Shown here: piece by piece, positions 1 to 64,000 of the stretch
How the letters are laid out: each line of letters starts with the position of its first letter
Position numbering within the stretch: position 1 is the stretch's first letter
IMG/VR virus record: IMGVR_UViG_3300023184_000024
Span: 288,755-352,754 of that record
DNA: 64,000 nt
Direction: 5' to 3' (one strand)
The notes under the pieces: generated by a model
Seen by the model: the letters and a program-made list of their open reading frames with translations, nothing else
Told to the model about the DNA's origin: nothing
The model's database searches: none
Made by a program: the position numbers and the translations under genes

Positions 1-966
1 ACTGATTTTGTAAACGGACAATGGCCAGCAGGATGCGAGCGTTGCCAAATTGAAGAATCTGTTGGAGTTAAAAGTAAGCGACAACTAGATTATGATAGGT
101 TTAAACACGAGTACGACAGCTACGATTTCAACAACAACCAACTGTTGACAGCAAGTATTGCCATTGGCAACGTTTGCAATCTCAAATGCATTATGTGTAA
201 TCCCTATGCCAGTAGCAAATGGCAAAAAGAGTACAACGACATTTACAATGTTAAAATACCTTCTATCGAACGTGTACGGCAAGATTTAATTGATACCTTG
301 GTTGAAATTGCACCTGGACTAATACACATTGATATTCACGGCGGCGAACCTTTTTTGTCCAACATTGATCAACATCATGCATTGTTGGACCACTACATTC
401 AATCAGGGCAAGCACACAACATCAGTATACATTACACCACAAACGGCAGCACTTGGCCAAGTCAGGAGTGCTTGGAAAAATGGCCCAACTTCAAAGAAAT
501 AGATCTACAACTCAGCATAGACGGAGTTGGTAAACGCTACGAGTACATCAGGTATCCTGCTGATTGGGCAACGTTGCAGAATAACGTTAAAAGATTTTTA
601 GAATATCAGACCAAAAATATAAATTTTAAGATCAGTGTGTCTTGCACAGTTAGTGCATATAATATTTTATACCTTGATGAATTAATTGGTTGGTGTCAAA
701 GTGTGGGATTGCCAACTCCGTGGATGGGCAAACTGCACAATCCAGAACCACTTCGTCCCACGGTATGGGCAGATCCTGCTCGCACCTATATCATTGACAG
801 CTTGAACAAAAGCCAGTATAATGAAGTAATTAAATGGGCCAATCTATTGGAAAGCACTGATGATAGTGCACTGTTTAATGAATTTAAAACAAGAACACAG
901 GTCCATGACCAATACAGAGGACTGTGTTTTACTTCTGTATTTCCCGAACTAGCCACCTATATATGA
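1..966 (+). CDS. Radical SAM protein with N-terminal Cys-containing (twitch/SPASM-like) region, 5'-truncated by the window edge
   Basis: Frame +1 is open from base 1 (..GCERCQIEE..). It has CxxxCxxC (CNLKCIMC), GGEP and TTNG motifs. Confidence 0.85.
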   Translation, partial: TDFVNGQWPAGCERCQIEESVGVKSKRQLDYDRFKHEYDSYDFNNNQLLTASIAIGNVCNLKCIMCNPYASSKWQKEYNDIYNVKIPSIERVRQDLIDTLVEIAPGLIHIDIHGGEPFLSNIDQHHALLDHYIQSGQAHNISIHYTTNGSTWPSQECLEKWPNFKEIDLQLSIDGVGKRYEYIRYPADWATLQNNVKRFLEYQTKNINFKISVSCTVSAYNILYLDELIGWCQSVGLPTPWMGKLHNPEPLRPTVWADPARTYIIDSLNKSQYNEVIKWANLLESTDDSALFNEFKTRTQVHDQYRGLCFTSVFPELATYI

Positions 967-2432
967 AACACTGCACTATTGTAATCAAAGACGAAGTGAA
1001 TGTCAAGCTCGAAGGGCTTGATTTAGACATGCGTCAAAGATTAACAAAACAATTCAAATACGAAATACCTTATGCTAGGTATTTGCCGGCAGTGAGACTT
1101 GGTCGGTGGGACGGCAAGATGGCCTACTTCCAACTTGGAGGCAGCACATTCACTAACTTGTTGCCTGAAATCATTCCCATACTTGATCAGTATAACTACA
1201 ATGTTGATCTAGATGATCAACGTGACTACTCGGTGTCTTTTGAGTTTGCACCAATCAAAGAAACTTCATTTGCACACAAGTGTTGGCCCAAAGGCCATCC
1301 ACAAGCTGGTGAACCAGTTATGATGCGTGACTACCAAGTTGAAATTGTCAACAACTACTTGAACAATCCGCAATGTATCCAGGAGGTGGCCACTGGCGCA
1401 GGCAAAACAGTTATGACTGCTGCCTTGAGTCACAGTATTGAACCGTATGGTCGAAGCATTATCATTGTACCAAATAAAAGTTTAGTAACACAAACAGAAA
1501 AAGATTATGTTAACTTGGGTCTGGATGTGGGGGTGTACTTTGGCGATAGAAAAGAATATGGCCGAACACACACTATCTGCACTTGGCAAAGTCTAAACAA
1601 CATGATGAAGAACACCAAGTCTGGTGAAGCAGAAGTCAGCATACAGGACTTTATTGAAGGGGTGATATGTGTCATTGTTGACGAAGTACACATGGCCAAG
1701 GCGGATGCGCTAAAAACTCTGTTAACAGGTGTAATGTCTAGAGTGCCAATCCGTTGGGGTTTAACAGGCACAATACCCAAAGAGAAATTTGAAAGCGTGA
1801 GTTTGTTGGTCAGCCTAGGACCAGTCATTAGCCGACTGGCTGCCAGTGAACTACAGGATCGCGGTGTACTAGCACAGTGTCATGTGAACATTGTGCAGTT
1901 GGTAGATCACGTGGAGTACAATGACTATCAAAGTGAGCTTAAATACTTGCTTGAAGAATCTGGCCGTTTAGACACAATGGCCAATCTCGTACAACAAGTT
2001 AATTTAACTGGCAATACGCTAGTACTAGTAGACCGCACCGAGTGTGGGCGCCAACTGGTAGAACGCCTGGGAGACAAATCAGTGTTTGTGTCCGGAGCAA
2101 CCAAGGCAAAAGACAGACAAGATGAATATGATCAGGTGGCGGACAGTGTTGATAAGATTATTGTGGCTACCTATGGTGTTGCCGCTGTGGGCATTAATAT
2201 CCCTAGGATTTTTAATTTGGTTCTTGTGGAACCCGGAAAAAGCTTTGTCCGCGTTATACAAAGCATTGGGCGTGGCATAAGAAAAGCCGAAGACAAGGAT
2301 CATGTTCAGATCTGGGACATAACAAGCACTTGTAAGTTTGCCAAACGTCACTTGACCAAACGCAAACAGTTCTACAAGGAAGCCAACTATCCTTTCACAC
2401 AAGAAAAGTTGGAATGGATGCGTATTAAATGA
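963..2432 (+). CDS. uvsW: SF2 DNA helicase, T4 UvsW-like
   Basis: Q motif RDYQ, Walker A ATGAGKT, DEVH, LTGT, QSIGRGIR. The ATG at 963 overlaps the upstream stop (ATGA). Confidence 0.85.
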   Translation: MKHCTIVIKDEVNVKLEGLDLDMRQRLTKQFKYEIPYARYLPAVRLGRWDGKMAYFQLGGSTFTNLLPEIIPILDQYNYNVDLDDQRDYSVSFEFAPIKETSFAHKCWPKGHPQAGEPVMMRDYQVEIVNNYLNNPQCIQEVATGAGKTVMTAALSHSIEPYGRSIIIVPNKSLVTQTEKDYVNLGLDVGVYFGDRKEYGRTHTICTWQSLNNMMKNTKSGEAEVSIQDFIEGVICVIVDEVHMAKADALKTLLTGVMSRVPIRWGLTGTIPKEKFESVSLLVSLGPVISRLAASELQDRGVLAQCHVNIVQLVDHVEYNDYQSELKYLLEESGRLDTMANLVQQVNLTGNTLVLVDRTECGRQLVERLGDKSVFVSGATKAKDRQDEYDQVADSVDKIIVATYGVAAVGINIPRIFNLVLVEPGKSFVRVIQSIGRGIRKAEDKDHVQIWDITSTCKFAKRHLTKRKQFYKEANYPFTQEKLEWMRIK

Positions 2433-2442
2433 CTGCCATAGG

Positions 2443-2471
2443 TTGACATTTCTAGATTATTAGTTTACAAT
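2443..2471 (+). promoter_or_regulatory. sigma70-type promoter
   Basis: TTGACA-N17-TACAAT, ending 7 nt before the ATG at 2478. Confidence 0.75.
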
Positions 2472-2477
2472 AAGATT

Positions 2478-2978
2478 ATGAGAATATTAACACTTGACAA
2501 CATTGCTTACGACTTAGATACACTTCCTGAGGAAGTTGATGATATGCGTTTTTCCATCCTTGACAATTCTGATCCTACCAATCCAGACTACCATTACATA
2601 CCGTTGATATTTTTGGAAAGCTTTAATGCACCTGCTTTGGTGTTACGCATTGGGGAAGAACAAATACGCATGCCGGTTGATTGGCAAATACTAATTGGCG
2701 AGCCCGAAGTGGGTGATTTAGAAATGTTGCCACTAACGTCAATCAATGATCGCGGCTTTAAAGCATTTCAATTTAATCCACTAAGTAGTTTCAGGCCCAG
2801 TTTTCCTGACATCGAGATTGTGGATGTGTATCACGAAGTGGCATGGTACGCACCTAAGTTAAAAAATGGACAAATACTTGCTGTGCCATTAAGCAATGAT
2901 CCCAAGCCAGAGTGTGTGTACTTTGTCAAAGACATTAGCCGTAACTGTGAGATAGTCGATTACAACAAAGCATGGTAA
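2478..2978 (+). CDS. Hypothetical protein, possible inactive Hint-fold domain
   Basis: Clean ORF with its own promoter. The beta-strand pattern resembles intein blocks A/B/F but the catalytic residues are absent. Confidence 0.5.
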   Translation: MRILTLDNIAYDLDTLPEEVDDMRFSILDNSDPTNPDYHYIPLIFLESFNAPALVLRIGEEQIRMPVDWQILIGEPEVGDLEMLPLTSINDRGFKAFQFNPLSSFRPSFPDIEIVDVYHEVAWYAPKLKNGQILAVPLSNDPKPECVYFVKDISRNCEIVDYNKAW

Positions 2979-3091
2979 CATGCCTTACACTGGACTGGAA
3001 ATTTTTGAAGTGATTGCTAGAATTTATTCGGAGAGTTATCCTGACAATCGAGAAGGACGCTAGCGGCATTGTTGCCGGGCATGTTTGTAGT

Positions 3092-3373
3092 ATGGCTCTT
3101 AAACCAGGCGTCACTTACATCTATGAACGAGCAGATGGCATAGTATATGCCAGAGAATTTGGCGCAAATCCAGATACACGTCAGGTTGTCGGGTATGCAA
3201 GAGATCATATTGTGTTCCCCAATGGTGTTGGAAACGGAACAGTATTTGGCACAGACATACACAAAGTCGGCGAAATGGTTCAAATTTTAGAAGCCGCAAA
3301 AACCAATCCTGCTTTACAAGATGCACTTGACCGTGCTATAATAATTTATAAACTAGCCAACAAAAATGAGTGA
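3092..3373 (+). CDS. Hypothetical protein
   Basis: ATG at 3092 (MALKPGVTYIYE..); the end overlaps the next gene start. Confidence 0.6.
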   Translation: MALKPGVTYIYERADGIVYAREFGANPDTRQVVGYARDHIVFPNGVGNGTVFGTDIHKVGEMVQILEAAKTNPALQDALDRAIIIYKLANKNE

Positions 3374-3815
3374 CAAACTAAGCATTGCCAATGAGATGAG
3401 AATGTTTGACCGAAAGGTTAGAACTTTCTATGATGATCTCACCGATGAAGAACGCAAAAAATTCAGTAACTATCTTATGATACGTTGGGGTTCCTGTGTT
3501 GATGGCAGCAGAGACATGCAAGAGTTTTATGTGATCTCTACTAATGAACGATTGAACAAACATTTTTTTAGTATTAATAAACATCCCAAGCTTCAATGGC
3601 TTTGCGCTACTTCGGTTAGTCCAGGACTAGGAAGTCAACACCACAACTGGATACCCAATAAGAAAAAAGAAGACGGCAGCAATGCTGTAAAAAAAGCCTT
3701 GATGGAGTTAATGCCAACTACAAAAATGTCTGATATAGAAACATTGTGTAAGCTTATCAGTAAAAAAGAACTAAGAGAACTACTCCGTGAGCACGGCGAC
3801 ACCCCCGACATCTGA
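3366..3815 (+). CDS. Clamp loader small subunit, T4 gp62-like
   Basis: EERKKFSNYLMIRWGS motif, size and replication-gene context. Confidence 0.55.
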   Translation: MSDKLSIANEMRMFDRKVRTFYDDLTDEERKKFSNYLMIRWGSCVDGSRDMQEFYVISTNERLNKHFFSINKHPKLQWLCATSVSPGLGSQHHNWIPNKKKEDGSNAVKKALMELMPTTKMSDIETLCKLISKKELRELLREHGDTPDI

Positions 3816-4485
3816 TTACACCTGCAAGTACTGCGAAAAATCTTTTAGTAGAGAAACCAGTCTGGCAGTGCATGTGTGCGAACAAAAACGGCGCCGCCAA
3901 GAAGAAAAAGAAACAGGAGTGCAACTGGGATTACAGTCTTATCTAAGATTCTACGATCTCACACAAGGGTCGTCAAAGTTTAAAACATTTGATGATTTTG
4001 CAAAGAGTCCATACTATCGAGCATTTGTAAAATTCGGCCGGCATGTACAAGCAATACGAGCAGTTAACCCAACAAGATTCATTGACTGGGTGATCAAAGA
4101 AAATAAAAAAATTGACCACTGGTGTAAAGAAACAGTGTATGCTGAATATCTTAATCAGTACATACGTGTAGAAAATGTAGCCGACGCACTTGAGCGTGCA
4201 ATCAAGCAAGGACTAGCCTGGCACGACGAAACAGGCAATCCACCACACGACTATTTGAGATTTGCCAACCCAAATTTGGTATGCTTTGCTATTACAACAG
4301 GTCGGATCAGTCCTTGGATAGTGTATAATTGTGATTCGGGCACACAGTTTTTAAATTCAATAAATCAAGATCACATAGGAATGATCTGGTCTATCATTGA
4401 CGCAGATTTTTGGAGTAAAAAATTCAAAGACTATCCAGCTGATACTGAATACGTTCGTGAAATAATGACCAAGGCTGGCTGGTAA
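3787..4485 (+). CDS. C2H2 zinc-finger-containing hypothetical protein
   Basis: N-terminal CKYCEKSFSRETSLAVHVC; the TAATG junction couples it to the next gene. Confidence 0.65.
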   Translation: MSTATPPTSDYTCKYCEKSFSRETSLAVHVCEQKRRRQEEKETGVQLGLQSYLRFYDLTQGSSKFKTFDDFAKSPYYRAFVKFGRHVQAIRAVNPTRFIDWVIKENKKIDHWCKETVYAEYLNQYIRVENVADALERAIKQGLAWHDETGNPPHDYLRFANPNLVCFAITTGRISPWIVYNCDSGTQFLNSINQDHIGMIWSIIDADFWSKKFKDYPADTEYVREIMTKAGW

Positions 4486-5054
4486 TGAGTGCAGATATCG
4501 ACATTGACATGCCGGATAGACAGGTGTTATTAAACTTGATTCGGCACACTCCTGCTCGGCAACAAGTAAACGGCACAACTAAAAAACACAACTCCGGGGT
4601 GTATGTTACAAAAATACCCTATGATCCTATTAACAACTGCGCTGCCATTGAATACCAGGAAGCAGAACAACGTGGGTATTTCAAAATTGATTTATTGAAT
4701 ATGAGTGTGTATCAGTTGATTCGCGACCCTGACCACTACGCCGATGTGTTACACAGTCCACCGCCGTGGAGTAGGTTATGGGAAGATTCTGAGTGGGCCA
4801 AGCAATTAGTACATGTGGGGAACTACTCTGAATTGCTTAAGTCAATGCGCCCAGATACCATTCCTAGAATGGCAGCGTTTATCAGTATTATCCGACCAGG
4901 CAAAGCACACTTACAAAATAAAGATTGGAAAGAAGTGTTTGATACTGTTTGGGACGGGGACTCAAGTCAGGGATTTGTGTTTAAAAAGAGTCATGCATTA
5001 AGCTATGCGCAGTTGGTTGCATTGCATATGAATTTAACTAGTCAACTTTCCTGA
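4485..5054 (+). CDS. Miniature DnaE (Pol III alpha, family C)-like nucleotidyltransferase
   Basis: ADIDID, HNSGV, FKIDLL, IRPG and FKKSHALSY match DnaE PDIDID, HAAGV, KFDFL, YRPG and FNKSHAAAY, in the same order. Confidence 0.75.
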   Translation: MSADIDIDMPDRQVLLNLIRHTPARQQVNGTTKKHNSGVYVTKIPYDPINNCAAIEYQEAEQRGYFKIDLLNMSVYQLIRDPDHYADVLHSPPPWSRLWEDSEWAKQLVHVGNYSELLKSMRPDTIPRMAAFISIIRPGKAHLQNKDWKEVFDTVWDGDSSQGFVFKKSHALSYAQLVALHMNLTSQLS

Positions 5055-5415
5055 CTAGTGTGATTGACTTACGCTTACTTTTGCGTTTTATAATGTCATT
5101 AAGACTACAAATAGGCCCGTGAAGTATTTCTAAATCTCGATTAGTAAACGTTCTAAGAGAACTACGAAATGGTTCCCAATCTGATTTTAAAAAGATGTTT
5201 ATTGGGATAGATCTATTGCTTTCCCACCACCAAACATTGGCTAGTTCGATGAACAAAGCCTTGAGTACTGGGTCTTGTATGTTACCAAAGTCGTAGATAG
5301 TGGTAATAGCATCGTCTCTATTCTGTATAATTCCCACATACTCTGTGCCGGCGTGAGTGCACAATGTTATAAACGGATATTTTTCGCTTAGTTTCTTAAA
5401 GATGTTGTCACCCAT
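5038..5415 (-). CDS. Hypothetical protein
   Basis: 125-aa ORF filling the gap, divergent from the 5436 gene. Confidence 0.65.
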   Translation of the reverse strand: MGDNIFKKLSEKYPFITLCTHAGTEYVGIIQNRDDAITTIYDFGNIQDPVLKALFIELANVWWWESNRSIPINIFLKSDWEPFRSSLRTFTNRDLEILHGPICSLNDIIKRKSKRKSITLVRKVD

Positions 5416-5435
5416 AAATATTACTGGAGATTCCT

Positions 5436-6221
5436 ATGTATTCAACCACTGCCTATTTATATCAACAAATTCAACAAGTTTTATTGATAGACACCAGTGG
5501 GTCTTATTTCAACGTGAGGTGGCAACCAGTGTATGCAAAAAACTTAAAACTCAACATTGGGGTAGATAATGTTATTCTATTCCAGTTCTTAAATCAGGAT
5601 CAGAAGCCAGTAAACATCACTGGTGCAACTTTTACTTTTCGGATTATCAGTCAGAATGGTGAGAACTTGCTGTATGCCAAAGAAATGGTCAGTCTAAGCA
5701 ATACTCTTGGGCGGGCAAAAGTAACTATACCTGCCAGTGATTCCGTTACTTTTCAACAACAGCCTGCTAGCTGGAGCATCGAAGTAAGTTCGGGTGTGCT
5801 CAATCAAGCCGTGTTCACTGACGACTATTCAGGCGCTAGGGGAGACATTGACATTGTCAACAGTGTGTTTCCAGCTTTTGTTGCAAGTCAAACATTGACA
5901 ATACCCAGTCAAGCACCTGAATCGGATACTTATTATTCAAGCACACTGACCACTAATGGCTCACGATTGACTACCATGCAAATTGATTCCTTGGACTTCA
6001 CTGGTAATTTAAGTGTACAAGGATCGTCTGATGCCACAGCAAACACAGTAGAGTGGTATAACGTAGATTTCCAAGACTTGGCCACGGGCAACACAGTCAG
6101 CGAGCTTGCTTTTACACACAGCACAGAAAAATTAGGCATTAATATTCAAGGTTACCATCCTTATATTAGATTGGAATTTGGCATCAACAACGGTAACATA
6201 GATCTTATCAAGTATCGATGA
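5436..6221 (+). CDS. Probable virion structural protein (beta-rich, baseplate/BppU-like N-terminus)
   Basis: TAAATA and GGAG upstream, PVNITGATFTFRI motif, Thr/Ser/Asn-rich composition. Confidence 0.45.
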   Translation: MYSTTAYLYQQIQQVLLIDTSGSYFNVRWQPVYAKNLKLNIGVDNVILFQFLNQDQKPVNITGATFTFRIISQNGENLLYAKEMVSLSNTLGRAKVTIPASDSVTFQQQPASWSIEVSSGVLNQAVFTDDYSGARGDIDIVNSVFPAFVASQTLTIPSQAPESDTYYSSTLTTNGSRLTTMQIDSLDFTGNLSVQGSSDATANTVEWYNVDFQDLATGNTVSELAFTHSTEKLGINIQGYHPYIRLEFGINNGNIDLIKYR

Positions 6222-6949
6222 AATTTAAAAAAATTGTGGGGTTCGGTGACAGTTGGATGTGGGGCGACGAGTTACTTGACCCAAAACTGCTCACACACGA
6301 GCGTGCACACCCAGTTCTAATAGAAAATGTTCCTTATCGTGAAAGCAATTGTTTTCTTGGACAATTGGGCACATACTACGGAGTACCAACAGAAAACTTT
6401 GGTATACCGGGCGGTAGTTTACAAAGTACCATCTGGACTTATCTATGGTGGCGCCAACACGAAACTGTGCCACTTGACCAGTGTGTTGTACTAGTAGGAC
6501 TAACTGATCCCAATAGACAAACATTTTACAATCCCAATCATGTGGCTTACTCTAACGACCCGCCGTGGAACCGATTTGTTCACAGTTCCTGGATTCACAG
6601 TGGTGGAACAACACCGGGAGATCCCTGGACACAAATGGTCAAGTCACACATGGTGTTGTCCGACTGCGATGCTGTGCACAAATTGAATTACCAACAAACT
6701 GTGCTGTTTTTTCAAGGACAGGCCCAATATGAAACCGGACCGTTGTTGCAATTTAACACCATGTTTGGTATATTAGACATGCCTTGCTCAACTCTGATTT
6801 GGCCAACCCAGTCATTGGATCATGTGGTACGATCGGAGCCGGGCAACGCCGACTTGTTTGCGCCAATGGGTCACCCAAATGAAAAAGGACATGCGGTTCT
6901 CCGAGATCGCTTGATTACTGAGATTGATCGTGCTATAATAGCACAATGA
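6218..6949 (+). CDS. SGNH/GDSL hydrolase-like protein
   Basis: N-terminal FGDSW, C-terminal GHPNEKGH. Confidence 0.6.
   Translation: MKFKKIVGFGDSWMWGDELLDPKLLTHERAHPVLIENVPYRESNCFLGQLGTYYGVPTENFGIPGGSLQSTIWTYLWWRQHETVPLDQCVVLVGLTDPNRQTFYNPNHVAYSNDPPWNRFVHSSWIHSGGTTPGDPWTQMVKSHMVLSDCDAVHKLNYQQTVLFFQGQAQYETGPLLQFNTMFGILDMPCSTLIWPTQSLDHVVRSEPGNADLFAPMGHPNEKGHAVLRDRLITEIDRAIIAQ
6911..6939 (+). promoter_or_regulatory. sigma70-type promoter for primase
   Basis: TTGATT-N17-TATAAT, ending 7 nt before the ATG at 6946. Confidence 0.6.
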
Positions 6950-7926
6950 TTGATCTGATCCAATACCTGCCAGCAAAACGTAAACAAACGCCATCAGGGT
7001 GGATCAGTTTCAACGCAGTTTGTTGCACCCATAATGGTAATAGTTTAGACAAGCGTCAACGTGGTGGCCTTAAGGCCACAGACCAGGGCTGGAGTTATCA
7101 TTGCTTTAATTGTGGGTACACCGCTAGTTTTATACTTGGTCGCCAGCTGTCACTTAAAGCCCGTAGACTCCTGACTTGGCTGGGCGTACCAGATGCGGAA
7201 ATTGATTATCTCAATTTAGAAAGCCTCAAGCATCGTAACATACACGGCATACTAGAAGATCGCAACAAAACATTCAACACTTTGGCAGCAATTGAGTTTG
7301 AAGAATGTGACTTGCCGCCCTATGCTGAACTGCTAACAGACGAAGGCGACTACAGAGACTATGTGCGTAGTCGACATGTGCCCAACGACTTTCCTGTCAT
7401 GGCACAGATGCAAAATGATGGTATCCATTGGACAAGGCCGCACGTAATAATTCCATTTACTCACAATGACCACATTGTGGGTTATACATGTAGATTTCTT
7501 GACAACAAAACGCCTAAGTACATTTCCAACAGTCAGCCTAACTATGTGTTTGGCACAGACCTGCAACACACTGATTGGGAACATGTACTGGTAATGGAAG
7601 GTATATTTGATGCGCTCTGCATTGGCGGCCTAGCAGTGATGCACAATGCCATCAGTGATGGGCAAGCAAGACTCATACGTAGTCTAGGTAGGCCAGTTAC
7701 TGTAGTGCCTGATCAAGACCGGGCAGGATTAGAGTTAATTGATCGTGCAGTGGAACTAGGCTGGGCAGTTAGTATCCCTGTGTGGCCCAGCCATATCAAA
7801 GACGTAAATGATGCTGTGATTGAATACGGTCGGTTGGGGGCCTTACTAACTATAATGCAGGCAAGGGAAACCAGTCGTATCAAGATTGAATTAAAAAGGA
7901 AGCACCTTGAAAAAAGAATACAATAA
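6946..7926 (+). CDS. DNA primase (T4 gp61-like; Zn ribbon plus TOPRIM)
   Basis: CC..HCFNC zinc-binding region, VMEGIFDA, PDQD and KDVND motifs. Confidence 0.9.
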   Translation: MIDLIQYLPAKRKQTPSGWISFNAVCCTHNGNSLDKRQRGGLKATDQGWSYHCFNCGYTASFILGRQLSLKARRLLTWLGVPDAEIDYLNLESLKHRNIHGILEDRNKTFNTLAAIEFEECDLPPYAELLTDEGDYRDYVRSRHVPNDFPVMAQMQNDGIHWTRPHVIIPFTHNDHIVGYTCRFLDNKTPKYISNSQPNYVFGTDLQHTDWEHVLVMEGIFDALCIGGLAVMHNAISDGQARLIRSLGRPVTVVPDQDRAGLELIDRAVELGWAVSIPVWPSHIKDVNDAVIEYGRLGALLTIMQARETSRIKIELKRKHLEKRIQ

Positions 7927-8632
7927 ACTTTGGGTGCTTGGCGACAGCTTTACAACACCGGGTTATTGTGTTGAACCAAAAGATAGCTTTTGGGGGCTAA
8001 CAGCACAACATTTAAACGTCAAGCAAATAATGAATTGTTCTTGGGTGGGCAATAGCTTTGGCAGTGTACAGCACATGCTAATCAATCAACAGTTGCAATT
8101 TAACTGGAAACATGATTTTTTAATAATTGGAATTCCGCCATTGGAAAGACTCACAGTGTTTGACAATTACAAAGATACCAGACACAATGGCCATTGCATT
8201 GACCCGGCAACATGGGATAACAGTTTGTTTCAAATTGATTGTCACACCGGGTTAGACATCATTCGCGGGCATGACGCACAAATCATGGTAATCCATCAGG
8301 ATCGCAGTTGGGTTGAAACACAGACTTTGAATTCTATATTTTTATTAACTTCTTGGTTAGACTCAGTGGATGCTAATTATGTAATAGTTAACTTGAGTAA
8401 GTCATTGAACGAACATTGTACGTGGAACCCCAATGCGTTTGTACTGCCGTATGTTGCAGAACATTCAAAATGTATTGTGTTTCGTGATACGTATTACGGA
8501 GTTAATTTTGAAAAAATTAAACCAGTGGATTTTGATCAGTATAGTTGGTCGGGGCATCACGGCCCAGCTGGGAATCAAAACTTTTTTGAGAATTCTCTAT
8601 TGCCCACATTAAAAAGGAATAAATTTTGTTAA
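7907..8632 (+). CDS. SGNH hydrolase-like protein
   Basis: VLGDSFT near the N-terminus, GHHG near the C-terminus. Confidence 0.5.
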   Translation: MKKEYNKLWVLGDSFTTPGYCVEPKDSFWGLTAQHLNVKQIMNCSWVGNSFGSVQHMLINQQLQFNWKHDFLIIGIPPLERLTVFDNYKDTRHNGHCIDPATWDNSLFQIDCHTGLDIIRGHDAQIMVIHQDRSWVETQTLNSIFLLTSWLDSVDANYVIVNLSKSLNEHCTWNPNAFVLPYVAEHSKCIVFRDTYYGVNFEKIKPVDFDQYSWSGHHGPAGNQNFFENSLLPTLKRNKFC

Positions 8633-10107
8633 AAGAATATGGACTTGATGTCCAACGTTTGTTTTTAGAAATGATGTTAGAAGATGCACAAAGTTATGTG
8701 CGTGTTCAGAACATCTACAACCCTGCAAATTTTGACAAGAGCCTTAGACCTGCTGCCGAATTTTTCAAAGAACACAGCGACAAACATAAAACATTGCCGG
8801 ACCGTAATCAAATCTCTGCCACAACCGGAATCAAACTTGCACCAGTTCCTGATTTAAATGATGGTCACTATGATTGGTTCATGGAAGAGTTTGAAGCTTT
8901 TACACGCAGGCAAGAACTTGAACGAGCAATTTTAAAAGCCGCTGATCTACTTGAAAAAGGAGAATTTGAGCCAGTTGAAAAGTTAATCAAAGATGCTGTA
9001 CAGATTAGTCTAACCAAGGACATGGGCACAGACTACTTTGCTGACCCTGCTGGCCGTATCAACAAATACTTCAACAGTGGCGGGCAAGTCAGCACAGGCT
9101 GGCCACAATTGGACAAATTATTGTATGGTGGATTCTCTCGTGGAGAGCTTAATATTTTTGCAGGCGGTTCGGGGTCAGGCAAAAGCTTGGTCATGATGAA
9201 CATTGCACTGAGTTGGTTGCAATCTGGCTTAAGTGGTGTATACATCACATTAGAATTGAGCGAAGAGTTGACTAGTTTGCGCACAGACGCAATGTTAACC
9301 AGTATGAGTACCAAAGAAATTCGCAGAGACATTGAAACCACAGAACTCAAAGTCAAATTGATTTCCAAGAAATCAGGGCAGTATCGCGTCAAGGGACTGC
9401 CAGCACAAAGTAATATCAATGATATTAGAAGTTACCTAAAAGAAGTACAAATACAAACAGGCATCAAAGTCGACTTTGTCATGGTTGACTACCTTGATTT
9501 GTTAATGCCAGTGAGCGCAAAAGTTAGTCCCAATGACTTGTTTGTCAAAGACAAGTATGTGAGTGAGGAATTGCGTAACCTGTCCAAAGAACTCGGAGTG
9601 CTACTAGTTACAGCAAGTCAGTTAAACCGTAGTGCAGTTGAGGAAATTGAATTTGACCATAGTCATATCAGCGGCGGCATTAGTAAAATTAACACTGCTG
9701 ATAATGTGTTTGGTATTCTTACCAGCAGACAAATGCGTGAGCGAGGCAAATATCAAATTCAGTGCATGAAGTCACGTAGCAGTACTGGGGTTGGCCAAAA
9801 AATTGATCTAGAGTACAACATTGAAACTATGCGTATCACAGACCCGGGCATAGATGAAAATGCATATAATAGACCACAGAGTTCAATTATGGACAGTATC
9901 AAGGCCAAGAGTCAGGCCAGACAGGCCGATGAACTTGAAGGCAACGCTTCAAAAAGTATCACATGGGAAAAACCAACGGGAACACCTGCCTGGGATTACA
10001 TGTCGGGCGGCAAAGAATTAAAGCCAGAGGTCGCAGGAAAAATTCCAGCCGAAGTACAAAGCGCCAAACTCAAACAATTATTAAGTCAAATTAAACCAAC
10101 AACTTGA
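8626..10107 (+). CDS. Replicative helicase, DnaB/T4 gp41-like
   Basis: GGSGSGKS Walker A, ITLELSE, VDYLDL, TASQLNR. Confidence 0.92.
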   Translation: MLKEYGLDVQRLFLEMMLEDAQSYVRVQNIYNPANFDKSLRPAAEFFKEHSDKHKTLPDRNQISATTGIKLAPVPDLNDGHYDWFMEEFEAFTRRQELERAILKAADLLEKGEFEPVEKLIKDAVQISLTKDMGTDYFADPAGRINKYFNSGGQVSTGWPQLDKLLYGGFSRGELNIFAGGSGSGKSLVMMNIALSWLQSGLSGVYITLELSEELTSLRTDAMLTSMSTKEIRRDIETTELKVKLISKKSGQYRVKGLPAQSNINDIRSYLKEVQIQTGIKVDFVMVDYLDLLMPVSAKVSPNDLFVKDKYVSEELRNLSKELGVLLVTASQLNRSAVEEIEFDHSHISGGISKINTADNVFGILTSRQMRERGKYQIQCMKSRSSTGVGQKIDLEYNIETMRITDPGIDENAYNRPQSSIMDSIKAKSQARQADELEGNASKSITWEKPTGTPAWDYMSGGKELKPEVAGKIPAEVQSAKLKQLLSQIKPTT

Positions 10108-11144
10108 TGAGAATTTTGTCTACATTAAAGTTTGGTCGCAATCTTGATCAAATTGATAAACTAGATCACAATGACGTTGTGCATATCTATGACGTGTTTG
10201 ATGAAGCCACAATAGATAATTGGCTAGCAACCAAAGGCACCCCTGCATACATCCTGGCAGATCATCATGTCCTGCCCGGCAAATACAACAATTTATACTG
10301 TGTTCCGTTGTACATCGAACACTGGGCCACTAAACAAGTTCCTAGACTTGTACTCGAGGAATACAGTACAAACTACGCATTTAATTTTAACATTAAAACC
10401 ACCACAATTAATCGATTTCTTTGCATCAAGCTAGTAGAACTATTCAACCTTGACAGCTTTGACTATACCTGGAGCGGGGATCATCCCAAGTTCAATCTGG
10501 CATCAGTGATTGATGAACTAAATTCGCTGGACAAAGACTTTTTAACTTTGGAACAGCGTACACAATTGCTAGGTCCAGTTCTGCGCACTACTAAAAAATT
10601 CTTAGAAATTGCCGATATACCAATCCCTGCTGGCGATGAAACTACCGCCAGAGATTTTAAAAATTCAGTTTGGGCATGGAGTACAGGCCCGTGGAATTAT
10701 AGACTGCGACATGTGGTGGGACAATCGGCTATAAGCTTGATCACAGAAACAGTTAACCATCAACAAACTGCTGTGTTTACAGAAAAAACATTGTTTGCAA
10801 TTCTGGGTCTTACATTCCCAATTTGGGTTGGTGGATATAAACAAGCTGAACAATTACAATCTCTGGGATTTGATATATTTGACGACGTTGTTGATCACAG
10901 TTATCAACATTATGGTACTCTGGTAGAACGATGTTATTATGCTTTTAGAAAAAATATTGCATTATTACAAAATGTAGATCTTTGTCAAGAATTAAGAGAA
11001 AAACATCGAGATAGATTGATTTCTAATAGAAATCTACTGACCAGCGATCATTTAAAATTGAAAAATTTAGAAATTATAAACTCCTGGCCCACGGATCTAA
11101 TAAATTGTGCAGTAGAAATTAGAAAATCACTGTCATTGGTTTAA
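10104..11144 (+). CDS. GT10-like ('TEK' motif) putative glycosyltransferase
   Basis: ITET..FTEKT..FPIWVGG..GFDIFDDVVDHSY. Confidence 0.5.
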   Translation: MMRILSTLKFGRNLDQIDKLDHNDVVHIYDVFDEATIDNWLATKGTPAYILADHHVLPGKYNNLYCVPLYIEHWATKQVPRLVLEEYSTNYAFNFNIKTTTINRFLCIKLVELFNLDSFDYTWSGDHPKFNLASVIDELNSLDKDFLTLEQRTQLLGPVLRTTKKFLEIADIPIPAGDETTARDFKNSVWAWSTGPWNYRLRHVVGQSAISLITETVNHQQTAVFTEKTLFAILGLTFPIWVGGYKQAEQLQSLGFDIFDDVVDHSYQHYGTLVERCYYAFRKNIALLQNVDLCQELREKHRDRLISNRNLLTSDHLKLKNLEIINSWPTDLINCAVEIRKSLSLV

Positions 11145-11193
11145 TACTCAATAGCCAAAATCCGCTAAATAATTCAAAGGCCAATATCACAAA

Positions 11194-11454
11194 ATGCAAA
11201 AAAAGACTCGCAGTATTTTAGAAGAGCTTGATTCTGTATACGATGCCCACAATAAAAACAGGGATCGTCAATACATCATTGAAAGTCGTGCTAGCAATGC
11301 AATTGCTTCCGCTGTTCGTGTGGTGGAACAAATTGAATCTAGTTATACGCCGGATCAAGCTGAAATACTGGTGCGTAAATTGTTGAATGCAATACGTGAT
11401 AAAGATCCTAACAAGTTTATGAGAACGTTAAGGCGATCAAATGCAGATATATGA
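11194..11454 (+). CDS. Hypothetical late protein
   Basis: TAAATA at 11166; 86-aa ORF. Confidence 0.6.
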   Translation: MQKKTRSILEELDSVYDAHNKNRDRQYIIESRASNAIASAVRVVEQIESSYTPDQAEILVRKLLNAIRDKDPNKFMRTLRRSNADI

Positions 11455-12118
11455 TATTACCAATAGAAAACAACAGTTAACTGAAGCCAGCTTTACAGAT
11501 TATGTAAAGGCTGCGTTTACCAAAGATCCCAACATGGCAAACTTACCCTTGGATCAACGTGCCGCTGCCATGATGAAAGACACAGCCATGCAAAATGTAG
11601 CTAAACTTGCGCTACAACAATGGCAATCCAAAGTGCTGACACTGATTCGTGCAAATCAAAACATGCCAATCACTGACCGTGAATACACTGATAACCTCAA
11701 AGATTTTATTGAAAAAACTCTGTTGCAAAAACCATTGACCACGCTAGATCAGCTCAGTCGACAACGCCTGGGTGTACAGATCAACAATGTATTGGCCAGT
11801 CGCAATGACCCTAAAAAACTGCAACAAACATTCCAAGAATTAGCGGTCAACACAGCGGCCGCACGTCAAGACCCAACAAGGGTGGGACGACAGTACGCAC
11901 AGGCTGCCGCACAAGCGCCCACAGGCTCGGCTCAAGCCGGCAGTGCTCAACAAACATCTCCGCTGATTAAAAGATTCATGCAATCCACAGTCAATGCATC
12001 ACAGCTGGCAGGACTACAACAATTTCTAGCACAAAACGTACAAGGCGGCATTGTTCGCAGTACTGGCAATGCCGTGGTAGATGCATTTATCAATCATTTG
12101 GGTGTTAAAACAAGATGA
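11441..12118 (+). CDS. Hypothetical, probable internal head protein
   Basis: N-terminal LTE motif, Gln/Ala-rich, in a late operon. Confidence 0.5.
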   Translation: MQIYDITNRKQQLTEASFTDYVKAAFTKDPNMANLPLDQRAAAMMKDTAMQNVAKLALQQWQSKVLTLIRANQNMPITDREYTDNLKDFIEKTLLQKPLTTLDQLSRQRLGVQINNVLASRNDPKKLQQTFQELAVNTAAARQDPTRVGRQYAQAAAQAPTGSAQAGSAQQTSPLIKRFMQSTVNASQLAGLQQFLAQNVQGGIVRSTGNAVVDAFINHLGVKTR

Positions 12119-14067
12119 AGCTAACTGAAGGCGGCAATGTATTCAAAGATGCACAAGGAAAACCTTTAACACAGCGTATCAACAAGGCTGATGTTCCTGC
12201 CACTATTAAATGGATTGAAGGAGTATCGGGTGTTGATTTTAGCGCAGAAATTGACCCAGCCACAAAAACTCCAGCCAAGTGGTTGGGCAGTACAGGCAAA
12301 GCTGCCAGCAGTGGCGACTTAGATCTTGCAGTGGATCTCAGCCAGGTAAGCAAAGAAGCCTTGGCTGCAAAATTAACTCAGTACATACAAAGCCAAGGAT
12401 TAGACCCACGTGAATGGGTGGTTAAAAAAGGTGAAGTGCATTTAAAAACGCCCATCGCTGGTGATCCTAAAAAAGGTTACGTACAAACAGACTTTATGTT
12501 TTTCCCTAACTTAGACTGGGGACAATTCTTTTATGCTGGCGGCACAGACAGCGCCTACAAAGGTGTGTATAGAAATATCTTAATGAGCTCGATTGCCAAG
12601 CAACTGGGACTCAAAGTTGGTGCCAATGGCATGATTAGTCGCACTACAAATCAACTGGTCAACGGTGGTATGGATCCTGATTATGTGGCCAGTGTGTTGC
12701 TGGGCAAAGGTCATGACCGTAAGAGTCTAAAGAATGTTGAAACCATATACCAGAATCTAGCCAAAGATCCAAACCGTGATGCTAAACTAGCAGACTTCCG
12801 CGAATATCTAGCTAGGGAAGGACTGCAGGAACCAGGACAAGTGCAAGAAAGCGAAGTTGGGTTCATGGCACGCTTGCGTGATAGAATTGTCAATCAAGGT
12901 TATCATATCATCATTGAAGACGAAGCGCCAGCAAAGAAAAAAGATCCAAGAATCCCGCATCCTGAAGATGCGTTCTTCATGGGCGGAAGTGCAGTCGCCA
13001 ACAAGGCCATACGAGATCTCGAAGGAGCCATTGCCAGTGCTGGCAAAACTACTATTAAGTGGGATGGTAAACCTGCGCTGATTTGGGGCAGAATGCCCAA
13101 TGGTCAACTAGCAGTCATGGACAAGTACATGTTTGATGCCAAGTATCCAGCACAGAGTCCCGAAGATTGGATCAAGTATGATCAACAAAAAAAATCTGGT
13201 AATCTAAGAACTGACTTGTACCCTAAAATCAAAGCCATATGGTCTGGCCTGGATGCTGCCACAGTGGGTCCCGGATTCTACTGGGGTGATTTGATGTGGG
13301 CCGGGGAACTACAACCACAAGGTGGCAAGTACGTGTTCAAACCCAACCTTGTACAATATTCAATACCAGCCAACAGCGAACTCGGGCAAACCATACCCGG
13401 CAAAACTGGTGGCATTGTAGTGCATCAACAATTTGCTAACTTGGGTGATCAAACAGCCCAAACTTGGAATGGTCAAGGACTACAGAACGTCCGTGGTGGT
13501 GTTGACATTATTAGGCCCAACATTGGTATTTCGTTTACATTAAAAGCACCAGCCAATTTAATTGCTGCCGCTAAAAAAGCAGTCAGCACTTATGGTGCGG
13601 CTGTAGATCAGTTATTGAATTCTTTGCCGGCCAGTACACGAGCACAAATGCAAACGTATTTTAACCAACGCATAATCGGTGGTACAACATTGAGCATGCC
13701 CAATTGGTTAAAAACCAAAGCCAGTGCTCGACAATACAGCGAGCTAGTAACCGGCAACCCTGATGTCAACGGACAGTACAATGCCGAAACTGGCAACATA
13801 CCTGGAAAATTGTACACGTTAGATGCCAACAATAAACCAGTTCCTAGTCCTGCACATCTTGGATTGTTGGCAATCTGGACCTCAATTTATAATTTAAAGT
13901 TGGACTTGGCACAACAGTTGGAACAACAAGTGCAGGGACTTGAACAAAGTACAGCAGGGCAGGCCGAGGGCGAAGGATTTGTTGTACCTACCCCAACTGG
14001 ATTAGTCAAGCTGGTGAACCGCGGAGTGTTTTCAGCAGGAAACGCCCAGCAAAACAATCCCAAGTAA
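12115..14067 (+). CDS. Two-domain protein: Pol-beta-like nucleotidyltransferase plus RNA-ligase-like domain
   Basis: LGSTGK..SGDLDL..QTD in the N-half; KWDG, EGEGFVV and VKLVNR in the C-half; N-terminal MKLTE. Confidence 0.6.
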   Translation: MKLTEGGNVFKDAQGKPLTQRINKADVPATIKWIEGVSGVDFSAEIDPATKTPAKWLGSTGKAASSGDLDLAVDLSQVSKEALAAKLTQYIQSQGLDPREWVVKKGEVHLKTPIAGDPKKGYVQTDFMFFPNLDWGQFFYAGGTDSAYKGVYRNILMSSIAKQLGLKVGANGMISRTTNQLVNGGMDPDYVASVLLGKGHDRKSLKNVETIYQNLAKDPNRDAKLADFREYLAREGLQEPGQVQESEVGFMARLRDRIVNQGYHIIIEDEAPAKKKDPRIPHPEDAFFMGGSAVANKAIRDLEGAIASAGKTTIKWDGKPALIWGRMPNGQLAVMDKYMFDAKYPAQSPEDWIKYDQQKKSGNLRTDLYPKIKAIWSGLDAATVGPGFYWGDLMWAGELQPQGGKYVFKPNLVQYSIPANSELGQTIPGKTGGIVVHQQFANLGDQTAQTWNGQGLQNVRGGVDIIRPNIGISFTLKAPANLIAAAKKAVSTYGAAVDQLLNSLPASTRAQMQTYFNQRIIGGTTLSMPNWLKTKASARQYSELVTGNPDVNGQYNAETGNIPGKLYTLDANNKPVPSPAHLGLLAIWTSIYNLKLDLAQQLEQQVQGLEQSTAGQAEGEGFVVPTPTGLVKLVNRGVFSAGNAQQNNPK

Positions 14068-14134
14068 CCGTTTTTTTGTGAATTGACTAAATAAAAGTAG
14101 GCCCAAAAGGGCCACTAACTTAGGAGATTCTAAA

Positions 14135-14599
14135 ATGGCATATTTTCCACCCTTTAATGGTGACGCACAACCAGTATTTGCAATGGACATCAACAATGGT
14201 CCACAAACTGGTAACATTGGTTCCACAGCTGCCTTGGTGCAGATGGACGGCCCCAAGCTTGACTTTTTCAAAGTAATTGTGCAAAACGGTTCTAACCAAG
14301 CAATCGATTTGCGCACACAATTGGGTTCTTACAGTGCCGGCGTGTTTACGCCTGGTGTTGTGGTGCAACTCAACCAAGCTATTCAACGTACAGCAACTAT
14401 TGCCAAGTACCAAGTCGAAGGCGATGCAACTGGTCAAATCAGCTATGCTGTGTACCCACAAGGTGCATGGACAGCCGCTACTCTTGACGCAGCCTTGAAG
14501 GCTCTAGGTAACGTTCAGATTACAGCCAGCGATGGTACAGTGACTGGCGTTAATGTGTCTGGCACAGACGCTACAGACCCAGGCTTCAAACTAGCTTAA
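14135..14599 (+). CDS. Probable abundant virion protein
   Basis: Own TAAATA, 5' hairpin GGCCC-AAAA-GGGCC, strong AGGAG and own terminator. Confidence 0.5.
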   Translation: MAYFPPFNGDAQPVFAMDINNGPQTGNIGSTAALVQMDGPKLDFFKVIVQNGSNQAIDLRTQLGSYSAGVFTPGVVVQLNQAIQRTATIAKYQVEGDATGQISYAVYPQGAWTAATLDAALKALGNVQITASDGTVTGVNVSGTDATDPGFKLA

Positions 14600-14619
14600 T
14601 CAAATTTAATTTGATGCAG

Positions 14620-14645
14620 GCCCCAGATTTATTCTGGGGCTTTTT
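14620..14645 (+). terminator. Rho-independent terminator
   Basis: GCCCCAGA-tttat-TCTGGGGC followed by TTTTT. Confidence 0.85.
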
Positions 14646-14666
14646 CTTGGCCGTTAAATACACGAT

Positions 14667-15293
14667 ATGTTATCGTTCCCACAATGGCCCACATTATTTT
14701 ATTCGTTCGACTGGCCCGAGCATAGAAAATATGCAGAAAAGCTAAAACAAGTATGTCGCGACTTGGAGTCTCAGAACAAAGTCAGCAACGTCAGTTCAGC
14801 AATAAAACACAATCTGTATGAAAGTGCATTTAACTTTGTTGAGCACAAAAGCACCGCAGTTGAAGAGTGGAGCCACTGGGTCAAAGACTGTATATTCAAA
14901 GCCAGCACAGCCGCCAACAAAACTTACTGGCCTTCAGGATTAAATCTGCAAATTGAGTTACACGAGTCCTGGTGCCACATTACCAGAGATGGTGGTTATC
15001 ATGATGTGCACCTGCACCCGGGTAGTTCTTGGAGTTGCATTTATTATCTTGACACTGGCGACATGGAAACTGACTCAAAAAATGGAGTCAATCGTTTTTA
15101 CAACCCAGTGACACCAATGTACACTGATGCAGGTACTGTGTATACAAACAGCGCCACCAACTTTGATGTCAATGGCAAAAACGGCATGTTGTTTGTGTTT
15201 CCAAGTTGGATAAACCATTCGGCTTTGCCCTACATTGGTGCCAAAGATCGTTATGTTCTCAGCGCCAACAGCAGGATAACGGTGTCAGAATGA
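14667..15293 (+). CDS. Putative 2OG-Fe(II) oxygenase (TIGR02466-like)
   Basis: ESW..HDVHLHPGSSWSCIYY..FPSWINH..RYVLSAN. Confidence 0.75.
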   Translation: MLSFPQWPTLFYSFDWPEHRKYAEKLKQVCRDLESQNKVSNVSSAIKHNLYESAFNFVEHKSTAVEEWSHWVKDCIFKASTAANKTYWPSGLNLQIELHESWCHITRDGGYHDVHLHPGSSWSCIYYLDTGDMETDSKNGVNRFYNPVTPMYTDAGTVYTNSATNFDVNGKNGMLFVFPSWINHSALPYIGAKDRYVLSANSRITVSE

Positions 15294-15727
15294 CTCATAG
15301 AATTCGTTGCACCACCAAGTTTGACATCACAGCTACAGGGGTGCGAAGTCAATTTAAACTTTCGCATGTTCCTTTTGTTGATAACAACGGAAATAAAATT
15401 GTTGACGTAAGCACCTGGAATAAAGCAAGAAATCAACAACGCAATTGGGAAACTATTATACAGGTTATTAGTCTAAGAACTTTGCCAGATAATATTGTGC
15501 CGCCAGTTGAAATCATAAAAAACAATGAAAAACATTGGCAATCTGAATTTGAAATAAATGACATTGCAACACTGACCACCAATGGCACCACATTCAATGA
15601 ATTATTGGCCGATTGCCAGGATGTTCCTATGTTGATAAATCTAGACGAAGACCCCGGAGTTGAAACAAGTTTAAAGGGCATCGGGGACAAAATCAATATT
15701 TGGTTTGAGCTTGTAGATACTAAATAA
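15290..15727 (+). CDS. Hypothetical protein
   Basis: ATGA overlap with the upstream stop at 15290. Confidence 0.6.
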   Translation: MTHRIRCTTKFDITATGVRSQFKLSHVPFVDNNGNKIVDVSTWNKARNQQRNWETIIQVISLRTLPDNIVPPVEIIKNNEKHWQSEFEINDIATLTTNGTTFNELLADCQDVPMLINLDEDPGVETSLKGIGDKINIWFELVDTK

Positions 15728-15744
15728 TGTCAAAGGGCAATAGA

Positions 15745-16008
15745 ATGGCTGATCCAACCGACATAGAAAAAAAGAGCTTAGAAGCCCACGTAGAGCTGTG
15801 TGCAGAACGCTATCGTTCATTGGAACTTAAAGTATCTGATGTAAGAAACGACATTGCTTCGGTAAAAGGAGTTTTGCAAGAAACTCACGAGTTGGTACAC
15901 AACATGTCTGACAAACGCAATAGTCAGCTAATACAATGGGGCAGTAGTCTGATATTAGTTTTAATTGGATCTGTTGGGTATTTGCTATCCACGTATGTGA
16001 TAAAATGA
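15745..16008 (+). CDS. Small coiled-coil protein with C-terminal TM helix
   Basis: Heptad segment then LILVLIGSVGYLL; TAAATA at 15721. Confidence 0.55.
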   Translation: MADPTDIEKKSLEAHVELCAERYRSLELKVSDVRNDIASVKGVLQETHELVHNMSDKRNSQLIQWGSSLILVLIGSVGYLLSTYVIK

Positions 16009-16508
16009 TCAACGACAAGCAGTTACGTAAATTAGAACAAATTGTTCGACCCGAATTTGATGCAATTGAACACAACAGCATTTTAGAAAACGCCCACGGA
16101 TACACAGTATTTAAAAACTATCTAATTAACACTGATGCGAACACAGTTACAGTGACAAAACACGGTCAGGATATTGGTAATTTCACCAGCCCAAGGATAG
16201 CCATAAGCTGGTGTATTGCTGACAAGTATAATCAACAGCGTTTGGCTCGCGAGATTAAAAATATAGATTTACAACGCAGATTGTTAACCGATGATGTGCA
16301 TGTAAGAACACAGATTGCTAAGAAATGTTCTGATTCAGAACGCAGGGAAACCATGTTTCTTAAGGTGAGTAGTAAACAGTTAATTCTGTCAACACTTAAT
16401 CATCAAATAGATAAATGTGTAAAATTAACTAAATATTGGCAAATAAGAGGATTTGATAATGAAATTGCACGAATTAAGCGCACACAACCGCTCCGAACAA
16501 ATCGCTAA
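16005..16508 (+). CDS. Hypothetical protein
   Basis: 167-aa ORF, ATGA-coupled. Confidence 0.6.
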   Translation: MINDKQLRKLEQIVRPEFDAIEHNSILENAHGYTVFKNYLINTDANTVTVTKHGQDIGNFTSPRIAISWCIADKYNQQRLAREIKNIDLQRRLLTDDVHVRTQIAKKCSDSERRETMFLKVSSKQLILSTLNHQIDKCVKLTKYWQIRGFDNEIARIKRTQPLRTNR

Positions 16509-17325
16509 GATTTTCGAGAGTCACCTAGGTGGAAAAATTGATTTTAATCGATTTGCTCCTGCACACGCCCGTCAACTACTGACCAAGGTTCGTGCACTGG
16601 TACGTGAACACCAAAGTACTCCCAAATTTTACACCAGCGAAAATAATCCAGCCTACCTTAAACTTGTAATGATGGAACAAGCATTGGTTTCCAAGATTGA
16701 AGAAATGGAAGCGCCGATGATTGGCATTGACATGAATGATCCCAAGACCAAGCAAATCATGGACAAGGCCGGCAAAGGGCAAAATTTAACTCCCGATGAG
16801 CAAAAAGTTATCACTGCTGTTGCTACCATGAAAAAAGAAGGCACCAAGCCTGGCATGAAACGCATGGTCAAAGAAAGTGAATTGCAACAAGCACAAGTTG
16901 TGTTGGCTGCACAAGACATGATTGATCGTATTCAGAAAATGACTGAAGAGATCAGTGAAATGCAGTTCAAGGACCTGCCAGCATTGGCAGACTCAATTAA
17001 AAATGATCCTGCACAAGGTCCAGAAAAAGCAACCCAGTTCCAGTCCACAGCATCGGCTGCGTTAAGCACACTGTTGACCAGTGTACAACAAGGCAAGACT
17101 GAATTAGAGGCCGCACAAAATGTATTGACTGGCCAAGCCCCATCGGTTCCGGGTCAAGACGATCTCGGATTACCGCCCGGCGGAGCAGCCGAGCCTGATG
17201 ACAGCATGGATAACTTAGACATTGATGCTGACTTAGAAGTAGATGCAGATGCGGATACAACATTGGTTCCACCCGACGATGAACCGGTAGACAACAAGGC
17301 AGCCTTGGGTCGCGGCCGCAGATAA
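16459..17325 (+). CDS. Probable prohead core/scaffold-type protein
   Basis: MKLHE start, internal xxE sites, helical body, acidic tail ending ALGRGRR, TAAATA at 16430. Confidence 0.45.
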   Translation: MKLHELSAHNRSEQIAKIFESHLGGKIDFNRFAPAHARQLLTKVRALVREHQSTPKFYTSENNPAYLKLVMMEQALVSKIEEMEAPMIGIDMNDPKTKQIMDKAGKGQNLTPDEQKVITAVATMKKEGTKPGMKRMVKESELQQAQVVLAAQDMIDRIQKMTEEISEMQFKDLPALADSIKNDPAQGPEKATQFQSTASAALSTLLTSVQQGKTELEAAQNVLTGQAPSVPGQDDLGLPPGGAAEPDDSMDNLDIDADLEVDADADTTLVPPDDEPVDNKAALGRGRR

Positions 17326-17326
17326 A

Positions 17327-17662
17327 ATGCGCATTAACGAAGTCGAGACTCAGAACGCTAATCCTGAAAAGTTATTGGCGTTATCTCAATTCCTGCTTGA
17401 TCGAGCAAAAGATGAATCTGCTGTTAAAAAAATATCAACTGATGCTTTTTTAAATATAGCACAAGGGATGAAAATTAATTTAACTGCTGATCAACTGACC
17501 AGATTGGCACAACAAGAACCGTTGAACAATGTCATTGCCAGCATCAACAACGGTGAAATTATTTTCAAAGGTGGCGAAGTTCCGGCCGACGACATGTCAG
17601 TGGACAAGGCCAGAGATACTGTGAATAAAATGGCCAAACGGGCCGCAAGTAAAGGACTGTAA
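17327..17662 (+). CDS. Hypothetical, probable internal head protein
   Basis: MRINE N-terminus; follows the previous gene directly. Confidence 0.5.
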   Translation: MRINEVETQNANPEKLLALSQFLLDRAKDESAVKKISTDAFLNIAQGMKINLTADQLTRLAQQEPLNNVIASINNGEIIFKGGEVPADDMSVDKARDTVNKMAKRAASKGL

Positions 17663-17663
17663 T

Positions 17664-17780
17664 ATGTTAGAAACTTTATTTTGGTTATTGATAGGAGCCT
17701 TGATTGGTTGGCATTTTCCCGAACCATCGTGGGCAAAAACACTAAAACAAAAAGTACTTGACTTATTCCAAAAAAAATAG
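17664..17780 (+). CDS. Small membrane protein (38 aa, not in the ORF track)
   Basis: MLETLFWLLIGALIGWHFPEPSWAKTLKQKVLDLFQKK*; AGGA upstream. Confidence 0.6.
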   Translation: MLETLFWLLIGALIGWHFPEPSWAKTLKQKVLDLFQKK

Positions 17781-17786
17781 TATAAT
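17758..17786 (+). promoter_or_regulatory. sigma70-type promoter
   Basis: TTGACT-N17-TATAAT, ending 7 nt before the ATG at 17793. Confidence 0.75.
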
Positions 17787-17792
17787 AACTCT

Positions 17793-18416
17793 ATGAACAG
17801 TTATTGTGCCATTGATGGAATACTACTTTGGGCCATGCTACCCGATATACCTGTGATGCCACAACATGTAGTGGATGACATATTGGGGAAAACAGAAACC
17901 AATACAACCGAACGCACCTATCATGCTCGTGGCCAAGTAGTCTCTGAATCCAAATTGGTCACTCATGACATGAGCCCGATTGTTAATTTAGGATTTGAAT
18001 GGGTGCGAGAACACATTGATGCAGATGCCAAAAGTGTTTGGCGAGCAGACTTTCCTGGCGATTCTAAGAAAGTACCTGCACACACAGATGCTCGTCGAGA
18101 GCACGGAGTTAATTGTATTTTTACCACTGGCAGTTTGCAACCGGTTAAAACACAATTTTACAAACCTCGTGGTAGCAAAGAACTTGCTTTATCACAAAAA
18201 GGTTTGTGGTTCATTGACGAGTCTGAACTAGAAGTAATTGAAGAAGTAGAATTTCCGCTCAGCAAGTGGTGGTATATTAACACTCGTGTTATACATGGTA
18301 CCAACCTTGCCAACTTAACCAGTGTTAGAAGTACTTGTGGTATTGGGTATAATAACGCTCTTGGCACTAACGTGCAACAAATGCTAGATCCAATTTACAA
18401 AAGGATTAAATTATGA
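17793..18416 (+). CDS. Cupin/2OG-Fe(II)-like hypothetical protein
   Basis: HTD motif and a distal His (NTRVIHG). Confidence 0.45.
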   Translation: MNSYCAIDGILLWAMLPDIPVMPQHVVDDILGKTETNTTERTYHARGQVVSESKLVTHDMSPIVNLGFEWVREHIDADAKSVWRADFPGDSKKVPAHTDARREHGVNCIFTTGSLQPVKTQFYKPRGSKELALSQKGLWFIDESELEVIEEVEFPLSKWWYINTRVIHGTNLANLTSVRSTCGIGYNNALGTNVQQMLDPIYKRIKL

Positions 18417-18751
18417 AAAAAGCAATCGCAGTAGTATTTTTAACAGTGTTATCTTTGTCAGCGTTTGCTGGGCCACACGGATATCATGGATCCGGACTCA
18501 GAGTGCAACATCACGGACACGTTGTACATAGTAGCCATTGGAGACATCACAGCGGAGGTTGGAACTGGATGGTGCCAGCAATCATTGGCGGCGCAGTTGT
18601 TTATGAAATATCTAAAAATCAACCACCGCAATCACCGCCGCCTGTTATAGTACAACAACAAACAGTGCTGCCACAGCAAAATTGTAGTCCTTGGACCGAG
18701 ACTCAACACTCTGACGGTTCAATAACACGGACAAGAACATGCGCACAATGA
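18413..18751 (+). CDS. Exported His/Pro-rich hypothetical protein
   Basis: Signal peptide (..SAFA), His-rich tract, glycine-zipper-like IIGGAVV, two C-terminal Cys. Confidence 0.6.
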   Translation: MKKAIAVVFLTVLSLSAFAGPHGYHGSGLRVQHHGHVVHSSHWRHHSGGWNWMVPAIIGGAVVYEISKNQPPQSPPPVIVQQQTVLPQQNCSPWTETQHSDGSITRTRTCAQ

Positions 18752-18855
18752 CATTAAACAAAATAGCCATTGTTCCTGTTGCAGTAATCAGCACTTATCT
18801 TTTATATAAGATAGGACTCGAGCTATGGTGCATAGCATATGGATTGGTAAATTAA
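18748..18855 (+). CDS. Small hydrophobic protein (35 aa, not in the ORF track)
   Basis: MTLNKIAIVPVAVISTYLLYKIGLELWCIAYGLVN*; exactly fills the gap between its neighbours. Confidence 0.45.
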   Translation: MTLNKIAIVPVAVISTYLLYKIGLELWCIAYGLVN

Positions 18856-19248
18856 ATGTCATACTCAGAAAAAGTTATTGACCACTATGAAAATCCCAGG
18901 AATGTCGGATCTTTTGACAAGAGTGATACTGATATTGGTACTGGTATGGTTGGCGCACCTGCTTGCGGCGATGTAATGAAATTACAAATAAAGGTGGACA
19001 ATGTTACAGGTATTATTACAGATGCAAAATTTAAAACGTATGGCTGCGGATCGGCTATTGCGAGTTCGAGCCTCATCACAGAATGGGTCAAAGGAAAAAC
19101 CATTGACGAAGCCGGATCAATCAAAAACTCCGAAATTGCCGAAGAACTAGCGTTACCCCCAGTTAAGATACATTGTAGCATATTAGCAGAAGATGCCATC
19201 AAAGCCGCAGTAGCAGACTACAAACTACGTCATGATATCGGTAACTGA
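18856..19248 (+). CDS. iscU: Fe-S cluster scaffold IscU
   Basis: YSEKVIDHYENPRNVG, APACGDVM, GCGSAIAS, LPPVKIHC. Confidence 0.97.
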   Translation: MSYSEKVIDHYENPRNVGSFDKSDTDIGTGMVGAPACGDVMKLQIKVDNVTGIITDAKFKTYGCGSAIASSSLITEWVKGKTIDEAGSIKNSEIAEELALPPVKIHCSILAEDAIKAAVADYKLRHDIGN

Positions 19249-19555
19249 AAAAGCCGCATGCCGGATTAAAACAGCATTAGCAAAAAGAGGCCAAGGCCTA
19301 GGCATACAAGTTGGAGTTAAAACCACTGGATGCTCAGGACTTGCGTATGTGTTAGAGTATGTGGATAACCCTAATTTACATTGTGTTCAGCACTATGACA
19401 GCAATGGTGTACGAGTGTTTATAGATCCTAAAAATCGTCCTTACCTTGAAGGAATGACCATTGATTTTGTACGCAATGGTCTTAATGAAGGGTTTGAATT
19501 TGTTAACCCCAATGAACGCGATCGATGTGGTTGCGGAGAAAGTTTCAGAGTTTAA
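19232..19555 (+). CDS. iscA: Fe-S cluster assembly protein IscA
   Basis: TGCSGLAY, CGCGESF. Confidence 0.95.
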   Translation: MISVTEKAACRIKTALAKRGQGLGIQVGVKTTGCSGLAYVLEYVDNPNLHCVQHYDSNGVRVFIDPKNRPYLEGMTIDFVRNGLNEGFEFVNPNERDRCGCGESFRV

Positions 19556-19556
19556 T

Positions 19557-20270
19557 TTGTATAATCCAAAATTTGATTATAAGTCCATACCAAGAGTCAC
19601 AATTGAAGGAAAAAGATTTTATTCCACGCCCGATGGCAACAATCTGCCAAGTGTGACAACGATACTTGACAAAACCAAAAGCGAAGAAAAAAAGCAGATT
19701 CTAGAGCAGTGGCGCCGCCGTGTTGGATATGAAAAGGCACAGCAAATCACCACGGAAGCTGCCAATCGCGGCACACGTATGCATACGTATCTAGAACAGT
19801 ATGTGCGTGATGGTGCTATCAAAGATCCAGGCAGCAATCCCTATACATGGCCCAGCCATGCCATGGCCAAAGTTGTTGTAGACAAAGGTTTAAAGAATGT
19901 AAGTGAGTTCTGGGGCATTGAAGTACCCTTGTACTTTCCGGGGATCTATGCAGGCACAACAGATGGCGCTGGCATCCATTTAAATGAAGAAGCCATACTA
20001 GATTACAAGCAAACCAACAAACCCAAAAAACGCGAATGGATTGACGATTATTTTGTGCAATTGTGTGCGTATGCCGAAGCACACAACGAAATACACGGAA
20101 CAAAAATACGCAAAGGTGTGGTACTGATGTGCGTTAAACCTGATCTAGACGAACAGTTTAACATTATTAAACCCCCGGAGTATCAGGAGTTTGTATTAGA
20201 AGGCGCAGAGTTTGACAAATATCGCGATTTGTGGTGGCGCAAGGTCGAAGAATTTTATCTTCAACACTGA
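19557..20270 (+). CDS. PD-(D/E)XK exonuclease (Cas4/RecB-like fold)
   Basis: PSVTTIL, RGTRMH, AGTTD, LDYK, QLCAYA; probable TTG start just after the iscA stop. Confidence 0.8.
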   Translation: MYNPKFDYKSIPRVTIEGKRFYSTPDGNNLPSVTTILDKTKSEEKKQILEQWRRRVGYEKAQQITTEAANRGTRMHTYLEQYVRDGAIKDPGSNPYTWPSHAMAKVVVDKGLKNVSEFWGIEVPLYFPGIYAGTTDGAGIHLNEEAILDYKQTNKPKKREWIDDYFVQLCAYAEAHNEIHGTKIRKGVVLMCVKPDLDEQFNIIKPPEYQEFVLEGAEFDKYRDLWWRKVEEFYLQH

Positions 20271-20332
20271 ATAGTGTTGTCTGTTTGGGATTGAAATCCT
20301 GAATAAATAACAACACAATACGGATCTCAAAC

Positions 20333-21886
20333 ATGGCAATATTACAAATATCGCGGATTACCAATAGAAAAGGGCTAACCGAAAACCTACCACAGCTCTC
20401 TGGTGCTGAATTAGGCTGGTGCATCGATAGCCGCCGTTTATTCATCGGCAATGGAACATTACAAGACGGCGCACCTGTAATTGGAAATACTGAACTTTTA
20501 ACTCAATTTTCTGATATCTCGGGACTCAGCACTTACACTTACAAAGATGTGGTAGTCGGCTACACTGCACAAACAGGCCCTACTCCCAACACTCCAGTGG
20601 TAAGAACAGTACAAGCAAAACTTGATGACTTTGCTGATGTGCGCGACTTTGGAGCAGTGGGTGATGGAGTCGCCGATGATACAGATGCTATCAATCGTGC
20701 ATTGTATCAATTGTACTGCCGTGAAAACAATTCGCAAATTAGAAGAACTTTGTATTTTCCAGCAGGAACATACCGCGTCAGTGAATCTATTGTCATTCCC
20801 ACTTATGCAAAATTAGTAGGTGAAGGCGCCAATTGTTCAATAATCTACTTAGACGTGCAGGGCGGCACTGTTCCTGACTACGTGGCCAGATACGGCGACA
20901 GTCGCCAGCAGACTGGTCCTAACATTGGCAACAATGGAGCCGTTGCACCAAGAAACATTGAAATATCTAGCATGACATTTCAAAGTTTGGAGTACACTGA
21001 TATTTTCTTTGTTGAAATGGCAAGTCAGTGTTATTTTGATAGCGTAAATTTCATTGGTATTGTTACCACAGAAGAAATCATTGACCCTGGATTTAATCCA
21101 GCATTTGACAATTACTCTGGAGTGAAATTTAACAGCAATGGAACACTGATAACCAATCAACTTACATTTGACAAATGTTTATTTTCAAATTTAACTTATG
21201 GTATTTACGGAGACGTTGTCACTGAAAGTATCACAGTAAGCAATGGCAAGTTTGACACACTGTACCAAGGAATATATCTTGACATTGATATCACTGGTTT
21301 CCGTGCTCTGAGCAACATGTTTGACAACATCTATGCTGAAGGTGTTTACTTCAACGATGTCAGTATGAATATGACTGCACACAACGCATTTTATAATGTG
21401 GGATGCGCGATAGGCAGTAGCTCTCCGACATCACCAATGATTACATTTTACAACGACAACAATGTATCACTCAGTGACATGTTTGAAAGATCCGATGTTG
21501 ATGCTAACACGTACCCAAGAGTAAGTATTTTAGGCAGCACGTCAGTGACTGGCGGCACACAAATTCAACTTGGAAGATATGCTCGAGAAGTTGGTCACAC
21601 TGCCAGCTTGACCAACAACACACTCAGCGCCACAACAATTTTTACTATTAATACTTTGTTTATTAAGGCATTCACAATTGATTATACAATTACTCGTACC
21701 GGTATTACAAGGACCGGGGCAATGAAAGTAACAGGTTCTAACTATGATGACGAGTTTTCACAAGATGGGGCCACTGGCGTTACTCTTTCGGCTACAAAAT
21801 CGGGAAACACAGTGTCAGTAAAATACACAACCACCAACACTGGCGATAACGCTATTTTCACTTACTCTATATCACACCTTGCTTGA
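20333..21886 (+). CDS. Tail spike/fibre protein with pectate-lyase-like beta-helix
   Basis: N-terminal ELGW..D..RLFIGNG, VRDFGAVGDGVADDT..LYFPAGTY; TAAATA at 20304. Confidence 0.75.
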   Translation: MAILQISRITNRKGLTENLPQLSGAELGWCIDSRRLFIGNGTLQDGAPVIGNTELLTQFSDISGLSTYTYKDVVVGYTAQTGPTPNTPVVRTVQAKLDDFADVRDFGAVGDGVADDTDAINRALYQLYCRENNSQIRRTLYFPAGTYRVSESIVIPTYAKLVGEGANCSIIYLDVQGGTVPDYVARYGDSRQQTGPNIGNNGAVAPRNIEISSMTFQSLEYTDIFFVEMASQCYFDSVNFIGIVTTEEIIDPGFNPAFDNYSGVKFNSNGTLITNQLTFDKCLFSNLTYGIYGDVVTESITVSNGKFDTLYQGIYLDIDITGFRALSNMFDNIYAEGVYFNDVSMNMTAHNAFYNVGCAIGSSSPTSPMITFYNDNNVSLSDMFERSDVDANTYPRVSILGSTSVTGGTQIQLGRYAREVGHTASLTNNTLSATTIFTINTLFIKAFTIDYTITRTGITRTGAMKVTGSNYDDEFSQDGATGVTLSATKSGNTVSVKYTTTNTGDNAIFTYSISHLA

Positions 21887-22311
21887 TGTGGCCTGTACTA
21901 TTTGAAGAACGACTCAGTAGTTGGGTCCATCTTCGCCAGCATGCACCAACTCAGGACATTGAGTCAATGTTGCACGATGTTAATCTTTGGTGGGGGTGTT
22001 GTCCGACAGTAAATAGACATTTACACTGGGACGACAAGTCAAATTGGCCAAGTCCCTGGGAATTATTATCCGATAATAACTTTTGTAATCTTGCAAAAGC
22101 ACTAGGAATAGTGTATACTTTATTAATGGTAGAGCATCCAGATGTAAAACAAATACAAATAGCACAGACCGATGAAGACAATTTAGTCCTGGTCAACAAT
22201 GGGAAATATACACTGAATTGGGCACCACGAGAAGTTGTAAATATCGAATCCGTTAATACTAGCATCAAGAAAACCATTGATGCCAGTGAGCTCATCCATT
22301 TTATCAAATAA
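21883..22311 (+). CDS. Hypothetical protein
   Basis: 142-aa ORF coupled to the tail gene. Confidence 0.6.
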   Translation: MMWPVLFEERLSSWVHLRQHAPTQDIESMLHDVNLWWGCCPTVNRHLHWDDKSNWPSPWELLSDNNFCNLAKALGIVYTLLMVEHPDVKQIQIAQTDEDNLVLVNNGKYTLNWAPREVVNIESVNTSIKKTIDASELIHFIK

Positions 22312-22318
22312 AACAACA

Positions 22319-24631
22319 ATGACACAAATACAAGTACAAAAAAGAGACGGGCAACGAGAGCCGTTAGACATAGAAAAGCTTCACAAAGTAGTTTTTTGGG
22401 CCACACAAGGAATCACAGGAGTATCAGCAAGCGAAGTTGAAATAAAAAGCCACATTCAATTTTACAATGGCATTAAAACCGCAGACATACAAGAAACATT
22501 AATTAAATCTGCCGCTGATCTTATCAGTGAAGAAACACCAAATTATCAATATGTAGCCGGCCGACTAATCAGTTATCACATTCGTAAACAAGTGTATGGT
22601 ACCTATCAACCTTGCAGTGTTTATGAACTAGTCAAACAGAACGTAGACAATGGATTTTATGATCCTGAATTATTGCAATCATACACTGAAGAAGAATGGA
22701 ATAGAATCAACGGATTTGTTCGACATGACAGAGATGAAGAGTTAACGTATGCTGCCATGGAACAATTTCGTAGCAAGTATCTAGTTCAAAACAGAGTGAC
22801 CAAGGTATTGTACGAAACTCCGCAGATGGCTTACATCTTAATTGCTGCCACATTGTTTAGCAGTTACTCCAAAGACACTCGATTGATGTGGATCAAAGAT
22901 TATTATGATGCAATCAGCACACATCAGATTAGCCTGCCAACTCCGGTCATGGCCGGTGTAAGAACACCGCAACGACAATTTTCCAGCTGTGTGTTGATTG
23001 AAACAGATGATAGTCTTGACAGCATCAACGCCACTGTGGCCAGTGTGGTCAAGTATGTGAGTCAAAAAGCTGGAATTGGAATTGGCGGTAGCAGAATACG
23101 TGCACTCGGCAGCCCCATTCGCAACGGAGATGCTTACCATACAGGAGTCATTCCTTTTTATAAATTGTTTCAAGCAGCCACTCGTAGTTGCAGTCAAGGC
23201 GGAGTGCGCAACGGTGCCGCGACACTTTACTATCCAATCTGGCACTTGGAAGTTGAAGACCTATTGGTGTTAAAAAATAACAAAGGCACCGAAGATAATC
23301 GAGTGCGCCACATGGACTACGGTGTTCAATTCAACAAAGTCATGTACGAAAGACTGTTGACCAACAGTGACATTACCTTGTTCAGCCCGCATGATGTTCC
23401 AGAAATGTTTGATGCGTTTTTTACTGATGTAGACCGATTCCGAGAGTTGTATGAAACTGCCGAACGTAATACCAAATTGCGCAAGAAAAAAATTAAAGCA
23501 GTGGACTTGTTTAGCAAGTTTATTCAAGAACGCAAAGACACTGGTCGTGTTTATCTAATGAATGTTGACCATGCCAACACTCACAGTAGCTTTAAACCCG
23601 AGCTTGCTCCAATACGACAAAGTAATCTTTGTTGCGAAATCAATCTCCCAACCAAGCCATTGAGTGATATCAATGACCCCAATGGGGAAATTGCACTGTG
23701 CACACTCAGCGCCATCAATTGGGGCGTGTTCAAAGAACCACACGACATGGAAAAGGCCTGTGTGTTGGCTGTGCGTGGTCTTGATGCATTATTAAGTTAT
23801 CAAGGCTACCCAATATTGGCAGCCAAAATGGCCACCATGAATCGTCGTCCCCTGGGCGTTGGCATCATTAATCTGGCATATTGGCTGGCCAAGAATGACC
23901 TCAGCTACAGCAATCCTAAAGCATTGGCCAAAGTTGATGAATGGGCACAACACTGGAGTTATTACTTGATCAAGGCATCTGCAGACCTAGCAAGAGAACA
24001 AGGTGCATGCCCCAAGAGCAATGAGACTCGCTATCACGATGGCATACTTCCTGTTGACACTTACAAAAAAGAAGTTGACGAACTGATACCGCACGTAGAC
24101 GCAGTTGATTGGGCCGGTCTAAGAGCACAGTTAAAAACATTTGGCATTCGCAACAGCACATTAATGGCATTGATGCCAGCTGAAACAAGTGCACAAATTT
24201 CCAATTCAACAAATGGAGTTGAACCACCAAGAAGTTATGTGAGCATCAAGCAGAGCAAAGATGGTGTACTTAAACAAGTAGTACCTGAGTATCGTAGACT
24301 CAAGAACAAATATGAATTGCTATGGGATCAAAAGTCTCCGGTGGGGTATTTGCAAATCATGGCAGTGTTACAAAAATACATTGACCAAGGCATTTCTGTA
24401 AACACCAGTTATAACCCACAGCACTACGAGGATGAAAAGATTCCAATGAGTGACATGCTGACACACATAATTATGTTTTACAAATATGGCGGCAAGCAAC
24501 TTTATTACTTTAATACATTTGATGGGTCTGGAGAAATTGATTTAGATCGATTGTCGCAAAAACAGATGTTGGTTGAAAGTGTGGGCATGTCTGTGCAAGA
24601 TGACGAAGACTGCGACTCCTGCAAAATTTAA
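22319..24631 (+). CDS. nrdA: Ribonucleotide reductase class Ia, alpha subunit
   Basis: ATP cone (VQKRDG), PTP, FSSCVL, SNLCCEI, LYY, C-terminal CDSC. Confidence 0.97.
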   Translation: MTQIQVQKRDGQREPLDIEKLHKVVFWATQGITGVSASEVEIKSHIQFYNGIKTADIQETLIKSAADLISEETPNYQYVAGRLISYHIRKQVYGTYQPCSVYELVKQNVDNGFYDPELLQSYTEEEWNRINGFVRHDRDEELTYAAMEQFRSKYLVQNRVTKVLYETPQMAYILIAATLFSSYSKDTRLMWIKDYYDAISTHQISLPTPVMAGVRTPQRQFSSCVLIETDDSLDSINATVASVVKYVSQKAGIGIGGSRIRALGSPIRNGDAYHTGVIPFYKLFQAATRSCSQGGVRNGAATLYYPIWHLEVEDLLVLKNNKGTEDNRVRHMDYGVQFNKVMYERLLTNSDITLFSPHDVPEMFDAFFTDVDRFRELYETAERNTKLRKKKIKAVDLFSKFIQERKDTGRVYLMNVDHANTHSSFKPELAPIRQSNLCCEINLPTKPLSDINDPNGEIALCTLSAINWGVFKEPHDMEKACVLAVRGLDALLSYQGYPILAAKMATMNRRPLGVGIINLAYWLAKNDLSYSNPKALAKVDEWAQHWSYYLIKASADLAREQGACPKSNETRYHDGILPVDTYKKEVDELIPHVDAVDWAGLRAQLKTFGIRNSTLMALMPAETSAQISNSTNGVEPPRSYVSIKQSKDGVLKQVVPEYRRLKNKYELLWDQKSPVGYLQIMAVLQKYIDQGISVNTSYNPQHYEDEKIPMSDMLTHIIMFYKYGGKQLYYFNTFDGSGEIDLDRLSQKQMLVESVGMSVQDDEDCDSCKI

Positions 24632-24674
24632 AAGAGAACAAAATGAAAACAAGAAACTATACGGAGCAACTACA

Positions 24675-25802
24675 ATGTCAGTGTTAAATTTAAAAAAGAA
24701 TCATGACCATACAACCAGCCTGGCATTTCTAGACCCCAACGGCGGCGTAGGAATGCAAAGATTTGACACATTGAAATATCGTCAATTTGATAAACTCACT
24801 GACAAACAATTGGGATTTTTTTGGCGACCCGAAGAAGTTGATGTATTGCGTGATGCCAAAGACTTCAAAGACTTGACAAACTTTGAACAACATATTTTTA
24901 CCAGCAACCTAAAAAGACAAATTTTATTAGACAGTGTTCAAGGTCGAGCACCCAGTTTAGGATTCATGCCATTGACCAGCCTGCCTGAACTAGAGACTTG
25001 GATTGCTACTTGGACATTTTCAGAAACCATTCATAGTCGTAGCTACACACACATTATTCGAAATATTTTTTCAGAGCCTGGACGAGTGTTTGATGAAATG
25101 TTGGACATTGCTGAAATTGTTGACTGTGCCCACGACATCACTCGTTACTACGATGATTTAGTTGAGTATGGGTTGTGGTATCAAACCTTGGGCGTTGGTA
25201 CGCATACAGTAAATGATAAAACAATTGTCATCAATGAGTATGATCTTAAGAAAAAACTATGGTTAGCACTTGCATCAGTTAATGTGCTCGAAGGTATTCG
25301 TTTTTATGTTAGCTTTGCGTGTAGTTGGGCGTTTGCCGAACTCAAGAAAATGGAAGGCAATGCTAAAATAATCAAGTTCATTGCGAGAGATGAAAATGTG
25401 CACTTGGCATTTACTCAACAGATTCTCAAATTGTTGCCAGGCGATGATGCAGATTTTGTTAAGATACGTGAAGAAACACAAACTGAAATGATCAAGATGT
25501 TTGGATCGGCAGTTGAACAAGAAAAAGTCTGGGCAAAATATCTATTCAAAGATGGCAGTATGATTGGGCTCAACCAACAATTGTTATGCGAGTACGTTGA
25601 CTGGATTGCCAACAAGCGCATGACAGCCATTGGGTTGCCAAGTCCATACAAAGGAGGGTCAAACCCACTGCCCTGGACTGCTAAATGGATTGCTGGTGCT
25701 GATGTGCAGGTTGCACCCCAAGAGACAGAAATTTCCAGCTACATTGTGGGTGGCACCAAACAAGATGTAACAGAAACAACATTATCAGGATTGAGTTTAT
25801 GA
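24675..25802 (+). CDS. nrdB: Ribonucleotide reductase class Ia, beta subunit
   Basis: FFWRPEEV, ETIHSRSY, EGIRFY, DENVH, APQETE. Confidence 0.97.
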   Translation: MSVLNLKKNHDHTTSLAFLDPNGGVGMQRFDTLKYRQFDKLTDKQLGFFWRPEEVDVLRDAKDFKDLTNFEQHIFTSNLKRQILLDSVQGRAPSLGFMPLTSLPELETWIATWTFSETIHSRSYTHIIRNIFSEPGRVFDEMLDIAEIVDCAHDITRYYDDLVEYGLWYQTLGVGTHTVNDKTIVINEYDLKKKLWLALASVNVLEGIRFYVSFACSWAFAELKKMEGNAKIIKFIARDENVHLAFTQQILKLLPGDDADFVKIREETQTEMIKMFGSAVEQEKVWAKYLFKDGSMIGLNQQLLCEYVDWIANKRMTAIGLPSPYKGGSNPLPWTAKWIAGADVQVAPQETEISSYIVGGTKQDVTETTLSGLSL

Positions 25803-26074
25803 AAAAATTAACAGTATATTCCAAAACCGTTTGTCCGTACTGCGTACAGGCAAAATCATTTTTAAAATCAAAGGGTATTGCCTTTGATGAAATCAACATT
25901 GAGACAACGCCCGAAGCACGTGAATTTATCATGACCGAAGGGCATCGAACAGTACCACAAATTTATATTGATGGTAAAATATTTGTTGAAGGTGGTTGGC
26001 AAGGTTTAAGTAAGTTAAGCGCAGACGATATTAAAACACGTCTAGCCATTGCCGAAAACCCAGGAACAATATGA
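25799..26074 (+). CDS. Glutaredoxin
   Basis: CPYC, RTVPQI; adjacent to nrdAB. Confidence 0.92.
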   Translation: MKKLTVYSKTVCPYCVQAKSFLKSKGIAFDEINIETTPEAREFIMTEGHRTVPQIYIDGKIFVEGGWQGLSKLSADDIKTRLAIAENPGTI

Positions 26075-26373
26075 AAATTAACACAAACAAAACTTATACA
26101 TTTAAACTAGTATCTGGCGAAGAGTTTATTGCCAAAGTAATTGAAATCAACGAAGATCATTTGATCATTGCACACCCAATCAGCATGGTGTTAAGTCCCA
26201 AAGGACTAGAAATGATGCCAAGTCTGTTTTCAGCAGATGCCCAAGCAAATGTGCGGCTAAATAATAGCAGTTACTCGATGGTCACTGAGCCACGGGAGGA
26301 TGTTTCTGATAGCTATTTTCAGGCCACAACTGGAATCTCAGTTCCGCCAAGGAAGCAGATTATTACCGGTTAA
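26071..26373 (+). CDS. Hypothetical protein (Sm-like fold suspected)
   Basis: FKLVSGEEFIAK N-terminal pattern. Confidence 0.5.
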   Translation: MKINTNKTYTFKLVSGEEFIAKVIEINEDHLIIAHPISMVLSPKGLEMMPSLFSADAQANVRLNNSSYSMVTEPREDVSDSYFQATTGISVPPRKQIITG

Positions 26374-26376
26374 TCG

Positions 26377-26589
26377 ATGCATCGGTTTGACATAATGGTC
26401 AATGGGGAAGTTGTAACCTTTACTAGGTTTGACGACATTCCCAAGGTGTTCGAACATGTAATAGCGTTTGTACCAGAAATACCCCCTCCTCCGCACTCAG
26501 ACTCTGATCATGAGGAAATTGAGCAGTGGAATGTTAAATTTAAACAGTTAATGGAGATAGAATATGCCAGCAGTAGCAAGAGCAGGTGA
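26377..26589 (+). CDS. Hypothetical protein
   Basis: 70-aa ORF immediately before PAAR. Confidence 0.6.
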   Translation: MHRFDIMVNGEVVTFTRFDDIPKVFEHVIAFVPEIPPPPHSDSDHEEIEQWNVKFKQLMEIEYASSSKSR

Positions 26590-26851
26590 TGCAGGGGTGA
26601 TTCATTGTAGTGCATTTAAAATTGCACAAGGGTCTAACAATGTGTTTGTTAACGGAAGACCAGCGGCCCGTGCCGGTGATAAAAATACCTTGCACAAAAA
26701 TTTAGGAAAAAAATGCCCTCCGCACATAACAGCAATTTCTAGAGGTAGCAACAGTGTTTTTGTCAACAATAAACCGATTGCTCGTGTAGGTGATCCTTTT
26801 GCTCAATGCACCCGAGTGGCGCAAGGCAGCTCAAACGTGTTTGCAGGATAA
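26564..26851 (+). CDS. PAAR-repeat spike tip protein (T4 gp5.4-like)
   Basis: PAVAR, PAAR and PIAR repeats, each with GSxxVF. Confidence 0.93.
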   Translation: MPAVARAGDAGVIHCSAFKIAQGSNNVFVNGRPAARAGDKNTLHKNLGKKCPPHITAISRGSNSVFVNNKPIARVGDPFAQCTRVAQGSSNVFAG

Positions 26852-26854
26852 TCG

Positions 26855-29800
26855 ATGTCTACAGGGCCTTATAGTCCGTTAATGTTGATTGCCTCCAGTG
26901 GCTTTTTAAACAATCAAGCATTGATAGCCAACACCACTCTATCCAATGCCATTGGTGCATTTAATTCAACCACCGTGGTCGGAATGTTTAATGGTGTGGT
27001 TGCCAATGCTTTTGCAGCCGGTAATAGTATTGCTAACTCAACTAGACTAAGTTTACAAACCATGGGTGCAAATACTTTGCCGGCAGTTACAAATTCTGTG
27101 CCAGGCGAGCAGTTTGGAACATTTACTTCAGTACTTGGAGAATCGTACACAACTGGATTTTCAGGACTGGCATTGTCACAGGCACAAACTTATCTTGGCA
27201 ACGGAGACCTTGGCAAGTTTGCACAAATTTATAATACCTGTGACGGTTATAGGCAAATTACAAATCAATCGCTGACATCAACCAACAACAGTAATATATT
27301 AAATTCAACATTCATAAACATGGATGCGTTGAGTACAGGCAGCATTAGTTTAGTATCAAACAATTTTTCCAAGTTTGGCAGCGATCTTTCCAAGCTTGGA
27401 AAACTAGTGAATTTTTCATTGTTGGATTACCTAGGATATCCATGGGCACTGCTATATCAAATAATCAAAGTATCGGGCCTTACATCCACACTAAAAGCAA
27501 TATTAAACGACAATGGAGTGAGTACCACAGTATTAACACAATTGAAAAGGGGACCAACCCCGGTCAGTGGATCAATAGATAAAAAAATATACTCAGCCAT
27601 GAAAAAGGTCACCGGAACTGAATTGGCACAGGTGAAATTGTTGCTGGGTGTCACAGTGTCCGATGGTATAGTAACCTTGGCAGATTTATTAAATCCCACA
27701 AAGATATTGCCCAATAGTTATCAATCGTTGTTGGTGTCGTTGCCAACCCCGGCAACACCAACAGCCCCATCAACCACTGCCAACTTGGTTTCTTGGTCTG
27801 GAACATCCGACAGTTGGAGTAAATCTTCTACATTGACCACACAAGATGTCAATTGGGGACTGTACCGAAGCTGGTTTGGAGAAAATCCAAACACAAACTG
27901 GGGATCAAATGGAACAGTGACCGCGCTGTCGGGCACAGTCAGTGTGGCTGCCAGTGGAAAAAATGTAGACGTTGTTATTGTAGATGCAGTGGTCGATCCC
28001 AATCATCCAGAGTTTGCACTTCGTCCGGACGGATCGGGCGGAACACGGGTAAAATATTTCAACTGGTATTCATTGAATCTAGCCGGAGACCCCGCCGCCG
28101 GCAGTACATACAATCCTCCAATTACTACAACAGCACCAAATTCTGCCGATGACAGTCGTCATGCAACACATGTGGCAGGCACAGTGGCAGGTAACACACA
28201 AGGGTGGGCTCCTAATGCCAATATCTACAACATCAGCCCACAGTATGTAACTGGCGGAGTGCAATATGCTTATTTGTACAAGTATATTCTTGCATGGCAT
28301 TTGCAAAAAAAGGCAGCTGGCAATACAACTCCAACAATATGCAACAACAGTTGGTATTCACGCTACACAATACCTTACACTAGTATTACTCAATTGATCT
28401 ATCGTGGAGTCACGTACACAGGACCTTTTACTATTCCTCAATTGGCCACATATGGCATCAATGTTAACAGCTCAGGTAATGCATTAATTGGGCTACGCAA
28501 TGCGGCCATGGATGCTGATATACAGGCCTGTATCAATGCTGGAGTTGTCATGGTCGGCTGTGCTGGCAACGATGACATTAAAATCGCCGCCGACTCCACA
28601 GACGTAGATTACAACAATACAATAACTGCAACTGGATACAACAGCGGCAACCCAATATATTTTAATCGTGGTTCTTCTCCGGGATCTGCATCCAATGTTA
28701 TTTGTGTGGGTGCAATACGGTCGGCAGCAAATAATCCTCCAGGATCAGACGCCAAAGCAAATTTCAGCAGTTGCGGCCCGCGAGTTGACTTGTATGCACC
28801 TGGATCGTATATCACCAGTAGTTGGTTGACTAGCTCACCGCCCAGCGGAGGTGGATATCCTAACCCGGTGCAGGATCCTAGAAACTCCAGTTATTATCGA
28901 GCAAAGGACAGTGGAACTAGTATGGCTGCTCCTCAGGTCACCGGCGTGTTGGCCTGTGCGTTAGAAGCGTCACCGACTTTGACTCACAATGCGGCTCGAG
29001 AACTTATAATATCAAATGCTAAAATAAATCAAATTCCAGACACTGCTGGAGGCCCGACTGATCCTTATAGTTTGCAAGGTTCGCCCAATCGGTATCTTAC
29101 ATTAATAACCACACTGTATGTTAATTCTACCAGCACTGCTGGATCAACCAGCATAGCCATCTATAATTCAACTGGGACCGTGACCAGCAGTGCCTCAACA
29201 TTGATTGTTAACAATTTAAATTATATTAATTTGAAAAAAATATTGCCAGCAGACCAAGCAGCCGGTAATGAATTATGGTCTCAAAGTCTGCGACAAATTA
29301 AAAACATTTTGTCGATCAAGTTGCAAGACTTGGCCGTGGCAATCAGTGGATTGGAAACCAATGCCGGTCTTGACTCAATAAATGCGTTGACCAGCCCCGT
29401 TCCTGATAGTGTAAAACAAACAATTGAATCCAATCTAATTGGTGGGTCTGGTGACAACGGCCTAGTCACGCTGTATGATTTGCTGGGTACTGCCGCAGGA
29501 TACGTTGTACCTGGCCAATTCAGTGCTGCCGCCAACACACTAAATGCAATGCAAACAGCCAATTCTTTGTACACATTGACCAATAGCACCAGTGGAGTTT
29601 ACACAGTTATGAATAACTGTTTTGCCGGCGACTATGATGACCCAATGTCTCCTGGTGGTATTCTTATTCCTGGTAGCCTGCCCGGTGCAGGAACATATGG
29701 CAACATTGACCTTGCATTTTCTACCGGACTAATACCTGCAGGTGAGAATTTAATTTTTACAATATCAACAACCTACTCGGCCAACACTGTTAGCTTAAAC

Positions 29801-30097
29801 ACAAACTTTGTCAACATAGGCAACCAATTACAAATTGAAGCATTGAATCAAACTGCCGCACAACTTGACTACACTGTGTTGTTGGCCAATTCAAAACAGT
29901 CTGCAATGAGCATTGCCAGCGATCTTCATAATATAGGAGTCCAGATTGAACCAATGGGTCCTGCTGAATTTTTCACAGCCGTGGCCAATCTTGCTGATTT
30001 GTCTGGGCAAGCGGTGATAGGAAGTATGCGAGAAGGCCGAAATCTAGAGCTGTTAAATTCTGTGGGCATTAAATCGGACACACAGCTAGCGGCTTGA
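26855..30097 (+). CDS. Large virion-associated protein with internal S8 subtilisin-like peptidase domain
   Basis: IVD (Asp), HATHVAGTVAG (His), AGN (oxyanion Asn), SGTSMAAPQV (Ser); follows PAAR. Confidence 0.8.
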   Translation: MSTGPYSPLMLIASSGFLNNQALIANTTLSNAIGAFNSTTVVGMFNGVVANAFAAGNSIANSTRLSLQTMGANTLPAVTNSVPGEQFGTFTSVLGESYTTGFSGLALSQAQTYLGNGDLGKFAQIYNTCDGYRQITNQSLTSTNNSNILNSTFINMDALSTGSISLVSNNFSKFGSDLSKLGKLVNFSLLDYLGYPWALLYQIIKVSGLTSTLKAILNDNGVSTTVLTQLKRGPTPVSGSIDKKIYSAMKKVTGTELAQVKLLLGVTVSDGIVTLADLLNPTKILPNSYQSLLVSLPTPATPTAPSTTANLVSWSGTSDSWSKSSTLTTQDVNWGLYRSWFGENPNTNWGSNGTVTALSGTVSVAASGKNVDVVIVDAVVDPNHPEFALRPDGSGGTRVKYFNWYSLNLAGDPAAGSTYNPPITTTAPNSADDSRHATHVAGTVAGNTQGWAPNANIYNISPQYVTGGVQYAYLYKYILAWHLQKKAAGNTTPTICNNSWYSRYTIPYTSITQLIYRGVTYTGPFTIPQLATYGINVNSSGNALIGLRNAAMDADIQACINAGVVMVGCAGNDDIKIAADSTDVDYNNTITATGYNSGNPIYFNRGSSPGSASNVICVGAIRSAANNPPGSDAKANFSSCGPRVDLYAPGSYITSSWLTSSPPSGGGYPNPVQDPRNSSYYRAKDSGTSMAAPQVTGVLACALEASPTLTHNAARELIISNAKINQIPDTAGGPTDPYSLQGSPNRYLTLITTLYVNSTSTAGSTSIAIYNSTGTVTSSASTLIVNNLNYINLKKILPADQAAGNELWSQSLRQIKNILSIKLQDLAVAISGLETNAGLDSINALTSPVPDSVKQTIESNLIGGSGDNGLVTLYDLLGTAAGYVVPGQFSAAANTLNAMQTANSLYTLTNSTSGVYTVMNNCFAGDYDDPMSPGGILIPGSLPGAGTYGNIDLAFSTGLIPAGENLIFTISTTYSANTVSLNTNFVNIGNQLQIEALNQTAAQLDYTVLLANSKQSAMSIASDLHNIGVQIEPMGPAEFFTAVANLADLSGQAVIGSMREGRNLELLNSVGIKSDTQLAA

Positions 30098-30100
30098 TTC

Positions 30101-30129
30101 TTGCATTTTTTAATAGTTTATTATATACT
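30101..30129 (+). promoter_or_regulatory. sigma70-type promoter for porin
   Basis: TTGCAT-N17-TATACT; AAGGA SD downstream. Confidence 0.55.
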
Positions 30130-30183
30130 ATTTGTCTACGTGGATATATAAACACGTTCTCTGAACATTTAAAAGGAAATTTT

Positions 30184-31089
30184 ATGAAAAAAATCTTATT
30201 GGCTGCATTACTGGGCCTCACATCATTGGCAAATGCCCAAGGTATTCAAACCTACGGCAACCTCACAACCTTCACTGAAAGGTCTACCAATGGAACAGCA
30301 ACAACTACGCAGATGACAAATGATCAGTCTCGTATCGGGTTCCGCGGAGTGGAAAAAGTTGGAAACGCTGATGCATTTTTCAAATTAGAAACATCAATTA
30401 TCAGCGATGATCCACGAGCCAAGACAACATCTCTAGGCGACCGCGCCGCTGTGGTTGGTCTAAGAAACAAACTCGGCAGTATCGGTCTTGGTCGCGATGT
30501 TCACGCTTATGGATTCTATCAATCAGTGTACTCTCCAATGGGAGTGAATTATGGCATGGAGCACGAGACTGTGCGCGAAGGCCATGGTGGTCCACGTTTC
30601 GGCAATGCACACTTCATTGCTGTGACACCGATGCCAGGTGTTTCTATTAGATATGACAGAAGTCTAGATGAAACAGGAAAACTAGGTGCAACAACCAGCA
30701 TGTGGGCCGATGCAAAATTAGGCATGCTCAGAGTTGGATACACTGAACATTCATCTCCAGTCACTGGTGATACCAAAGCACTTGGTGTAATAGCCACAGT
30801 ATCGAAAAATTTAGAATTGATTGGACTAACAGTGCAAGATAGAAAGCCAACCAACAAAGGCGACAGCTATACAGTTGGTGCAAAAGTTGCCCTGGCACCA
30901 CAGTGGGATGCCGCTGTTGGCATGGGTGAGTTTGATCGTACCACTGATCATGGTAAATTTTACAATGCCAAACTGACCTACAAGTTTAGCAACCGTACCA
31001 ATGCGCAACTGGCAATTTTTGATGCTAGTTCAAACGTCAAAAGCTTTGAGCGTAAGCAAGTTGGTTTGGGCCTAAGTCACGCCTTCTAA
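30184..31089 (+). CDS. Gram-negative porin (betaproteobacterial type)
   Basis: Signal peptide, SRIGFRGVE..AFFKLE, RAAVVGL..G.I.LGR, YKFSNRT, C-terminal GLSHAF. Confidence 0.85.
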   Translation: MKKILLAALLGLTSLANAQGIQTYGNLTTFTERSTNGTATTTQMTNDQSRIGFRGVEKVGNADAFFKLETSIISDDPRAKTTSLGDRAAVVGLRNKLGSIGLGRDVHAYGFYQSVYSPMGVNYGMEHETVREGHGGPRFGNAHFIAVTPMPGVSIRYDRSLDETGKLGATTSMWADAKLGMLRVGYTEHSSPVTGDTKALGVIATVSKNLELIGLTVQDRKPTNKGDSYTVGAKVALAPQWDAAVGMGEFDRTTDHGKFYNAKLTYKFSNRTNAQLAIFDASSNVKSFERKQVGLGLSHAF

Positions 31090-31109
31090 ACTGCTTAATT
31101 TTTAAGCAC

Positions 31110-31141
31110 AAAAACCCTACGTAATGTAGGGTTTTTCTTTT
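31110..31141 (+). terminator. Rho-independent terminator
   Basis: AAAAACCCTAC-gtaat-GTAGGGTTTTT-CTTTT. Confidence 0.85.
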
Positions 31142-31179
31142 GTTGCTTAAAAACAACACCAAATTTTTCAGCATTTTTT

Positions 31180-31232
31180 GGTTGACCGAATATTCCCAAT
31201 TTGCTATAATACTTGTATAGTAATTAAAAAGG
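31180..31232 (+). promoter_or_regulatory. Early promoter cassette, copy 1
   Basis: GGTTGACC-N17-TATAAT, then AAGGAG. Confidence 0.85.
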
Positions 31233-31240
31233 AGTGAGAG

Positions 31241-31516
31241 ATGAAGGCACTTAACACCTGGATTGATCAGCAAAATCGTTGGGCTAGTTTGTTCAAAGGT
31301 CAACGCACTGCACCTTTGTATGAAATTCAAACTGCCGAAGGCAGAAAACGTGTGGCCGAAGCCATTGACTGTGCTCTGAGCCCGGAGAATTTGAGTTGTG
31401 ATGGCGAACTTCCTATGAGCCAAGTCCGTGCTCGCTATCGTTCGCTCACATCAGCCGCCCAAGATCTAGTAAAATTAGACCCCAGCATGGCTCAATTCAT
31501 GTACGAATTTGGTTGA
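31241..31516 (+). CDS. Early hypothetical protein
   Basis: Promoter and SD; LSPENLSCDGE motif. Confidence 0.75.
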   Translation: MKALNTWIDQQNRWASLFKGQRTAPLYEIQTAEGRKRVAEAIDCALSPENLSCDGELPMSQVRARYRSLTSAAQDLVKLDPSMAQFMYEFG

Positions 31517-31563
31517 CCAATAAATTGTCTTTTGCTATAATACTTGTATAGTAATTAAAAAGG
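31511..31563 (+). promoter_or_regulatory. Early promoter cassette, copy 2
   Basis: GGTTGACC-N17-TATAAT; 31531-31563 is identical to 31200-31232 (33 nt). Confidence 0.85.
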
Positions 31564-31573
31564 GGTAAAAACT

Positions 31574-31858
31574 ATGAACGGTTGGGAAAATAGTAGAGGG
31601 TATCTTACGACAATGAAGGCGGAGGCTCACGACCGCAATCCAAATCTCAGCCGTCGTAATGCCAACCCCAAGGTCAAGCTACAGTTTGACCCCGAGGACG
31701 ATATTGGATGTTTTCATTGTGGCACTTTCCGCAGTTATAATTTTGAATTTGACAGCAATTATTGTGACCCTTGTAACAAGTGGTTGGAAGGTCTTTGCAA
31801 GGATGCTGACTGTCCCTTCTGCCCCAAGCGTCCCAAGTACCCAAAATATCCCGGTTGA
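31574..31858 (+). CDS. Early Cys-rich hypothetical protein
   Basis: CFHC, CDPC and C..CPFC motifs. Confidence 0.6.
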   Translation: MNGWENSRGYLTTMKAEAHDRNPNLSRRNANPKVKLQFDPEDDIGCFHCGTFRSYNFEFDSNYCDPCNKWLEGLCKDADCPFCPKRPKYPKYPG

Positions 31859-31883
31859 CCGATAATTACCGATTTGCTATAAT
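31853..31883 (+). promoter_or_regulatory. Early promoter cassette, copy 3
   Basis: GGTTGACC-N17-TATAAT with the TTTGC extension. Confidence 0.85.
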
Positions 31884-31914
31884 ATACATATACTGAAACA
31901 CAAAGGAGCTCAAA

Positions 31915-32388
31915 ATGGGTACACGTTCAAGAATTGGTGTCATGCATGGCAACAAGTGCAAGTCTGTTTACTGCCATTGGGATGGCTATCTTGAGCACAA
32001 TGGTGCCATCCTGCAGGAGCACTATGACAGTGCCAAAGCCAACAACCTGGTAGCACTTGGCGACATGAGTTCATTGCGTCCCGAGATTGGTGAGCAACAT
32101 GCCTTTAGCTACCACGATCTGCCCAAAGACGAAGTTGAAGCATTCAAAGCCACAACAGAAAACATGTGCACCTTTTACGGCCGTGACCGCGGTGAGACCG
32201 GCACTGAGTTCAAAGTGGCACACAATTTCTCAGAGTTTCTTGAACAGGTTGAACATTGTGGTGGCGAGTACTACTATGTTATGGAAGATGGCCTATGGTA
32301 CTGTGGCAGTATCTATGGTGCGTTCAAAGGCCAACTAGTACTGTTGAGCCAAGCATTGGATTCCGTTAAACAAGCCGAGGAAGCCTAA
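31915..32388 (+). CDS. Early hypothetical protein
   Basis: AAGGAG SD; MGTRSRIG..YCHWDGY. Confidence 0.75.
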   Translation: MGTRSRIGVMHGNKCKSVYCHWDGYLEHNGAILQEHYDSAKANNLVALGDMSSLRPEIGEQHAFSYHDLPKDEVEAFKATTENMCTFYGRDRGETGTEFKVAHNFSEFLEQVEHCGGEYYYVMEDGLWYCGSIYGAFKGQLVLLSQALDSVKQAEEA

Positions 32389-32389
32389 G

Positions 32390-32599
32390 ATGGCTTATGC
32401 AGTTTTCAAGCATAACAAAGAATATGGTCCACGCAAGGGACTTGAAGGACCATTTCATTATCCCAACGGACAGGTGTTGTACTACGATCCCAAGGCCGGT
32501 GAGTATTATGACCCTACCACTGATTTTTATGTACCTCACGAAGACGTTGCAGAACTGCAACAACTGGTCTTTAATATGTTAGCAAAGGGTGCACAGTGA
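32390..32599 (+). CDS. Hypothetical protein
   Basis: 69-aa ORF in the early operon (LEGPF..YYDPK.GEYYDP). Confidence 0.7.
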   Translation: MAYAVFKHNKEYGPRKGLEGPFHYPNGQVLYYDPKAGEYYDPTTDFYVPHEDVAELQQLVFNMLAKGAQ

Positions 32600-32880
32600 A
32601 CAATGGGATTTGTCCAGACTGTAATGGAACATGTCGATTGCCAGCCGGCGACACACGATATAAAAGTGTGATCTCGGGCTACGATCACAAAACTGACACT
32701 TTGCCTTGTTCTAATTGCGGCGGTCAGTACATGTTTGGGCGACCCACAGGTAAAGTAAAACTCAATGCCGCCGGTGATCCTTGTAAACATATATACACAT
32801 CTAAGAATGTTGGTAGGTGCTTGACTGAATATGTGTGTCAACACTGCAATGACCGATATCAAATTGATTCAGGCGACTAA
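32596..32880 (+). CDS. Zn-ribbon hypothetical protein
   Basis: CPDCNG, CSNCGG, CQHC. Confidence 0.65.
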   Translation: MNNGICPDCNGTCRLPAGDTRYKSVISGYDHKTDTLPCSNCGGQYMFGRPTGKVKLNAAGDPCKHIYTSKNVGRCLTEYVCQHCNDRYQIDSGD

Positions 32881-32900
32881 TATAAAAAACTGTTAAATAT

Positions 32901-34274
32901 ATGAATGAAACAAATTTTTCCGACCCAAGGTTTACCGGGGTAATGGCAGCAGGTTGGATCCGCGACCTCGAAAGCTCAGATAGTCGCATACACAAAGAAA
33001 AAACCATTGAAAAAGCCTTGATGGCGGCCAAGCTGGGCAGTGCCGATGCGCAGGCTTTCTTGTTCAACTGCTATCAAGCCTACAATCCTTTTTATGTGTT
33101 TGGCGTTCGACAAGTGCCAGAAACCCAAGAGTTAACTGACCGCCCAAATCATTGGCCTTCATTTTGGGCCTTGTTAGAAAATCTACGCACTCGTAGTGTC
33201 ACTGGTAATCGTGCAAGAGAGGCAATTGAAACTTGCAGTCAGTTGTTTGACAGTGAAGAGTGGAATGGACTTGCTCGGCGTGTGTTGATCAAGGACTTGA
33301 GATGCGGCATCACAGATAAAACACTCAACAAAGTGCTGGGCAAAACTGAATATAAGATTCCTGTGTTTAGTTGCCAACTTGCGCAGGACTCCACAGATCA
33401 ACCCAAGAAGCTCAAGGGTATCAAACGACTAGAAGTCAAATTGGACGGTGTTCGTGTGTTGGCAGTTATGAATGGATCTGCTTGTACATTGTACAGCCGC
33501 AATGGCAAAGAGTTTGAAAACTTCCCGCAGATTGCAGACTTCATTGAAGAACATCGCAAAGCATTTCAACGCAATGCCGCTTTTGGTGGACAGTTTGTGT
33601 TGGATGGCGAGATTGTGGGCAAGAGCTTCCAGGACCTGATGAAACAAGCACAGCGTAAGAGCAATGCCAAAACAGACAACATGGTTTATCATGTGTTTGA
33701 CATATTGCCGCTGACGGAGTTCCGTGATGGTTTTTGCAATCTACAGCAACACAATCGCATTGACTTGTTGAAACGTGCTCAAGCATTCTTGCCCGAAAAC
33801 AGTTGTGTGCAAGTCATGCCTGGTATGGATGTGGACCTGGACACTGCAGAAGGCCATGACATTATGCGCCGTTTTGCCGAAGCCAGTGTAGAAGAAGGTT
33901 ACGAGGGCATCATGATCAAAAGCATGGATGCACCCTACGAGTGCAAACGCAGTGACTTTTGGATGAAATGGAAACCCACAATCACAGTGGATTTAAATAT
34001 TGTGGGTTTTGAAGAAGGCACTGGTCGCAATGCTGGCCGCTTGGGTGCTATAATATGTGAAGGAATTGATAATGAACGCAATATTCGTGTTAATGTTGGC
34101 ACAGGTTTTAGTGATGGGGATCGTGATAGCTATTGGGCCGAAAAAGACAGCCTGTTTGGCAACGTGGTCGAAGTGCAAGCTGATGCAGTTACGCAAAATC
34201 AAGACGGATCATACAGTTTGAGATTTCCTAGGTTTGTGAGATTCCGCGGATTCGGTCCAGGAGAGAAACTATAG
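32901..34274 (+). CDS. ATP-dependent DNA ligase
   Basis: KLDGVR, LDGEI, VFDIL, EGIMIK, MKWK, SLRFPRF. Confidence 0.95.
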   Translation: MNETNFSDPRFTGVMAAGWIRDLESSDSRIHKEKTIEKALMAAKLGSADAQAFLFNCYQAYNPFYVFGVRQVPETQELTDRPNHWPSFWALLENLRTRSVTGNRAREAIETCSQLFDSEEWNGLARRVLIKDLRCGITDKTLNKVLGKTEYKIPVFSCQLAQDSTDQPKKLKGIKRLEVKLDGVRVLAVMNGSACTLYSRNGKEFENFPQIADFIEEHRKAFQRNAAFGGQFVLDGEIVGKSFQDLMKQAQRKSNAKTDNMVYHVFDILPLTEFRDGFCNLQQHNRIDLLKRAQAFLPENSCVQVMPGMDVDLDTAEGHDIMRRFAEASVEEGYEGIMIKSMDAPYECKRSDFWMKWKPTITVDLNIVGFEEGTGRNAGRLGAIICEGIDNERNIRVNVGTGFSDGDRDSYWAEKDSLFGNVVEVQADAVTQNQDGSYSLRFPRFVRFRGFGPGEKL

Positions 34275-34292
34275 CATGGAATTAATTTAACG

Positions 34293-35168
34293 TTGAAGCT
34301 ACAGGATATTAAATGGTTGCACATTGAACCCAGCACCAAGTGTAATGCTTGGTGCCCTGCCTGTGGCCGCAACCAAAATGGCTACGGCCTTGCACCGGAC
34401 CTGGTAGAACAAGACCTAGACATTACTTGGTTAGAAACAGTGCTAGAATCCCTGCCGGGTCGGCTTGATGGCATCCAGTTTTGCGGAGTTCTTGGAGATC
34501 CATGTGCACACACCAAGTTTTTAAACCTAGTAAAGTTGGCTAAAAAATACACCAATAAAATACAAATACACACCAACGGCGGCCTAAGATCACAACAATG
34601 GTGGTCCGAGTTGGCACACCTGTTGTCTGATGTAGATCACGATGTATGGTTCGGCATCGACGGCATCAACGAAGTGCACGAAATATACCGACAAGGAACC
34701 AGTTACGGCAAAGTAATTGGCAACGCCACTGAATTTATCAAACATGGTGGCCATGCAACCTGGCAATTTATACCGTATCAACACAACGAACATCAGATAA
34801 AGGAGTGCATGAAAACCAGCCAACAACTTGGATTTAAGAAATTTAAACTCATTCGTGGATTTAGAGATCTAAAAACTCAGGCTCGGCATTGGCAAACTGG
34901 TGACGTGTTTCAATTGGAACAAGCCAAGATGTATTCCCAGGTCAATATTATTTCTCACAAGCAGGTGGTTAAAAAAGAAAATTGCATGCATTTGTCTGGC
35001 CCCAGCGCATACATTTCCGCAGATAAAAAAATTAGCCCTTGTTGTTATTTTTATCAAACTAGATCCTATGATACAATCACTGAAATGTTGGGGAGTCTCA
35101 ACATTGAGCAGGAGTTATTGTCGCCTGTTAGGACTTGCCTAAGATCCTGTGGAACAACTGCACAGTGA
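34293..35168 (+). CDS. Radical SAM protein with C-terminal Cys cluster
   Basis: CNAWCPAC, HTNG, C..PCC..CxxxC. Confidence 0.85.
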   Translation: MKLQDIKWLHIEPSTKCNAWCPACGRNQNGYGLAPDLVEQDLDITWLETVLESLPGRLDGIQFCGVLGDPCAHTKFLNLVKLAKKYTNKIQIHTNGGLRSQQWWSELAHLLSDVDHDVWFGIDGINEVHEIYRQGTSYGKVIGNATEFIKHGGHATWQFIPYQHNEHQIKECMKTSQQLGFKKFKLIRGFRDLKTQARHWQTGDVFQLEQAKMYSQVNIISHKQVVKKENCMHLSGPSAYISADKKISPCCYFYQTRSYDTITEMLGSLNIEQELLSPVRTCLRSCGTTAQ

Positions 35169-35200
35169 TTCGACAACATTTACCCACTAAATAATAAATC

Positions 35201-36751
35201 ATGATTTTAACTATATTAATGTTTGTTGTGGCTTTGTGCTTGAGTGGTGTGGCCGCATTTTATTCTATTGTAGGGCTTACTGCTATTTTTGCCGCCGCAG
35301 TTACGCCTATTATTTTAATGGGCAGTATTTTAGAAGTGGCCAAGCTCACAGTCACAGTTTGGTTGCACGACTACTGGCATCGTATTCGCTGGTTAATGAA
35401 GGTGTATTTGTGCTCAGCAGTGGTTGTATTGATGATAATCACCAGCATGGGCATATTTGGATTTTTGTCAAAAGCGCACAGCGACCAAGGCATGGTGTCG
35501 GGTGATGTACTTGCCAAGATCAGTGTATATGATGAAAAAATTAAAATCTCAAAGGAAAATATAGATGCAAATCGCCGGGCACTTAAACAAATGGATGAAG
35601 CTGTGGACCAAGTTATGGGCCGAAGCACAGATGAAAAAGGTGCAGATAAAGCTGTACAAATCCGCAGGACCCAACAGAAGGAACGTGCTAGACTCCTTGC
35701 CGAAATTGAAGCCGAACAGAAAAAAATTACAGCACTTAATGAAGAACGAGCCCCTATTGCTGCCGAGGTACGCAAGGTTGAGGCAGAAGTCGGTCCGATA
35801 AAATACATTGCCGCATTGATTTACGGTGATGATCCAGATGCCAATTTACTAGAACGTGCAGTACGTTGGGTGATTATACTATTGGTGGTGGTGTTTGATC
35901 CTTTGGCAGTGATGATGTTGCTGGCCGCAACTGAAAGTAGAAAATGGTTGCGCGAAGATAAACTCAAGTACCCTCCTGATGACGGTCCTTTAACTGAAGA
36001 ACAAATCGAACAAATCAAGGAATCTGCCAAAGAAGACTTGCCCACTAGTGAGCTGGTAACCAAAGATGAGCTATTCCCAGTGGACCCTTCCCCACCAGGG
36101 TGGATGTACAACACCACTACAACAACATATCCTTCTACCGAAGAAGAAGTTGAAGAGTTGACACAAGAGTTTGATCGTAGCAAACACGCATACTTAGACA
36201 AGCCGTTTGTGCATTTTGAAAACCTCACGCCTATGGTGGCAAAAAAACAACCTGAAATCACTGCGGAGGAAGTCAGCATTGCTGTATCTACTCCAGAAAA
36301 GGATGAGGATGAGGATGGTGACAACGACAGTGACGTGGTAAAAATGGCCAAGACATTGTGGAAACAAGCAAACCCAACTAGCACTCTTAAAGATCAACGA
36401 AGACTATTACAATTCAAAGCAATAGATCATCTTCCTTGGTATGACTACATTGAACAAGCTGAGAATGAAGTTATTATACCGTTTGGTGACCGCTTACCCG
36501 ACACCGGTGAGAAAGCTAGCAAAAAAGGCAATCAATATATACACACGGGATATTTGCCCACTAAGTTATTCAAATACAATGGATCTAAATGGATTGAGGT
36601 TGACAAAAACCTCACAGACCGTTATGCTTACAATGATGCCTACATAGATTTTTTAATAAAAAAAGTTGGCACAGGTGAATATGACCCCGAGCTATTAAAT
36701 GATAGCGAACGAACTCAACTAGAACTTAAACTTAAAAGAGAAATTATTTAA
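35201..36751 (+). CDS. Membrane protein with coiled-coil and acidic domains
   Basis: Three N-terminal TM segments, a long heptad region, a fourth TM, and an acidic linker. Confidence 0.65.
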
Positions 36752-37950
36752 TGTCAGACACAGCACTTCAACAATACCAACATAAATGTAGTTTTTGCGG
36801 CAAAGAAAAAGACATCGTTAACAAGTTAATTGTCAGTGATGCAGTTGCTATTTGTAATGAATGCGTTTTTTTATGTCAAGACTTACTAGTAGATAAACCG
36901 TTATCAGAAGAAACAAACAGCAGTGACTCGTTGGATCCAATGAAACTCAAGGCGTATCTTGACCAGTATGTGGTTGGTCAAGAGCAGGCAAAAATAGTAT
37001 TAAGTGTGGCCATTGTTAATCATTATAAAAGAATTAATAAGTCTTCAGAAGGCCCAAATATTAGTAAAGCCAACATTTTAATGATTGGCCCCACGGGCTG
37101 TGGCAAAACATTACTGGCCAAAACTGTGGCCAAATACCTTGACGTGCCGTTTGTAATAGGTGATGCTACCAGTATTACCGAAGCTGGCTACGTAGGTGAC
37201 GATGTTGAAACACTGATTAGTCGACTGCATGCAGTGGGCGGCAACGATGTTAGCAAGACACAACGTGGCATTGTTTTCATTGATGAAATTGATAAAATTA
37301 GTCGAAAAAGCGAAAGTACCAGTATCACACGTGATGTGTCTGGCGAAGGTGTTCAGCAGGCATTGTTAAAATTAGTTGAAGGAACTGTTTGCCGTATTCC
37401 GGCCGGCGGCGGCAGGAAGCATCCTGGTGGAGACATGATTGAAATCGATACATCAGACATATTGTTTATTGCAGGCGGTGCCTTTGTTGGATTAGAAAAG
37501 ATTATTAAAAATAGAACACAGGGCACATCTATTGGATTCAACACACTTATATCAGACAACAAAGAAGTTGATATTTCACAAAGTTCACCCGATGACTTGG
37601 TCAAGTTTGGTATGATTCCTGAGTTTGTTGGGCGTTTCCCAAGCACAGTCACACTCAAAGATCTTGAACACAGTGACATGATTAGAATCTTAACTGAAAT
37701 AAAAGACAACTACATTGATCAATATCAGTGGTTGTTTTCCCAGGACTCGATTGATCTGAATTTTAATAAAGAATCCATTGAAGCACTGGTGACACGAGCA
37801 TTGGAATCAGGCACTGGAGCTCGGGCACTGCACACTGAGCTAGAACGTGCGTTGATGCCGCACATGTATAAACTAAGAGACTACCAGGCTCGGGGCATTT
37901 CCGAGGTCAACATTGTACCTGAGTTTATAAGTACTCCTACTTCACTGTAA
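36751..37950 (+). CDS. clpX: ATP-dependent Clp protease ATPase ClpX
   Basis: CSFC..CNEC Zn domain, [30 protein letters not shown] loop, TGARAL. Confidence 0.96.
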
Positions 37951-37966
37951 AGGAAGTACTGATATA

Positions 37967-38185
37967 ATGTACATCGAATTTAATATCTTAAACGCGATGG
38001 ACGATTTTGACAGCTTAGAACGTGCAGTTGCTGGCTGGGCCAACACACATAAAGTACCTTACACAACTAAAATAGCCAAAGGTTTAAAATACCGATTAGG
38101 CTTAAACTATCCTGAACACTTTACTTTATTTTTTATTACCTGGGCGTCCTGTAAATATCAAGTCAAAAACGCCAAACAGCATTGA
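37967..38185 (+). CDS. Hypothetical protein
   Basis: 72-aa ORF with AAGGA upstream. Confidence 0.55.
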   Translation: MYIEFNILNAMDDFDSLERAVAGWANTHKVPYTTKIAKGLKYRLGLNYPEHFTLFFITWASCKYQVKNAKQH

Positions 38186-38215
38186 TTTATCAAAAAGTTT
38201 TGTGTATAATAAATA
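38182..38215 (+). promoter_or_regulatory. Overlapping sigma70 and late promoters for hsp20
   Basis: TTGATT-N17-TATAAT overlapping TAAATA. Confidence 0.7.
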
Positions 38216-38217
38216 CT

Positions 38218-38267
38218 TGTGTAGCGCCGATGGTCGGGCTACACACAGTCATCTTGCTTAATAGGAG
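38218..38267 (+). ncRNA. Structured 5' UTR, ROSE-like RNA thermometer candidate
   Basis: Hairpin TGTGTAGC-G-CCGA..TCGG-GCTACACA, then CTTGCT-taat-AGGAG masking the SD. Confidence 0.65.
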
Positions 38268-38273
38268 AAAACA

Positions 38274-38729
38274 ATGACAAACACTTTAACCCTTCGTTCC
38301 TTAGACATTCCACAAATCGCTAAATTTGGTATCGGTTTCGATAACATGTTTGATGAATTACTACGTGTGAATGCTCAACAATCCAACACAAACTACCCCC
38401 CATATAACATTGTTCAAATCAATGAAAATGAATATATGATTAGCGTTGCTGTTGCAGGTTTCGGGCCTGATAATCTCACAGTTACCAAAGAGAAAAACTT
38501 CTTAGTAATTGAAGGTAATCATGCCATGAACAATGTTGAAACTGACGTGGAACCTACGTATCTACACAAAGGTATTAGTGAGCGCAATTTCCGACGTGAG
38601 TTCCGTTTAGCGGATCATGTAGAAATTGAAAACGCACATTTAGAATTGGGTATTCTTTCAATTCACCTAAAACGTGAAGTTCCTGAAGAACAAAAGCCCA
38701 AGACTATTGCAATTAGTTACACTAAGTAA
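38274..38729 (+). CDS. Small heat-shock protein Hsp20 (IbpA-like)
   Basis: IGFD, NYPPYNI, AVAGF, YLHKGIS.RNF, VPEE.KP..I.I. Confidence 0.95.
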   Translation: MTNTLTLRSLDIPQIAKFGIGFDNMFDELLRVNAQQSNTNYPPYNIVQINENEYMISVAVAGFGPDNLTVTKEKNFLVIEGNHAMNNVETDVEPTYLHKGISERNFRREFRLADHVEIENAHLELGILSIHLKREVPEEQKPKTIAISYTK

Positions 38730-38743
38730 CATTTAATGTAACA

Positions 38744-38767
38744 AGTGCGGGAGATTTTTCCCGCACT
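38744..38767 (+). terminator. Stem-loop after hsp20 (terminator or stability element)
   Basis: AGTGCGGGA..TCCCGCACT; weak U-tract. Confidence 0.5.
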
Positions 38768-38783
38768 ATTCCTAGGACTAATT

Positions 38784-39092
38784 ATGCCAACACCAGCAAC
38801 TAAAACTAAAACAAAACCCAACACAGTATTAGCAGAACCCCCGATGTTTAAAGTTATCTACATCAATGATAATCAAACATCCATGGAATTTGTTGTTAGT
38901 AGTTTAATTGACCATTTTCAATACACTCATACCACCGCTGAAAAAATCACAGTGGATATACACAGCGAAGGATCGGCTGTGGTGGCAGTTTTACCGTATG
39001 AAATTGCCGAGCAAAAAGGTATTGAAGTAACAATGAATGCAAGGAATCTTGGCTTCCCGTTGCAGATCAAACTAGAACCCGACAGTAATTAA
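38784..39092 (+). CDS. clpS: Clp protease adaptor ClpS
   Basis: PPMFKVIYINDN.TSMEFV, IH.EG.A, EIAEQK, FPLQI.LE. Confidence 0.92.
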   Translation: MPTPATKTKTKPNTVLAEPPMFKVIYINDNQTSMEFVVSSLIDHFQYTHTTAEKITVDIHSEGSAVVAVLPYEIAEQKGIEVTMNARNLGFPLQIKLEPDSN

Positions 39093-39877
39093 AATTCAAT
39101 TTCAATGCGTCGAGGATAGTAAACAGATTTCTTCCATTTTGTATCGCCCCTACCTCGACAGTTGTTGACATATCTGATGCCGTTGATTGTGGTATCTACG
39201 TCACCGTGATAATGACCAAAGCACCAGGTCTTTACTTTTTTTTCTAAATCGTTGTCAAGTACATATTGCATGAGACTATTGCCTATGCAGTTAAATCGGT
39301 AAGTTCCTGCCAGGTCAATGTCGTGCTGGATAAACACAGGACTTGGCACAGTGTGCGTCATTATTACAATGTTTTTTACATCTTGATGTGTTTGTAACTT
39401 TCCAATAGATTCTCGAAGATACACAGCATCGTTGGTGGCCAACTCGGTGATTGACTCCGCCACGTGGTCTGAACAAAGTGTGTGATCTTTGTACCAAAGC
39501 TGGGAATCTTCAATGGACATAGCAGGATCAAAATCCCAGGTGAACCACCCATTTGTGCCCAATAATGCCACACCGTTGATGATAATCACATTGTCCTGAA
39601 GATAAACCACGTTGGGTATGGTTGACAACTGATGCTTTAAACTTGTATAATTATCATGTATATCATTGAGATAATCCCTGTGTTCGTCGTTGCCGTCAAT
39701 GTAAAAAACTGCTTGGTAATGTTGGCCAAGATGCGTCAGTGTTTCAATCAACACATCAGTATCTTTTGCAACATCTCCAGCAACAAGGCACACAGGACTG
39801 GTGGCTTGGCCAGCCCAATCAAACGAATCCCACGTTTCGATGTGTAGGTCTGAAATCAAATCAAATGCTATTTTCAT
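39089..39877 (-). CDS. Calcineurin-like metallophosphoesterase
   Basis: SDLH, AGD, GNDE, THTVP, FGHYH. Confidence 0.85.
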   Translation of the reverse strand: MKIAFDLISDLHIETWDSFDWAGQATSPVCLVAGDVAKDTDVLIETLTHLGQHYQAVFYIDGNDEHRDYLNDIHDNYTSLKHQLSTIPNVVYLQDNVIIINGVALLGTNGWFTWDFDPAMSIEDSQLWYKDHTLCSDHVAESITELATNDAVYLRESIGKLQTHQDVKNIVIMTHTVPSPVFIQHDIDLAGTYRFNCIGNSLMQYVLDNDLEKKVKTWCFGHYHGDVDTTINGIRYVNNCRGRGDTKWKKSVYYPRRIEIEF

Positions 39878-39903
39878 GATACATATTTAAAAGGATTTAC
39901 ACA

Positions 39904-40257
39904 ATGAATATTATTTTGGGGAAAGAAAACATACTTGGACTTGATTCAAAGTATCTAGTACTAGAGTTAGACACCATGAGATTTGGCAACAGTGCAGATC
40001 CTGTCACTGCATACTGTCTAATAGAAAACCTTCCAATCAACGAAATGCTGACATTAGATCAGTACAGTGATCTGCACGAAAATTTAATACGCAATTATAG
40101 ATTAAAAAATTGGAACTATTGCATCAATGCCATTGAACACCTCAAAGGTAAATGGCACGGGGAAGTGGATTCTTTTTATCAAGACTTGTTGCAACGGATT
40201 ACTGCGATTCAAGATCAAGAACTTGACGACGCCTGGGACGGATATTTAATCCGCTGA
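39904..40257 (+). CDS. Hypothetical protein resembling the C-terminal part of class III nucleotidyl cyclases
   Basis: LELDTMRF..PVTAY, YR.KNW and WDG patterns. Confidence 0.45.
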   Translation: MNIILGKENILGLDSKYLVLELDTMRFGNSADPVTAYCLIENLPINEMLTLDQYSDLHENLIRNYRLKNWNYCINAIEHLKGKWHGEVDSFYQDLLQRITAIQDQELDDAWDGYLIR

Positions 40258-41565
40258 CCTAGCCCGGTTGATGTCTATCAACAGTTGAATAAGATCTTGT
40301 TTTGGCTTGCTAGGCCAATCTCCGGTCAAGTATGTGATATTGTCCGGGTTATGGCTCATTAATTTTCTAAACTCAGTCCAGTCGTGTCCAGTTTTGTATT
40401 GACTGCATGACTGTTTTGCAAGTGCAACATTGTCAGTTAGTTCGTTTATTATCAACTCTGCAAATTCTTTACTGAAAAATCTTGATTGATTGTGTCTTGT
40501 TATTGCAGACATGCATTGGCCTAGTTGCATTTTGTCTCGGTCAGACATTGCACTGAGTTCTTTCATTAACTGTAGAATTTTTTCCATCCTAACAACCGGG
40601 TTTGGTTCTTGGTCATAGCTTTCGTCAAAGAAATCACCAAATGTCTGGAATCCATAGCTTTTTAAATATTCTAAACTGCCAGCTGGACCCACCAATATAA
40701 ACGGTTTGTTGCAGGCAATTGGGCGCAGTGTTTTTTCAGTTAAATGTATTCGTTGATCGTCGAACAAGGTTTCAAGTATGACTTCAAACCAACATTGTTT
40801 GTAATCTTTGACACTGTAATCTGCACTTGCATACGACGGGCTTTGATTTTTTGCAATCTGACAGAGATCGTTGTTGGGCTTAAACTCAGGATTGGTAAAC
40901 ACATGGTCAAGGTAGTGTAGGTCCTGGTCCAGTGGTGCAAAGCTTACATTACACGAGTCTGTCAGGTTGTTGTCAATGAGCAAGTCTAGAAATTTCAATC
41001 TATATTCTCTAGTACCAGACCAAGCACGGTTGTAGATGTTAAAATCTTTTTGATAGTTTTCAGCTAGACGTAATAATTGGGCATCATGTTGGGCGTATCT
41101 AAACCAGTCTCTGGCAATGAATGCATGGCTCCACCAATAAACACCTTTGTACCCGTGTTGCTCGTACAATGCTATTTGGTCAGAGTTTTTTTCACTGTGA
41201 CACAGCAGAGTCTGATCATGTATTGTCTGCCCGGCAAACACAAATTTTAAATTTTGCTTGGTAATAAAACTGGTCAATTCTGGAGTCAATGACATATAAG
41301 TTGTAGGCCGATGATATTGATACCATTTTTCAACTGTTTCTTGGGGCAAATTTTCATATAAGTCAAAATTTAACGGCTCTTGATCATACATAATCATCGG
41401 CACAGTTCGTGCTAGATCGCAGGCCAACAGTTTTACAGACTCTTGTTCTAAGCGTTGTAGGTCGGGCACTTTTTTACTGCCATGAGGAAAAAAACAATAA
41501 ATTATAATGTCTTGATCAATTAAATCACCAATGTAGTGATACAACTTATCTAAAGGAATAAACAT
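40246..41565 (-). CDS. GT10-like ('TEK' motif) putative glycosyltransferase
   Basis: ILET..LTEKTLRPI..KPFILVG..GFQTF..DESYD. Confidence 0.55.
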   Translation of the reverse strand: MFIPLDKLYHYIGDLIDQDIIIYCFFPHGSKKVPDLQRLEQESVKLLACDLARTVPMIMYDQEPLNFDLYENLPQETVEKWYQYHRPTTYMSLTPELTSFITKQNLKFVFAGQTIHDQTLLCHSEKNSDQIALYEQHGYKGVYWWSHAFIARDWFRYAQHDAQLLRLAENYQKDFNIYNRAWSGTREYRLKFLDLLIDNNLTDSCNVSFAPLDQDLHYLDHVFTNPEFKPNNDLCQIAKNQSPSYASADYSVKDYKQCWFEVILETLFDDQRIHLTEKTLRPIACNKPFILVGPAGSLEYLKSYGFQTFGDFFDESYDQEPNPVVRMEKILQLMKELSAMSDRDKMQLGQCMSAITRHNQSRFFSKEFAELIINELTDNVALAKQSCSQYKTGHDWTEFRKLMSHNPDNITYLTGDWPSKPKQDLIQLLIDINRARSAD

Positions 41566-42802
41566 GTCGAGTAAAATAGGTTTTATAGGTTTAGGGAAAC
41601 TAGGCCTAGAGTGTGCTGAAGTTTTTGCAGAACACTATGAAGTTTCAGGTTATGATATTTACCCACGCACCAGCGACTCAGTAAAAGTTTGCAACATTGA
41701 GGACGTGGTAGAAAACAGCGATTGGATTTTTATTGCTGTGCCAACACCCCACAGTGAGGGGTACGATGGATCAGTTCCAAGTTCACACATGAAGCCCAAA
41801 GACTTTGGTCATGATGCTGTGATTGATGCAATCAACAAGGTCAATACATTTGCCACTAGTTCTAAAAAAATTGTGCTTATTTCCACAGTTCTTCCTGGCA
41901 CCACACGCAAACATTTTTACTCGTTGTTGGACAAAAAACATCAGTTTTTGTATAACCCGTATTTGATTGCCATGGGGTCAGTGAAATGGGACATGGTCAA
42001 CCCAGAAATGGTCATGATTGGCACCGAAGATGGTGATCAAACAACTTTGGCCAGCGAGCTCATTGAAATTTATAAACCATTGATGAAAAACGATCCAAGG
42101 TATGTTGTGGGCACATGGGACGAATGTGAAGCAATTAAAATTTTCTACAACACCTTTATCAGTGCCAAGGTTGGTCTTGCCAACATGATTCAAGACTTTG
42201 CACTCAAAATTGGCAACATCAATGTTGATGTGGTCACCAATGCATTGGCACAAAGCACCATGCGTATCATGGGCCCAAAGTACATGACCGCTGGCATGGG
42301 CGATGCTGGAGCCTGTCATCCTCGAGATAACATTGCTCTTCGTTGGTTAGCTGAAGAATACAACATTGGTTACGACTTGTTTGATACCATCATGCATGCT
42401 CGTGAAATCCAAGCAAAGAATCTAGCACAATTTTTGGTAAACCAAGCCAGCAACGGGTTGCCAATTGCCATTCACGGCAAAGCATACAAGCCTGACGTTG
42501 AATACTGCATTGGATCTTACTCAACGCTGGTTGGGCACTATGTCAAAGAACTCGGGCACACTGTGGTTTACGTAGATCCATTGGCCGACAATTCAACTGA
42601 TGTTGTTGCTGAGTTAACTGGACCTCATGTGGTGTTGTGGGCACACAATCGCAAAATCACCTATGAGTACACTGGAGATCAACTTGATACACAGCCATAT
42701 TGTGTTATTCCTCAAGGATCGATAATTGTTGACCCATGGCGCAAACTTGGGGACTCTGAGGAACACACAATTATCCACTATGGCAACACACGTGGTCAGT
42801 AA
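41564..42802 (+). CDS. UDP-glucose/GDP-mannose dehydrogenase family protein
   Basis: GLGKLG, AVPTP, STVLPGT, IKIFYNTF, catalytic-region GACHPRD. Confidence 0.9.
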   Translation: MSSKIGFIGLGKLGLECAEVFAEHYEVSGYDIYPRTSDSVKVCNIEDVVENSDWIFIAVPTPHSEGYDGSVPSSHMKPKDFGHDAVIDAINKVNTFATSSKKIVLISTVLPGTTRKHFYSLLDKKHQFLYNPYLIAMGSVKWDMVNPEMVMIGTEDGDQTTLASELIEIYKPLMKNDPRYVVGTWDECEAIKIFYNTFISAKVGLANMIQDFALKIGNINVDVVTNALAQSTMRIMGPKYMTAGMGDAGACHPRDNIALRWLAEEYNIGYDLFDTIMHAREIQAKNLAQFLVNQASNGLPIAIHGKAYKPDVEYCIGSYSTLVGHYVKELGHTVVYVDPLADNSTDVVAELTGPHVVLWAHNRKITYEYTGDQLDTQPYCVIPQGSIIVDPWRKLGDSEEHTIIHYGNTRGQ

Positions 42803-43298
42803 GTACAATCTTCCTGTATTCTGGAACAATGAATTTAAAACTCTTGACTACATTCAAGAGCCATTCAATGATCCTACCAGTGTGGCACAATGGTTGGCAC
42901 AAGGTTACCACACCAAGATCTGTGGCGACCTGTGTGACATGCGCCATCGGTTGCCTGCGTGGAGTCAACGATTCATTGACATCTATACTGAGATGGGATG
43001 GAAAGACATTGGACTTGCATTTTATCGCATGCCCACTGGCACAGTAATACCAGTGCACGGCGACCTGTACAAACGCTATGTTGAATTGTTCAACTTGCAG
43101 GGCCATGAACAAAGCATACGTCGTGCATTGGTGTTGTTAGAAGATTGGAAACCAGGGCATTACCTTGAAGTTGTTGGCCATCCTTATGTGAACTGGAAAG
43201 CTGGGACCACAGTGGAGTGGAGTTATGATGCTCCGCACTCAGCGGCAAATATTGGTCTTGAACATCGCTATACATTACAAATCACAGGACATTTATGA
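42780..43298 (+). CDS. Cupin/2OG-Fe(II) oxygenase-like protein
   Basis: PVHGD..LEDWKPGH..PHSAANIG..RYTLQITG. Confidence 0.6.
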   Translation: MATHVVSKYNLPVFWNNEFKTLDYIQEPFNDPTSVAQWLAQGYHTKICGDLCDMRHRLPAWSQRFIDIYTEMGWKDIGLAFYRMPTGTVIPVHGDLYKRYVELFNLQGHEQSIRRALVLLEDWKPGHYLEVVGHPYVNWKAGTTVEWSYDAPHSAANIGLEHRYTLQITGHL

Positions 43299-44209
43299 TA
43301 TCATCGTGGAATGAGTGGGACCCGTTAAAAAAGATTGTGGTAGGATCGGCCACCAATGCCAACTGGCCTGTGAATGATCCGGTGTTTGCCCGCGAAGGTG
43401 AAAAAACCAGCTGGAAAGAAACACCTGTGCCACGTGGCCCAGTTCCGCAGAAGATAATCGACGAAACCAACGAAGATCTAGACAAGTTGGCAACAATGTT
43501 GATGAGTCTGGGCGTTGAAGTTGTGCGCCCTGAGTCATTGGATTTTCAAACACACGATGGCATGTACAATTATTGCCCACGTGATAGACTTTTAGTTGTG
43601 GGCAACCGAGTAATTGACACAGCCATGATGTATCCATGTAGAGACATGGAATTACAATGCTATCATGGCATATTAAAAGATGCAGAAATGATATCAATGC
43701 CCAGGGATCAAGGGTTGGTATTAGATGCAGCCAATGTGTGCAGACTGGGCAACAAAATGTTGTTTTTAGAGTCAGCATCGGGCAATCGTGCTGCCTACGA
43801 ATGGTTGTGCGGCCAGTTCCCAGACATTGAAATTGAGTTATGTAACTTCTATGCAGGGGTGCACATTGATTCAACCATTGTGCCGTTGCGTAAAGGTCTG
43901 GTCATGTTGAATTCTAGTCGTGTAAATATGGACACAGTGCCCAAAGTCTTTGATGGCTGGCACAAAATTTGGATAAATGATGTAGTAGCACAAGACTTTT
44001 ACCAATACCCCTACGCATCAAAATGGATAGCTATGAATATGTTAGTGGTAGATCCGCACACAGTGATTTGTAATCAAAGTCAACGTGATTTAATCAAAAC
44101 ACTCAAAAGCTATAAGTTTGAAGTAATACCAATGGAACTGCGTCATAGCCGTACATTGGGTGGTGGATTCCATTGTGCAACATTGGACCTATGGAGAAAA
44201 CATGATTGA
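43295..44209 (+). CDS. Amidinotransferase (glycine/inosamine-phosphate amidinotransferase family)
   Basis: SWNEWDPL, CPRD, DAAN, HID, GGGFHCATLD. Confidence 0.9.
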   Translation: MISSWNEWDPLKKIVVGSATNANWPVNDPVFAREGEKTSWKETPVPRGPVPQKIIDETNEDLDKLATMLMSLGVEVVRPESLDFQTHDGMYNYCPRDRLLVVGNRVIDTAMMYPCRDMELQCYHGILKDAEMISMPRDQGLVLDAANVCRLGNKMLFLESASGNRAAYEWLCGQFPDIEIELCNFYAGVHIDSTIVPLRKGLVMLNSSRVNMDTVPKVFDGWHKIWINDVVAQDFYQYPYASKWIAMNMLVVDPHTVICNQSQRDLIKTLKSYKFEVIPMELRHSRTLGGGFHCATLDLWRKHD

Positions 44210-45260
44210 TAATAATTCGTTAAACTCAACACTGACACTGGCAATTGATAATGCAATACAAGATCTAGTTAATAAAACCATCGACTCGTTGGTGCTAGAC
44301 CCTGCTTGGGTTGCAAAAATAGAATCAATTGTCAATCAAAGTTATGCACAAAGATTTGCTCGACACATCAGCACAGTTGACATTGAGTCAATGGTGGTCA
44401 AGTATCTTGAAGAAGGTGTGGATAGATGGCAAGAAAAATTAAAAAATAATTTTAAAACGAATGGAATCACTGACGATGCAACCTCTTGTCAACTCACAGT
44501 GATGGACGGAGTTGTTGTAGTTGAAAACAATGCAGTTGCAAGAAATCTCACAGTGATTGAAGATTCGGACGTACAAGGAACATTGACCGTTAAAAACCTT
44601 GTGGTAAAAGGATCAATCAACACTGATAATCATTCTTGGAAAGAGTTATCGACTTACATTGTGGACATAACTTTAGAAAAAGTCAATAAACAATGGCGTG
44701 ACGATTTGGCCAAAGAAGTTGTGGCCCTGGCCAAAACACAGGGTATCAGCTTCAAAGAAATTCTAATCAATGACAAACCATTGGTTGTTGACTCTGCACT
44801 AAATTCGTTTATCACACAAACCAGCATCGAACAAACTGGAGTTCTTAAAGACTTAACAGTGTCCGGAGAAGCAGTGTTCAACGATAATACATTGTCAGTG
44901 TTGAATCGTCGAGTGGGAGTTAACACACGTACTCCTGAAATGGCACTGGGACTATGGGACGAAGAAGTGTCGGTGTTGATTGGAAAGCTGTCACAAAATA
45001 ATGCATTTGTGGGCACCGGGCGAGGACAGTCGTTGTCATTGGGCACAAATAGACAACCACAGCTGGAGATCAACACTGACGGACTAGTCACTGTTAAAAA
45101 ATTACAGGTAGATAAATTTCAAATTGGACATGCTACCACTGTACCTGGCCACAGCGGAACAAAAGGCGACTTATTGATCAACAGCGACTTCAAGCAAGAC
45201 CAACCATTTGCTTGGATATGTTTAGGTGGCTTCCGTTGGCAACCACTGAAGGGTGCATGA
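44202..45260 (+). CDS. Hypothetical, possibly fibre-like structural protein
   Basis: Beta-repeat segments (LTVSG, VGVNTRTP) and C-terminal WICLGG..W. Confidence 0.45.
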   Translation: MIDNNSLNSTLTLAIDNAIQDLVNKTIDSLVLDPAWVAKIESIVNQSYAQRFARHISTVDIESMVVKYLEEGVDRWQEKLKNNFKTNGITDDATSCQLTVMDGVVVVENNAVARNLTVIEDSDVQGTLTVKNLVVKGSINTDNHSWKELSTYIVDITLEKVNKQWRDDLAKEVVALAKTQGISFKEILINDKPLVVDSALNSFITQTSIEQTGVLKDLTVSGEAVFNDNTLSVLNRRVGVNTRTPEMALGLWDEEVSVLIGKLSQNNAFVGTGRGQSLSLGTNRQPQLEINTDGLVTVKKLQVDKFQIGHATTVPGHSGTKGDLLINSDFKQDQPFAWICLGGFRWQPLKGA

Positions 45261-45814
45261 TGAAAATTAGCTGGGTAGTTGCTGATGGTTATACGTTTGA
45301 TCCTACTATACATCTTAACCAAGTTAAAGATATCGGGCCGGTCTGGGGATCATGGCGCACATGGAGATCTTGTGGCACTGACAATGTTATCAGTCATGAA
45401 TTTAAAAAATCACAAGAATTATTACAACGGGCATTTCAAGCAGTTTGTAATTTTTATATCCCAAAGCATGATTATCAAGGACACGGCCGTCCGATGGGGG
45501 TTAAACTGTATGATGGTGAATACAACTCTCAGTTAGATCGTGTAGAAGAAATCATAGCAATGCATCTGGCTGCGCAAAGTTCGGACATTGTATTAATGCT
45601 GGGATTTAATTTGGTTATGCCCGAAAACATCACAGACAAATTAGAACAACATAAAATCAAGAATTATCATGGTCTGGTTCGGAGTGCAATTGCTGCCAAC
45701 GAGAATGTACAATGGGTGGCAGTGGATCATGCAAGCACACCAGATCAAGCATATTCAACATTGCCCAATTTCTCTTGCGATGTAATGGATAATGTGTTAC
45801 AATTACTAACTTAA
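45257..45814 (+). CDS. Hypothetical protein (possible degenerate Maf/DUF115-like fold)
   Basis: AMHLAA..IVLMLGFN pattern. Confidence 0.4.
   Translation: MMKISWVVADGYTFDPTIHLNQVKDIGPVWGSWRTWRSCGTDNVISHEFKKSQELLQRAFQAVCNFYIPKHDYQGHGRPMGVKLYDGEYNSQLDRVEEIIAMHLAAQSSDIVLMLGFNLVMPENITDKLEQHKIKNYHGLVRSAIAANENVQWVAVDHASTPDQAYSTLPNFSCDVMDNVLQLLT
45775..45803 (+). promoter_or_regulatory. sigma70-type promoter for uvsE
   Basis: TTGCGA-N17-TACAAT with TG extension. Confidence 0.5.
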
Positions 45815-45838
45815 ACACTATGTTTCTAAAAGGGTTGT

Positions 45839-46855
45839 ATGATCGCTCGTGTGGGTTTTGCTTGCAAATGGATAAATGATCCCAGCCAAGTTGCTGGCCT
45901 AAAACCCAATGCAGTGGATCGTGACCTCAATGGTCGAAGTACAACCATGCGTTGGTTACGTGAACACAAACTTGAAGCCGAACAACGTCAGTGGGACATT
46001 ATGAATCATAATGCTCGTGCTGCCTTGCTGATGGTAGAACGTGTGGGCAGTTTACCCCTACACCTGCGTATGGTACGCCTGGGCAGTGAAATGTTACAAG
46101 GCTACACTGAGCCAGACTGGAAGGCCTGGTGGCAACGCAGGGAAATTCAAGATCACTGTGCTGACATTTTTGCACCTGTGGGTGCTCGTGCTAGAGAACT
46201 GGGAGTGCGACTGAGTTTCCATCCTGGGCAGTTTTGTGTGTTAGCCAGTGAAAGTGACGAAATTGCAGGGAGAAGCATTGAAGAATTTGAATATCATGCG
46301 GACATGGCACGTTGGATGGGCTACGGCAAAACGTTCCAGGACTTTAAGATCAATGTACATATTTCCGGACGGAAAGGTCCTGCGGGTATTCAAAGTGCCC
46401 TCCAACGGCTCAGCCCCGAAGCAAGAAATTGCATTACTATCGAAAACGATGAGATGTCTTGGGGAATAGACGCCAGTTTAGAATTGGCCAGAGACTGTGC
46501 GCTAGTGCTTGATATCCATCACCATTGGATTAAAACTGGAGAATATATTGAAAACAATGATGACCGTATTAAAAAGATTTGTGATAGCTGGCGTGGTGTT
46601 AGGCCTGTTGTACATTACTCCGTCAGTCGTGAAGATGTACTTGTCGGACATTCCCGATCACAACGCCCCGCTCTTGTTCCGTTAATGGAAACAGGCCACA
46701 AAAAAGGCAAACTTAGAGCACACAGTGATTTTTATTGGAACGATGATGTTAATCGGTGGGCAGCCACGCACAGTGCCTGGGCCGACATCATGTGCGAAAG
46801 CAAAGGCAAGAATCTTGCCAGCCAGGAATTTGCAAAGTACTGTGTACCATCATGA
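45839..46855 (+). CDS. uvsE: UV damage endonuclease
   Basis: GFAC, RLSFHPGQF, IENDE, LDIHHH, HYS, RAHSD, MCESK.K. Confidence 0.92.
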   Translation: MIARVGFACKWINDPSQVAGLKPNAVDRDLNGRSTTMRWLREHKLEAEQRQWDIMNHNARAALLMVERVGSLPLHLRMVRLGSEMLQGYTEPDWKAWWQRREIQDHCADIFAPVGARARELGVRLSFHPGQFCVLASESDEIAGRSIEEFEYHADMARWMGYGKTFQDFKINVHISGRKGPAGIQSALQRLSPEARNCITIENDEMSWGIDASLELARDCALVLDIHHHWIKTGEYIENNDDRIKKICDSWRGVRPVVHYSVSREDVLVGHSRSQRPALVPLMETGHKKGKLRAHSDFYWNDDVNRWAATHSAWADIMCESKGKNLASQEFAKYCVPS

Positions 46856-47139
46856 ATGAACTGTTAGCCCCAACTTTTAACTGGATCAAAGATGACTTTA
46901 AATCTAATCGAATTCGCTTTGTTATTGAGTTGCTTGCTTGGGCTATCAGTATTGGTTGCAGTATTACTATGGCACTCACGGTCCCCAATCCTCCGCTTCT
47001 TGCTCTTTATCCTGTTTGGATCACTGGTTGTGCTTTGTATGCTTGGGCTAGTTGGACTAGGAAATCTTTTGGCATGTTGGTTAACTATCTACTGTTAGTA
47101 ACCATTGACAGTGTTGGGCTAATGCGAATGTTATCATAA
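46852..47139 (+). CDS. Small multi-TM membrane protein
   Basis: ATGA overlap at 46852; three hydrophobic segments. Confidence 0.65.
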   Translation: MNELLAPTFNWIKDDFKSNRIRFVIELLAWAISIGCSITMALTVPNPPLLALYPVWITGCALYAWASWTRKSFGMLVNYLLLVTIDSVGLMRMLS

Positions 47140-47152
47140 TACTACCACTTAT

Positions 47153-47175
47153 AGGCACCGAAAGGTGCTTTTTTT
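47153..47175 (+). terminator. Rho-independent terminator
   Basis: AGGCACC-GAAA-GGTGCTT followed by TTTTT. Confidence 0.85.
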
Positions 47176-47241
47176 ATACCCACTATTTCTTTTCTCCAAA
47201 ACAAGTAAATATTAAAATAACAACTATAATAGGTGAGCATA

Positions 47242-48645
47242 ATGATAAAAAGAATTGCCCTGAGCTTGATCAGCCTTGCGCTGATAGCGGTAGCCACTGC
47301 ACAAACAACAACCGGAACGTCGGGTACCTCTGGCGGCACAACCACTGGAACTACTACAGTTATTAACCAAGGTAGCTATGATTCCAAATCATTGGTAGAT
47401 ACCAATAGTACTAGTAACAGCGTGAGCACAATTAACACAAACAACGTTAACAGTGGCACTATTACCAACAACAATAACACCAGTTTAACTGGTGGAACAA
47501 CAAATACCAACGTTAACACAAATACCAACAATGGTACAATGACCAACAACAATAACAACAACAACGTTATGAGTGGCAGTGTTACCTATACAAACAACAA
47601 CAACAATGTAAACAGCGGTACTCAAACGTTCAACAACAATAACGTCAACACTGGTACAATGACCAATAATAACAACAATGTCAATACCAGCACCAGTTCG
47701 AGTACTAATGTTAACACCAATAACAATGTCAACAGCGGTACACAAACGTTCAACAATAATAATGCTAGTACATCATCCAGCACAGCAGTTAATACTAATA
47801 ACAATATTAACAGCGGCACAATGACTTACAACAACAACAATGTCAGCTCTAGTACAAGTACCAATACAAATAACAATAACAATGTCAGCACAAGTACCAA
47901 CACAAATTATCAGTATGGTACAATGACCAATAATAACAACAACGTGAATACCAGTACCAGTGCCAACACCAATAACAATGTTAACACAGGTGACATGACC
48001 AACCGTAATATCAACAATACCACTGCTACAACCAGCAACACCAACACCAATGTTAACAGTGGCACAATGACCAACATTAATCAGAATACCAACAATGGTA
48101 CAATGACCAACAACAACAATAACACTAGTACAAGCACCAATGTCAATCAAAATGCCAACGTTAATCAAAACATCAACAGTGGTGAAATGACTAACAAGAA
48201 TATCAACGAAACAACTATCACGCAAAAAGTTATTCAACCTCCACCAACTGCTGTTGCTCCTGCAATGATGAGTGGTGGCAATGCCGATTTATGTAGTACT
48301 GGTACCAGTGGTAGTGTTCAGACTCAAATATTTGGAGTAGGTGCCGGCAGTACCAGTCGTGATATGAATTGTGAACGATTAAAGTTAAGTAAAACTTTGT
48401 ATGATATGGGTATGAAGGTTGCCGCTGTGGCCACAATGTGTCAAGACCGTAGAGTATTTGATGCCATGTTGGCCGCTGGCACACCCTGCCCGTTTGAAGG
48501 CAAGATTGGTGAACAAGCCAAGGCTGCATGGGAATCAAATCCAGAAAAGTTGCCAAAACTTGAAGAGGAAAAACTAGATGACACTTACAAGAAAGTTGGC
48601 TTCGGCGCTTTGCTTGGCGTTCTCATTCATAACGCTTTCAAGTAA
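47242..48645 (+). CDS. Secreted Asn/Thr-repeat protein with Cys-containing C-terminal domain
   Basis: Signal peptide, roughly 260 aa of N/T/S repeats, then a 4-Cys domain (DLC..NCERLK..MCQD..TPCP). Confidence 0.75.
   Translation: MIKRIALSLISLALIAVATAQTTTGTSGTSGGTTTGTTTVINQGSYDSKSLVDTNSTSNSVSTINTNNVNSGTITNNNNTSLTGGTTNTNVNTNTNNGTMTNNNNNNNVMSGSVTYTNNNNNVNSGTQTFNNNNVNTGTMTNNNNNVNTSTSSSTNVNTNNNVNSGTQTFNNNNASTSSSTAVNTNNNINSGTMTYNNNNVSSSTSTNTNNNNNVSTSTNTNYQYGTMTNNNNNVNTSTSANTNNNVNTGDMTNRNINNTTATTSNTNTNVNSGTMTNINQNTNNGTMTNNNNNTSTSTNVNQNANVNQNINSGEMTNKNINETTITQKVIQPPPTAVAPAMMSGGNADLCSTGTSGSVQTQIFGVGAGSTSRDMNCERLKLSKTLYDMGMKVAAVATMCQDRRVFDAMLAAGTPCPFEGKIGEQAKAAWESNPEKLPKLEEEKLDDTYKKVGFGALLGVLIHNAFK
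47400..48200 (+). repeat. Coding low-complexity repeat (NNNN-VNSG-TMT / TQTF units)
   Basis: Recurring AAC/AAT runs and GGTACAATGACCAA copies. Confidence 0.9.
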
Positions 48646-51088
48646 TGCTCAAGTAGATAGTACCACCGGTAATTTAATAAATTACGGTACATCTGCCACG
48701 GATACAACCAGTACTTGGAACAACGGCGTCTACGTTAACCAGCTATGCTTTGCTGCCGGCCAACCAGGAAACTGTGGACCAAACCCTAGTGTTCGTCAAG
48801 GTGGCTATATCAACTTCAGTTACGGCACAGCTGATCTTAATCAAATTGTCAACATAAACCGAGCCCTGGCTGCTGGCGGCACAGGAGTACAACTCAGTGG
48901 ATTTAACTTTGGATTTACAGCAAAGAATGGTAATGGCTGGGACGATGCTAGACAGGATTATCTAGCCGCTTATGTTAAACTATATGGCAGTGGCGGCAAT
49001 TTAGTTGCCAATTATGATTACTCAGCACAGACTAACAGAAAATACAATTGGACTAACTTTAGCTTTAACGAAACATTTGCCAACCCGGCGGCCGCTTCAC
49101 AGTATAGTAACGCACAAGTGGGCTTTGTAGGCAGAGACAATAACTTCTGGGCAGGAAATTATGGTCCTGAAATTTTTAATGTTAGTTTTAGTTTGAAATA
49201 TCGTGTTGATCCTTGTGCTCAGAATCCTGCCTACAGTCCTAGTTGTTCTGGATTTAACACAGTTACAACCAGTAACAATTTGTTTAATTCTAGTGTATGG
49301 GGAAGTTCCGTAAATCAAGCAATTGCCATTAATACCGCATTAAAGAACGGCGGCATTGGTGCCACAGTGCACGGCTTTAACTATGGATTTGATTATACAG
49401 TAGGTGAAAGTTGGTTCGGTTGTACAGCTACCAATCAAGATGGATCTTGTAGTTGGTATATGAATATTCCTGCTCAAGTAAGTGCCACAGCACGACTTAC
49501 CAACAGTAGCAATCAAACAATATATTCAAAAGGTCATACATTAACCGGTGACGGCACCAGCGGATCGGTGAGTGGGCAGTATTTGTTGACAACCAGTTTG
49601 AATCAAACATCCTTGGGCAATGTCAGCTTAACGGGTAGTACTTCGGGTACCGGATCATCCATTGGTAATTTTTCAGCAAGTTTGATTTATACTGCTGACC
49701 CTTGTGTGTCTAACCCATTGTACAATGCATCTTGTTCAGGATATGCCGTTGCTTTTGCTAAAAATATGTTATTGGGCTCGACAGTTGCCAGTGCGTCTGG
49801 TCCTATAGTGGCTTCGAGTGGTTCAATAAGTTTGTCAACAACATCAACAGGTTCGTTAGAACCAGCACCAACATCGGGACCAACAGAACAAAGCGGACCA
49901 ACACAACCCCAACAAACATCCGGACCTGCCCCAAATCCCACACAAGATTCGGGTCAAACTACAGCACAATCGGATCCTGCACAACCAAGTCCAACACAAG
50001 CAGGTCCTGCTCCCACAAGTCCGCAACCTGCCGGCGGGCCTCCGCAGACTGCAACAGCAAGTGCGCCAAATTCATCTGGACCTAGTGGAGGAGGCTCAGC
50101 AGGTCCAAGTAAATTAGCAATGAGTGTGGTTAAAACAGCACAGGCAAATGACAAAGCTACGCAAAATGCCGCAGTACAGAATGCCGCTAAAACTCTAGAA
50201 GGTTCAATACAAAGTTCGCAAGCCGCTAGTAATGCCGCAATTAGCATGAATCAAGATATGAGTGCTAACAGTGCTGTTGCAGCCGCAAACTTTGCTGGCC
50301 AAACAACACAGGCTAGTCAGCAAACTGCTATACAAGCAACTCAACAAACATCACAGTCTAATGTGCAACAGACGCAACAAAGTTCTAGGGTAACACAGCA
50401 AGTACAGCAACAACACGATGTACAAGTATCAATGATTCAATCAACTAACGGAGTTTCACAAATTCAACAGTTTATATATACTCCTCCGGTACAGCAACAA
50501 ACTGATACACTGTCTGCACAGATTAGTATGTTAAAACCACCCGCTCCACTGGTCATTGAAATGCAACAACAAACTAGTGGCGGCACTGGTTTAACTGTTA
50601 GTCGCAACTTGTTTGCTTACAATCCATTAATGTCATCAAATACTGCCAATATGTCAGCACTATTGCCTGCTCCTCAACCTGTGTATCAACCTAGATTAGA
50701 TACTAGACAAAGTGAAGTGGAAACGCCACAAATGCCGATTGCCAGTTTTGGCGGTGCAGGCCGTGCCGGTAATCCGTTGTCAGAAATACTGATGCAACAA
50801 AAATTTGAAATCATGCAGGATAATATAGCGCAACCGGGCAGTTTGGTGAATAGAAATGCGCTACCAAATGAGCTGGCAGGTGGCATTGATATTGCTAGTA
50901 TAGCCAGTGTGCCCCAGGGATTTAATGCTTATTCATTTGTGTTAAAAGATGCGTCGTTCTATGAGCCAAAAGAAGTTTATAAAAATCAACGCACAGTTGA
51001 CAATGAACGAGTGTTGCGAGGATTGACCAGAGGTAGTGACAGCTTACATCAACGCATGGTTGATCAACAGTATAAGATAGGAAATTAA
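48578..51088 (+). CDS. Large secreted protein: two tandem beta domains plus Pro/Gln-rich regions
   Basis: Signal peptide; duplicated Q.x.IN.AL..GG.G..GFN.GF and DPC..NP.Y..SCSG motifs. Confidence 0.7.
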   Translation: MTLTRKLASALCLAFSFITLSSNAQVDSTTGNLINYGTSATDTTSTWNNGVYVNQLCFAAGQPGNCGPNPSVRQGGYINFSYGTADLNQIVNINRALAAGGTGVQLSGFNFGFTAKNGNGWDDARQDYLAAYVKLYGSGGNLVANYDYSAQTNRKYNWTNFSFNETFANPAAASQYSNAQVGFVGRDNNFWAGNYGPEIFNVSFSLKYRVDPCAQNPAYSPSCSGFNTVTTSNNLFNSSVWGSSVNQAIAINTALKNGGIGATVHGFNYGFDYTVGESWFGCTATNQDGSCSWYMNIPAQVSATARLTNSSNQTIYSKGHTLTGDGTSGSVSGQYLLTTSLNQTSLGNVSLTGSTSGTGSSIGNFSASLIYTADPCVSNPLYNASCSGYAVAFAKNMLLGSTVASASGPIVASSGSISLSTTSTGSLEPAPTSGPTEQSGPTQPQQTSGPAPNPTQDSGQTTAQSDPAQPSPTQAGPAPTSPQPAGGPPQTATASAPNSSGPSGGGSAGPSKLAMSVVKTAQANDKATQNAAVQNAAKTLEGSIQSSQAASNAAISMNQDMSANSAVAAANFAGQTTQASQQTAIQATQQTSQSNVQQTQQSSRVTQQVQQQHDVQVSMIQSTNGVSQIQQFIYTPPVQQQTDTLSAQISMLKPPAPLVIEMQQQTSGGTGLTVSRNLFAYNPLMSSNTANMSALLPAPQPVYQPRLDTRQSEVETPQMPIASFGGAGRAGNPLSEILMQQKFEIMQDNIAQPGSLVNRNALPNELAGGIDIASIASVPQGFNAYSFVLKDASFYEPKEVYKNQRTVDNERVLRGLTRGSDSLHQRMVDQQYKIGN

Positions 51089-51089
51089 T

Positions 51090-51278
51090 ATGGATTATAT
51101 TGCTTATTTTATGCTGGGATTTGGATTTGGTATACCGTTTTACTATATCTTTTATTACAATAACTCCATGGATCGACTTGAACGTATGAAACATGATCTA
51201 TCAGTAAAGAAAGAATGGTGTAGAATGTTGGCCGAACAAAAAACAAACAATTCAAAATGGCCAGTGGGTTGGAATTAA
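51090..51278 (+). CDS. Small membrane protein
   Basis: AGGA SD, N-terminal hydrophobic segment. Confidence 0.5.
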   Translation: MDYIAYFMLGFGFGIPFYYIFYYNNSMDRLERMKHDLSVKKEWCRMLAEQKTNNSKWPVGWN

Positions 51279-51292
51279 ATTAGGAGAAAAAA

Positions 51293-51913
51293 ATGACAGA
51301 AGAAATCAAAGATGTAAATGCCAAAGTCGACGAACTTGAAGCAGCCGCAAAGAAGTATGCTAGTAAAGATACAGTTATCAGTATCGGTGGATATGAATTT
51401 ACCCCCGCTAAACTAATGGTGGCAGCCACAATTGTATCATCTATATTAGGTGGACTGTACGGCACATTCGAAGTGTACAAAGACTATGTCGGTATGAAGA
51501 AAAAGATTGCTGAATACTCTGCCCCAGACCTAAGTGGGTTTGACAAGCGTTTAGCAGTCATTGAAGAGAATAGTGCCAAGACCAGCGACTACACACGTGA
51601 TATTAAAACAGACTTAAAAAACGATTTACGTCGTAACGAAACAGTTACTGAGCAAATAGAACGCAGTGTTAAAAATACACAACGTGAAACTGAAGGTGAA
51701 ATGCGTGATATGCGCAAGGCGGTAAGAGAAGACTTGGAAAGAGCAAGAAACGAAGCCAACGCAATTCGCAAGGACATGGAATCAACACGCAAGGAAATCA
51801 ACAGCGAATTTACTGCGGCTCGTAGAGAAATAAACCGTGAAGTAGAAACACTAAAGAGAGAAGTTGACAGTAAAATACAAAAAGCCATTGACAATCCCCT
51901 GGCCAACAAGTGA
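51293..51913 (+). CDS. Single-TM coiled-coil protein
   Basis: AGGAG SD, TM at about aa 42-60, long heptad C-terminus ending DNPLANK. Confidence 0.7.
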   Translation: MTEEIKDVNAKVDELEAAAKKYASKDTVISIGGYEFTPAKLMVAATIVSSILGGLYGTFEVYKDYVGMKKKIAEYSAPDLSGFDKRLAVIEENSAKTSDYTRDIKTDLKNDLRRNETVTEQIERSVKNTQRETEGEMRDMRKAVREDLERARNEANAIRKDMESTRKEINSEFTAARREINREVETLKREVDSKIQKAIDNPLANK

Positions 51914-52594
51914 TTATTGTTTGAGAACAGACCGTACCAGGCTGTCTATGCTGTTGATCAACGGAACATTTTTATAATGTGTTTCTTTGACAGCCAACGG
52001 TATCTCTGTACAGCCTAGTACTACGGCATCGACGCCCCAGGGAATTAACTGATCAATTGTGTTTAATAGCAGATCGTGTGCTTCATCAATCTGGCCTGAC
52101 TTAACAAGATCTATCGCGGGTTGTACAACGTTGTCCATTTGATGTGTGTCGGGCGTGATACATTTCCATCCTGACTTGCCCAAGTAGTCCTGGTATAATC
52201 CCAAACTCATTGTGGCTTTTGTGCCTATTATTCCAACGGTGCCACTGTATATTTTTAATGCTGTTAATTCTTCTGCCACACTGCCCACAATGTGTGTGAT
52301 TGGCACGCCAAGTTGGCTCAACCTGTCAAACCAAAAATGTGCTGTATTGCATGGGATTACAATATGGTCACACCCTGCATTTTTTAAACCCAATACGCCA
52401 GCTTTGAGTTTGGCCCAGGGGAGATCATCTCTATTAATTAAACTGGTACTACGATCTGGCACAGTGGGGTCATTCCACAACACAAAAGGTATGTGTTCTT
52501 GATCGCAAGTGGCCGGAGTTTGTTGAATTAATCTTGTGACAAACTCTGCTGATGCTGCCGGCCCCATGCCACCTAGGATGCCTAGACGTTTCAT
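51914..52594 (-). CDS. Aspartate/glutamate racemase (RacX-like)
   Basis: LGILGGMGP, IPCNTAH, LGCTEIP (both catalytic Cys present). Confidence 0.93.
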   Translation of the reverse strand: MKRLGILGGMGPAASAEFVTRLIQQTPATCDQEHIPFVLWNDPTVPDRSTSLINRDDLPWAKLKAGVLGLKNAGCDHIVIPCNTAHFWFDRLSQLGVPITHIVGSVAEELTALKIYSGTVGIIGTKATMSLGLYQDYLGKSGWKCITPDTHQMDNVVQPAIDLVKSGQIDEAHDLLLNTIDQLIPWGVDAVVLGCTEIPLAVKETHYKNVPLINSIDSLVRSVLKQ

Positions 52595-53196
52595 TTTTTA
52601 TTGAATAACAAGCTGGAAGCAATGCCCATTGCGGTCTGCATCTCTTCTACGTTGTCTGGTTGCTCTTTCCAGCCCACACTAATTTGTCCGATGAATACGC
52701 CAGGTTCAGCGGGTACACTGATACGGCACATATAGTTTATACCATAGTCTTTGTACACAAAGCCAATGAGACTCTGCGGTTTAAGATATGGACTGCAGGG
52801 AATCTTACCTGACATTAAACCAATAACGTCATTGTTGTTATTGTAGTCTTTGGAAAACAATCCAACTTGCAGGCCGTCGTGATTCTTATCTCTTCCTGCA
52901 CCACGTGTGACCAAATAAACAACTTTACGAGTGTTGATTAATGTGTTTACTTCTAGAATGGCAATCATTTCTGCATTGGTATTCTTCAACAAAAAGTTTG
53001 CGGCTTCTTCGTACTTGCCATTCATCCTGGGCAAAGCTTGTTGAGCACGATAAGTTGCCAAAAAGGCATCTTTTTCAGTGTAAACAATCCAGCCGCCAAA
53101 CCCTAATATGCAAAGTAACACAACCGCAAACAAGCGGAATGGACTGGAACCAATCCATTCCAACAGCGTTAACAGTGTAGCTTTAAGTTGTTCCAC
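52591..53196 (-). CDS. T4 gpT-like holin (single TM plus periplasmic GAF-like domain)
   Basis: RLFAVVLL..KDAFLATY, INYM..FIGQISVGW and A..LL C-terminus parallel T4 T as I recall it. Confidence 0.6.
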   Translation of the reverse strand: MEQLKATLLTLLEWIGSSPFRLFAVVLLCILGFGGWIVYTEKDAFLATYRAQQALPRMNGKYEEAANFLLKNTNAEMIAILEVNTLINTRKVVYLVTRGAGRDKNHDGLQVGLFSKDYNNNNDVIGLMSGKIPCSPYLKPQSLIGFVYKDYGINYMCRISVPAEPGVFIGQISVGWKEQPDNVEEMQTAMGIASSLLFNKK

Positions 53197-54460
53197 CAGC
53201 GGCTACCTCTTTGTCACAGACAAATGCTGTGACTGCTACGTTGCCGTGTACATGACTTGCTGTGCGAATCATATCCATTAATGGATCAACTGCGATCAAC
53301 AATACTAACACCGCTTCGCTGGGCAGTTTCAACAAGTCACAAACAACTGCCACTGTGGCCACTGTAAGGATACCTGTTGTGCCTGCACTGGCTAAACCAG
53401 CAAGGATACTGCCTAATAGTACAACCAACAATCCTGTAACACCCAGTGGTGCGTCATAGATGTTGGCAATGAATACTGTGGCAATGGCGTAGTAAACAAT
53501 GCTGCCAATACGGTTAACAGTAAAACTCAGTGGAACTGTAAGTTCAACTCCGCCTTTGTCAAAGTGTAGTTTGTGTAACGCCTCTTGTGCATATGGAATG
53601 CAAGCTAAACTACTACGTGAACTAACAGCAACAATTAATGTTTCTTTGGTTTCTTTAATAACAGTAGCAAGACTTAATCCGCTACGTGCCCAAATTACAG
53701 CAGTACCTGCGGCAATAACCAAGAAGCCACCGATAGCTTGTTGCATTACAAAGTCAAACATGGTCATAAAAATACCAACACCTACTTTACCAACCTGTGA
53801 CGAAATCATTGCTAATAGTGCTATTGGTAGGAAGTAGTTTAGGAATTTAAAGATACTGATACTGGCTTGCTGGACACTCTTTAGTACTTCAACCAACATG
53901 CGCTGACCTTCAGTCTTTAAGTGACCAAGGGCTACACCAAAGATCAAACAGAAGATAACAATCTTCAAACTTTCACCATTGTTTAGTGTGTTGAAGATAT
54001 TTTCTGGAATAAACTTCTCTGCCATTTTACCTGCATTAACTGGTGCGGCTGTTGGCATTGGTTCTTTAAGAGTAATGTTTAAATCAGTGCCACTGTCTTT
54101 ATCGTTGACCAATACACCAAGTTGTGTTTTCTTCTCAGGGGTCATTTCAGTGCCAGTGATCAAAACTGTACCTACTCCAATTGTAGCGGCAATAAACATA
54201 CTGCTGACAAAGCCAATGATGATTCTACGAATTAACGCCTGACTGCCTTCTTTTTGTAGCAAGCCAATAATACCAACTAGAATAGTAGCAAGTAAGAATG
54301 GTAGTACAACTACCTTTAATAAACTAATATAGATACTGCCAATGCTGTCCAGTCCAATACTAAATGCTGGAGCATAAACTCCGCTTAGTATACCTACAAT
54401 AATTGATCCTAAGATGGTCCAAGGACTTGTCAGGAAACTTTTTAAATGTGATGTTGTCAT
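53183..54460 (-). CDS. Dicarboxylate/amino acid:cation symporter (DAACS family)
   Basis: IPENIF, SSRSS, LASAG, D.LMDMIRT; multi-TM. Confidence 0.9.
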   Translation of the reverse strand: MTTSHLKSFLTSPWTILGSIIVGILSGVYAPAFSIGLDSIGSIYISLLKVVVLPFLLATILVGIIGLLQKEGSQALIRRIIIGFVSSMFIAATIGVGTVLITGTEMTPEKKTQLGVLVNDKDSGTDLNITLKEPMPTAAPVNAGKMAEKFIPENIFNTLNNGESLKIVIFCLIFGVALGHLKTEGQRMLVEVLKSVQQASISIFKFLNYFLPIALLAMISSQVGKVGVGIFMTMFDFVMQQAIGGFLVIAAGTAVIWARSGLSLATVIKETKETLIVAVSSRSSLACIPYAQEALHKLHFDKGGVELTVPLSFTVNRIGSIVYYAIATVFIANIYDAPLGVTGLLVVLLGSILAGLASAGTTGILTVATVAVVCDLLKLPSEAVLVLLIAVDPLMDMIRTASHVHGNVAVTAFVCDKEVAAGGTT

Positions 54461-54469
54461 GATGTGTCC

Positions 54470-55288
54470 TTATTTCTTTTCTGCTTTGTAACGATCCATT
54501 AACTTTTTAGTGTCAATATTATTGTATTCATTTTTAATAACGTAATTAACAATGCTTAACAATTGAATTGCTCGGGGATTCACAGCAATAGCAATGTTAT
54601 CTACGCTGTCGCTGATTGTAATTGACTTAGTAGTAATTGCCGCGTCGGGCTTTTCAAAAGCAATTTTCTTGATTTCAAATTCATCACGGTAAGCGGCAGC
54701 AATGTCGCCACGTGTGACTTTGTCAATGATCACATCCCATTTTTCTTCAGGAAGGAATACTGCGTTGGGAAAGTTTACACGAGCAAATGTATCGTAACTT
54801 GAGTTCTTGATAAAACTTATCTTGCCATTAAAATCTCTAATGACTTGGTATACTTCACGTCCTTGGCTGTTCTGACTTAGCCACAAACGATTAATAACCA
54901 AACTCTGTCTTAGTTTAATGTAAGGATCGCTGAATCTAACAACTTGTAAACGTGGCCCAGTTACGGATAGTTTACTAACTGCAATATCTGCTTTACCGTC
55001 ACGAACCTGTTCTACAACTTCAGCAAAACTTTCAGCATCGCGTCTGAACTGCACTGGCACTCCGAGTAGGACACTAATTCGTCGAGCAATCTCAACGTCG
55101 AGACCTCGAATATTATCCTCGTCACCACTGAAGAATGGAGGATTGTCTTTTTTGGTCATTGCCACAACAAGCACATTGGCTTTTTTGATTGCGGCAATAT
55201 CTGCGGGCAGAGGTACGGTTGACGTTGGTAACTGTGCAGACGCAACAGAGGCCAACAACATTAGTACAGAGGCGAGTAATTTTTTCAT
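54470..55288 (-). CDS. Periplasmic amino-acid binding protein (SBP family 3)
   Basis: Signal peptide MKKLLA.., DNPPF, GLDVEIA, ADIAVS.LSVT..R..FSDPY. Confidence 0.88.
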   Translation of the reverse strand: MKKLLASVLMLLASVASAQLPTSTVPLPADIAAIKKANVLVVAMTKKDNPPFFSGDEDNIRGLDVEIARRISVLLGVPVQFRRDAESFAEVVEQVRDGKADIAVSKLSVTGPRLQVVRFSDPYIKLRQSLVINRLWLSQNSQGREVYQVIRDFNGKISFIKNSSYDTFARVNFPNAVFLPEEKWDVIIDKVTRGDIAAAYRDEFEIKKIAFEKPDAAITTKSITISDSVDNIAIAVNPRAIQLLSIVNYVIKNEYNNIDTKKLMDRYKAEKK

Positions 55289-55349
55289 TTGTATGTGTCC
55301 ATAATGTAGGTATTTAATACCCAATGTTATTTATGTTTTTAGATGTTAC

Positions 55350-55378
55350 AAAAAAAAGTCCCTTGCGGGACTCTTTTT
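55350..55378 (-). terminator. Rho-independent terminator (possibly bidirectional)
   Basis: On the - strand AGTCCC-GCAA-GGGACT followed by a T run. Confidence 0.8.
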
Positions 55379-55619
55379 ATTTTGCCGCTGTTTTGGGCGC
55401 TTTGGGTTTTACAGGTGCCTTGGGCTTTGGTTCTGCCTTGGGTGTTGCTTTAGGTGTTGCTTTAGGTGTTGCAGGCGCCTTTGGCTTAGCAGGTGCTGCC
55501 ACTGATGCTTCGGTGCCAGCAGGCACAATTTCAACATTAGGAGCAGATGCTTCTACTTTGTATGGTGCTTCTACAACCGTTGGGGTCGGCTTAAAAAAGT
55601 CTAAAATTTTCTTTAACAT
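55377..55619 (-). CDS. Small Pro/Lys/Ala-rich (histone H1-like tail) protein
   Basis: PKAT/PKAP repeats; SD (AGGAG), TAAATA and terminator all on the - strand. Confidence 0.75.
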   Translation of the reverse strand: MLKKILDFFKPTPTVVEAPYKVEASAPNVEIVPAGTEASVAAPAKPKAPATPKATPKATPKAEPKPKAPVKPKAPKTAAK

Positions 55620-55653
55620 TAATATCTCCTTAAAATGTCAGTGAAGTATTTAA

Positions 55654-56688
55654 CTAACTTGCAGTATCGAGCGTAGATTTAATATCTGCAATCATGCGGG
55701 CCACCCAAGCTGTTTTCATTGTTAGATCATAGTTGTGTTCAACAATGGGCTGACACAGTTGATAAATCTTGGCTTGTTCTTGTGTCTGCAAATATGCAAC
55801 TTGCTCTAACATCAATTTTACCCTGACCGATATATCGGGCTCCGAGTCGTAACTTTCATCAATGATGCCATGAAATGTTTGAAATCCAAGCTTTCTTAAA
55901 TTATGCAGATAGTATTGCCCACCGGCAACCACAAACAATCTACGACACATCATTGGTTTTATAATTTTTTCAGTAAAAAAACTAAAACTATTTTCACTTT
56001 GTGTTTCGGCAATTAAACTGTAGGCGCTGTGATTATAAACATCAATTGGCACCAATTGACTTAGACTAACAATGGTAGAATCTACCACAACTTCGGAACC
56101 TGTAAATGTAATTTCATTTTCAGGCAAATCAACAGGCCAAATGAATTGGCTCGACGAGTAATTTCTAAGATCAAGATCCACGTTGGTTGGATAATAAGTT
56201 ACTATGTTCTGACTGTGGTCCATTGAGTCATAAACCATTGATCTATGCACCTTGCGCCGGCCCAACAAAACATCAAAGAATTTGTCCTTGGGCAACACGT
56301 TGCTGACTTTGGGCAACCAATTTTGCTGTGTGTGATAAAAATCAGTGGTGCTCCAAAAGAAATAATAATGAAACTTGACCTGACTATGCCCGGGAGTCCA
56401 ATTTAAAATGCCGGCAATGTAAAAAACTACGTTTGGCCTATCAAATTTTTTGCACCAATGATCGTCGATGAATTCGGGCAAGAACACCAAGGCCTTGCTG
56501 GCATGCGACACTATTTTTTCCAGTTCAGATTCAGTGTCATTGCCAAAGTCTTGTGTTTCCCACAAAGCAACACACTCATTGCTGGGCAATGACAACCAAA
56601 CGTCAAGATCATTGACTATGTTGCCATCAACGCCGGTTTCTTCAAACCAGTATTGTAGATTTGGATTGCTGATATAAATGTGTTTCAC
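55654..56688 (-). CDS. GT10-like ('TEK' motif) putative glycosyltransferase
   Basis: IAET..FTEKIIKP..GFQTF..DESYD. Confidence 0.55.
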   Translation of the reverse strand: MKHIYISNPNLQYWFEETGVDGNIVNDLDVWLSLPSNECVALWETQDFGNDTESELEKIVSHASKALVFLPEFIDDHWCKKFDRPNVVFYIAGILNWTPGHSQVKFHYYFFWSTTDFYHTQQNWLPKVSNVLPKDKFFDVLLGRRKVHRSMVYDSMDHSQNIVTYYPTNVDLDLRNYSSSQFIWPVDLPENEITFTGSEVVVDSTIVSLSQLVPIDVYNHSAYSLIAETQSENSFSFFTEKIIKPMMCRRLFVVAGGQYYLHNLRKLGFQTFHGIIDESYDSEPDISVRVKLMLEQVAYLQTQEQAKIYQLCQPIVEHNYDLTMKTAWVARMIADIKSTLDTAS

Positions 56689-56751
56689 AGTGTATTTACT
56701 GCTGGTCGTTATAGTAAGTGTAAATCAACAACAACGGGTGCTAACTACATA

Positions 56752-57459
56752 ATGATTGAATTTATAACAATGTTGGTAATGACACACATTACCATTCTAT
56801 GTGTCACATTGTATCTGCATCGTAGCCAAGCTCACAAGTCAGTTACGTTCCATCCAATTGTTGCACACGCCATGAGATTTTGGCTATGGATGACTACCGG
56901 ACAAATTACCCGACAATGGGTAGCGGTACATCGCAAGCATCACAGATTCACAGAAGTACACGGTGATCCACACAGCCCGCATGTGTTTGGTTTTTGGCAT
57001 GTGCTGTGCAAAGGTGCTGTGCTGTATCATACTGCCAGTAAAGACTCGGCAATGGTGGCACAATATGGTGCTGGCACACCCGATGACTGGATTGAACGCA
57101 ATGTTTATTCCAAGCATAGTAGACTGGGCATTGCGTCAATGCTGTTGATCAATATAGCTGTGTTTGGTGCATGGGGACTACTAATATGGGGCATACAAAT
57201 GATATGGATCCCATTCTGGGCCGCCGGTGTCATCAATGGAGTGGGACATTGGCTGGGGTACCGCAATGGCGAAACCAAAGACCACAGTCAAAATATCAGT
57301 CCCTGGGGTATCGTTATTGGCGGAGAAGAACTACACAACAATCACCACATTAACCCTGCCAGCCCCAAATTGAGTAGCAAGTGGTGGGAGTTTGATATAG
57401 GATGGGCGTGGATACGTGTGCTAGAGATGGTCAAGTTGGCCAAGGTGCGCACAGTTTAG
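56752..57459 (+). CDS. Fatty acid (acyl-CoA/lipid) desaturase, DesA-like
   Basis: His boxes HRSQAH, HRKHH and HNNHH; DPHSP. Confidence 0.93.
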   Translation: MIEFITMLVMTHITILCVTLYLHRSQAHKSVTFHPIVAHAMRFWLWMTTGQITRQWVAVHRKHHRFTEVHGDPHSPHVFGFWHVLCKGAVLYHTASKDSAMVAQYGAGTPDDWIERNVYSKHSRLGIASMLLINIAVFGAWGLLIWGIQMIWIPFWAAGVINGVGHWLGYRNGETKDHSQNISPWGIVIGGEELHNNHHINPASPKLSSKWWEFDIGWAWIRVLEMVKLAKVRTV

Positions 57460-57490
57460 TGATCATTCACTAGAGAAAAATACCAAAAGA

Positions 57491-57521
57491 TGTTGCACTG
57501 CAACATAAATAATGTTACAAT
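57491..57521 (+). promoter_or_regulatory. sigma70 promoter overlapped by a palindromic operator (PhaR-box-like)
   Basis: TGTTGCA-C-TGCAACA palindrome at 57491-57505; TTGCAC-N17-TACAAT. Confidence 0.6.
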
Positions 57522-57526
57522 AGAAC

Positions 57527-57575
57527 ATAGGGTGCTGAATAGGTCGGGCCCTGTAGTAAACTCGCTTAATAGGAG
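57527..57575 (+). ncRNA. Structured 5' UTR, second copy of the hsp20-type leader
   Basis: ATAGGGT-G-CTGA..TCGG-GCCCTGT, then CTCGCT-taat-AGGAG. Confidence 0.6.
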
Positions 57576-57581
57576 AAAATT

Positions 57582-57854
57582 ATGTTTACATTAGACGCAA
57601 CAATCGACGCCGTACAAACCGGTAAAAAACAATTTGTCAAGACATTTGTCCAGAACGAAAAAATTGCAGACGCAATGAACACTTTCATTGATGAGCAAGC
57701 CTCTTACACAAAGAAAGCTGCCAAAGTTGGTACAGATACATTTGCTACATTAGCCAGCGAAATGGTTAAAACCACACAAGAAGCCATGAAGTTTGACTAC
57801 ACCAAGTTTGGTGAAGGTATCATGAAGGCTTATACAGCTACTACCAAGAAGTAA
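57582..57854 (+). CDS. Phasin-like small helical protein
   Basis: 90 aa, Ala/Lys/Thr-rich amphipathic helices, strong SD, TGC-N3-GCA box upstream. Confidence 0.5.
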   Translation: MFTLDATIDAVQTGKKQFVKTFVQNEKIADAMNTFIDEQASYTKKAAKVGTDTFATLASEMVKTTQEAMKFDYTKFGEGIMKAYTATTKK

Positions 57855-57872
57855 TTCTGGTTAATTAGTCGC

Positions 57873-57901
57873 TAGACTAATAAATCCTGTTTGTGTATAA
57901 T
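57873..57901 (+). promoter_or_regulatory. sigma70-type promoter
   Basis: TAGACT-N17-TATAAT with TG extension, ending 7 nt before the ATG at 57908. Confidence 0.6.
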
Positions 57902-57907
57902 AGATAC

Positions 57908-58150
57908 ATGAACAGGATTTTTCTTTTGTGCTTGCTATTTCTAGTTGGGTGCGCTCAGGTACCCAGAATGCCACCGGATGTGGCAGCCATGCCCGACGAC
58001 TGCGCAAATCGACAAGCCATCATCAGATGGTTAGATTCTTTGGTTCAGGTTCCTAAATCAACTTTTGAAAATGAGCATGAATATGAACAAACTCGCAGTA
58101 AAATCAAAGCTCGCATTTGGAGCATTCGTTACAATTGTCAGCGTGTTTAA
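57908..58150 (+). CDS. Small lipoprotein
   Basis: Lipobox LVGC; two further Cys. Confidence 0.65.
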   Translation: MNRIFLLCLLFLVGCAQVPRMPPDVAAMPDDCANRQAIIRWLDSLVQVPKSTFENEHEYEQTRSKIKARIWSIRYNCQRV

Positions 58151-58421
58151 TGTAGGATGCGCCAATTACTCGCCGGTGATGAGTTCACACCTGGACTCTT
58201 TTCAAATCGATTGTAGAATTAAAGAACAGCAAGTTCGATTTTTGCAGTCAATGAGAAACACAAACAATGAAAAGTTCAATGCCAGGGCCACTAATGCAGT
58301 GATGCCCTGGACAATGATCACTGACTCATCAAATTACCAGCATCGACAAGGTGTACAAACTGGATACAACGACTGGGTCATCAATCAACTGTTGCTTAGA
58401 TTAGGATATGATTGCCCATGA
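58083..58421 (+). CDS. Putative lipoprotein
   Basis: Hydrophobic N-terminus with VGC; DC..QVRFL..C pattern similar to the previous gene. Confidence 0.55.
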   Translation: MNKLAVKSKLAFGAFVTIVSVFNVGCANYSPVMSSHLDSFQIDCRIKEQQVRFLQSMRNTNNEKFNARATNAVMPWTMITDSSNYQHRQGVQTGYNDWVINQLLLRLGYDCP

Positions 58422-58981
58422 AAAAACATTACATTGCAATTGCTGTGTTGATTTCAATGCCAGCTTGGTCAAACAATTGTGTGATGCAGGAACGTACCGT
58501 TACTCAAAATGATGTAAAAATTTTAGAGAGAAGCACCATACGTCGTGATGTGGTCCCTGCACAAAACGGGCGTAAGTGCATAGTGGATTTTCGTGCTCGA
58601 GTAGGCAGTGAATGGCACACAGCATTTGGTGAACACATCTGGCCTGGAGATCGTCCCAGTGAAGAAGCCTGTTTGGTTGCAGTAAAACGAGCCGAAGACA
58701 GTGTTCGCGAACGTGTGGGTCGTACATCATCAATGAGTGAAAGAATTTTGGTTTGTAAAGATCGTCCCGAATTAGAAACACTGCGCCAAACCCAAATTGG
58801 CACAGTTGGTGATGCAGGGCAGTTTAGAATCCATCCCAATTACCCCAATCGATTTTATCACAACGGTGCCCAATGCCGTTGGTTTGTAGAACCAATGTTC
58901 AATGGTAGAGATATCCAAAATTTCCAAGGTGTGGCCTGCGAAGTTCGGGACAACAAGTGGGTAGTTGTGGACAAATTTTAA
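58418..58981 (+). CDS. Secreted Cys-containing hypothetical protein
   Basis: Signal peptide; six Cys. Confidence 0.65.
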   Translation: MKKHYIAIAVLISMPAWSNNCVMQERTVTQNDVKILERSTIRRDVVPAQNGRKCIVDFRARVGSEWHTAFGEHIWPGDRPSEEACLVAVKRAEDSVRERVGRTSSMSERILVCKDRPELETLRQTQIGTVGDAGQFRIHPNYPNRFYHNGAQCRWFVEPMFNGRDIQNFQGVACEVRDNKWVVVDKF

Positions 58982-58982
58982 A

Positions 58983-59011
58983 TTGACTTGTTATTGTAAT
59001 CCTTGTATAAT
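58983..59011 (+). promoter_or_regulatory. sigma70-type promoter
   Basis: TTGACT-N17-TATAAT. Confidence 0.75.
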
Positions 59012-59043
59012 TTGTAGTATATTGTTAATACTGAAAGGTAATC

Positions 59044-59172
59044 ATGAGTAAGTTTGTTATAGGTACCGTTTTTGGAATAGTACTGGCAACTGTGGGGTTC
59101 GGTGGCATTGCCCGAATGTTGGACCGAGGGGTAGACACTGTTAAAACTCAGACTCAGGAGATAGCAAAATGA
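59044..59172 (+). CDS. Small membrane protein (42 aa, not in the ORF track)
   Basis: MSKFVIGTVFGIVLATVGFGGIARMLDRGVDTVKTQTQEIAK*; AAGGT SD. Confidence 0.7.
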   Translation: MSKFVIGTVFGIVLATVGFGGIARMLDRGVDTVKTQTQEIAK

Positions 59173-59291
59173 AACTGGCAGTGACAATTTTGTTGGTAAG
59201 TTTGTTGACCGCTTGTGGAACCATTGGCGGAGCAGTAAGTGGAGCCGGTGATGATTTAAAAAAGGCCGGCGATTGGGTTAAAACTCGTTAA
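59169..59291 (+). CDS. Entericidin EcnA/B-like lipoprotein (40 aa, not in the ORF track)
   Basis: MKLAVTILLVSLLTAC-GTIGGAVSGAGDDLKKAG..; AGGAG SD; ATGA overlap. Confidence 0.7.
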   Translation: MKLAVTILLVSLLTACGTIGGAVSGAGDDLKKAGDWVKTR

Positions 59292-59300
59292 GGAAACATT

Positions 59301-59876
59301 ATGAAAAATTTTATTTTATTGGCAATTGTATCAACACTGGCAGCCTGTAGTTCTGCACCCAAGGAAGCTTACGAACGCCGCTCCTATGAAGAAAACAAGC
59401 GGCAAGAGCAGTATGCAGAACGTGCAATTGATCAAGCCCCAAAATGGATGACTGAACTGCCCAAGTCTAATTCGGCTGTGTACCAAAACGGTACCGCTGT
59501 CAGTTCTGACATGAGCATGAGTGTCAACAAAGCAAAAACCATGGCATTTGGCAAGATTTGTATGAGTGCTGGCGGCCGGGTCAATCAACAAAGCAAAGTT
59601 TACCGAACAGACAGTGAAAATGCCAGCACTGAATTTTCAGAATTGGCAGTCAAGAGTTTTTGTCCCAATGTAGACATTACCGGGGTTGAAGTAACAGACA
59701 CCAAGGTCATTGCAGAAGGTGGTAGGTTTAGAACCTATGTACTACTGGCCTTGCCCACAGGCAATGCAAACCCGATGGCACGTGAAAGAGATGCAAAAGA
59801 ACAGCGTAAATCAGCAGAAACACGCAGTCGAGAAGCATTCAAAGAGTTGGACAAGAATGAAGAAAAACTTCGGTAA
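59301..59876 (+). CDS. Lipoprotein (LPP20-like)
   Basis: Lipobox LAAC; PKWM..G.A.S.D..A...A pattern. Confidence 0.65.
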   Translation: MKNFILLAIVSTLAACSSAPKEAYERRSYEENKRQEQYAERAIDQAPKWMTELPKSNSAVYQNGTAVSSDMSMSVNKAKTMAFGKICMSAGGRVNQQSKVYRTDSENASTEFSELAVKSFCPNVDITGVEVTDTKVIAEGGRFRTYVLLALPTGNANPMARERDAKEQRKSAETRSREAFKELDKNEEKLR

Positions 59877-59899
59877 TACTTTAACCATATAAGTATTCG

Positions 59900-59926
59900 A
59901 GCTAGGATCTAAGATCCTGGCTTTTT
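59900..59926 (+). terminator. Rho-independent terminator
   Basis: AGCTAGGATC-taa-GATCCTGGCT followed by TTTT. Confidence 0.75.
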
Positions 59927-59938
59927 AGTGGAATAATC

Positions 59939-60517
59939 ATGACACAAAGCAAGGACACTGAGGAAGATTACGTAAGCCCGGGACAAAGCCTGCTGGAAGC
60001 AGGCATGTATACACTCATGGGACCCATTGACGATGAGCTAGTGAAGCCTGTGATCGAGTGGATTTTACATGCCAATCATGTTGTTAAAAGAAAGAAAAAA
60101 GAACTTTTATTAATGATATGTAGTGAAGGTGGTGACATGAGCTCGGCATTTGCATTAATTGATGTCATGCAAAGTTCAGGCATACCTATTAAAACAGTGG
60201 GACTTGGTCAAATTGCATCGGCTGGACTGTTGATCTTTTTGGCTGGTACCCCGGGCCGCAGGACCTTGACTCCCAACACCAGTATATTAAGTCATCAATT
60301 TAGCTGGGGTAGTGACGGCAAAGTGCATGAGTTATTTGCTACCATGAAAGAGTTTGAATTAACTCAAAAGCGCATGATAGCGCACTATGTTCGATGCACC
60401 AATCTCAGCGAAGATCAAATACGTAAAAATCTATTGCCGCCACATGATGTTTGGCTTGACGCAAAAGAAGCATTGAAGCTCAACATCTGCGATCATATCA
60501 GTTTGGTAAATCGTTAA
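59939..60517 (+). CDS. clpP: ClpP-like protease subunit
   Basis: ICSEGG, GQIASAG (Ser), ILSHQ (His), DVWLDAKEAL..CD. Confidence 0.85.
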   Translation: MTQSKDTEEDYVSPGQSLLEAGMYTLMGPIDDELVKPVIEWILHANHVVKRKKKELLLMICSEGGDMSSAFALIDVMQSSGIPIKTVGLGQIASAGLLIFLAGTPGRRTLTPNTSILSHQFSWGSDGKVHELFATMKEFELTQKRMIAHYVRCTNLSEDQIRKNLLPPHDVWLDAKEALKLNICDHISLVNR

Positions 60518-62082
60518 CGACGTTTACGACCCAGTGCTTGGTCAGTGCCGCGTTTGGGGCCTATGCTTCCAGATGCTTTAATATCACTTCTTGGTGGAAT
60601 ATAATCAACAATCTCTCCTGCTTGACTAGGTCCTGGAGTGTCAGTGACTGCAGATTTTTCTGCATTGTCAACAGACTTGGCATCTTTGTTGATGTTAAAC
60701 ACCAGCTTGCCGCCCGAACTTGATGTGGAACTATAACTCTTTTGAGCTTCCAACGTTACTTCCGTGAACAACTTGCTGGGCCAAACTGTGGTAAATCCAG
60801 AAATGACAAACTCTCCTTTGCCCTTTTTGGCTTCGGTGTACATTTGAACAAAGGCCGAGTTGTTTAAAATATCCGCGGCAGCTTCGCTGAAGTTGGTTTC
60901 TAAATTAATTTTATTGACCACTTTATAAGCAATGCTAGACACCATGTGCTCTAGTGGCACAATTTTGCTGGGATCATCGGCTTTGCGCTCTTTGTAAATT
61001 TGTTTCAAGTTATCAGTTAAATCTGTGTTGTCTATGTCAAAATCTTTTTGACCAGCATACTGTTTTAACGTCATTACTTGTTCTGCTTCGGCAGCATCAA
61101 TCATTCCTTGTTCAACTGCCAAGGTCAACGGTCCTGAATAGTGAGTACCGCGATCGATCACTTCTAGTATACGAATAACATCGGCATAATTTTTTCGGAA
61201 TTGAGTCATGCCAGCGTTTTCAAGTTCTCGAACTGATTTTATCAAGTTGACACTGGATGCCATGGCGCCTTTGGCACCTTTGCTAGATAACTTAATTTGT
61301 TTGCCTTCGGGGTTGACCAACAAACTATCATAGAGCTCACCACCAACACTTTGGTTAAAACTCACCACACAATCTCCGTAGCCGGGACCACCTAAAAATA
61401 TTTCTGCGGCCTTGTTGGCATTGCCCTTGACCGGCAAGCCATTGATCAATGCAATGGGTTGAAGCATTTCACAGAAGTAATCACGAAATGCGGCAAAGTC
61501 CATGTTGCCTGCAGGTACCACAATTGGAAAATCAGTTGACTGATTGAATATCACTGCGGCCTTGTACTCATCACTGTTCTTGCCAAATTTTTTGCCTATT
61601 TGTGCAAGTATTGTGGCAGGAGTCTGACTTTTAAAGTCAGTCAGCACATCACTGGGCTTGTATCCTACTTTTTCTTTGCTGCCACGAGCACTGACCTGGC
61701 TGAAGCCCCCGGGAATGTCCACAGTTTGAAAAAAAGTATTTTGTGTGCGAACTGGTTTAATTTCATCTGCAAATTTGGCCAAGTAGCGTCGACCCACTGC
61801 TGTGTCAAATTCTGCAACGCCAAATGCTCCGCCGTTGCCACGTGGGCGATTGATGCGTTCAATTTTACGTCGTAGTTTTTTTTCCAATGCTGAAAAAGCC
61901 TGTTCTAATTCTTCAGTGGAATCATATCTTCCCACATCGGGATAAAATGTTAATCCTTGAAAAACTATCTGGTCGTCTTGGTCTTTGGAACCAATGCGTG
62001 TGAATTGGTCGCTGGGATTTCGTGCACTAAGTCCGCGAGCTTCGGTTATTACAGTATCAACTAGGTCTATTAAATGGCGCAT
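60514..62082 (-). CDS. Hypothetical, probable internal head protein
   Basis: TAAATA just upstream, N-terminal ..VITE, C-terminal ALGRKRR. Confidence 0.55.
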   Translation of the reverse strand: MRHLIDLVDTVITEARGLSARNPSDQFTRIGSKDQDDQIVFQGLTFYPDVGRYDSTEELEQAFSALEKKLRRKIERINRPRGNGGAFGVAEFDTAVGRRYLAKFADEIKPVRTQNTFFQTVDIPGGFSQVSARGSKEKVGYKPSDVLTDFKSQTPATILAQIGKKFGKNSDEYKAAVIFNQSTDFPIVVPAGNMDFAAFRDYFCEMLQPIALINGLPVKGNANKAAEIFLGGPGYGDCVVSFNQSVGGELYDSLLVNPEGKQIKLSSKGAKGAMASSVNLIKSVRELENAGMTQFRKNYADVIRILEVIDRGTHYSGPLTLAVEQGMIDAAEAEQVMTLKQYAGQKDFDIDNTDLTDNLKQIYKERKADDPSKIVPLEHMVSSIAYKVVNKINLETNFSEAAADILNNSAFVQMYTEAKKGKGEFVISGFTTVWPSKLFTEVTLEAQKSYSSTSSSGGKLVFNINKDAKSVDNAEKSAVTDTPGPSQAGEIVDYIPPRSDIKASGSIGPKRGTDQALGRKRR

Positions 62083-62110
62083 GTTATATTTACCAATATA
62101 AGTAGTTAGC

Positions 62111-63091
62111 ATGATTACTATTCGAGTAAATGTGTGCGGAGACCACTGGATAAACCCCGAAGAAGTTCAAGCCCAACTTGACACAGCAGATGCTTTAGAA
62201 CCTGTTGTATTCAACTTTGGTGCCGAAGGTCCTAGCTTGGCGGCAATTGGGCTAATGGACATGATCAACGCCCACTGCAACACCACTGGCAGAAGTTTGA
62301 CATCTCTGCATGTTGTTGCATGGCCGAACACCGCAGAAAAGTTGCAGGTAGGCTCTGTTGAGTTGTGCAAAATCAGTCATTTTTTTAGCAAAAGCGATGT
62401 GTATCGCAGAGACCAATTTTTACCATCCACACACGAACATCTGTTTGGATGTTTTATAGGCCGGCGTACCATAGCTCGTGGCGTGATCTTGTATGACCTA
62501 TGGAAACACCACAAACAACACACATTGTTGAGTTGCATGTACAACAGAAATATAAATGTATGGGAAAAAAGCAAAGGTAAAAATCTAGAAAGTCTAGACC
62601 AATGGGTGCCAACAGACCAGCAGGCTGACTTTGTTGATTGGTGGAAAAGTTGCCCAGTGTCCAGTATTGATCAACATTCTGTAGCCGATCAATACAGAGA
62701 TGGACAAAACACAAACCTTGATCTTCTAGCGCACTATCATAAATTTGACATAGAGATTGTCTGCGAAACATATACTCTGGGAGAAACTTTTTTCCCCACA
62801 GAAAAAACAATTCGGCCAATAATGGGCAAAAAACCTTGGTTAATTTATGGCCCTGAAAACTATTTGCGCAGACTACAAGAACTTGGATTTCAAACATTTG
62901 ACACACTGTGGAGTGAAGAATACGATCAGTTTTCCGGCCCTGTAAGATGGCAGTACATTCAACAAGTTATACAAAATCTAACCAACTTGTCCACAGCAGA
63001 TCGTTGTGCCCTGCTGGACAAAGCCAGCTTGATCACTGAACACAATTGGAAAGTGCTGGAAGACCTTGCTAGAAAACACAGTACAAAATGA
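62111..63091 (+). CDS. GT10-like ('TEK' motif) putative glycosyltransferase
   Basis: VCET..PTEKTIRPI..KPWLIYG..GFQTF..EEYD. Confidence 0.55.
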   Translation: MITIRVNVCGDHWINPEEVQAQLDTADALEPVVFNFGAEGPSLAAIGLMDMINAHCNTTGRSLTSLHVVAWPNTAEKLQVGSVELCKISHFFSKSDVYRRDQFLPSTHEHLFGCFIGRRTIARGVILYDLWKHHKQHTLLSCMYNRNINVWEKSKGKNLESLDQWVPTDQQADFVDWWKSCPVSSIDQHSVADQYRDGQNTNLDLLAHYHKFDIEIVCETYTLGETFFPTEKTIRPIMGKKPWLIYGPENYLRRLQELGFQTFDTLWSEEYDQFSGPVRWQYIQQVIQNLTNLSTADRCALLDKASLITEHNWKVLEDLARKHSTK

Positions 63092-64000
63092 TATTAAAAG
63101 TATTTGATCATGGGTGGGGCAACGATGTACCACTCAAACAGTTTGAAAAATCACTGACCGACCAGTATCTGGCTCCGCTGGTCACCGACGATAAAAATCA
63201 TGTAATCATTAACAGTGTGTGGTACACTGACAATGCGCATAAACAAGTCATGGCATATCTAAGAACACACAAAGTTGACAGCATAGTGCTGATTGCCATG
63301 TTGGATGCTGCCATTCCTTATGCACCACGATATCAAGAGTTGGCACACTTGGTGAACGAAGTTGGGTATTACCGGGGAAAAAATTTCATAGATTTCTGGG
63401 CACTAATGGTAGACCGTTATTTTGACCAGCCGGGCCCCGAGGCGTTATTACCCACACAGCAAATGACGCTGCCGTTTATGTGTTTGAATCGTAAGCCACA
63501 TTGGCACAGAAAGAAACTCTATGTAGAATTAGAATCTCGCGGCTTGCTGGACCACGGGCTTGTTAGTTTTGGTGGAGACAACAACAACCCGGTTAGAGTA
63601 CTAGCCACCGATCAAGGCCAAAGTTTGCTTGCCCCAAACCCCGGAGCAGACCAACATGGTATATGCAATGACATTGCCAGTCTTGGACACCCAGATAACT
63701 GGCAACGCTGTTTTTTAAATGTAGTAACAGAAACCGTGTTTGACATTAATATCAATTATTTTGTCAGCGAAAAAATATACAAACCCATAATTGGCCAACG
63801 TCCTTTTTTGGTCTACGACACAGACGGGGCAACGCAATGGTTGACCGATCGCGGGTTTCAATCATATGTCAATGACTTCACAGACATATCTGATCTTGAT
63901 TTAACTAATCCAGACAACATTGCACCATTTCTACTGGTGTTATCTCAGCAAAATACCAGCTACTATTACCAAAAGTATCTTGCTCTCAGCGAAAAAATTA
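63088..64000 (+). CDS. GT10-like ('SEK' motif) putative glycosyltransferase, 3'-truncated by the window edge
   Basis: ATGA-coupled ORF MILKVFDHGW.., open to the window end; CLNRKPH, VTETVF..VSEKIYKPI..RPFLVY. Confidence 0.6.
   Translation, partial: MILKVFDHGWGNDVPLKQFEKSLTDQYLAPLVTDDKNHVIINSVWYTDNAHKQVMAYLRTHKVDSIVLIAMLDAAIPYAPRYQELAHLVNEVGYYRGKNFIDFWALMVDRYFDQPGPEALLPTQQMTLPFMCLNRKPHWHRKKLYVELESRGLLDHGLVSFGGDNNNPVRVLATDQGQSLLAPNPGADQHGICNDIASLGHPDNWQRCFLNVVTETVFDININYFVSEKIYKPIIGQRPFLVYDTDGATQWLTDRGFQSYVNDFTDISDLDLTNPDNIAPFLLVLSQQNTSYYYQKYLALSEKI

Follow-up and report, generated by a model that had tools for sequence, protein, structure and literature searches.

A 353-kb freshwater phage carries a tightly packed and widely conserved gene set, consisting of an unusual sugar dehydrogenase homologue, a predicted iron/2-oxoglutarate (2OG) oxygenase, a streptomycin-type amidinotransferase and a glycosyltransferase-like protein. 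Our best reading, held with moderate confidence, is that it is a sugar-tailoring module of a virus-encoded glycosylation system that installs guanidino groups by a streptidine-like logic, yielding a nitrogen-rich sugar for a virus-built glycan, a chemistry not yet described for any virus. The module lies at 40246-45814 of the window, i.e. the whole 64,000-nucleotide stretch analyzed (positions 288,755 to 352,754 of IMG/VR record IMGVR_UViG_3300023184_000024). A sequence-only reading of this window had described an operon of overlapping UDP-sugar dehydrogenase, cupin/2OG-like and amidinotransferase genes, divergent from a GT10-like gene and followed by a fibre-like and a Maf-like gene, and this gene arrangement is confirmed by our analysis.

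The glycosyltransferase (GT)-like gene (40246-41565, minus strand) and the UGDH-like gene (41564-42802, plus strand) are divergent, and their start codons overlap in the CATG at 41563-41566, which leaves no intergenic promoter space. Both N-termini are conserved from residue 1, back-to-back starts also occur in relatives, and identical contig pieces from an independent freshwater study span both junctions without differences. The genes that follow are translationally coupled. The oxygenase most likely starts at ATG 42780 rather than at TTG 42726, since it is 172 aa long in most relatives; it overlaps the UGDH stop by 23 nt and ends at 43298. The amidinotransferase (43295-44209, plus strand) starts in an ATGA overlap, the next ORF (ATG 44202) overlaps it by 8 nt, and the last ORF (ATG 45257/45260) overlaps in ATGATGA.

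The amidinotransferase (304 aa) is closest to StrB1. A phmmer search against the PDB returned StrB1 (1bwd) at E 1.8e-61 over residues 2-301, and HsvA, AGAT and SxtG at about 1e-28 to 1e-31. The catalytic Cys-His-Asp triad and the Asp residues that hold the guanidino group, i.e. C294 (GGGFHC), H190 and D192 (HIDST), D144 (DAAN) and D97 (CPRD), align with the identical StrB1 blocks and are invariant in 27 relatives. The protein is about 30 residues shorter than StrB1 between residues 128 and 138 and belongs to a monophyletic phage clade on a long stem.

The dehydrogenase (412 aa) is a homologue of NDP-hexose 6-dehydrogenases that belongs to a distinct "NPY" subfamily. The Pfam N-terminal NAD-binding domain (PF03721, 55.7 bits, cut-off 27) and central domain (PF00984, 54.5 bits, cut-off 25.4) are above threshold and phrog_9148 is matched at 1.6e-92, whereas the C-terminal UDP-binding domain (PF03720, 18 bits against 30) and the NCBIfam whole-protein model NDP-sugDHase (TIGR03026, 138.7 bits against 189.8) fall below their cut-offs. 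Cys251, Lys192, Asn196 and Asp255 align with human Cys276, Lys220, Asn224 and Asp280 and are invariant. However, Tyr133 occupies the column of human Glu161, the Brønsted base for thioester hydrolysis (PMC3265891), as read from the position at which the E161Q mutant structure 3khu shows Q and the wild type shows E, and Met137 aligns with Glu165. The change from Glu161 to Tyr is invariant in the subfamily. The NPYL and GACHPRD motifs, singled out as atypical in the sequence-only reading, are indeed present and invariant in relatives, and the NPY motif is invariant in the phage clade, Bdellovibrionota and cyanophage Bellamy.

The small oxygenase (42780-43298, plus strand) is recognized by predicted fold and motif only, as no Pfam, PHROG or NCBIfam model is matched. 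Its AF2 model (pLDDT 90.6) gives 178 PDB matches at E <= 0.001 in Foldseek, led by the P. putida prolyl-4-hydroxylase 4j25 (E 2.7e-6) and followed by fungal and many other 2OG oxygenases, consistent with a double-stranded beta-helix. The putative iron triad and the basic residue for the 2OG C5 carboxylate (H93-x-D95...H153...R163-Y-T) are invariant in 27 sequences and are retained in a paralogue at 205 kb of genome G000.

The GT-like protein (439 aa) belongs to an unannotated family. Its AF2 model (mean pLDDT 92) adopts a predicted GT-B fold, with VIA-align Z scores of 11.8 to T4 beta-glucosyltransferase (BGT), 10.0-10.3 to POGLUT1/2, 10.0 to H. pylori alpha1,3-FucT (5zoi), 9.8 to T4 AGT, 8.9 to FUT9 and 8.5 to FUT11. 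The family has 4677 cluster representatives in the large protein database, of which the 120 examined carry no Pfam domain. The GT10 identity suggested by the sequence-only reading was not supported by profiles: no Pfam, PHROG or NCBIfam model is matched, and Glyco_transf_10 gave no hit to the protein at E <= 0.01 or to the whole genome at E <= 1, although the control genomes also lacked this family. The protein has an invariant E265-T266...T276-E277-K278 block, and its F-E-V-I-L-E-T-x9-T-E-K sequence partially resembles the alpha1,3-FucT motif FxL/VxFENS/TxxxxYxTEK (PMC8433944), matching in the first half and in TEK, but with a spacing two residues longer and ET in place of ENS/T. The assignment as a glycosyltransferase rests on fold and a motif and not on a CAZy or Pfam family. 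Two paralogues lie elsewhere in the window, at 55654-56688 (minus strand, 344 aa, blastp 2.5e-13, sharing the ET...TEK...GFxTF...SYD block) and at 62111-63091 (plus strand, 326 aa, 1.4e-15, with the same C-terminal block), neither with a Pfam hit; a more distant one at 10104-11144 (plus strand, 346 aa, 8.7e-4) shares the ET...TEK...GF..F...SY block in the alignment.

The two downstream ORFs are variable accessories, found in 23 and 17 of 80 loci respectively, and not part of the core. The first (44202-45260, plus strand, 352 aa) had no HMM hit. Its ESM Atlas neighbours are viral hypotheticals, with a feature score of 0.91 to a PTL_trimer cluster and structure rows reaching only TM <= 0.43, including DUF2793 and endosialidase-chaperone clusters, on a poor Atlas model (pTM 0.24); a tail-fibre identity is thus weakly supported. 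In relatives of the type of locus L032 it is followed by a radical SAM gene. For the second (45257-45814, plus strand, 184-185 aa), the proposed Maf-like identity is not supported: no Pfam, PHROG or NCBIfam model was matched alone or across 11 homologues, PF02545 and PF01973, the families for Maf as septum-formation nucleotide pyrophosphatase or Maf/MptE-like flagellin glycosyltransferase, gave no hit at E <= 5, and only an ESM lead to MptE-like/WaaZ clusters (0.85-0.88, below the 0.9 lead threshold) was obtained.

The core genes are linked in relatives. Absence of linkage in relatives had been set beforehand as a condition that would count against the proposed pathway, but dehydrogenase, oxygenase and amidinotransferase are adjacent in 80/80 related IMG/VR loci, with the 4-nt oxygenase/amidinotransferase overlap conserved, and the GT is present in 74/80. 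The four genes are nevertheless not strictly interdependent, since the GT is absent from 6 of 80 and UGDH is missing or truncated in two relatives (L090 and L048). Amidinotransferases are 67-84% and dehydrogenases 57-82% identical, but GTs only 25-48%, which fits a conserved donor sugar and a variable acceptor.

The association recurs independently. In a second viral clade, typified by cyanophage S-SCSM2R, the oxygenase-amidinotransferase pair again overlaps, at 30-35% identity (30%, E 8e-26, for the oxygenase gp308, directly upstream of the amidinotransferase), amid five annotated glycosyltransferases, a short DegT-like gene and a radical SAM gene. In 80 loci of that clade, short DegT occurs in 74, the oxygenase in 71, a carbamoyltransferase in 30, radical SAM in 24 and an NPY-type UGDH directly after the amidinotransferase in 11, always among GT genes. 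Pseudobdellovibrionaceae chromosomes carry the GT-like gene (minus strand), divergent from amidinotransferase, UGDH-like (45-51% identity), epimerase/dehydratase, short DegT, two GT2 and radical SAM genes. The NPY-type UGDH of Bellamy (57% identical) sits between GT, carbamoyltransferase, NadE-like and methyltransferase genes. The glycosyltransferase-rich contexts of the amidinotransferase in the second viral clade and in Bdellovibrionota support a sugar pathway over glycine or creatine-type chemistry. However, most bacterial homologues of the amidinotransferase (36-42% identity) sit beside NRPS-like, SbnA/SbnB-like and PPTase genes, i.e. amino-acid natural-product clusters, and the family does not by itself imply a sugar substrate.

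The phage itself is a complete 352,754-bp jumbo myovirus with three amidinotransferase-centred loci and at least 10 GT paralogues. The two further pentein loci lie next to GT paralogues, and the genome also encodes DegT, epimerase/dehydratase, carbamoyltransferase, a NadE-like protein and at least 8 radical SAM proteins. No module protein or GT paralogue has a hydrophobic membrane-spanning segment, and a search for a priming phosphoglycosyl transferase found none, in keeping with cytoplasmic action.

Based on the above data, the sequence-only interpretation, an unusual guanidino/uronic sugar decorating virion proteins, DNA or the host surface, is partly supported. The enzyme identifications and their linkage were right, while the product and its destination remain inference; the reading missed that this is one of three paralogous amidinotransferase loci in a phage with at least 10 GT paralogues, that the usual partners elsewhere are a short DegT aminotransferase and radical SAM enzymes, and that the last two genes are accessories. 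What our analysis establishes is that four soluble proteins are encoded back-to-back, an NAD-dependent NDP-hexose 6-dehydrogenase homologue, a 2OG/Fe(II) oxygenase, a StrB1-type amidinotransferase with a complete catalytic apparatus and a GT-B fold glycosyltransferase-like protein, and that the first three are linked across the relatives examined, with the exceptions given above. The activities, amidino transfer from L-arginine included, as well as substrates, product and acceptor, are inferred. In the proposed pathway, the dehydrogenase would oxidize C6 of a nucleotide sugar, on which an amino group would be made by the DegT-type aminotransferases of the phage after oxidation by the 2OG oxygenase and/or radical SAM enzymes. 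The amidinotransferase would then convert this amine to a guanidino group with L-arginine as donor, following the oxidize, transaminate, amidinate order used for streptidine. Since the module itself has no aminotransferase, the amine acceptor must be supplied from elsewhere or is not a sugar. Because Tyr replaces the hydrolytic Glu, the last step of the dehydrogenase may differ from ordinary uronic-acid formation. Lastly, the GT-B enzyme and its at least 9 paralogues would build the modified sugars into a glycan in the cytoplasm, most probably on a virion surface protein such as the fibre-like protein, inferred to be co-transcribed; this virion targeting rests on analogy and on an accessory gene of uncertain identity.

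An alternative, which we consider unlikely, is DNA hypermodification protecting the genome from restriction, in which the oxygenase would hydroxylate a base, the GT-B enzyme would glycosylate it as T4 BGT/AGT or the base-J system do, and the dehydrogenase and amidinotransferase would tailor the sugar. In its favor, T4 BGT is the best structural match of the GT, the module abuts UvdE and a metallophosphoesterase, the second paralogous locus is inserted between Mre11-like and Rad50-like genes, and radical SAM and PLP enzymes also occur in thymidine hypermodification pathways. However, searches of the complete genome found no ThyA-type hydroxymethylase and no TET/JBP oxygenase, the oxygenase resembles prolyl hydroxylases and not TET, ten or more GT paralogues fit an oligosaccharide better than a base adduct, the homologous Bdellovibrionota and cyanophage clusters contain GT2 or GT25 polysaccharide-type transferases, and the Z-score margin over protein and glycan GT-B enzymes is only about 1.5.

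Remodelling of host nucleotide-sugar pools, LPS or capsule, for example to block superinfection or change receptor display, is likewise unlikely. UGDH, DegT, epimerase and carbamoyltransferase genes are typical of O-antigen and capsule loci, the Bdellovibrionota homologues are chromosomal and adjacent to large GT2 proteins, and the S-SCSM2R island contains a GT25 (LPS-type) gene. Against this stand the lack of a priming transferase and of membrane-spanning segments in the module proteins and GT paralogues noted above; moreover, the phage looks lytic, judged from its terminal repeats and T4-like nature, and surface conversion gives a lytic phage little time to pay off.

A diffusible small molecule, such as an aminoglycoside- or aminocyclitol-like guanidino compound or an amidinated polyamine or amino acid, is possible but similarly improbable. 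The S-SCSM2R authors called these "antibiotic synthesis genes" (PMC12801897), StrB1 is the nearest solved relative, and an oxidant, a DegT/StrS-family aminotransferase, an amidinotransferase and a carbamoyltransferase mirror streptidine and bluensidine chemistry. HsvA, which prefers polyamines, is also a hit, and the bacterial NRPS-type contexts point in the same direction. However, no kinase, cyclitol synthase, exporter or resistance gene was seen beside the module, no NRPS-like genes were noticed in the phage loci inspected, and the constant companions in viruses are multiple glycosyltransferases, which implies polymer or conjugate building.

Least likely is direct protein modification without a tailored sugar, in which the oxygenase would hydroxylate and the pentein enzyme amidinate residues of a structural protein (for example Lys to homoarginine), the GT adding an ordinary sugar to the hydroxylated residue. 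The best structural match of the oxygenase is a protein prolyl hydroxylase, the next-best matches of the GT are the protein O-glucosyltransferases POGLUT1/2, SPASM-type radical SAM enzymes are often peptide maturases, a fibre-like gene is embedded among the enzymes, and an amidinotransferase and a prolyl hydroxylase were found in the S-SCSM2R virion proteome. Nevertheless, no amidinotransferase is known to act on proteins, and this reading gives no role to the strictly linked dehydrogenase, the DegT genes or the epimerases.

Compared with StrB1 and the streptidine branch of streptomycin biosynthesis, the catalytic residues are conserved and companion enzymes in related loci reproduce the order of oxidation, DegT/StrS-type transamination and amidinotransfer, but the phage enzyme is about 40 residues shorter, with the deletion between residues 128 and 138, is encoded among glycosyltransferases, and has a 2OG oxygenase or radical SAM enzyme rather than an NAD dehydrogenase as oxidant partner. 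With human UGDH and bacterial Ugd/TuaD/WbpA, the dehydrogenase shares the three-domain architecture, GxGxxG and the catalytic Cys, Lys, Asn and Asp; it differs in the replacement of Glu161 and Glu165 and in a divergent C-terminal domain with invariant DPWR and HYGNTR motifs, the NPY subfamily being shared at 48-57% identity with Bdellovibrionota and Bellamy. The P. aeruginosa B-band O-antigen pathway (WbpA/B/E/D/I plus WbpG), which makes an acetamidino mannuronic acid, also combines a UGDH-family dehydrogenase, a DegT aminotransferase and formation of an amidine-type nitrogen group on a uronic sugar, and the phage likewise has a NadE-like gene. There, however, the amidine is made on an N-acetyl group by an ATP-dependent amidotransferase, whereas here a pentein-fold arginine-dependent amidinotransferase would make a guanidine, and no acetyltransferase was seen. 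As in chlorovirus capsid glycans, mimivirus fibril sugars and glycosylated mycobacteriophage virions, a large virus carries its own nucleotide-sugar enzymes (dehydratase/epimerase, DegT aminotransferase) and many soluble glycosyltransferases, but none of those systems is known to contain an amidinotransferase, a Glu161-less UGDH or expanded SPASM radical SAM sets. The GT-like protein shares the GT-B fold with T4 BGT (GT63) and alpha1,3-fucosyltransferases (GT10), without a profile match to GT10 or any Pfam GT family and in a phage lacking a hydroxymethylated-base pathway. Finally, the oxygenase shares with prolyl-4-hydroxylases such as P. putida PPHD the DSBH fold, the HxD...H triad and an Arg ten residues after the distal His, but it is only 172 aa long and is always coupled to an amidinotransferase or short DegT gene, which suggests a small-molecule or sugar substrate.

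The DNA examined is the last 64 kb (positions 288755-352754) of a complete 352,754-bp virus record with direct terminal repeats, hereafter G000. Its large terminase is T4-like and closest, at about 53% identity, to those of the jumbo myoviruses PA5oct, Atu_ph07 and Phosso. The region occurs in lake and freshwater metagenomes, and an independent study holds identical contig pieces that span the gene junctions, whereas no RNA run was found to contain it, so that the operon structure discussed here is inferred from gene layout. ORF listing and direct reading of the sequence confirm the layout described in the sequence-only reading, with a minus-strand gene at 40246-41565 and a chain of overlapping plus-strand genes at 41564-42802, 42780-43298, 43295-44209, 44202-45260 and 45257/45260-45814. 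The two divergent start codons share the tetranucleotide CATG (41563-41566), and both N-termini are conserved from residue 1 in relatives, in which back-to-back starts recur. There is therefore no intergenic promoter space, and each promoter must lie inside the other gene unless the mRNAs are leaderless. A perfect sigma-70 promoter (TTGACA-N18-TATAAT; 39622-39651, + strand) lies inside the minus-strand phosphoesterase gene, points toward the module and could drive the plus-strand operon through the antisense of the glycosyltransferase (GT) gene. However, it is not conserved in 62 relatives (best 8-10 of 12 positions) and is not treated here as part of the module.

The whole G000 genome carries 9 such perfect sites against 0.37 expected. 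This 25-fold excess of sigma-70 consensus promoters, together with a terminase closest to those of Pseudomonas and Agrobacterium jumbo phages, conflicts with an assignment of the host to Bacteroidota, which had been suggested by two MAG contigs binned as Haliscomenobacter sp. and Bacteroidetes UBA11400 (L089 and L090). Both contigs are syntenic phage fragments, and the assignment was not retained. The surroundings of the module carry other genes. ClpX (E 1.5e-152), an IbpA-like small heat-shock protein and a ClpS adaptor lie in a row at 36751-39092, a proteostasis set conserved next to the module in most relatives. Upstream of ClpX, a further radical SAM protein sits next to an ATP-dependent DNA ligase (34293-35168 and 32901-34274, both + strand). 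Two large proteins of 470 and 836 aa, at 47233-51088 (+), have hydrophobic, signal-peptide-like N-termini and no family match, and an Asp/Glu racemase, a sodium:dicarboxylate symporter and a family-3 solute-binding protein lie together at 51914-55324 (-), an amino-acid uptake and racemisation set that is unusual for a phage.

The 412-aa dehydrogenase (41564-42802) matches the UDP-glucose/GDP-mannose dehydrogenase N-terminal and central domains and phrog_9148, but misses both the NCBIfam subfamily cut-off and the Pfam C-domain cut-off. Its alignment to human UGDH shows Cys251, Lys192, Asn196 and Asp255 in place. Tyr133 stands where Glu161, the Bronsted base for thioester hydrolysis (PMC3265891), is, a column in which the E161Q crystal-structure sequence shows Q, and Met137 stands where Glu165 is. 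The motif YNPY[LF]IAMG is invariant across the phage clade, two Bdellovibrionota homologues and Synechococcus phage Bellamy gp227, at 48-78% identity, so that the NPYL motif singled out as atypical from the sequence alone marks a real subfamily. The 172-aa oxygenase (42780-43298) has no HMM hit, but its predicted structure (pLDDT 90.6) is a double-stranded beta-helix most like prolyl-4-hydroxylase and other 2OG oxygenases, and it carries the invariant H93-x-D95...H153...R163-Y-T. The 304-aa amidinotransferase (43295-44209) matches StrB1 at E 1.8e-61, far better than AGAT, HsvA or SxtG. All its catalytic blocks are invariant, and it lacks about 30 residues present in StrB1 between residues 128 and 138.

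The divergent 439-aa protein (40246-41565) has no HMM hit either. Its structure, predicted at pLDDT 92, adopts a GT-B fold, for which the best matches are T4 beta-glucosyltransferase (Z 11.8), POGLUT1/2 (10.0-10.3), H. pylori alpha1,3-fucosyltransferase (10.0) and T4 alpha-glucosyltransferase (9.8). These matches were obtained with VIA-align only, since a sequence-profile search of the GT alignment against PDB gave a single spurious hit and Foldseek against PDB was weak (E about 0.01). Its invariant F-x-V-x-L-E-T-x9-T-E-K block resembles the alpha1,3-FucT motif but does not equal it. The earlier label 'GT10-like' is thus a fair description of resemblance, not of membership, and the GT10 family is absent from the complete genome, in which GT2 gives only two sub-threshold matches. 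The family of the 439-aa protein has 4,677 cluster representatives in the large protein database, of which the best 120 listed carry no Pfam domain. As for the two downstream ORFs, only weak language-model links to tail-fibre trimerisation domains bear on the 352-aa protein (44202-45260), which had been called fibre-like, and the 184-aa protein (45257/45260-45814) has no support as the Maf-like protein it had been proposed to be, a search of 11 homologues against Pfam having returned no relevant hit.

In the best 80 of 201 related IMG/VR stretches, dehydrogenase, oxygenase and amidinotransferase are adjacent in 80/80, the GT gene is present in 74/80, the fibre-like gene in 23 and the last ORF in 17, and the 4-nt overlap of oxygenase and amidinotransferase is conserved. 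Two relatives depart from this picture at the dehydrogenase, L090 lacking the gene and L048 having a truncated one. Protein identity falls from the amidinotransferase (67-84%) and the dehydrogenase (57-82%) to the GT (25-48%), a pattern that fits a conserved donor sugar and a fast-changing acceptor. Because these relatives are all one syntenic lineage, more distant comparisons were sought. Cyanophage S-SCSM2R (locus L081) has an amidinotransferase, 34.5% identical, which is again overlapped by a homologous small oxygenase (30% identity, E 8e-26). The pair sits in an island of five annotated glycosyltransferases, a short DegT/AHBA-synthase-like gene and a radical SAM gene. In 80 loci of that clade, which counts 330 stretches in IMG/VR, a short DegT occurs in 74, the small oxygenase in 71, a carbamoyltransferase in 30, a radical SAM gene in 24, and an NPY-type dehydrogenase directly after the amidinotransferase in 11, and these are almost always embedded among GT genes. 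The cyanophage homologues were published as 'antibiotic synthesis genes' without tests (PMC12801897), and a diffusible guanidino metabolite remains possible. The same paper reports a second 'glycine amidinotransferase' and a prolyl hydroxylase-like oxygenase in the virion proteome, which hints that such enzyme pairs may be packaged or very abundant.

Among 80 bacterial loci, most amidinotransferase homologues (36-42% identity) sit beside NRPS-like, SbnA/SbnB-like and PPTase genes. Three Pseudobdellovibrionaceae loci differ, in that they carry the GT-like protein divergently, then the amidinotransferase, an NPY-type dehydrogenase (45-51% identical to that of the phage), an epimerase/dehydratase, a short DegT, GT2 genes and radical SAM genes. 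A 161-aa ORF in the Bdellovibrio cluster is not an oxygenase homologue (hhalign probability 0.2%). In the phage's own genome, a locus at about 148-168 kb holds an epimerase/dehydratase, DegT, two GT paralogues, a second pentein enzyme, a carbamoyltransferase and six or more radical SAM genes. A second locus at about 204-209 kb holds a short DegT, an oxygenase paralogue, a GT paralogue, radical SAM and a third pentein enzyme, and this five-gene module is inserted between Mre11-like and Rad50/SbcC-like genes (G000 203691-210810, equivalent to positions 3691-10810 of stretch L169). The DegT gene lies at G000 150688-151710 and the short DegT gene at G000 204701-205372. The genome also carries a NadE-like gene 49% identical to the one next to Bellamy's dehydrogenase, and at least 10 paralogues of the GT-B protein in all, three more of them inside the window. 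In the expanded set of radical SAM paralogues (G000 159.5-168.7 kb, with further examples at 8934-10226 of locus L032 and 11286-12587 of locus L100), the SPASM-like Cys-rich domain lies N-terminal to the radical SAM core, the reverse of the usual order. PDB sequence searches with two of the radical SAM paralogues found no BtrN-like or other informative relative.

The amidinotransferase, the NPY dehydrogenase, the small oxygenase, the short DegT, SPASM-type radical SAM enzymes and this GT-B family form a recurring toolkit, which in every viral setting and one bacterial setting sits with glycosyltransferases. The simplest chemistry that uses all parts is the order known from streptidine biosynthesis, in which a carbinol is oxidised, transaminated by a DegT/StrS-family enzyme, and the resulting amine amidinated from arginine; here it would be applied to a nucleotide sugar that is also oxidised at C6. 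The gene layout, the family resemblances and the linkage of the genes rest on the analysis itself, whereas this sequence of reactions, including the activity of each enzyme in it, is inferred, as are the product and its target. The loss of Glu161 suggests that the thioester of the dehydrogenase is resolved differently, by a slower reaction, another base or aminolysis. However, the pairing of Bellamy's enzyme with a NadE-like amidating enzyme would fit an ordinary carboxylate product.

No module protein or GT paralogue has a hydrophobic segment, and the phage lacks a priming phosphoglycosyl transferase, a profile search of the complete genome for Bac_transf families having returned none. Assembly is therefore probably cytoplasmic, on a soluble acceptor, although remodelling of the host envelope also remains possible. 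By analogy with chloroviruses, mimivirus and glycosylated mycobacteriophages, and given the embedded, weakly supported fibre-like gene, a virion protein is the most likely acceptor. DNA hypermodification is suggested by the structural matches to the T4 beta- and alpha-glucosyltransferases and by DNA-repair neighbours, but it is weakened by the absence of ThyA-like and TET/JBP enzymes in a complete genome and by the number of GT paralogues. Pure protein modification does not explain the strictly linked nucleotide-sugar enzymes. The observation made from the sequence alone is thus confirmed. Its interpretation is supported in part, in that the type of pathway is supported while the product and target proposed for it remain inference.

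Phage amidinotransferases have been annotated before, in Campylobacter phages and S-SCSM2R. We found no description of this module, of the Glu161-less dehydrogenase subfamily or of the GT-B family, and literature searches for amidinotransferase with UDP-glucose dehydrogenase and glycosyltransferase, and for 'guanidino sugar', returned no paper linking these enzymes. The module occurs in hundreds of environmental viral contigs and raises three concrete biochemical questions, namely the acceptor of a compact StrB1-like amidinotransferase, what a naturally Glu161-less UGDH releases, and what a 172-aa 2OG oxygenase does to a sugar. It also defines a predicted GT-B family of over 4,600 database clusters for which we met no annotation. 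If the product decorates virions, it would be a new type of cationic surface glycan, relevant to adsorption, host range and resistance to degradation; if it is a small molecule or a DNA adduct, the finding would be even less expected. The sugar-pathway reading would also correct the published reading of the cyanophage homologues as 'antibiotic synthesis genes'.

A bolder and tentative reading, which we consider less likely than not but a real chance, is that aquatic phages (this jumbo-phage clade and the cyanophage-type clade) and some Bdellovibrionota share a previously unrecognised cassette that installs guanidino groups on sugars. It would consist of an oxidant (2OG oxygenase and/or SPASM radical SAM), a miniature DegT aminotransferase and a StrB1-like amidinotransferase, teamed with a UGDH subfamily that has lost the hydrolytic Glu and may resolve its acyl-enzyme non-hydrolytically. 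The product would be a cationic guanidino (uronic or uronamide) glycan on virions, a sugar chemistry unknown in any virus and barely known in glycans at all. The module is best compared with virus-encoded glycosylation and sugar tailoring. Virus-encoded glycosylation is known from giant eukaryotic viruses and a few phages, but not with arginine-derived guanidino chemistry.

What the first reader, a model, noticed from the sequence alone, without database searches (positions are those of the whole stretch)
47206..51913. Late-expressed envelope module built around an Asn/Thr-repeat protein: possible functional amyloid, ice-binding or surface-filament system
Seen: behind a TAAATA box lie (i) a signal-peptide protein with roughly 260 aa of NNNN-VNSG-TMT-type repeats, almost free of charged residues, followed by a 4-Cys domain with an amphipathic beta-hairpin-like stretch (GTSGSVQTQIFGVGAGSTS); (ii) an 836-aa secreted protein overlapping it by 68 nt, with two duplicated beta domains capped by DPC..NP.Y..SCSG, a Pro/Gly linker and a Gln-rich stalk; (iii) a membrane-anchored coiled-coil protein. 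Signal peptides point to the host envelope rather than the capsid. Known: Asn/Gln ladders build curli/Fap amyloids, and TxT/TxN arrays occur in ice-binding solenoids. Inference: a phage-built trans-envelope structure that alters the infected cell surface (aggregation, receptor masking or grazing defence).
Basis: partly seen in the sequence, partly recalled or inferred. Interest (0 to 1): 0.75.

Follow-up and report, generated by a model that had tools for sequence, protein, structure and literature searches.

The report
Conserved phage envelope module near lysis genes
A freshwater jumbo phage carries a late-promoter operon for two secreted proteins and one membrane-anchored protein; the same unstudied trio occurs in thousands of aquatic phages, often beside their cell-bursting genes, so it probably acts on the host envelope at the end of infection rather than making amyloid or ice-binding fibres.

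Summary
Window 47206-51913 holds a TAAATA box followed by three genes. Gene A has a signal peptide, about 315 aa of Asn/Thr/Ser repeats and a 4-Cys domain. Gene B (836 aa, 68-nt overlap with A) has a signal peptide, two beta-sandwich domains, a Pro/Gly/Gln stalk and a conserved C-terminus. Gene C has one TM helix, a coiled coil and an invariant C-terminal NPL. The window is the end of a 352.7-kb freshwater jumbo phage.

A-B-C are adjacent in all 79 related loci. Homologous trios occur in pelagiphages, a roseophage and many aquatic phage contigs. None is annotated. B's first domain matches sugar-binding FBA/CBM folds (Z 12.6). A's Cys domain has no solved-structure match.

TAAATA is a real genome-wide motif that precedes the portal, sheath and terminase genes, so late expression is plausible. 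In 16 of 35 informative small-phage loci the trio lies within 3 kb of holin, endolysin, lipase or Rz/Rz1 genes.

Best reading: a periplasmic, glycan-binding, inner-membrane-tethered complex acting late in lysis or egress. It is not a canonical spanin. Amyloid and ice-binding readings have no support. The function is untested.

The parts
47153..47177 (+). Terminator-like hairpin (AGGCACC-GAAA-GGTGCTT) plus a T run, closing the upstream gene
47206..47211 (+). TAAATA box, 36 nt upstream of the gene A ATG. It is the only such box in the module, so A-B-(62-aa ORF)-C is probably one late transcript.
   Evidence: The genome has 175 TAAATA sites. 77 lie within 60 nt upstream of a gene in sense orientation, against 6.3 expected; the antisense control gives 16. 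All 10 large TAAATA-preceded genes tested are virion or packaging genes.
47242..48645 (+). Gene A (467 aa from the ATG): signal peptide aa 1-20, Asn/Thr/Ser repeat stalk aa 21-335, 4-Cys domain aa ~335-440, hydrophobic tail aa ~450-467
   Evidence: a GGTGA Shine-Dalgarno-like sequence lies 6 nt before the ATG
47302..48246 (+). Asn/Thr/Ser-rich degenerate repeats (nine [VI]N[ST]G.[MQ]T motifs; 9 charged residues of 315)
   Evidence: There is no DNA-level tandem array. A is 323-538 aa in full-length relatives. Metagenome contigs break and rejoin here.
48232..48561 (+). Conserved 4-Cys domain (beta hairpin plus helices), a phage-only family
   Evidence: 1144 clusters at 50% identity with E<=1e-3. 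AF2 model pLDDT 78. No PDB fold match. Only uncharacterised, mostly viral homologues. PHROG 20531, function unknown.
48578..48645 (+). 68-nt A/B overlap: the same DNA encodes A's hydrophobic tail and B's signal peptide in two frames
   Evidence: Overlaps of similar size occur in most relatives and in small phages.
48578..51088 (+). Gene B (836 aa): signal peptide aa 1-24; beta-sandwich domains aa ~29-210 and ~225-395; Pro/Gly/Gln linker aa 400-512; long helix aa 513-577; Gln-rich region; conserved C-terminal region aa ~700-836 ending ..HQRMVDQQYKIGN
48662..49762 (+). Two tandem FBA/CBM-like jelly-roll domains, each closed by a DPC..NP.Y..SC.G cap
   Evidence: pLDDT 80-95. VIA Z 12.6 and 12.2 to the Fbs1 and Fbs2 sugar-binding domains; other hits include CBM16, CBM61, CBM22 and CBM4. 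Foldseek finds CBM22 tandem and CenC-type CBMs.
51090..51278 (+). 62-aa ORF with an N-terminal hydrophobic segment; an optional part
   Evidence: Found in only 10 of 79 related loci
51293..51913 (+). Gene C (206 aa): N-terminal 40 aa, TM at about aa 41-63 (51413-51481), conserved juxtamembrane motif, coiled coil of variable length, invariant C-terminal NPL (51893-51901)
   Evidence: An AGGAG Shine-Dalgarno sequence lies 7 nt before the ATG.

Best explanation
The region is a three-gene operon of a freshwater jumbo phage, transcribed from a late-type TAAATA promoter. It encodes a periplasmic envelope complex.

- Gene A is exported by Sec. It carries a long uncharged Asn/Thr stalk of variable length, a small disulfide-stabilised domain, and in most lineages a C-terminal hydrophobic anchor.
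- Gene B is translationally coupled to A and is also exported. It has one or two sugar-binding-type (FBA/CBM-like) beta-sandwich domains, a long flexible or helical stalk and a conserved C-terminal interaction region.
- Gene C sits in the inner membrane with an i-spanin-like topology: N-terminus inside, coiled coil in the periplasm, invariant C-terminal NPL.

Shown: the gene architecture, the strict A-B-C synteny, homology of all three genes across jumbo phages, pelagiphages and roseophage-type phages, the fold of B's domains, the promoter-motif class, and frequent adjacency to holin, endolysin, lipase or Rz/Rz1 genes in small phages.

Inferred: the three proteins assemble into an inner-membrane-tethered structure that binds a periplasmic glycan, most plausibly peptidoglycan, and acts at the end of infection in envelope breakdown, its timing or egress. 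On this reading it is an accessory lysis module alongside holin, endolysin and spanin, not a replacement for them.
For: - Architecture and signal peptides.
- Synteny: A and B in 79/79 related loci, C in 72; most of the other 7 loci end just past gene B. The flanking genes vary.
- Homologous trios occur in HTVC115P, HTVC202P, Mosig, CRP-810 and many aquatic contigs. Profile searches link window B to the B2 type (2.7e-58), B2 to B1 and B3, window C to C1 (9e-56), and C1 to C2.
- B's domain 1 matches sugar-binding FBA/CBM folds. A profile of B gives weak hits to F-box protein 6 and 44 chains (E 0.007 and 0.14).
- TAAATA is enriched 12-fold upstream of genes and precedes the portal, tail sheath, TerL and baseplate genes.
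- 16 of 35 informative small-phage loci have Phage_lysozyme, GH19/M15, GTA_holin_3TM, Lipase_3 or Rz/Rz1 within 3 kb. The module lies directly before TerL in HTVC202P.
- A and B lengths co-vary (Spearman 0.64 over 48 distinct length triples).
- Cultured-phage hits are from phages of Pelagibacter, Roseobacter and Ralstonia, plus a weak fold match to an Achromobacter phage protein. These hosts are Gram-negative (my knowledge).
Against: - No experiment or expression data exist. No RNA run was listed.
- In the jumbo phage itself the module is far from the GH19/holin/lipoprotein cassette at genome 53-57 kb.
- About half of the informative small-phage loci show no recognised lysis gene nearby. The loci are phylogenetically non-independent.
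- TAAATA also precedes some nucleotide-metabolism genes (RNR, ligase), so 'late' is not proven.
- The topology of C rests on a weak positive-inside signal.
- The ligand of B is unknown.
Confidence: 0.42

Rival explanations
1. Superinfection exclusion or receptor and debris masking. The periplasmic complex blocks DNA entry by later phages, or modifies or occupies envelope components so that progeny are not lost on lysed-cell debris.
For: - The proteins are phage-encoded and exported or membrane-anchored.
- In T4-like genomes (Mosig, L130) the module lies next to the primase gene. In T4, the periplasmic exclusion gene sp lies near the primase gene (my knowledge).
- B carries glycan-binding folds.
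- B's stalk and A's repeats evolve fast.
Against: - The A domain and C are highly conserved across phages of very different hosts (59% identity between the jumbo phage and a pelagiphage). This argues against host-receptor-specific masking.
- The promoter motif is late-type and the small-phage position is in the late operon. Known exclusion genes such as T4 imm and sp are early (my knowledge).
- Known exclusion systems are single small genes.
Confidence: 0.2
2. A non-canonical spanin. C acts as the i-spanin and A and/or B as the outer partner, together fusing or rupturing the outer membrane after peptidoglycan is degraded.
For: - C has i-spanin architecture: an N-terminal TM, a coiled coil and a conserved C-terminal tip.
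- A and B are secreted, contain Cys, and their genes overlap.
- The module sits in or beside lysis cassettes and just before TerL.
Against: - There is no outer-membrane lipoprotein. No B homologue has a strict lipobox; a relaxed PROSITE-like pattern fits 0 of 63 jumbo-type and 4 of 21 small-phage B proteins.
- There is no match to spanin PHROG or Pfam families.
- Canonical Rz/Rz1 co-occur with the module in L130. The jumbo phage has an LTAC lipoprotein in its own lysis cassette.
- Conservation is much higher than is typical for spanins.
Confidence: 0.15
3. One reading: gene A's Asn/Thr repeats form a functional amyloid, an ice-binding solenoid or a surface filament, exported through B and C to alter the cell surface.
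For: - The repeats are real, uncharged and quasi-periodic at about 12-14 residues, with TxT-type motifs.
- All components are exported.
- In one module subtype, three extra small secreted proteins lie between B and C.
Against: - There is no hit to Curlin, DUF3494 or any other Pfam family and no PDB sequence match.
- No outer-membrane channel partner is present. B is a soluble-type beta-sandwich protein and C a single-pass coiled coil.
- The repeats are irregular and hypervariable in length. In homologues they are replaced by 30-60 aa Thr/Ser linkers or by regions named collagen-like or YadA-head-like. The conserved part is the Cys domain, not the repeats.
Confidence: 0.05
4. A virion or assembly component, for example a tail-fibre-associated or membrane-assisted assembly factor.
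For: In several podovirus-like contigs the module directly follows tail-fibre genes. It shares a promoter class with structural genes.
Against: - A and B have classical cleavable Sec signal peptides, conserved in all homologues, and would leave the cytoplasm where tailed-phage virions assemble.
- In the jumbo phage the module sits among replication and auxiliary genes, not the structural block.
Confidence: 0.06

Closest known systems
Two-component spanins (lambda Rz/Rz1; T4 PseT.3/PseT.2)
   Same: Late phage genes in or near lysis cassettes. An inner-membrane protein with an N-terminal TM, a periplasmic coiled coil and a conserved C-terminal tip (gene C). Secreted Cys-containing partners. Overlapping reading frames. 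Predicted to span the periplasm.
   Different: No lipoprotein partner. Three, sometimes six, proteins rather than two. A large glycan-binding component. No sequence-family match. Co-exists with canonical Rz/Rz1 (L130). Much stronger sequence conservation.
FBA (Fbs1/FBXO2 sugar-binding) and CBM4/16/22/61-type carbohydrate-binding modules
   Same: Gene B residues 29-208 superpose on Fbs1 and Fbs2 (Z 12.6 and 12.2, rmsd about 3 A, about 150 residues) and on several CBMs. Domain 2 is a second jelly roll.
   Different: Not a sequence member of any Pfam CBM or FBA family. A bacterial periplasmic context. Each domain has an added disulfide cap (DPC..NP.Y..SC.G). The ligand is unknown.
Curli (CsgA/CsgG), Fap amyloid systems and ice-binding beta-solenoids
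   Same: A secreted Asn/Gln/Thr-rich repeat protein.
   Different: No Curlin or DUF3494 match, no dedicated outer-membrane secretion channel, irregular repeats, and a repeat region that is dispensable or replaced in homologues.
Extra lysis factors outside the holin-endolysin-spanin triad (LambdaSo Lcc6; mycobacteriophage LysB; phiKT disruptin)
   Same: Precedents that lysis cassettes carry additional envelope-directed proteins (bioRxiv 10.1101/2024.01.23.576932, PMC5707550, bioRxiv 10.1101/515445).
   Different: No homology to any of them. Those are single proteins; this is a conserved three-protein set.
Periplasmic superinfection-exclusion proteins (T4 Sp and Imm, T5 Llp)
   Same: Phage-encoded exported proteins that act in the envelope of the infected cell.
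   Different: Those are small single early genes tuned to one host or phage. This module appears late and is conserved across phages of unrelated hosts.

Membership tests
Two-component spanin | i-spanin: N-terminal TM segment with a periplasmic coiled-coil domain | tested here: met
   Gene C has a TM at about aa 41-63 followed by a charged helical region. Only coiled-coil-type PDB hits were found. The N-in/C-out topology is inferred from flanking charges in short homologues, not measured.
Two-component spanin | o-spanin: small outer-membrane lipoprotein with a lipobox Cys | tested here: not met
   A and B have SPase-I-type sites (ATA|Q, SNA|Q). No B homologue has a strict lipobox. A relaxed pattern fits 0 of 63 jumbo-type and 4 of 21 small-phage B proteins.
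Two-component spanin | Sequence membership in Rz/Rz1 families | tested here: not met
   A, B and C have no spanin PHROG or Pfam hits. True Rz/Rz1 (PHROG 739 and 812) lie next to the module in L130.
Curli/Fap functional amyloid | Curlin-type repeats and a dedicated outer-membrane secretion partner (CsgG/FapF) | tested here: not met
   Gene A has no Pfam family at E<=0.01. Neither B nor C resembles an outer-membrane channel.
Ice-binding proteins | A regular beta-solenoid with flat TxT/TxN arrays, or a DUF3494 fold | tested here: inconclusive
   There is no Pfam or PDB sequence match. Nine TxT-containing motifs occur at irregular 12-40 aa spacing.
Carbohydrate-binding module / FBA fold | A jelly-roll beta sandwich superposable on known sugar-binding domains | tested here: met
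   Z 12.6 to 2e33 and 12.2 to 8zuh over about 150 residues. CBM16, CBM61, CBM22 and CBM4 score Z 7.4-9.9. Foldseek probability is 1.0.
Carbohydrate-binding module / FBA fold | Sequence-family membership and demonstrated sugar binding | tested here: not met
   No Pfam hit. Only weak profile hits to FBXO6 and FBXO44 (E 0.007 and 0.14). Binding cannot be tested with these tools.
T4-type late promoter (TATAAATA) | A conserved A/T-rich -10-like box upstream of late (structural) genes | tested here: met
   77 of 175 TAAATA sites lie within 60 nt upstream of genes in sense orientation (6.3 expected). All 10 large genes tested are structural or packaging genes. One box lies at -36 of gene A.
T4-type late promoter (TATAAATA) | Dependence on a phage late sigma factor (gp55-like) and late timing of transcripts | not tested
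   No RNA data were listed. A search for a gp55 homologue was not run.

The most novel reading that the evidence does not exclude
A-B-C is a previously unrecognised class of phage egress machinery. It would be a three-protein, inner-membrane-tethered complex that binds cell-wall glycan and is needed, beside holin, endolysin and spanin, to open the envelope of aquatic Gram-negative bacteria. It would be conserved from pelagiphages to 350-kb jumbo phages.
Probability: 0.25. Interest if true: 0.85.

Novelty: new variant of a known kind. Interest (0 to 1): 0.62.

Why it matters
The three families are very large. More than 7,900 clusters at 90% identity were found for the A domain and for C, both searches being capped, and 1,144 clusters at 50% identity for the A domain. 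They are restricted to phages, apart from contigs binned into MAGs. They occur in cultured pelagiphages and a roseophage, that is, in viruses of some of the most abundant bacteria in oceans and lakes. None carries an informative annotation, and no paper found here describes them.

How these phages breach the envelope is poorly known. A conserved, late, envelope-directed trio that keeps turning up beside holins and endolysins is a concrete candidate for a missing step in lysis or egress, or for an exclusion system. It can be tested in existing phage-host pairs. It also adds a phage-only disulfide domain with no solved-structure match, and a periplasmic use of an FBA/CBM-like fold.

Tried and rejected
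- Pfam, PHROGs, PDB sequence search and ESM Atlas feature searches gave no named family for A, B's C-terminus or C. The only hits were coiled-coil noise and PHROG 20531 of unknown function.
- Foldseek and VIA searches of the A domain against the PDB gave nothing above background.
- Complex prediction (A domain + B 500-836 + C 64-206) returned no verdict, with a score of 0.00. This is not evidence either way.
It worked with the narrower A3.
- No DNA-level tandem repeat underlies the Asn/Thr region.
- No RNA sequencing run was listed, so expression timing could not be checked. DNA contigs laid on the region showed breaks and rejoined forms inside the repeat region, but at 85% likeness these may come from relatives, so I gave them low weight.
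- 'The module replaces spanins' was considered and downgraded: there is no lipoprotein, and it co-occurs with Rz/Rz1.
- I tested whether the three extra secreted proteins of B1-type modules are fragments of the long B proteins. HMM searches found no link.
- Megablast of 20 kb of the window against GenBank phages found nothing. Gene B has no tblastn hit in GenBank phages.
- Literature searches on pelagiphage spanins, HTVC115P, CRP-810 and freshwater jumbo phages found no description of the module.

Full report
**What the window is.** The window is the last 64 kb of a 352,754-bp viral record with direct terminal repeats. Lake and freshwater metagenomes hold the same sequence. The window carries helicases, ribonucleotide reductase, ligase, a UvdE endonuclease and host-like auxiliary genes. 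The flagged region therefore lies in the replication and auxiliary part of a jumbo phage, not in its structural block.

- A terminator-like hairpin with a T run (47153-47177) closes the upstream gene. TAAATA sits at 47206-47211. An ATG with a GGTGA Shine-Dalgarno-like sequence opens gene A at 47242.
- Gene A (467 aa) has a classical signal peptide. Residues 21-335 are 34% Asn, 24% Thr and 12% Ser, with only 9 charged residues and nine [VI]N[ST]G.[MQ]T motifs at roughly 12-14-residue or larger spacing. No DNA-level tandem array underlies them. A domain with four conserved cysteines and a hydrophobic tail follows.
- Gene B (48578-51088, 836 aa) overlaps A by 68 nt and has its own signal peptide. 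Two beta domains each end in the conserved DPC..NP.Y..SC.G cap. A Pro/Gly/Gln linker, a long helix, a Gln-rich stretch and a conserved C-terminus follow.
- A 62-aa hydrophobic ORF follows. Then comes gene C (51293-51913), with one TM segment, a charged helical region and a C-terminal ..DNPLANK.

**It is one conserved unit.** A scan of viral contigs with gene B returned 79 distinct loci. The A domain lies immediately upstream of B in all 79. C lies immediately downstream in 72; most of the other 7 loci end just past gene B. Flanking genes such as the racemase-symporter block move around or are absent. The 62-aa ORF is present in only 10 loci. A's domain and C are the most conserved parts (75-97% and up to 94% identity). 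B and A's repeat region diverge fastest. Full-length A ranges from 323 to 538 aa, B from 522 to 874 aa and C from 159 to 230 aa. A and B lengths co-vary (Spearman 0.64 over 48 distinct length triples) and C does not. Relatedness was not corrected for.

**The module reaches far beyond jumbo phages.**
- The A domain hits pelagiphages HTVC115P, HTVC023P, HTVC202P, HTVC033P, Baldr and the myophage Mosig. It also hits roseophages CRP-810 and CRP-207 and Ralstonia phage RSP15.
- In HTVC115P, HTVC202P, Mosig and CRP-810 the A-type gene is again followed by a larger gene (with a signal peptide in Mosig and HTVC115P) and a small TM-plus-coiled-coil gene.
- A scan of one genome per prokaryotic species found 44 loci. 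Nearly all are MAG or single-cell contigs from aquatic samples with phage gene content.
- Local profile searches tie window B to the 'B2' type (E 2.7e-58) and B2 to B1 and B3 through the beta domain and the C-terminal ..H..MVD.QY.. region. They tie window C to 'C1' (E 9e-56) and C1 to the short 'C2' type of Mosig and HTVC202P.
- In 26 aligned C homologues the C-terminal NPL is invariant. So is a Phe in the GGFE.Y motif just after the TM.
- The families are very large and carry no informative annotation.

**Structures.**
- B residues 30-400 fold with pLDDT 80-95 into two beta sandwiches. The rest is low-confidence apart from the helix at 513-577.
- Domain 1 superposes best on the sugar-binding domains of Fbs1 and Fbs2 (Z 12.6 and 12.2, about 150 residues). 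It also superposes on a range of carbohydrate-binding modules and phage tailspike or fibre domains. A profile of B gives weak hits to the same F-box proteins.
- The A domain folds (pLDDT 78) as a beta hairpin followed by helices and a terminal hydrophobic helix. It has no match among solved structures. It matches only uncharacterised homologues, mostly viral, some with N-terminal regions that automatic names call collagen-like or YadA-head-like.
- In short homologues, A's N-terminal region is only a 30-60-residue Thr/Ser/Asn linker. The Asn/Thr array of the jumbo phage is therefore an expanded, replaceable stalk or spacer, not the conserved functional core.

**Timing.** TAAATA is depleted in the genome overall (175 sites on both strands, about 450 expected from composition). 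Even so, 77 sites lie within 60 nt upstream of a gene in sense orientation, against 6.3 expected and 16 in the antisense control. All ten large TAAATA-preceded genes that I annotated are virion or packaging genes: portal, tail sheath, large terminase, baseplate wedge, fibre and structural proteins. A second motif class, TTGAC-N17-TATAAT, precedes 26 other genes. The module has a single TAAATA box, before gene A. Late co-expression as one transcript is therefore plausible but not shown. The motif also precedes RNR and ligase genes, and no RNA data were available.

**Genomic company in small phages.** I clustered all neighbouring ORFs of 50 small-phage loci and annotated the recurrent clusters. 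Recognised lysis genes lie within 3 kb of the module in 16 of 35 informative loci:
- Phage_lysozyme in four loci.
- GH19 or GH19+M15 peptidase in five.
- GTA_holin_3TM in three, with weaker hits in three more. One of these is the gene directly upstream of Mosig's A gene.
- Class-3 lipase in four.
- A canonical Rz/Rz1 pair in L130.

In L098 the order is A, B, three small secreted proteins, C, an EF-hand two-TM protein, holin, GH19. In HTVC202P the module ends just before the large terminase. In T7, that position holds the spanin genes (my knowledge). Against a rough 20% background the association gives p of about 5e-4, but the loci are not independent.

In the jumbo phage itself the GH19 gene, a three-TM protein, an LTAC lipoprotein and a GTA-holin-like gene lie at genome 53-57 kb, far from the module.

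**Interpretation.**
- The signal peptides, disulfide domain, membrane anchors and occurrence in phages of Gram-negative hosts place the products in the periplasm and inner membrane.
- The late-type promoter and the lysis-cassette neighbourhood point to a function at the end of infection.
- B's fold suggests binding of a glycan reachable from the periplasm. Peptidoglycan is the obvious candidate; this is inference.
- C looks like an i-spanin. However, neither A nor B is a lipoprotein, there is no spanin family match, and canonical spanins co-occur. I therefore do not file the module as a spanin.
- I rate an accessory lysis or egress complex as most likely (about 0.4). Exclusion or masking comes next (about 0.2), then a non-canonical spanin (about 0.15).
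- The amyloid and ice-binding readings get about 0.05. Nothing beyond composition supports them, and the repeats are the least conserved part.
- A complex prediction for the three proteins returned no verdict and is not used as evidence.

**Novelty.** None of the literature searches found a description of the module. Recent work shows that lysis cassettes can hold further essential factors, for example Lcc6 in LambdaSo (bioRxiv 10.1101/2024.01.23.576932). I class the finding as a new variant of a known kind, namely phage envelope or lysis-associated proteins. There is a real chance that it is a new class of egress machinery.

Noticed in passing
window 48578-48645: The same 68 nt encode A's C-terminal hydrophobic tail in one frame and B's signal peptide in another. 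Overlaps of about 60-95 nt recur in most relatives and in small phages. A's tail might be partly a by-product of overprinting, because some homologues lack it.
   Followed up: partly
window 51914-55324 (- strand): A block of host-like genes: an Asp/Glu racemase, a 201-aa membrane protein, a sodium:dicarboxylate symporter and a family-3 solute-binding protein. It moves as a unit relative to the module in relatives (upstream in L015 and L016, downstream in L003, L004, L006, L048 and L060). It looks like an amino-acid uptake and racemisation auxiliary set.
   Followed up: partly
window 45839-46855; 56680-57459; 41564-42802: Further auxiliary genes: a UvdE UV endonuclease, a fatty-acid desaturase and a UDP-glucose/GDP-mannose dehydrogenase.
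   Followed up: no
whole genome; in the window, upstream of the genes starting at 2478, 17793, 31574 and 31915: A second promoter class with an extended conserved sequence (GGTTGACC..N..TTTGCTATAATACTTG) precedes 26 mostly small genes. It is probably the host-sigma70 early class, distinct from the TAAATA class.
   Followed up: partly
genome C1:53032-56653 (outside the window; loci L131, L132): The jumbo phage's apparent lysis cassette: a GH19-like gene, a 158-aa three-TM protein, an 88-aa lipoprotein with an LTAC lipobox (a possible o-spanin) and a GTA_holin_3TM-like gene.
   Followed up: partly
L098:8236-9493 (also L089, L092, L104, L108, L109, L113): In one module subtype, three extra small secreted proteins (about 165, 127 and 135 aa) lie between B and C. 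The first has Cys-containing N- and C-terminal strands reminiscent of fimbrial subunits, but matches no family.
   Followed up: partly
L098:10011-10301 (7 loci in all): A small protein with an N-terminal EF-hand (PF13202, E 4.8e-6) and two TM segments sits between the module and the holin. A calcium-binding membrane protein in a lysis cassette is unusual.
   Followed up: no
L087:7558-8307 (-), L091:9953-10687, L108, L109: A class-3 lipase (PF01764, E 3.7e-20) lies beside the module and endolysin in four loci. It recalls the lipolytic LysB of mycobacteriophages, here in phages that presumably infect Gram-negative hosts.
   Followed up: no
L012:2960-3613 and L079:9586-10239 (gene C homologues): The length differences in C's coiled coil are insertions of 11-residue units (for example REITREVVGLK / REISKEVEVLK / RETSKEVEVLK). 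This suggests hendecad-type repeats.
   Followed up: no
window 48578-48613: Public gene calls start gene B 12 codons later (824 aa). That removes the positively charged n-region of the signal peptide. The ATG at 48578 has a GAGGA Shine-Dalgarno-like sequence upstream and gives the better signal peptide.
   Followed up: partly
window 47445-48170: Metagenome contigs from four runs end, skip or loop back inside the repeat-coding region. This fits strain-level variation in repeat number or assembly collapse. At 85% likeness these contigs may come from relatives.
   Followed up: partly
L128:3839-4330, L130:9610-10101, L082:4318-4746: In T4-like carriers the module is followed by a tail-anchored coiled-coil protein (DUF7201, PF23831) and then the primase gene. 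L130 also has a second C-like paralogue upstream of A.
   Followed up: no

What the first reader, a model, noticed from the sequence alone, without database searches (positions are those of the whole stretch)
51914..55316. Late operon joining a binding protein, a DAACS transporter, a gpT-like holin and an amino-acid racemase: possible D-amino-acid-linked lysis control
Seen: four minus-strand genes run against the local gene direction, behind a TAAATA late box (55311-55316) and insulated upstream by a terminator. Their junctions are tight: a 9-nt gap, a 14-nt overlap and an ATGA overlap. Known: T4 holin T has a periplasmic GAF-like domain through which lysis inhibition is signalled; family-3 binding proteins bind polar amino acids; two-Cys racemases make D-Asp/D-Glu. 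No ABC permease or ATPase is nearby. Inference: the unit could produce a D-amino acid, sense it in the periplasm and couple that to holin timing (an infection-density signal), or remodel peptidoglycan before lysis. The simpler alternative is nutrient uptake with a holin gene that merely sits alongside.
Basis: partly seen in the sequence, partly recalled or inferred. Interest (0 to 1): 0.85.

Follow-up and report, generated by a model that had tools for sequence, protein, structure and literature searches.

The report
Holin gene wired into nutrient-uptake operon
In a group of giant freshwater phages, the gene for a probable cell-bursting protein (a distant relative of the T4 holin) always lies directly downstream of genes for an amino-acid-binding protein and a membrane transporter, which suggests, but does not prove, that nutrient uptake and the timing of cell lysis are linked.

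Summary
The four minus-strand genes, their tight junctions and the upstream terminator are real. The flagged "late box" is not the conserved element. A T4-late-type ATAAATA core sits 12 nt further upstream (55328-55334). It is present ahead of the first gene in 20 of 20 related loci.

The 201-aa protein matches no Pfam model, but it is a remote homologue of T4 holin T:
- Profile-profile comparison gives 95% probability.
- It has the same architecture and a GAF-like fold.
- It lies beside endolysins in small phages.
- It is the only T-like gene in the T4-like phage S13.

The racemase keeps both catalytic cysteines and scores as cysteate racemase CuyB. The transporter keeps the residues that bind an acidic amino acid but has altered cation sites.

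Across 76 related loci the transporter gene always has the binding-protein gene upstream (66/66) and the holin-like gene immediately downstream (69/69). The racemase is less constant (59/64). The block recurs among unrelated flanking genes.

Co-transcription from one late promoter is well supported by sequence. Any functional coupling between uptake and lysis is unproven. The D-amino-acid signalling idea remains speculative.

The parts
55350..55378 (-). Intrinsic terminator that ends the upstream 80-aa gene and insulates the operon. It is an A-run, GAGTCCC-GCAA-GGGACTC stem-loop and T8 run, so it could act in both directions.
   Evidence: Terminator scan. RNA fold dG -15.5 kcal/mol, z = -5.9, 0 of 200 shuffles as stable.
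55327..55335 (-). T4-late-type promoter core CATAAATAA (ATAAATA at 55328-55334), 39 nt upstream of the binding-protein ATG.
   Evidence: ATAAATA lies within 150 nt upstream of the first gene in 20 of 20 related loci, against a background of 0.027 per 150 nt. It occurs only 6 times in the window on both strands. Five copies are intergenic and all six lie 15-70 nt upstream of a same-strand gene start. No internal copy lies between the SBP start and the end of X in 24 loci.
55307..55323 (-). Its significance is doubtful.
   Evidence: Fold dG -6.9 kcal/mol for the leader, z = -1.9. A hairpin with a different sequence lies at the same place in L021.
54470..55288 (-). Secreted family-3 solute-binding protein, 272 aa, with a signal peptide.
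   Evidence: Pfam SBP_bac_3, 63 bits against a cutoff of 26.4. The closest solved structures are amino-acid-binding proteins, E = 1e-14. T110, P112, R113, R201 and D202 are invariant in 24 relatives and dN/dS is 0.10.
53183..54460 (-). DAACS/SDF-family secondary transporter, 425 aa. It keeps the residues that bind an acidic amino acid but has altered cation-site residues.
   Evidence: Pfam SDF, 220 bits. Alignment to aspartate transporter 9bgz shows DMIRT for DMART, NRIGS for NMDGT, His for Asn and Asn for Asp in TM8. These residues are invariant across 24 relatives and dN/dS is 0.08.
52591..53196 (-). Protein X, 201 aa: an N-terminal helix, one TM helix and a GAF-like extracytoplasmic domain with two invariant cysteines. 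It is a remote homologue of T4 holin T and the probable holin or holin partner. It has a GTG start with its own AGAGG ribosome-binding site inside the 3' end of the transporter gene.
   Evidence: No Pfam hit. AF2 pLDDT 96.7. Foldseek hits to the T4 T periplasmic domain with target-normalised TM 0.65-0.72 and to annotated class III/T holins. hhalign against a T-holin profile gives 95% probability, E = 3.7e-8. Lysis-gene neighbours in small phages. It is the only T-like gene in T4-like phage S13. dN/dS is 0.07.
51914..52594 (-). PLP-independent two-cysteine amino-acid racemase, 226 aa, closest to cysteate racemase CuyB and to aspartate racemases. Its start overlaps the X stop (ATGA).
   Evidence: Pfam Asp_Glu_race, 141 bits. 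NCBIfam NF052483 cysteate racemase, 213 bits against a cutoff of 190, and TIGR00035, 161 bits. Best PDB hits are aspartate racemases, E = 1e-41. C82 and C195 are invariant in 17 relatives.

Best explanation
This is a late-transcribed, mobile four-gene cassette of a clade of roughly 350-kb freshwater phages distantly related to T4.

Proposed mechanism:
1. One T4-late-type promoter (ATAAATA, 55328-55334) drives a single mRNA. A strong terminator insulates it from the gene upstream.
2. The first product is secreted to the periplasm and binds an alpha-amino acid.
3. The second is an inner-membrane DAACS carrier for an acidic amino acid of the aspartate, glutamate or cysteate class. Its non-canonical cation sites suggest it is not sodium-coupled in the usual way.
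4. The fourth is a cytoplasmic racemase that interconverts the L and D forms, so that either form taken up can be used. If the substrate is cysteate, the product would feed a host D-cysteate lyase.
5. The third, X, is a divergent member of the T4 holin T lineage. It accumulates in the inner membrane during late infection and acts as the phage's holin or as a close holin partner.

The binding-protein and transporter genes sit between the late promoter and the holin gene, and every junction is too tight for a separate promoter. Uptake capacity and holin supply are therefore produced together, in fixed proportion, during the late period.

What is shown: gene content, residue conservation, remote homology of X to T, linkage without exception, and promoter and terminator anatomy.
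What is inferred: late timing, substrates, direction of transport, and hole formation by X.
For: Identity of X:
- hhalign of the 67-sequence X family against a 7-sequence T-holin profile gives 95% probability and E = 3.7e-8 over X 9-191 and T 5-194.
- With the domain alone, P = 1.2e-4, against P >= 0.056 for 10 column shuffles.
- X G170 and W176 align with T-family invariant G186 and W192, and both families share an I-N-Y-M motif just before a conserved cysteine.
- The AF2 model has pLDDT 96.7 and shows one TM helix plus a GAF-like domain.
- The T4 T periplasmic domain has the highest target-normalised TM-scores among the top PDB hits.
- Family members abut endolysin or holin genes in small phages.
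- T4-like phage S13 has no T-profile hit (best E = 0.25, against 3.7e-111 for the T4 control) but has one X gene (E = 5e-45).

Operon anatomy:
- Junctions in 24 loci: SBP to SDF -4 to +15 nt, SDF to X -38 to +14 nt.
- ATAAATA lies upstream in 20 of 20 loci, with no internal copy in 0 of 24.
- The terminator is strong.

Linkage:
- SBP upstream in 66 of 66 loci, X downstream in 69 of 69, racemase in 59 of 64.
- About nine different flanking contexts.

Function of the other genes:
-.
- The published CuyB cluster pairs the racemase with an SDF importer (PMC11193023).
- The window also encodes an outer-membrane porin, which fits a phage that remodels uptake.
- All four genes have dN/dS of 0.07-0.13.
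Against: - No endolysin or spanin was found next to X in this window, and only 64 kb of about 350 kb is visible.
- In several small phages another holin-type gene sits beside X, so X could be an antiholin or co-holin rather than the pore former.
- No expression data exist; no RNA run was listed.
- A nutrient importer switched on only late in infection is not obviously useful.
- If the functions were independent, the unbroken linkage of SBP-SDF to X would be unexplained except as inheritance of a whole transcription unit.
- No CuyA-type lyase was found among the ORFs scanned.
- The transporter's altered cation sites leave its mode of transport, and even its direction, open.
Confidence: 0.5

Rival explanations
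1. Ligand-gated lysis. The periplasmic binding protein plays a role like T4 antiholin RI. With or without its ligand, it binds the periplasmic GAF-like domain of X and delays or triggers hole formation, so lysis timing follows the supply of an amino acid outside the cell. The transporter and racemase set the local concentration of that ligand.
For: - X is homologous to T, whose periplasmic domain is the docking site of a secreted regulator (PMC11413866).
- The binding protein is secreted into the same compartment.
- The SBP and SDF genes are never found without X (66/66 and 69/69), while X does occur without them. That is the pattern expected if they act through X.
- Lone X genes are followed by a 98-aa secreted protein of RI-like size and location.
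- Late co-expression fits a lysis function better than a nutritional one.
Against: - There is no evidence of any kind for contact between the proteins.
- The binding protein keeps the invariant Arg and Asp expected of an ordinary amino-acid-binding protein.
- A transporter is not needed for a sensor.
- The racemase is dispensable in several lineages.
- Linkage could simply reflect inheritance of one transcription unit.
Confidence: 0.2
2. Tripartite transporter. In this clade X has been recruited as the small membrane subunit of a binding-protein-dependent DAACS transporter. It would be analogous to the small subunits of TRAP and TTT systems, docking the binding protein onto the carrier. It need not act as a holin here.
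For: - The three genes are always adjacent, in the same order, and translationally coupled.
- The combination of binding protein, large permease and small membrane protein mirrors TRAP and TTT systems (my own knowledge).
- The transporter's cation sites are remodelled and invariant, as might be expected if its energy coupling or gating had changed.
Against: - Module-linked and lone X genes are intermixed in the X tree and are 65-75% identical, which suggests one conserved function that does not depend on the transporter.
- X keeps the family-wide invariant residues.
- No binding-protein-dependent DAACS transporter is known (my own knowledge).
- No cellular counterpart of the cluster was found.
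Confidence: 0.12
3. The genes are adjacent with no functional relationship. A nutrient-uptake gene pair was inserted once between an existing late promoter and the holin gene, and the block has since been inherited and recombined as a single transcription unit.
For: - The lone X of the L028 type has TATAAATA directly upstream, consistent with insertion of SBP-SDF between the promoter and X.
- All module X genes form one clade with the lone ones.
- The loci sampled are relatives, not independent origins.
Against: - The block is kept intact across about nine different flanking contexts and down to 51-55% SBP identity. Meanwhile the racemase next door is lost, displaced or swapped.
- So recombination is frequent here, yet it never separates SBP-SDF from X.
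Confidence: 0.15

Closest known systems
T4 holin T (class III holin, Pfam PF11031 Phage_holin_T) and its T5 and Vibrio phage relatives
   Same: - Similar length (201 against 218 aa).
- Short N-terminal segment, one TM helix and a C-terminal GAF-like domain of about 150 aa outside the membrane, with conserved cysteines.
- Profile-profile homology at 95% probability.
- Fold match with target-normalised TM 0.65-0.72.
- Sits beside endolysins in small phages, as T5's holin does.
- Takes the place of t in T4-like phage S13.
   Different: - No Pfam, NCBIfam or direct sequence match; none of the 67 family members reaches the T model even at E <= 1.
- The conserved cysteine pair is placed differently (C134 and C157, against C175 and C207 in T4 T).
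- Here it is embedded in an operon with transport genes rather than standing alone or with lysis genes.
- Hole formation is untested.
T4 lysis-inhibition pair: holin T with secreted antiholin RI
   Same: A T-type membrane protein is encoded together with a signal-peptide-bearing periplasmic protein.
   Different: - The periplasmic partner here is a 272-aa solute-binding protein, not a small RI-like protein.
- No interaction has been shown.
- No RI homologue was found in the window.
Cysteate dissimilation cluster of Bilophila wadsworthia (SDF transporter, CuyB racemase, CuyA D-cysteate sulfo-lyase, RidA; PMC11193023)
   Same: - A PF01177 two-cysteine racemase scoring above the NCBIfam CuyB cutoff.
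- It is encoded together with an SDF-family transporter.
   Different: - No CuyA or RidA was found.
- A binding protein and a holin-like gene are present.
- The setting is a phage, and the transporter is only distantly related to cellular ones.
- The substrate is not established.
Orphan phage solute-binding proteins such as cyanophage PstS (my own knowledge)
   Same: A phage-encoded periplasmic binding protein with no cognate ABC permease or ATPase in the phage, presumed to boost nutrient capture during infection.
   Different: - Family 3 (amino acids) rather than phosphate.
- Encoded with a secondary transporter and a holin-like gene, under a late-type promoter.
Archaeal and bacterial aspartate/glutamate transporters GltPh, GltTk and GltP (DAACS)
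   Same: - Full-length SDF fold match.
- The serine-rich HP1 motif is conserved, and so are the TM8 Asp and Arg that hold the substrate's amino and distal acidic groups.
   Different: NMDGT becomes NR(I/L/V)GS. The TM8 Asn and Asp of the sodium sites become His and Asn. All of these changes are fixed across the clade.

Membership tests
T4-type holin T (Phage_holin_T, class III holin) | Match to the curated family model PF11031 | tested here: not met
   No Pfam hit for the window protein. None of the 67 family members hits PF11031 or any GAF model at E <= 1. A T-holin HMM scores it at E = 0.14.
T4-type holin T (Phage_holin_T, class III holin) | Architecture: small N-terminal cytoplasmic segment, a single TM helix and a large periplasmic C-terminal domain (PMC11413866) | tested here: met
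   The AF2 model (pLDDT 96.7) has helix 2-16, TM helix 19-40 and a globular domain at 56-201. The invariant cysteine pair suggests a location outside the cytoplasm. The topology itself is inferred.
T4-type holin T (Phage_holin_T, class III holin) | Detectable homology to bona fide T holins | tested here: met
   hhalign of profile against profile gives 95.0-95.7% probability, E = 3.7e-8 to 8.7e-9, over about 179 columns. The domain alone gives 55% probability and P = 1.2e-4, against shuffles at P >= 0.056. Single-sequence tests were negative.
T4-type holin T (Phage_holin_T, class III holin) | Fold of the periplasmic domain like that of T4 T | tested here: met
   Foldseek hits 6px4_T (TMt 0.72), 6psk_T (0.67) and 6pxe_F (0.66) at E around 5e-5. 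Many other GAF domains score similar E-values, so the fold alone is not specific. The viral library returns annotated class III/T holins.
T4-type holin T (Phage_holin_T, class III holin) | Association with lysis genes, or standing in for the holin | tested here: inconclusive
   Met in small phages and by replacement of t in S13. Not met in this window, where no endolysin was found among the scanned ORFs. Some small phages also carry a second holin-type gene beside X.
T4-type holin T (Phage_holin_T, class III holin) | Forms lethal membrane holes that release endolysin | not testable with these tools
   Needs an expression and lysis assay.
DAACS / SDF transporters (PF00375) | Full-length match above the curated cutoff, and conserved substrate-binding residues | tested here: met
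   220 bits against a cutoff of 27.9. D396 and R399 (DMIRT) and the SSRSS motif of HP1 are invariant.
DAACS / SDF transporters (PF00375) | Canonical sodium-site residues (NMDGT motif; TM8 Asn and Asp) | tested here: not met
   NRIGS replaces NMDGT, and H403 and N407 replace Asn and Asp. All are fixed in 24 relatives.
Family-3 solute-binding proteins (PF00497) | Domain match, export signal, and residues that hold the alpha-carboxylate and alpha-amino groups | tested here: met
   63 bits against a cutoff of 26.4. There is a signal peptide. R113 in the S-x-T-x-x-R motif and D202 are invariant. Assigning their roles rests on my knowledge of HisJ/LAO, not on a test.
Family-3 solute-binding proteins (PF00497) | A cognate ABC permease and ATPase encoded nearby | tested here: not met
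   None among the ORFs scanned in the window or in the related loci.
Cysteate racemase CuyB (NCBIfam NF052483, equivalog) | Score above the curated cutoff, and both catalytic cysteines | tested here: met
   213.1 bits against a cutoff of 190. The PCNTAH and GCTE motifs are invariant. The margin over the cutoff is small, and aspartate racemases are the best solved relatives.
Cysteate racemase CuyB (NCBIfam NF052483, equivalog) | Pathway partner CuyA (D-cysteate sulfo-lyase) present | tested here: inconclusive
   No PLP-enzyme hit among about 50 window ORFs scanned. Most of the 350-kb genome, and the host, are not visible.
T4-type late transcription unit | A TATAAATA-like core upstream of the first gene, recurring at gene starts in the genome | tested here: met
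   The window has CATAAATA (7 of 8 positions). ATAAATA lies upstream in 20 of 20 loci. All six copies in the window lie 15-70 nt upstream of same-strand gene starts.
T4-type late transcription unit | A gp55-type late sigma factor and late timing of the transcript | not tested
   No gp55 homologue was looked for beyond a BLAST of S13 proteins against the window, which found none. No RNA data were listed.

The most novel reading that the evidence does not exclude
A solute-binding protein acts as a ligand-dependent antiholin. The secreted amino-acid-binding protein docks on the periplasmic GAF-like domain of a T-type holin, so that lysis timing in these abundant giant phages follows the availability of an acidic amino acid (or its D-form) outside the cell. 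The co-encoded transporter and racemase would tune that signal. This would be a lysis-inhibition system that senses a nutrient rather than superinfection.
Probability: 0.2. Interest if true: 0.9.

Novelty: new variant of a known kind. Interest (0 to 1): 0.66.

Why it matters
1. **A hidden branch of the T-holin lineage.** Standard family models miss it: about 112 clusters at 50% identity, filed as PHROG "unknown function". It supplies a holin candidate for many small phages and for at least one T4-like phage that lacks t.
2. **A candidate link between nutrient uptake and lysis.** These giant phages are very common in lake metagenomes. In them, the only T-like gene seen in the available sequence is locked behind a binding-protein gene and a transporter gene under one late promoter. 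If the linkage is functional, it would be a new way for a virus to couple lysis timing to nutrient conditions, or else a new kind of binding-protein-dependent transporter. Both readings can be tested with four cloned genes.
3. **An addition to phage auxiliary metabolic genes.** Even if the linkage has no functional meaning, the cassette adds an acidic-amino-acid or sulfonate uptake-and-racemisation set, and the same genome also encodes a porin.

Tried and rejected
- **Direct comparisons of X with T4 T** gave nothing: BLASTP E = 0.14, family profile against the single T sequence 1.4% probability, PDB sequence searches with the protein and with the profile, and Pfam on every family member. Only profile against profile, plus structure, showed the relationship.
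- **The search for related loci with the diverse X alignment** failed because it had no conserved stretch.
- **PADLOC:** no defence-system match for any of the four proteins.
- **The flagged TAAATA as a promoter** was rejected on frequency and replaced by the neighbouring conserved ATAAATA.
- **Cellular origin of the cluster:** the homology search for the transporter was saturated by the same phage clade. The Atlas gave only broad families. The bacterial-genome scan found only a probable phage fragment binned into a MAG and one 24% match.
- **Isolated phages:** hits to the transporter and racemase were almost all bacterial contigs filed as phage.
- **Expression evidence:** no RNA run was listed.
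- **The 98-aa secreted ORF after lone X genes** was a lead for an RI-like partner, but it has no relative in the window.
- **A second X-like or T-like gene in the window:** none found.
- **Peptidoglycan remodelling by D-Glu or D-Asp** was rejected as unsupported. There are no murein-synthesis genes nearby, and the racemase is dispensable in several lineages.

Full report
**What is in the sequence**

Positions 51914-55324 hold four consecutive minus-strand ORFs.
- Three match Pfam models above their curated cutoffs: SBP_bac_3, SDF (the DAACS family) and Asp_Glu_race. The 201-aa third ORF matches nothing.
- The first gene more plausibly starts at the ATG at 55288, which gives a typical signal peptide.
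- A strong intrinsic terminator lies upstream: dG -15.5 kcal/mol, z = -5.9, followed by eight U.
- No terminator-like structure follows the racemase gene, which abuts a convergent plus-strand gene.

**The genome**

- The window encodes ribonucleotide reductase, an ATP-dependent DNA ligase, helicases and a tailspike-like protein.
- It shares UvsW, gp41, ligase and NrdAB homologues with the T4-like Cronobacter phage S13.
- Identical and near-identical copies of the 201-aa protein lie on viral contigs of 345-353 kb.
- No record in the phage collection is close at the DNA level.
- So this is an uncultured jumbo phage, distantly related to T4. It has many relatives in metagenomes, and one relative is a contig binned into a Lac Pavin MAG.

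**The promoter**

That 9-mer occurs once in the window against 0.9 expected, and exact TATAAATA occurs once against 2.7 expected. The box also lies inside a weak leader hairpin.

Aligning the upstream regions of relatives showed a different, conserved element:
- ATAAATA lies within 150 nt of the first gene's start in 20 of 20 loci. The background is 0.027 per 150 nt. In most loci it reads TATAAATA or CATAAATA and lies 5-8 or 27-46 nt from the ATG.
- In the window it is CATAAATAA at 55327-55335.
- ATAAATA occurs only six times in the whole window on both strands. Five copies are intergenic, and all six lie 15-70 nt upstream of a same-strand gene start, including the tailspike-like gene.
- No locus has an internal copy between the first gene's start and the end of the third gene (0 of 24).

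The motif therefore behaves as a real promoter element with the T4 late core, and the four genes share it. Late timing is an inference from T4 biology; no RNA data were listed.

**The 201-aa protein, X**

An exhaustive search found about 112 clusters of relatives, nearly all 190-240 aa long. A 67-sequence alignment shows two near-invariant cysteines and one near-invariant glycine.

Negative results:
- Direct sequence tests against T4 T were negative.
- No family member reaches the Pfam T-holin model or any GAF model, even at E <= 1.

Four independent lines tie X to T:
1. **Structure.** The model is very confident (pLDDT 96.7). It has an N-terminal helix, one TM helix and a GAF-like domain. The T4 T periplasmic domain has the highest target-normalised TM-scores among the top PDB hits (0.65-0.72). 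The viral library returns annotated class III and T holins over their full length.
2. **Profile-profile homology.** I built a profile from seven true T holins, from T4 to T5 and a Vibrio phage. Against it, X gives 95% probability and E = 3.7e-8 over almost the whole length.
   - With the TM region removed, the signal drops to P = 1.2e-4 but stays far above ten column-shuffled controls.
   - X G170 and W176 align with T-family invariant G186 and W192.
   - A shared I-N-Y-M motif precedes a conserved cysteine in both families.
3. **Genomic context in small phages.**
   - 3 nt after a GH108 endolysin.
   - Overlapping a Phage_lysozyme gene in three contigs.
   - Abutting a GTA_holin_3TM gene.
   - Two genes from a lysozyme.
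   - Five genes from a GH108 endolysin.
   - Next to a LysC-type spanin.
4. **A natural replacement.** T4-like phage S13 has a lysozyme, an rIII-like gene and rIIA/rIIB. It has no T-sized gene at the t position and no T-profile hit anywhere in its 182 kb (best E = 0.25; the T4 control scores 3.7e-111). It has exactly one X gene (E = 5e-45).

I conclude that X is a distant member of the T-holin lineage and a lysis protein. Some small phages carry a second holin-type gene beside it, so "holin or holin partner" is the safe wording.

**The other three proteins**

- **Racemase.** It keeps both catalytic cysteine motifs, which are invariant across relatives. It scores 213 bits on the NCBIfam equivalog for cysteate racemase CuyB (cutoff 190) and 161 bits on the general aspartate-racemase subfamily. 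The paper that defined CuyB reports it next to an SDF transporter proposed to import cysteate (PMC11193023).
- **Transporter.** Aligned to an aspartate transporter, it keeps the TM8 Asp and Arg that bind the substrate's amino and distal acidic groups. NMDGT is replaced by NRIGS, and the TM8 Asn and Asp by His and Asn. These changes are fixed in 24 relatives under strong purifying selection (dN/dS 0.08). It is a working variant, not a decaying gene.
- **Binding protein.** Its nearest solved relatives are amino-acid-binding proteins. It keeps an invariant Arg in the S-x-T-x-x-R motif and an invariant Asp in the second lobe. From my knowledge of HisJ/LAO, these hold the alpha-carboxylate and alpha-amino groups.

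Together these point to an acidic alpha-amino acid (aspartate, glutamate or cysteate) without deciding among them.

**Linkage**

- Starting from X, 34 viral loci at 55-100% identity were mapped. Starting from the transporter, 76 loci were mapped.
- Wherever there is room on the contig, the transporter has the binding-protein gene upstream (66 of 66) and X immediately downstream (69 of 69).
- The junctions stay tight throughout: -4 to +15 nt and -38 to +14 nt.
- The flanking genes fall into about nine unrelated arrangements.
- The racemase is less constant. It is present in 59 of 64 loci and absent from the most divergent group. In one locus a PA14-domain gene displaces it by 2.2 kb. In another it is only 62% identical while the other three proteins are 94-97% identical.
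- X also occurs alone, next to a T4-type DNA polymerase or next to RNase H and RNA ligase. These lone genes nest among the module-linked ones in the X tree.
- One lone type has TATAAATA directly upstream. That fits insertion of the binding-protein and transporter genes between a late promoter and the holin gene.
- No cellular counterpart of the cluster was found, and no isolated phage carries it.

**Interpretation**

Shown:
- The gene content and the conservation of key residues.
- X's relationship to T.
- A shared promoter and terminator.
- Linkage of the first three genes without exception.

Inferred:
- Late timing.
- The substrates and the direction of transport.
- Hole formation by X.

My best reading (confidence 0.5) is a late transcription unit that makes an acidic-amino-acid uptake and racemisation set together with the phage's T-type holin, in fixed proportion.

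The asymmetry that the uptake genes never occur without X, while X does occur without them, keeps two more interesting readings open:
- A binding protein that gates the holin, as RI gates T (0.2).
- X recruited as the small subunit of a tripartite transporter (0.12).

Adjacency with no functional link, inherited as one transcription unit, is also possible (0.15).

The racemase is the most dispensable gene, and its closest characterised relative is catabolic.

Noticed in passing
window 30094-31089 (+): The phage encodes a Gram-negative outer-membrane porin (Pfam Porin_4, 57.6 bits). With the binding protein and the transporter, the genome then has uptake components for all three envelope layers. 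It also implies a diderm host.
   Followed up: no
window 36751-37950 (+) and 59939-60517 (+): A ClpX-like AAA+ ATPase with the ClpX zinc finger, and a ClpP protease, are encoded about 22 kb apart. A 1080-aa S8 subtilase-domain protein lies at 26855-30097.
   Followed up: no
window 56680-57459 (+): A DesA-family fatty-acid desaturase (NCBIfam 400.7 bits, cutoff 400) lies close to the operon. A desaturase homologue recurs near the cassette in several relatives (L015, L021, L024, L026, L030, L035), on varying sides and strands.
   Followed up: partly
window 48578-51088 (+): An 836-aa protein with a signal peptide and a long low-complexity region rich in Pro, Thr, Gln and Ser. It has no family match. 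Homologues recur next to the cassette in some relatives.
   Followed up: no
window 55377-55619 (-): An 80-aa protein that is mostly Lys, Ala and Pro repeats (histone-H1-like or AlgP-like composition), lying between a minus-strand 344-aa ORF of unknown function and the terminator.
   Followed up: no
window 57893-58981 (+): A run of three small exported proteins. Two have lipobox-like signals (LFLVGC and FNVGC), and one has a weak match to a 17-kDa outer-membrane antigen. They might be spanin-like or exclusion proteins.
   Followed up: no
L025:7311-8063 (+): One relative carries a second, divergent X paralogue (29% identical, 250 aa, with a Lys/Pro-rich N-terminal extension) directly after the racemase, so that phage has two T-like proteins in one operon.
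   Followed up: partly
L029:3204-3500 (+), also L028 and L038: Lone X genes are followed, with an ATGA overlap, by a 98-aa protein that has a signal peptide and two cysteines. Its size and location resemble T4 antiholin RI. Distant copies lie a few kb from the cassette in some module loci, but there is none in the window.
   Followed up: partly
Cronobacter phage S13 (KC954775), S13_076 at 53403-53984: This T4-like phage, and probably its relatives LPCS28 and Citrobacter phage Ci1, lacks a recognisable t gene. It carries an X-family gene, annotated as hypothetical, on the late-gene strand near gp24. That gene is a likely unannotated holin.
   Followed up: yes
window 51293-51913 (+): A 206-aa protein with one TM segment and a long charged coiled-coil tail, whose stop codon abuts the racemase stop. 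Homologues travel with the cassette in several relatives (cluster 4). No function is assigned.
   Followed up: no
MT837652.1 (phage collection, human faecal contig): A racemase homologue (32% identical) lies about 360 nt upstream of an SDF transporter homologue, echoing the published cuy-type pairing. The contig is probably bacterial, not phage.
   Followed up: no
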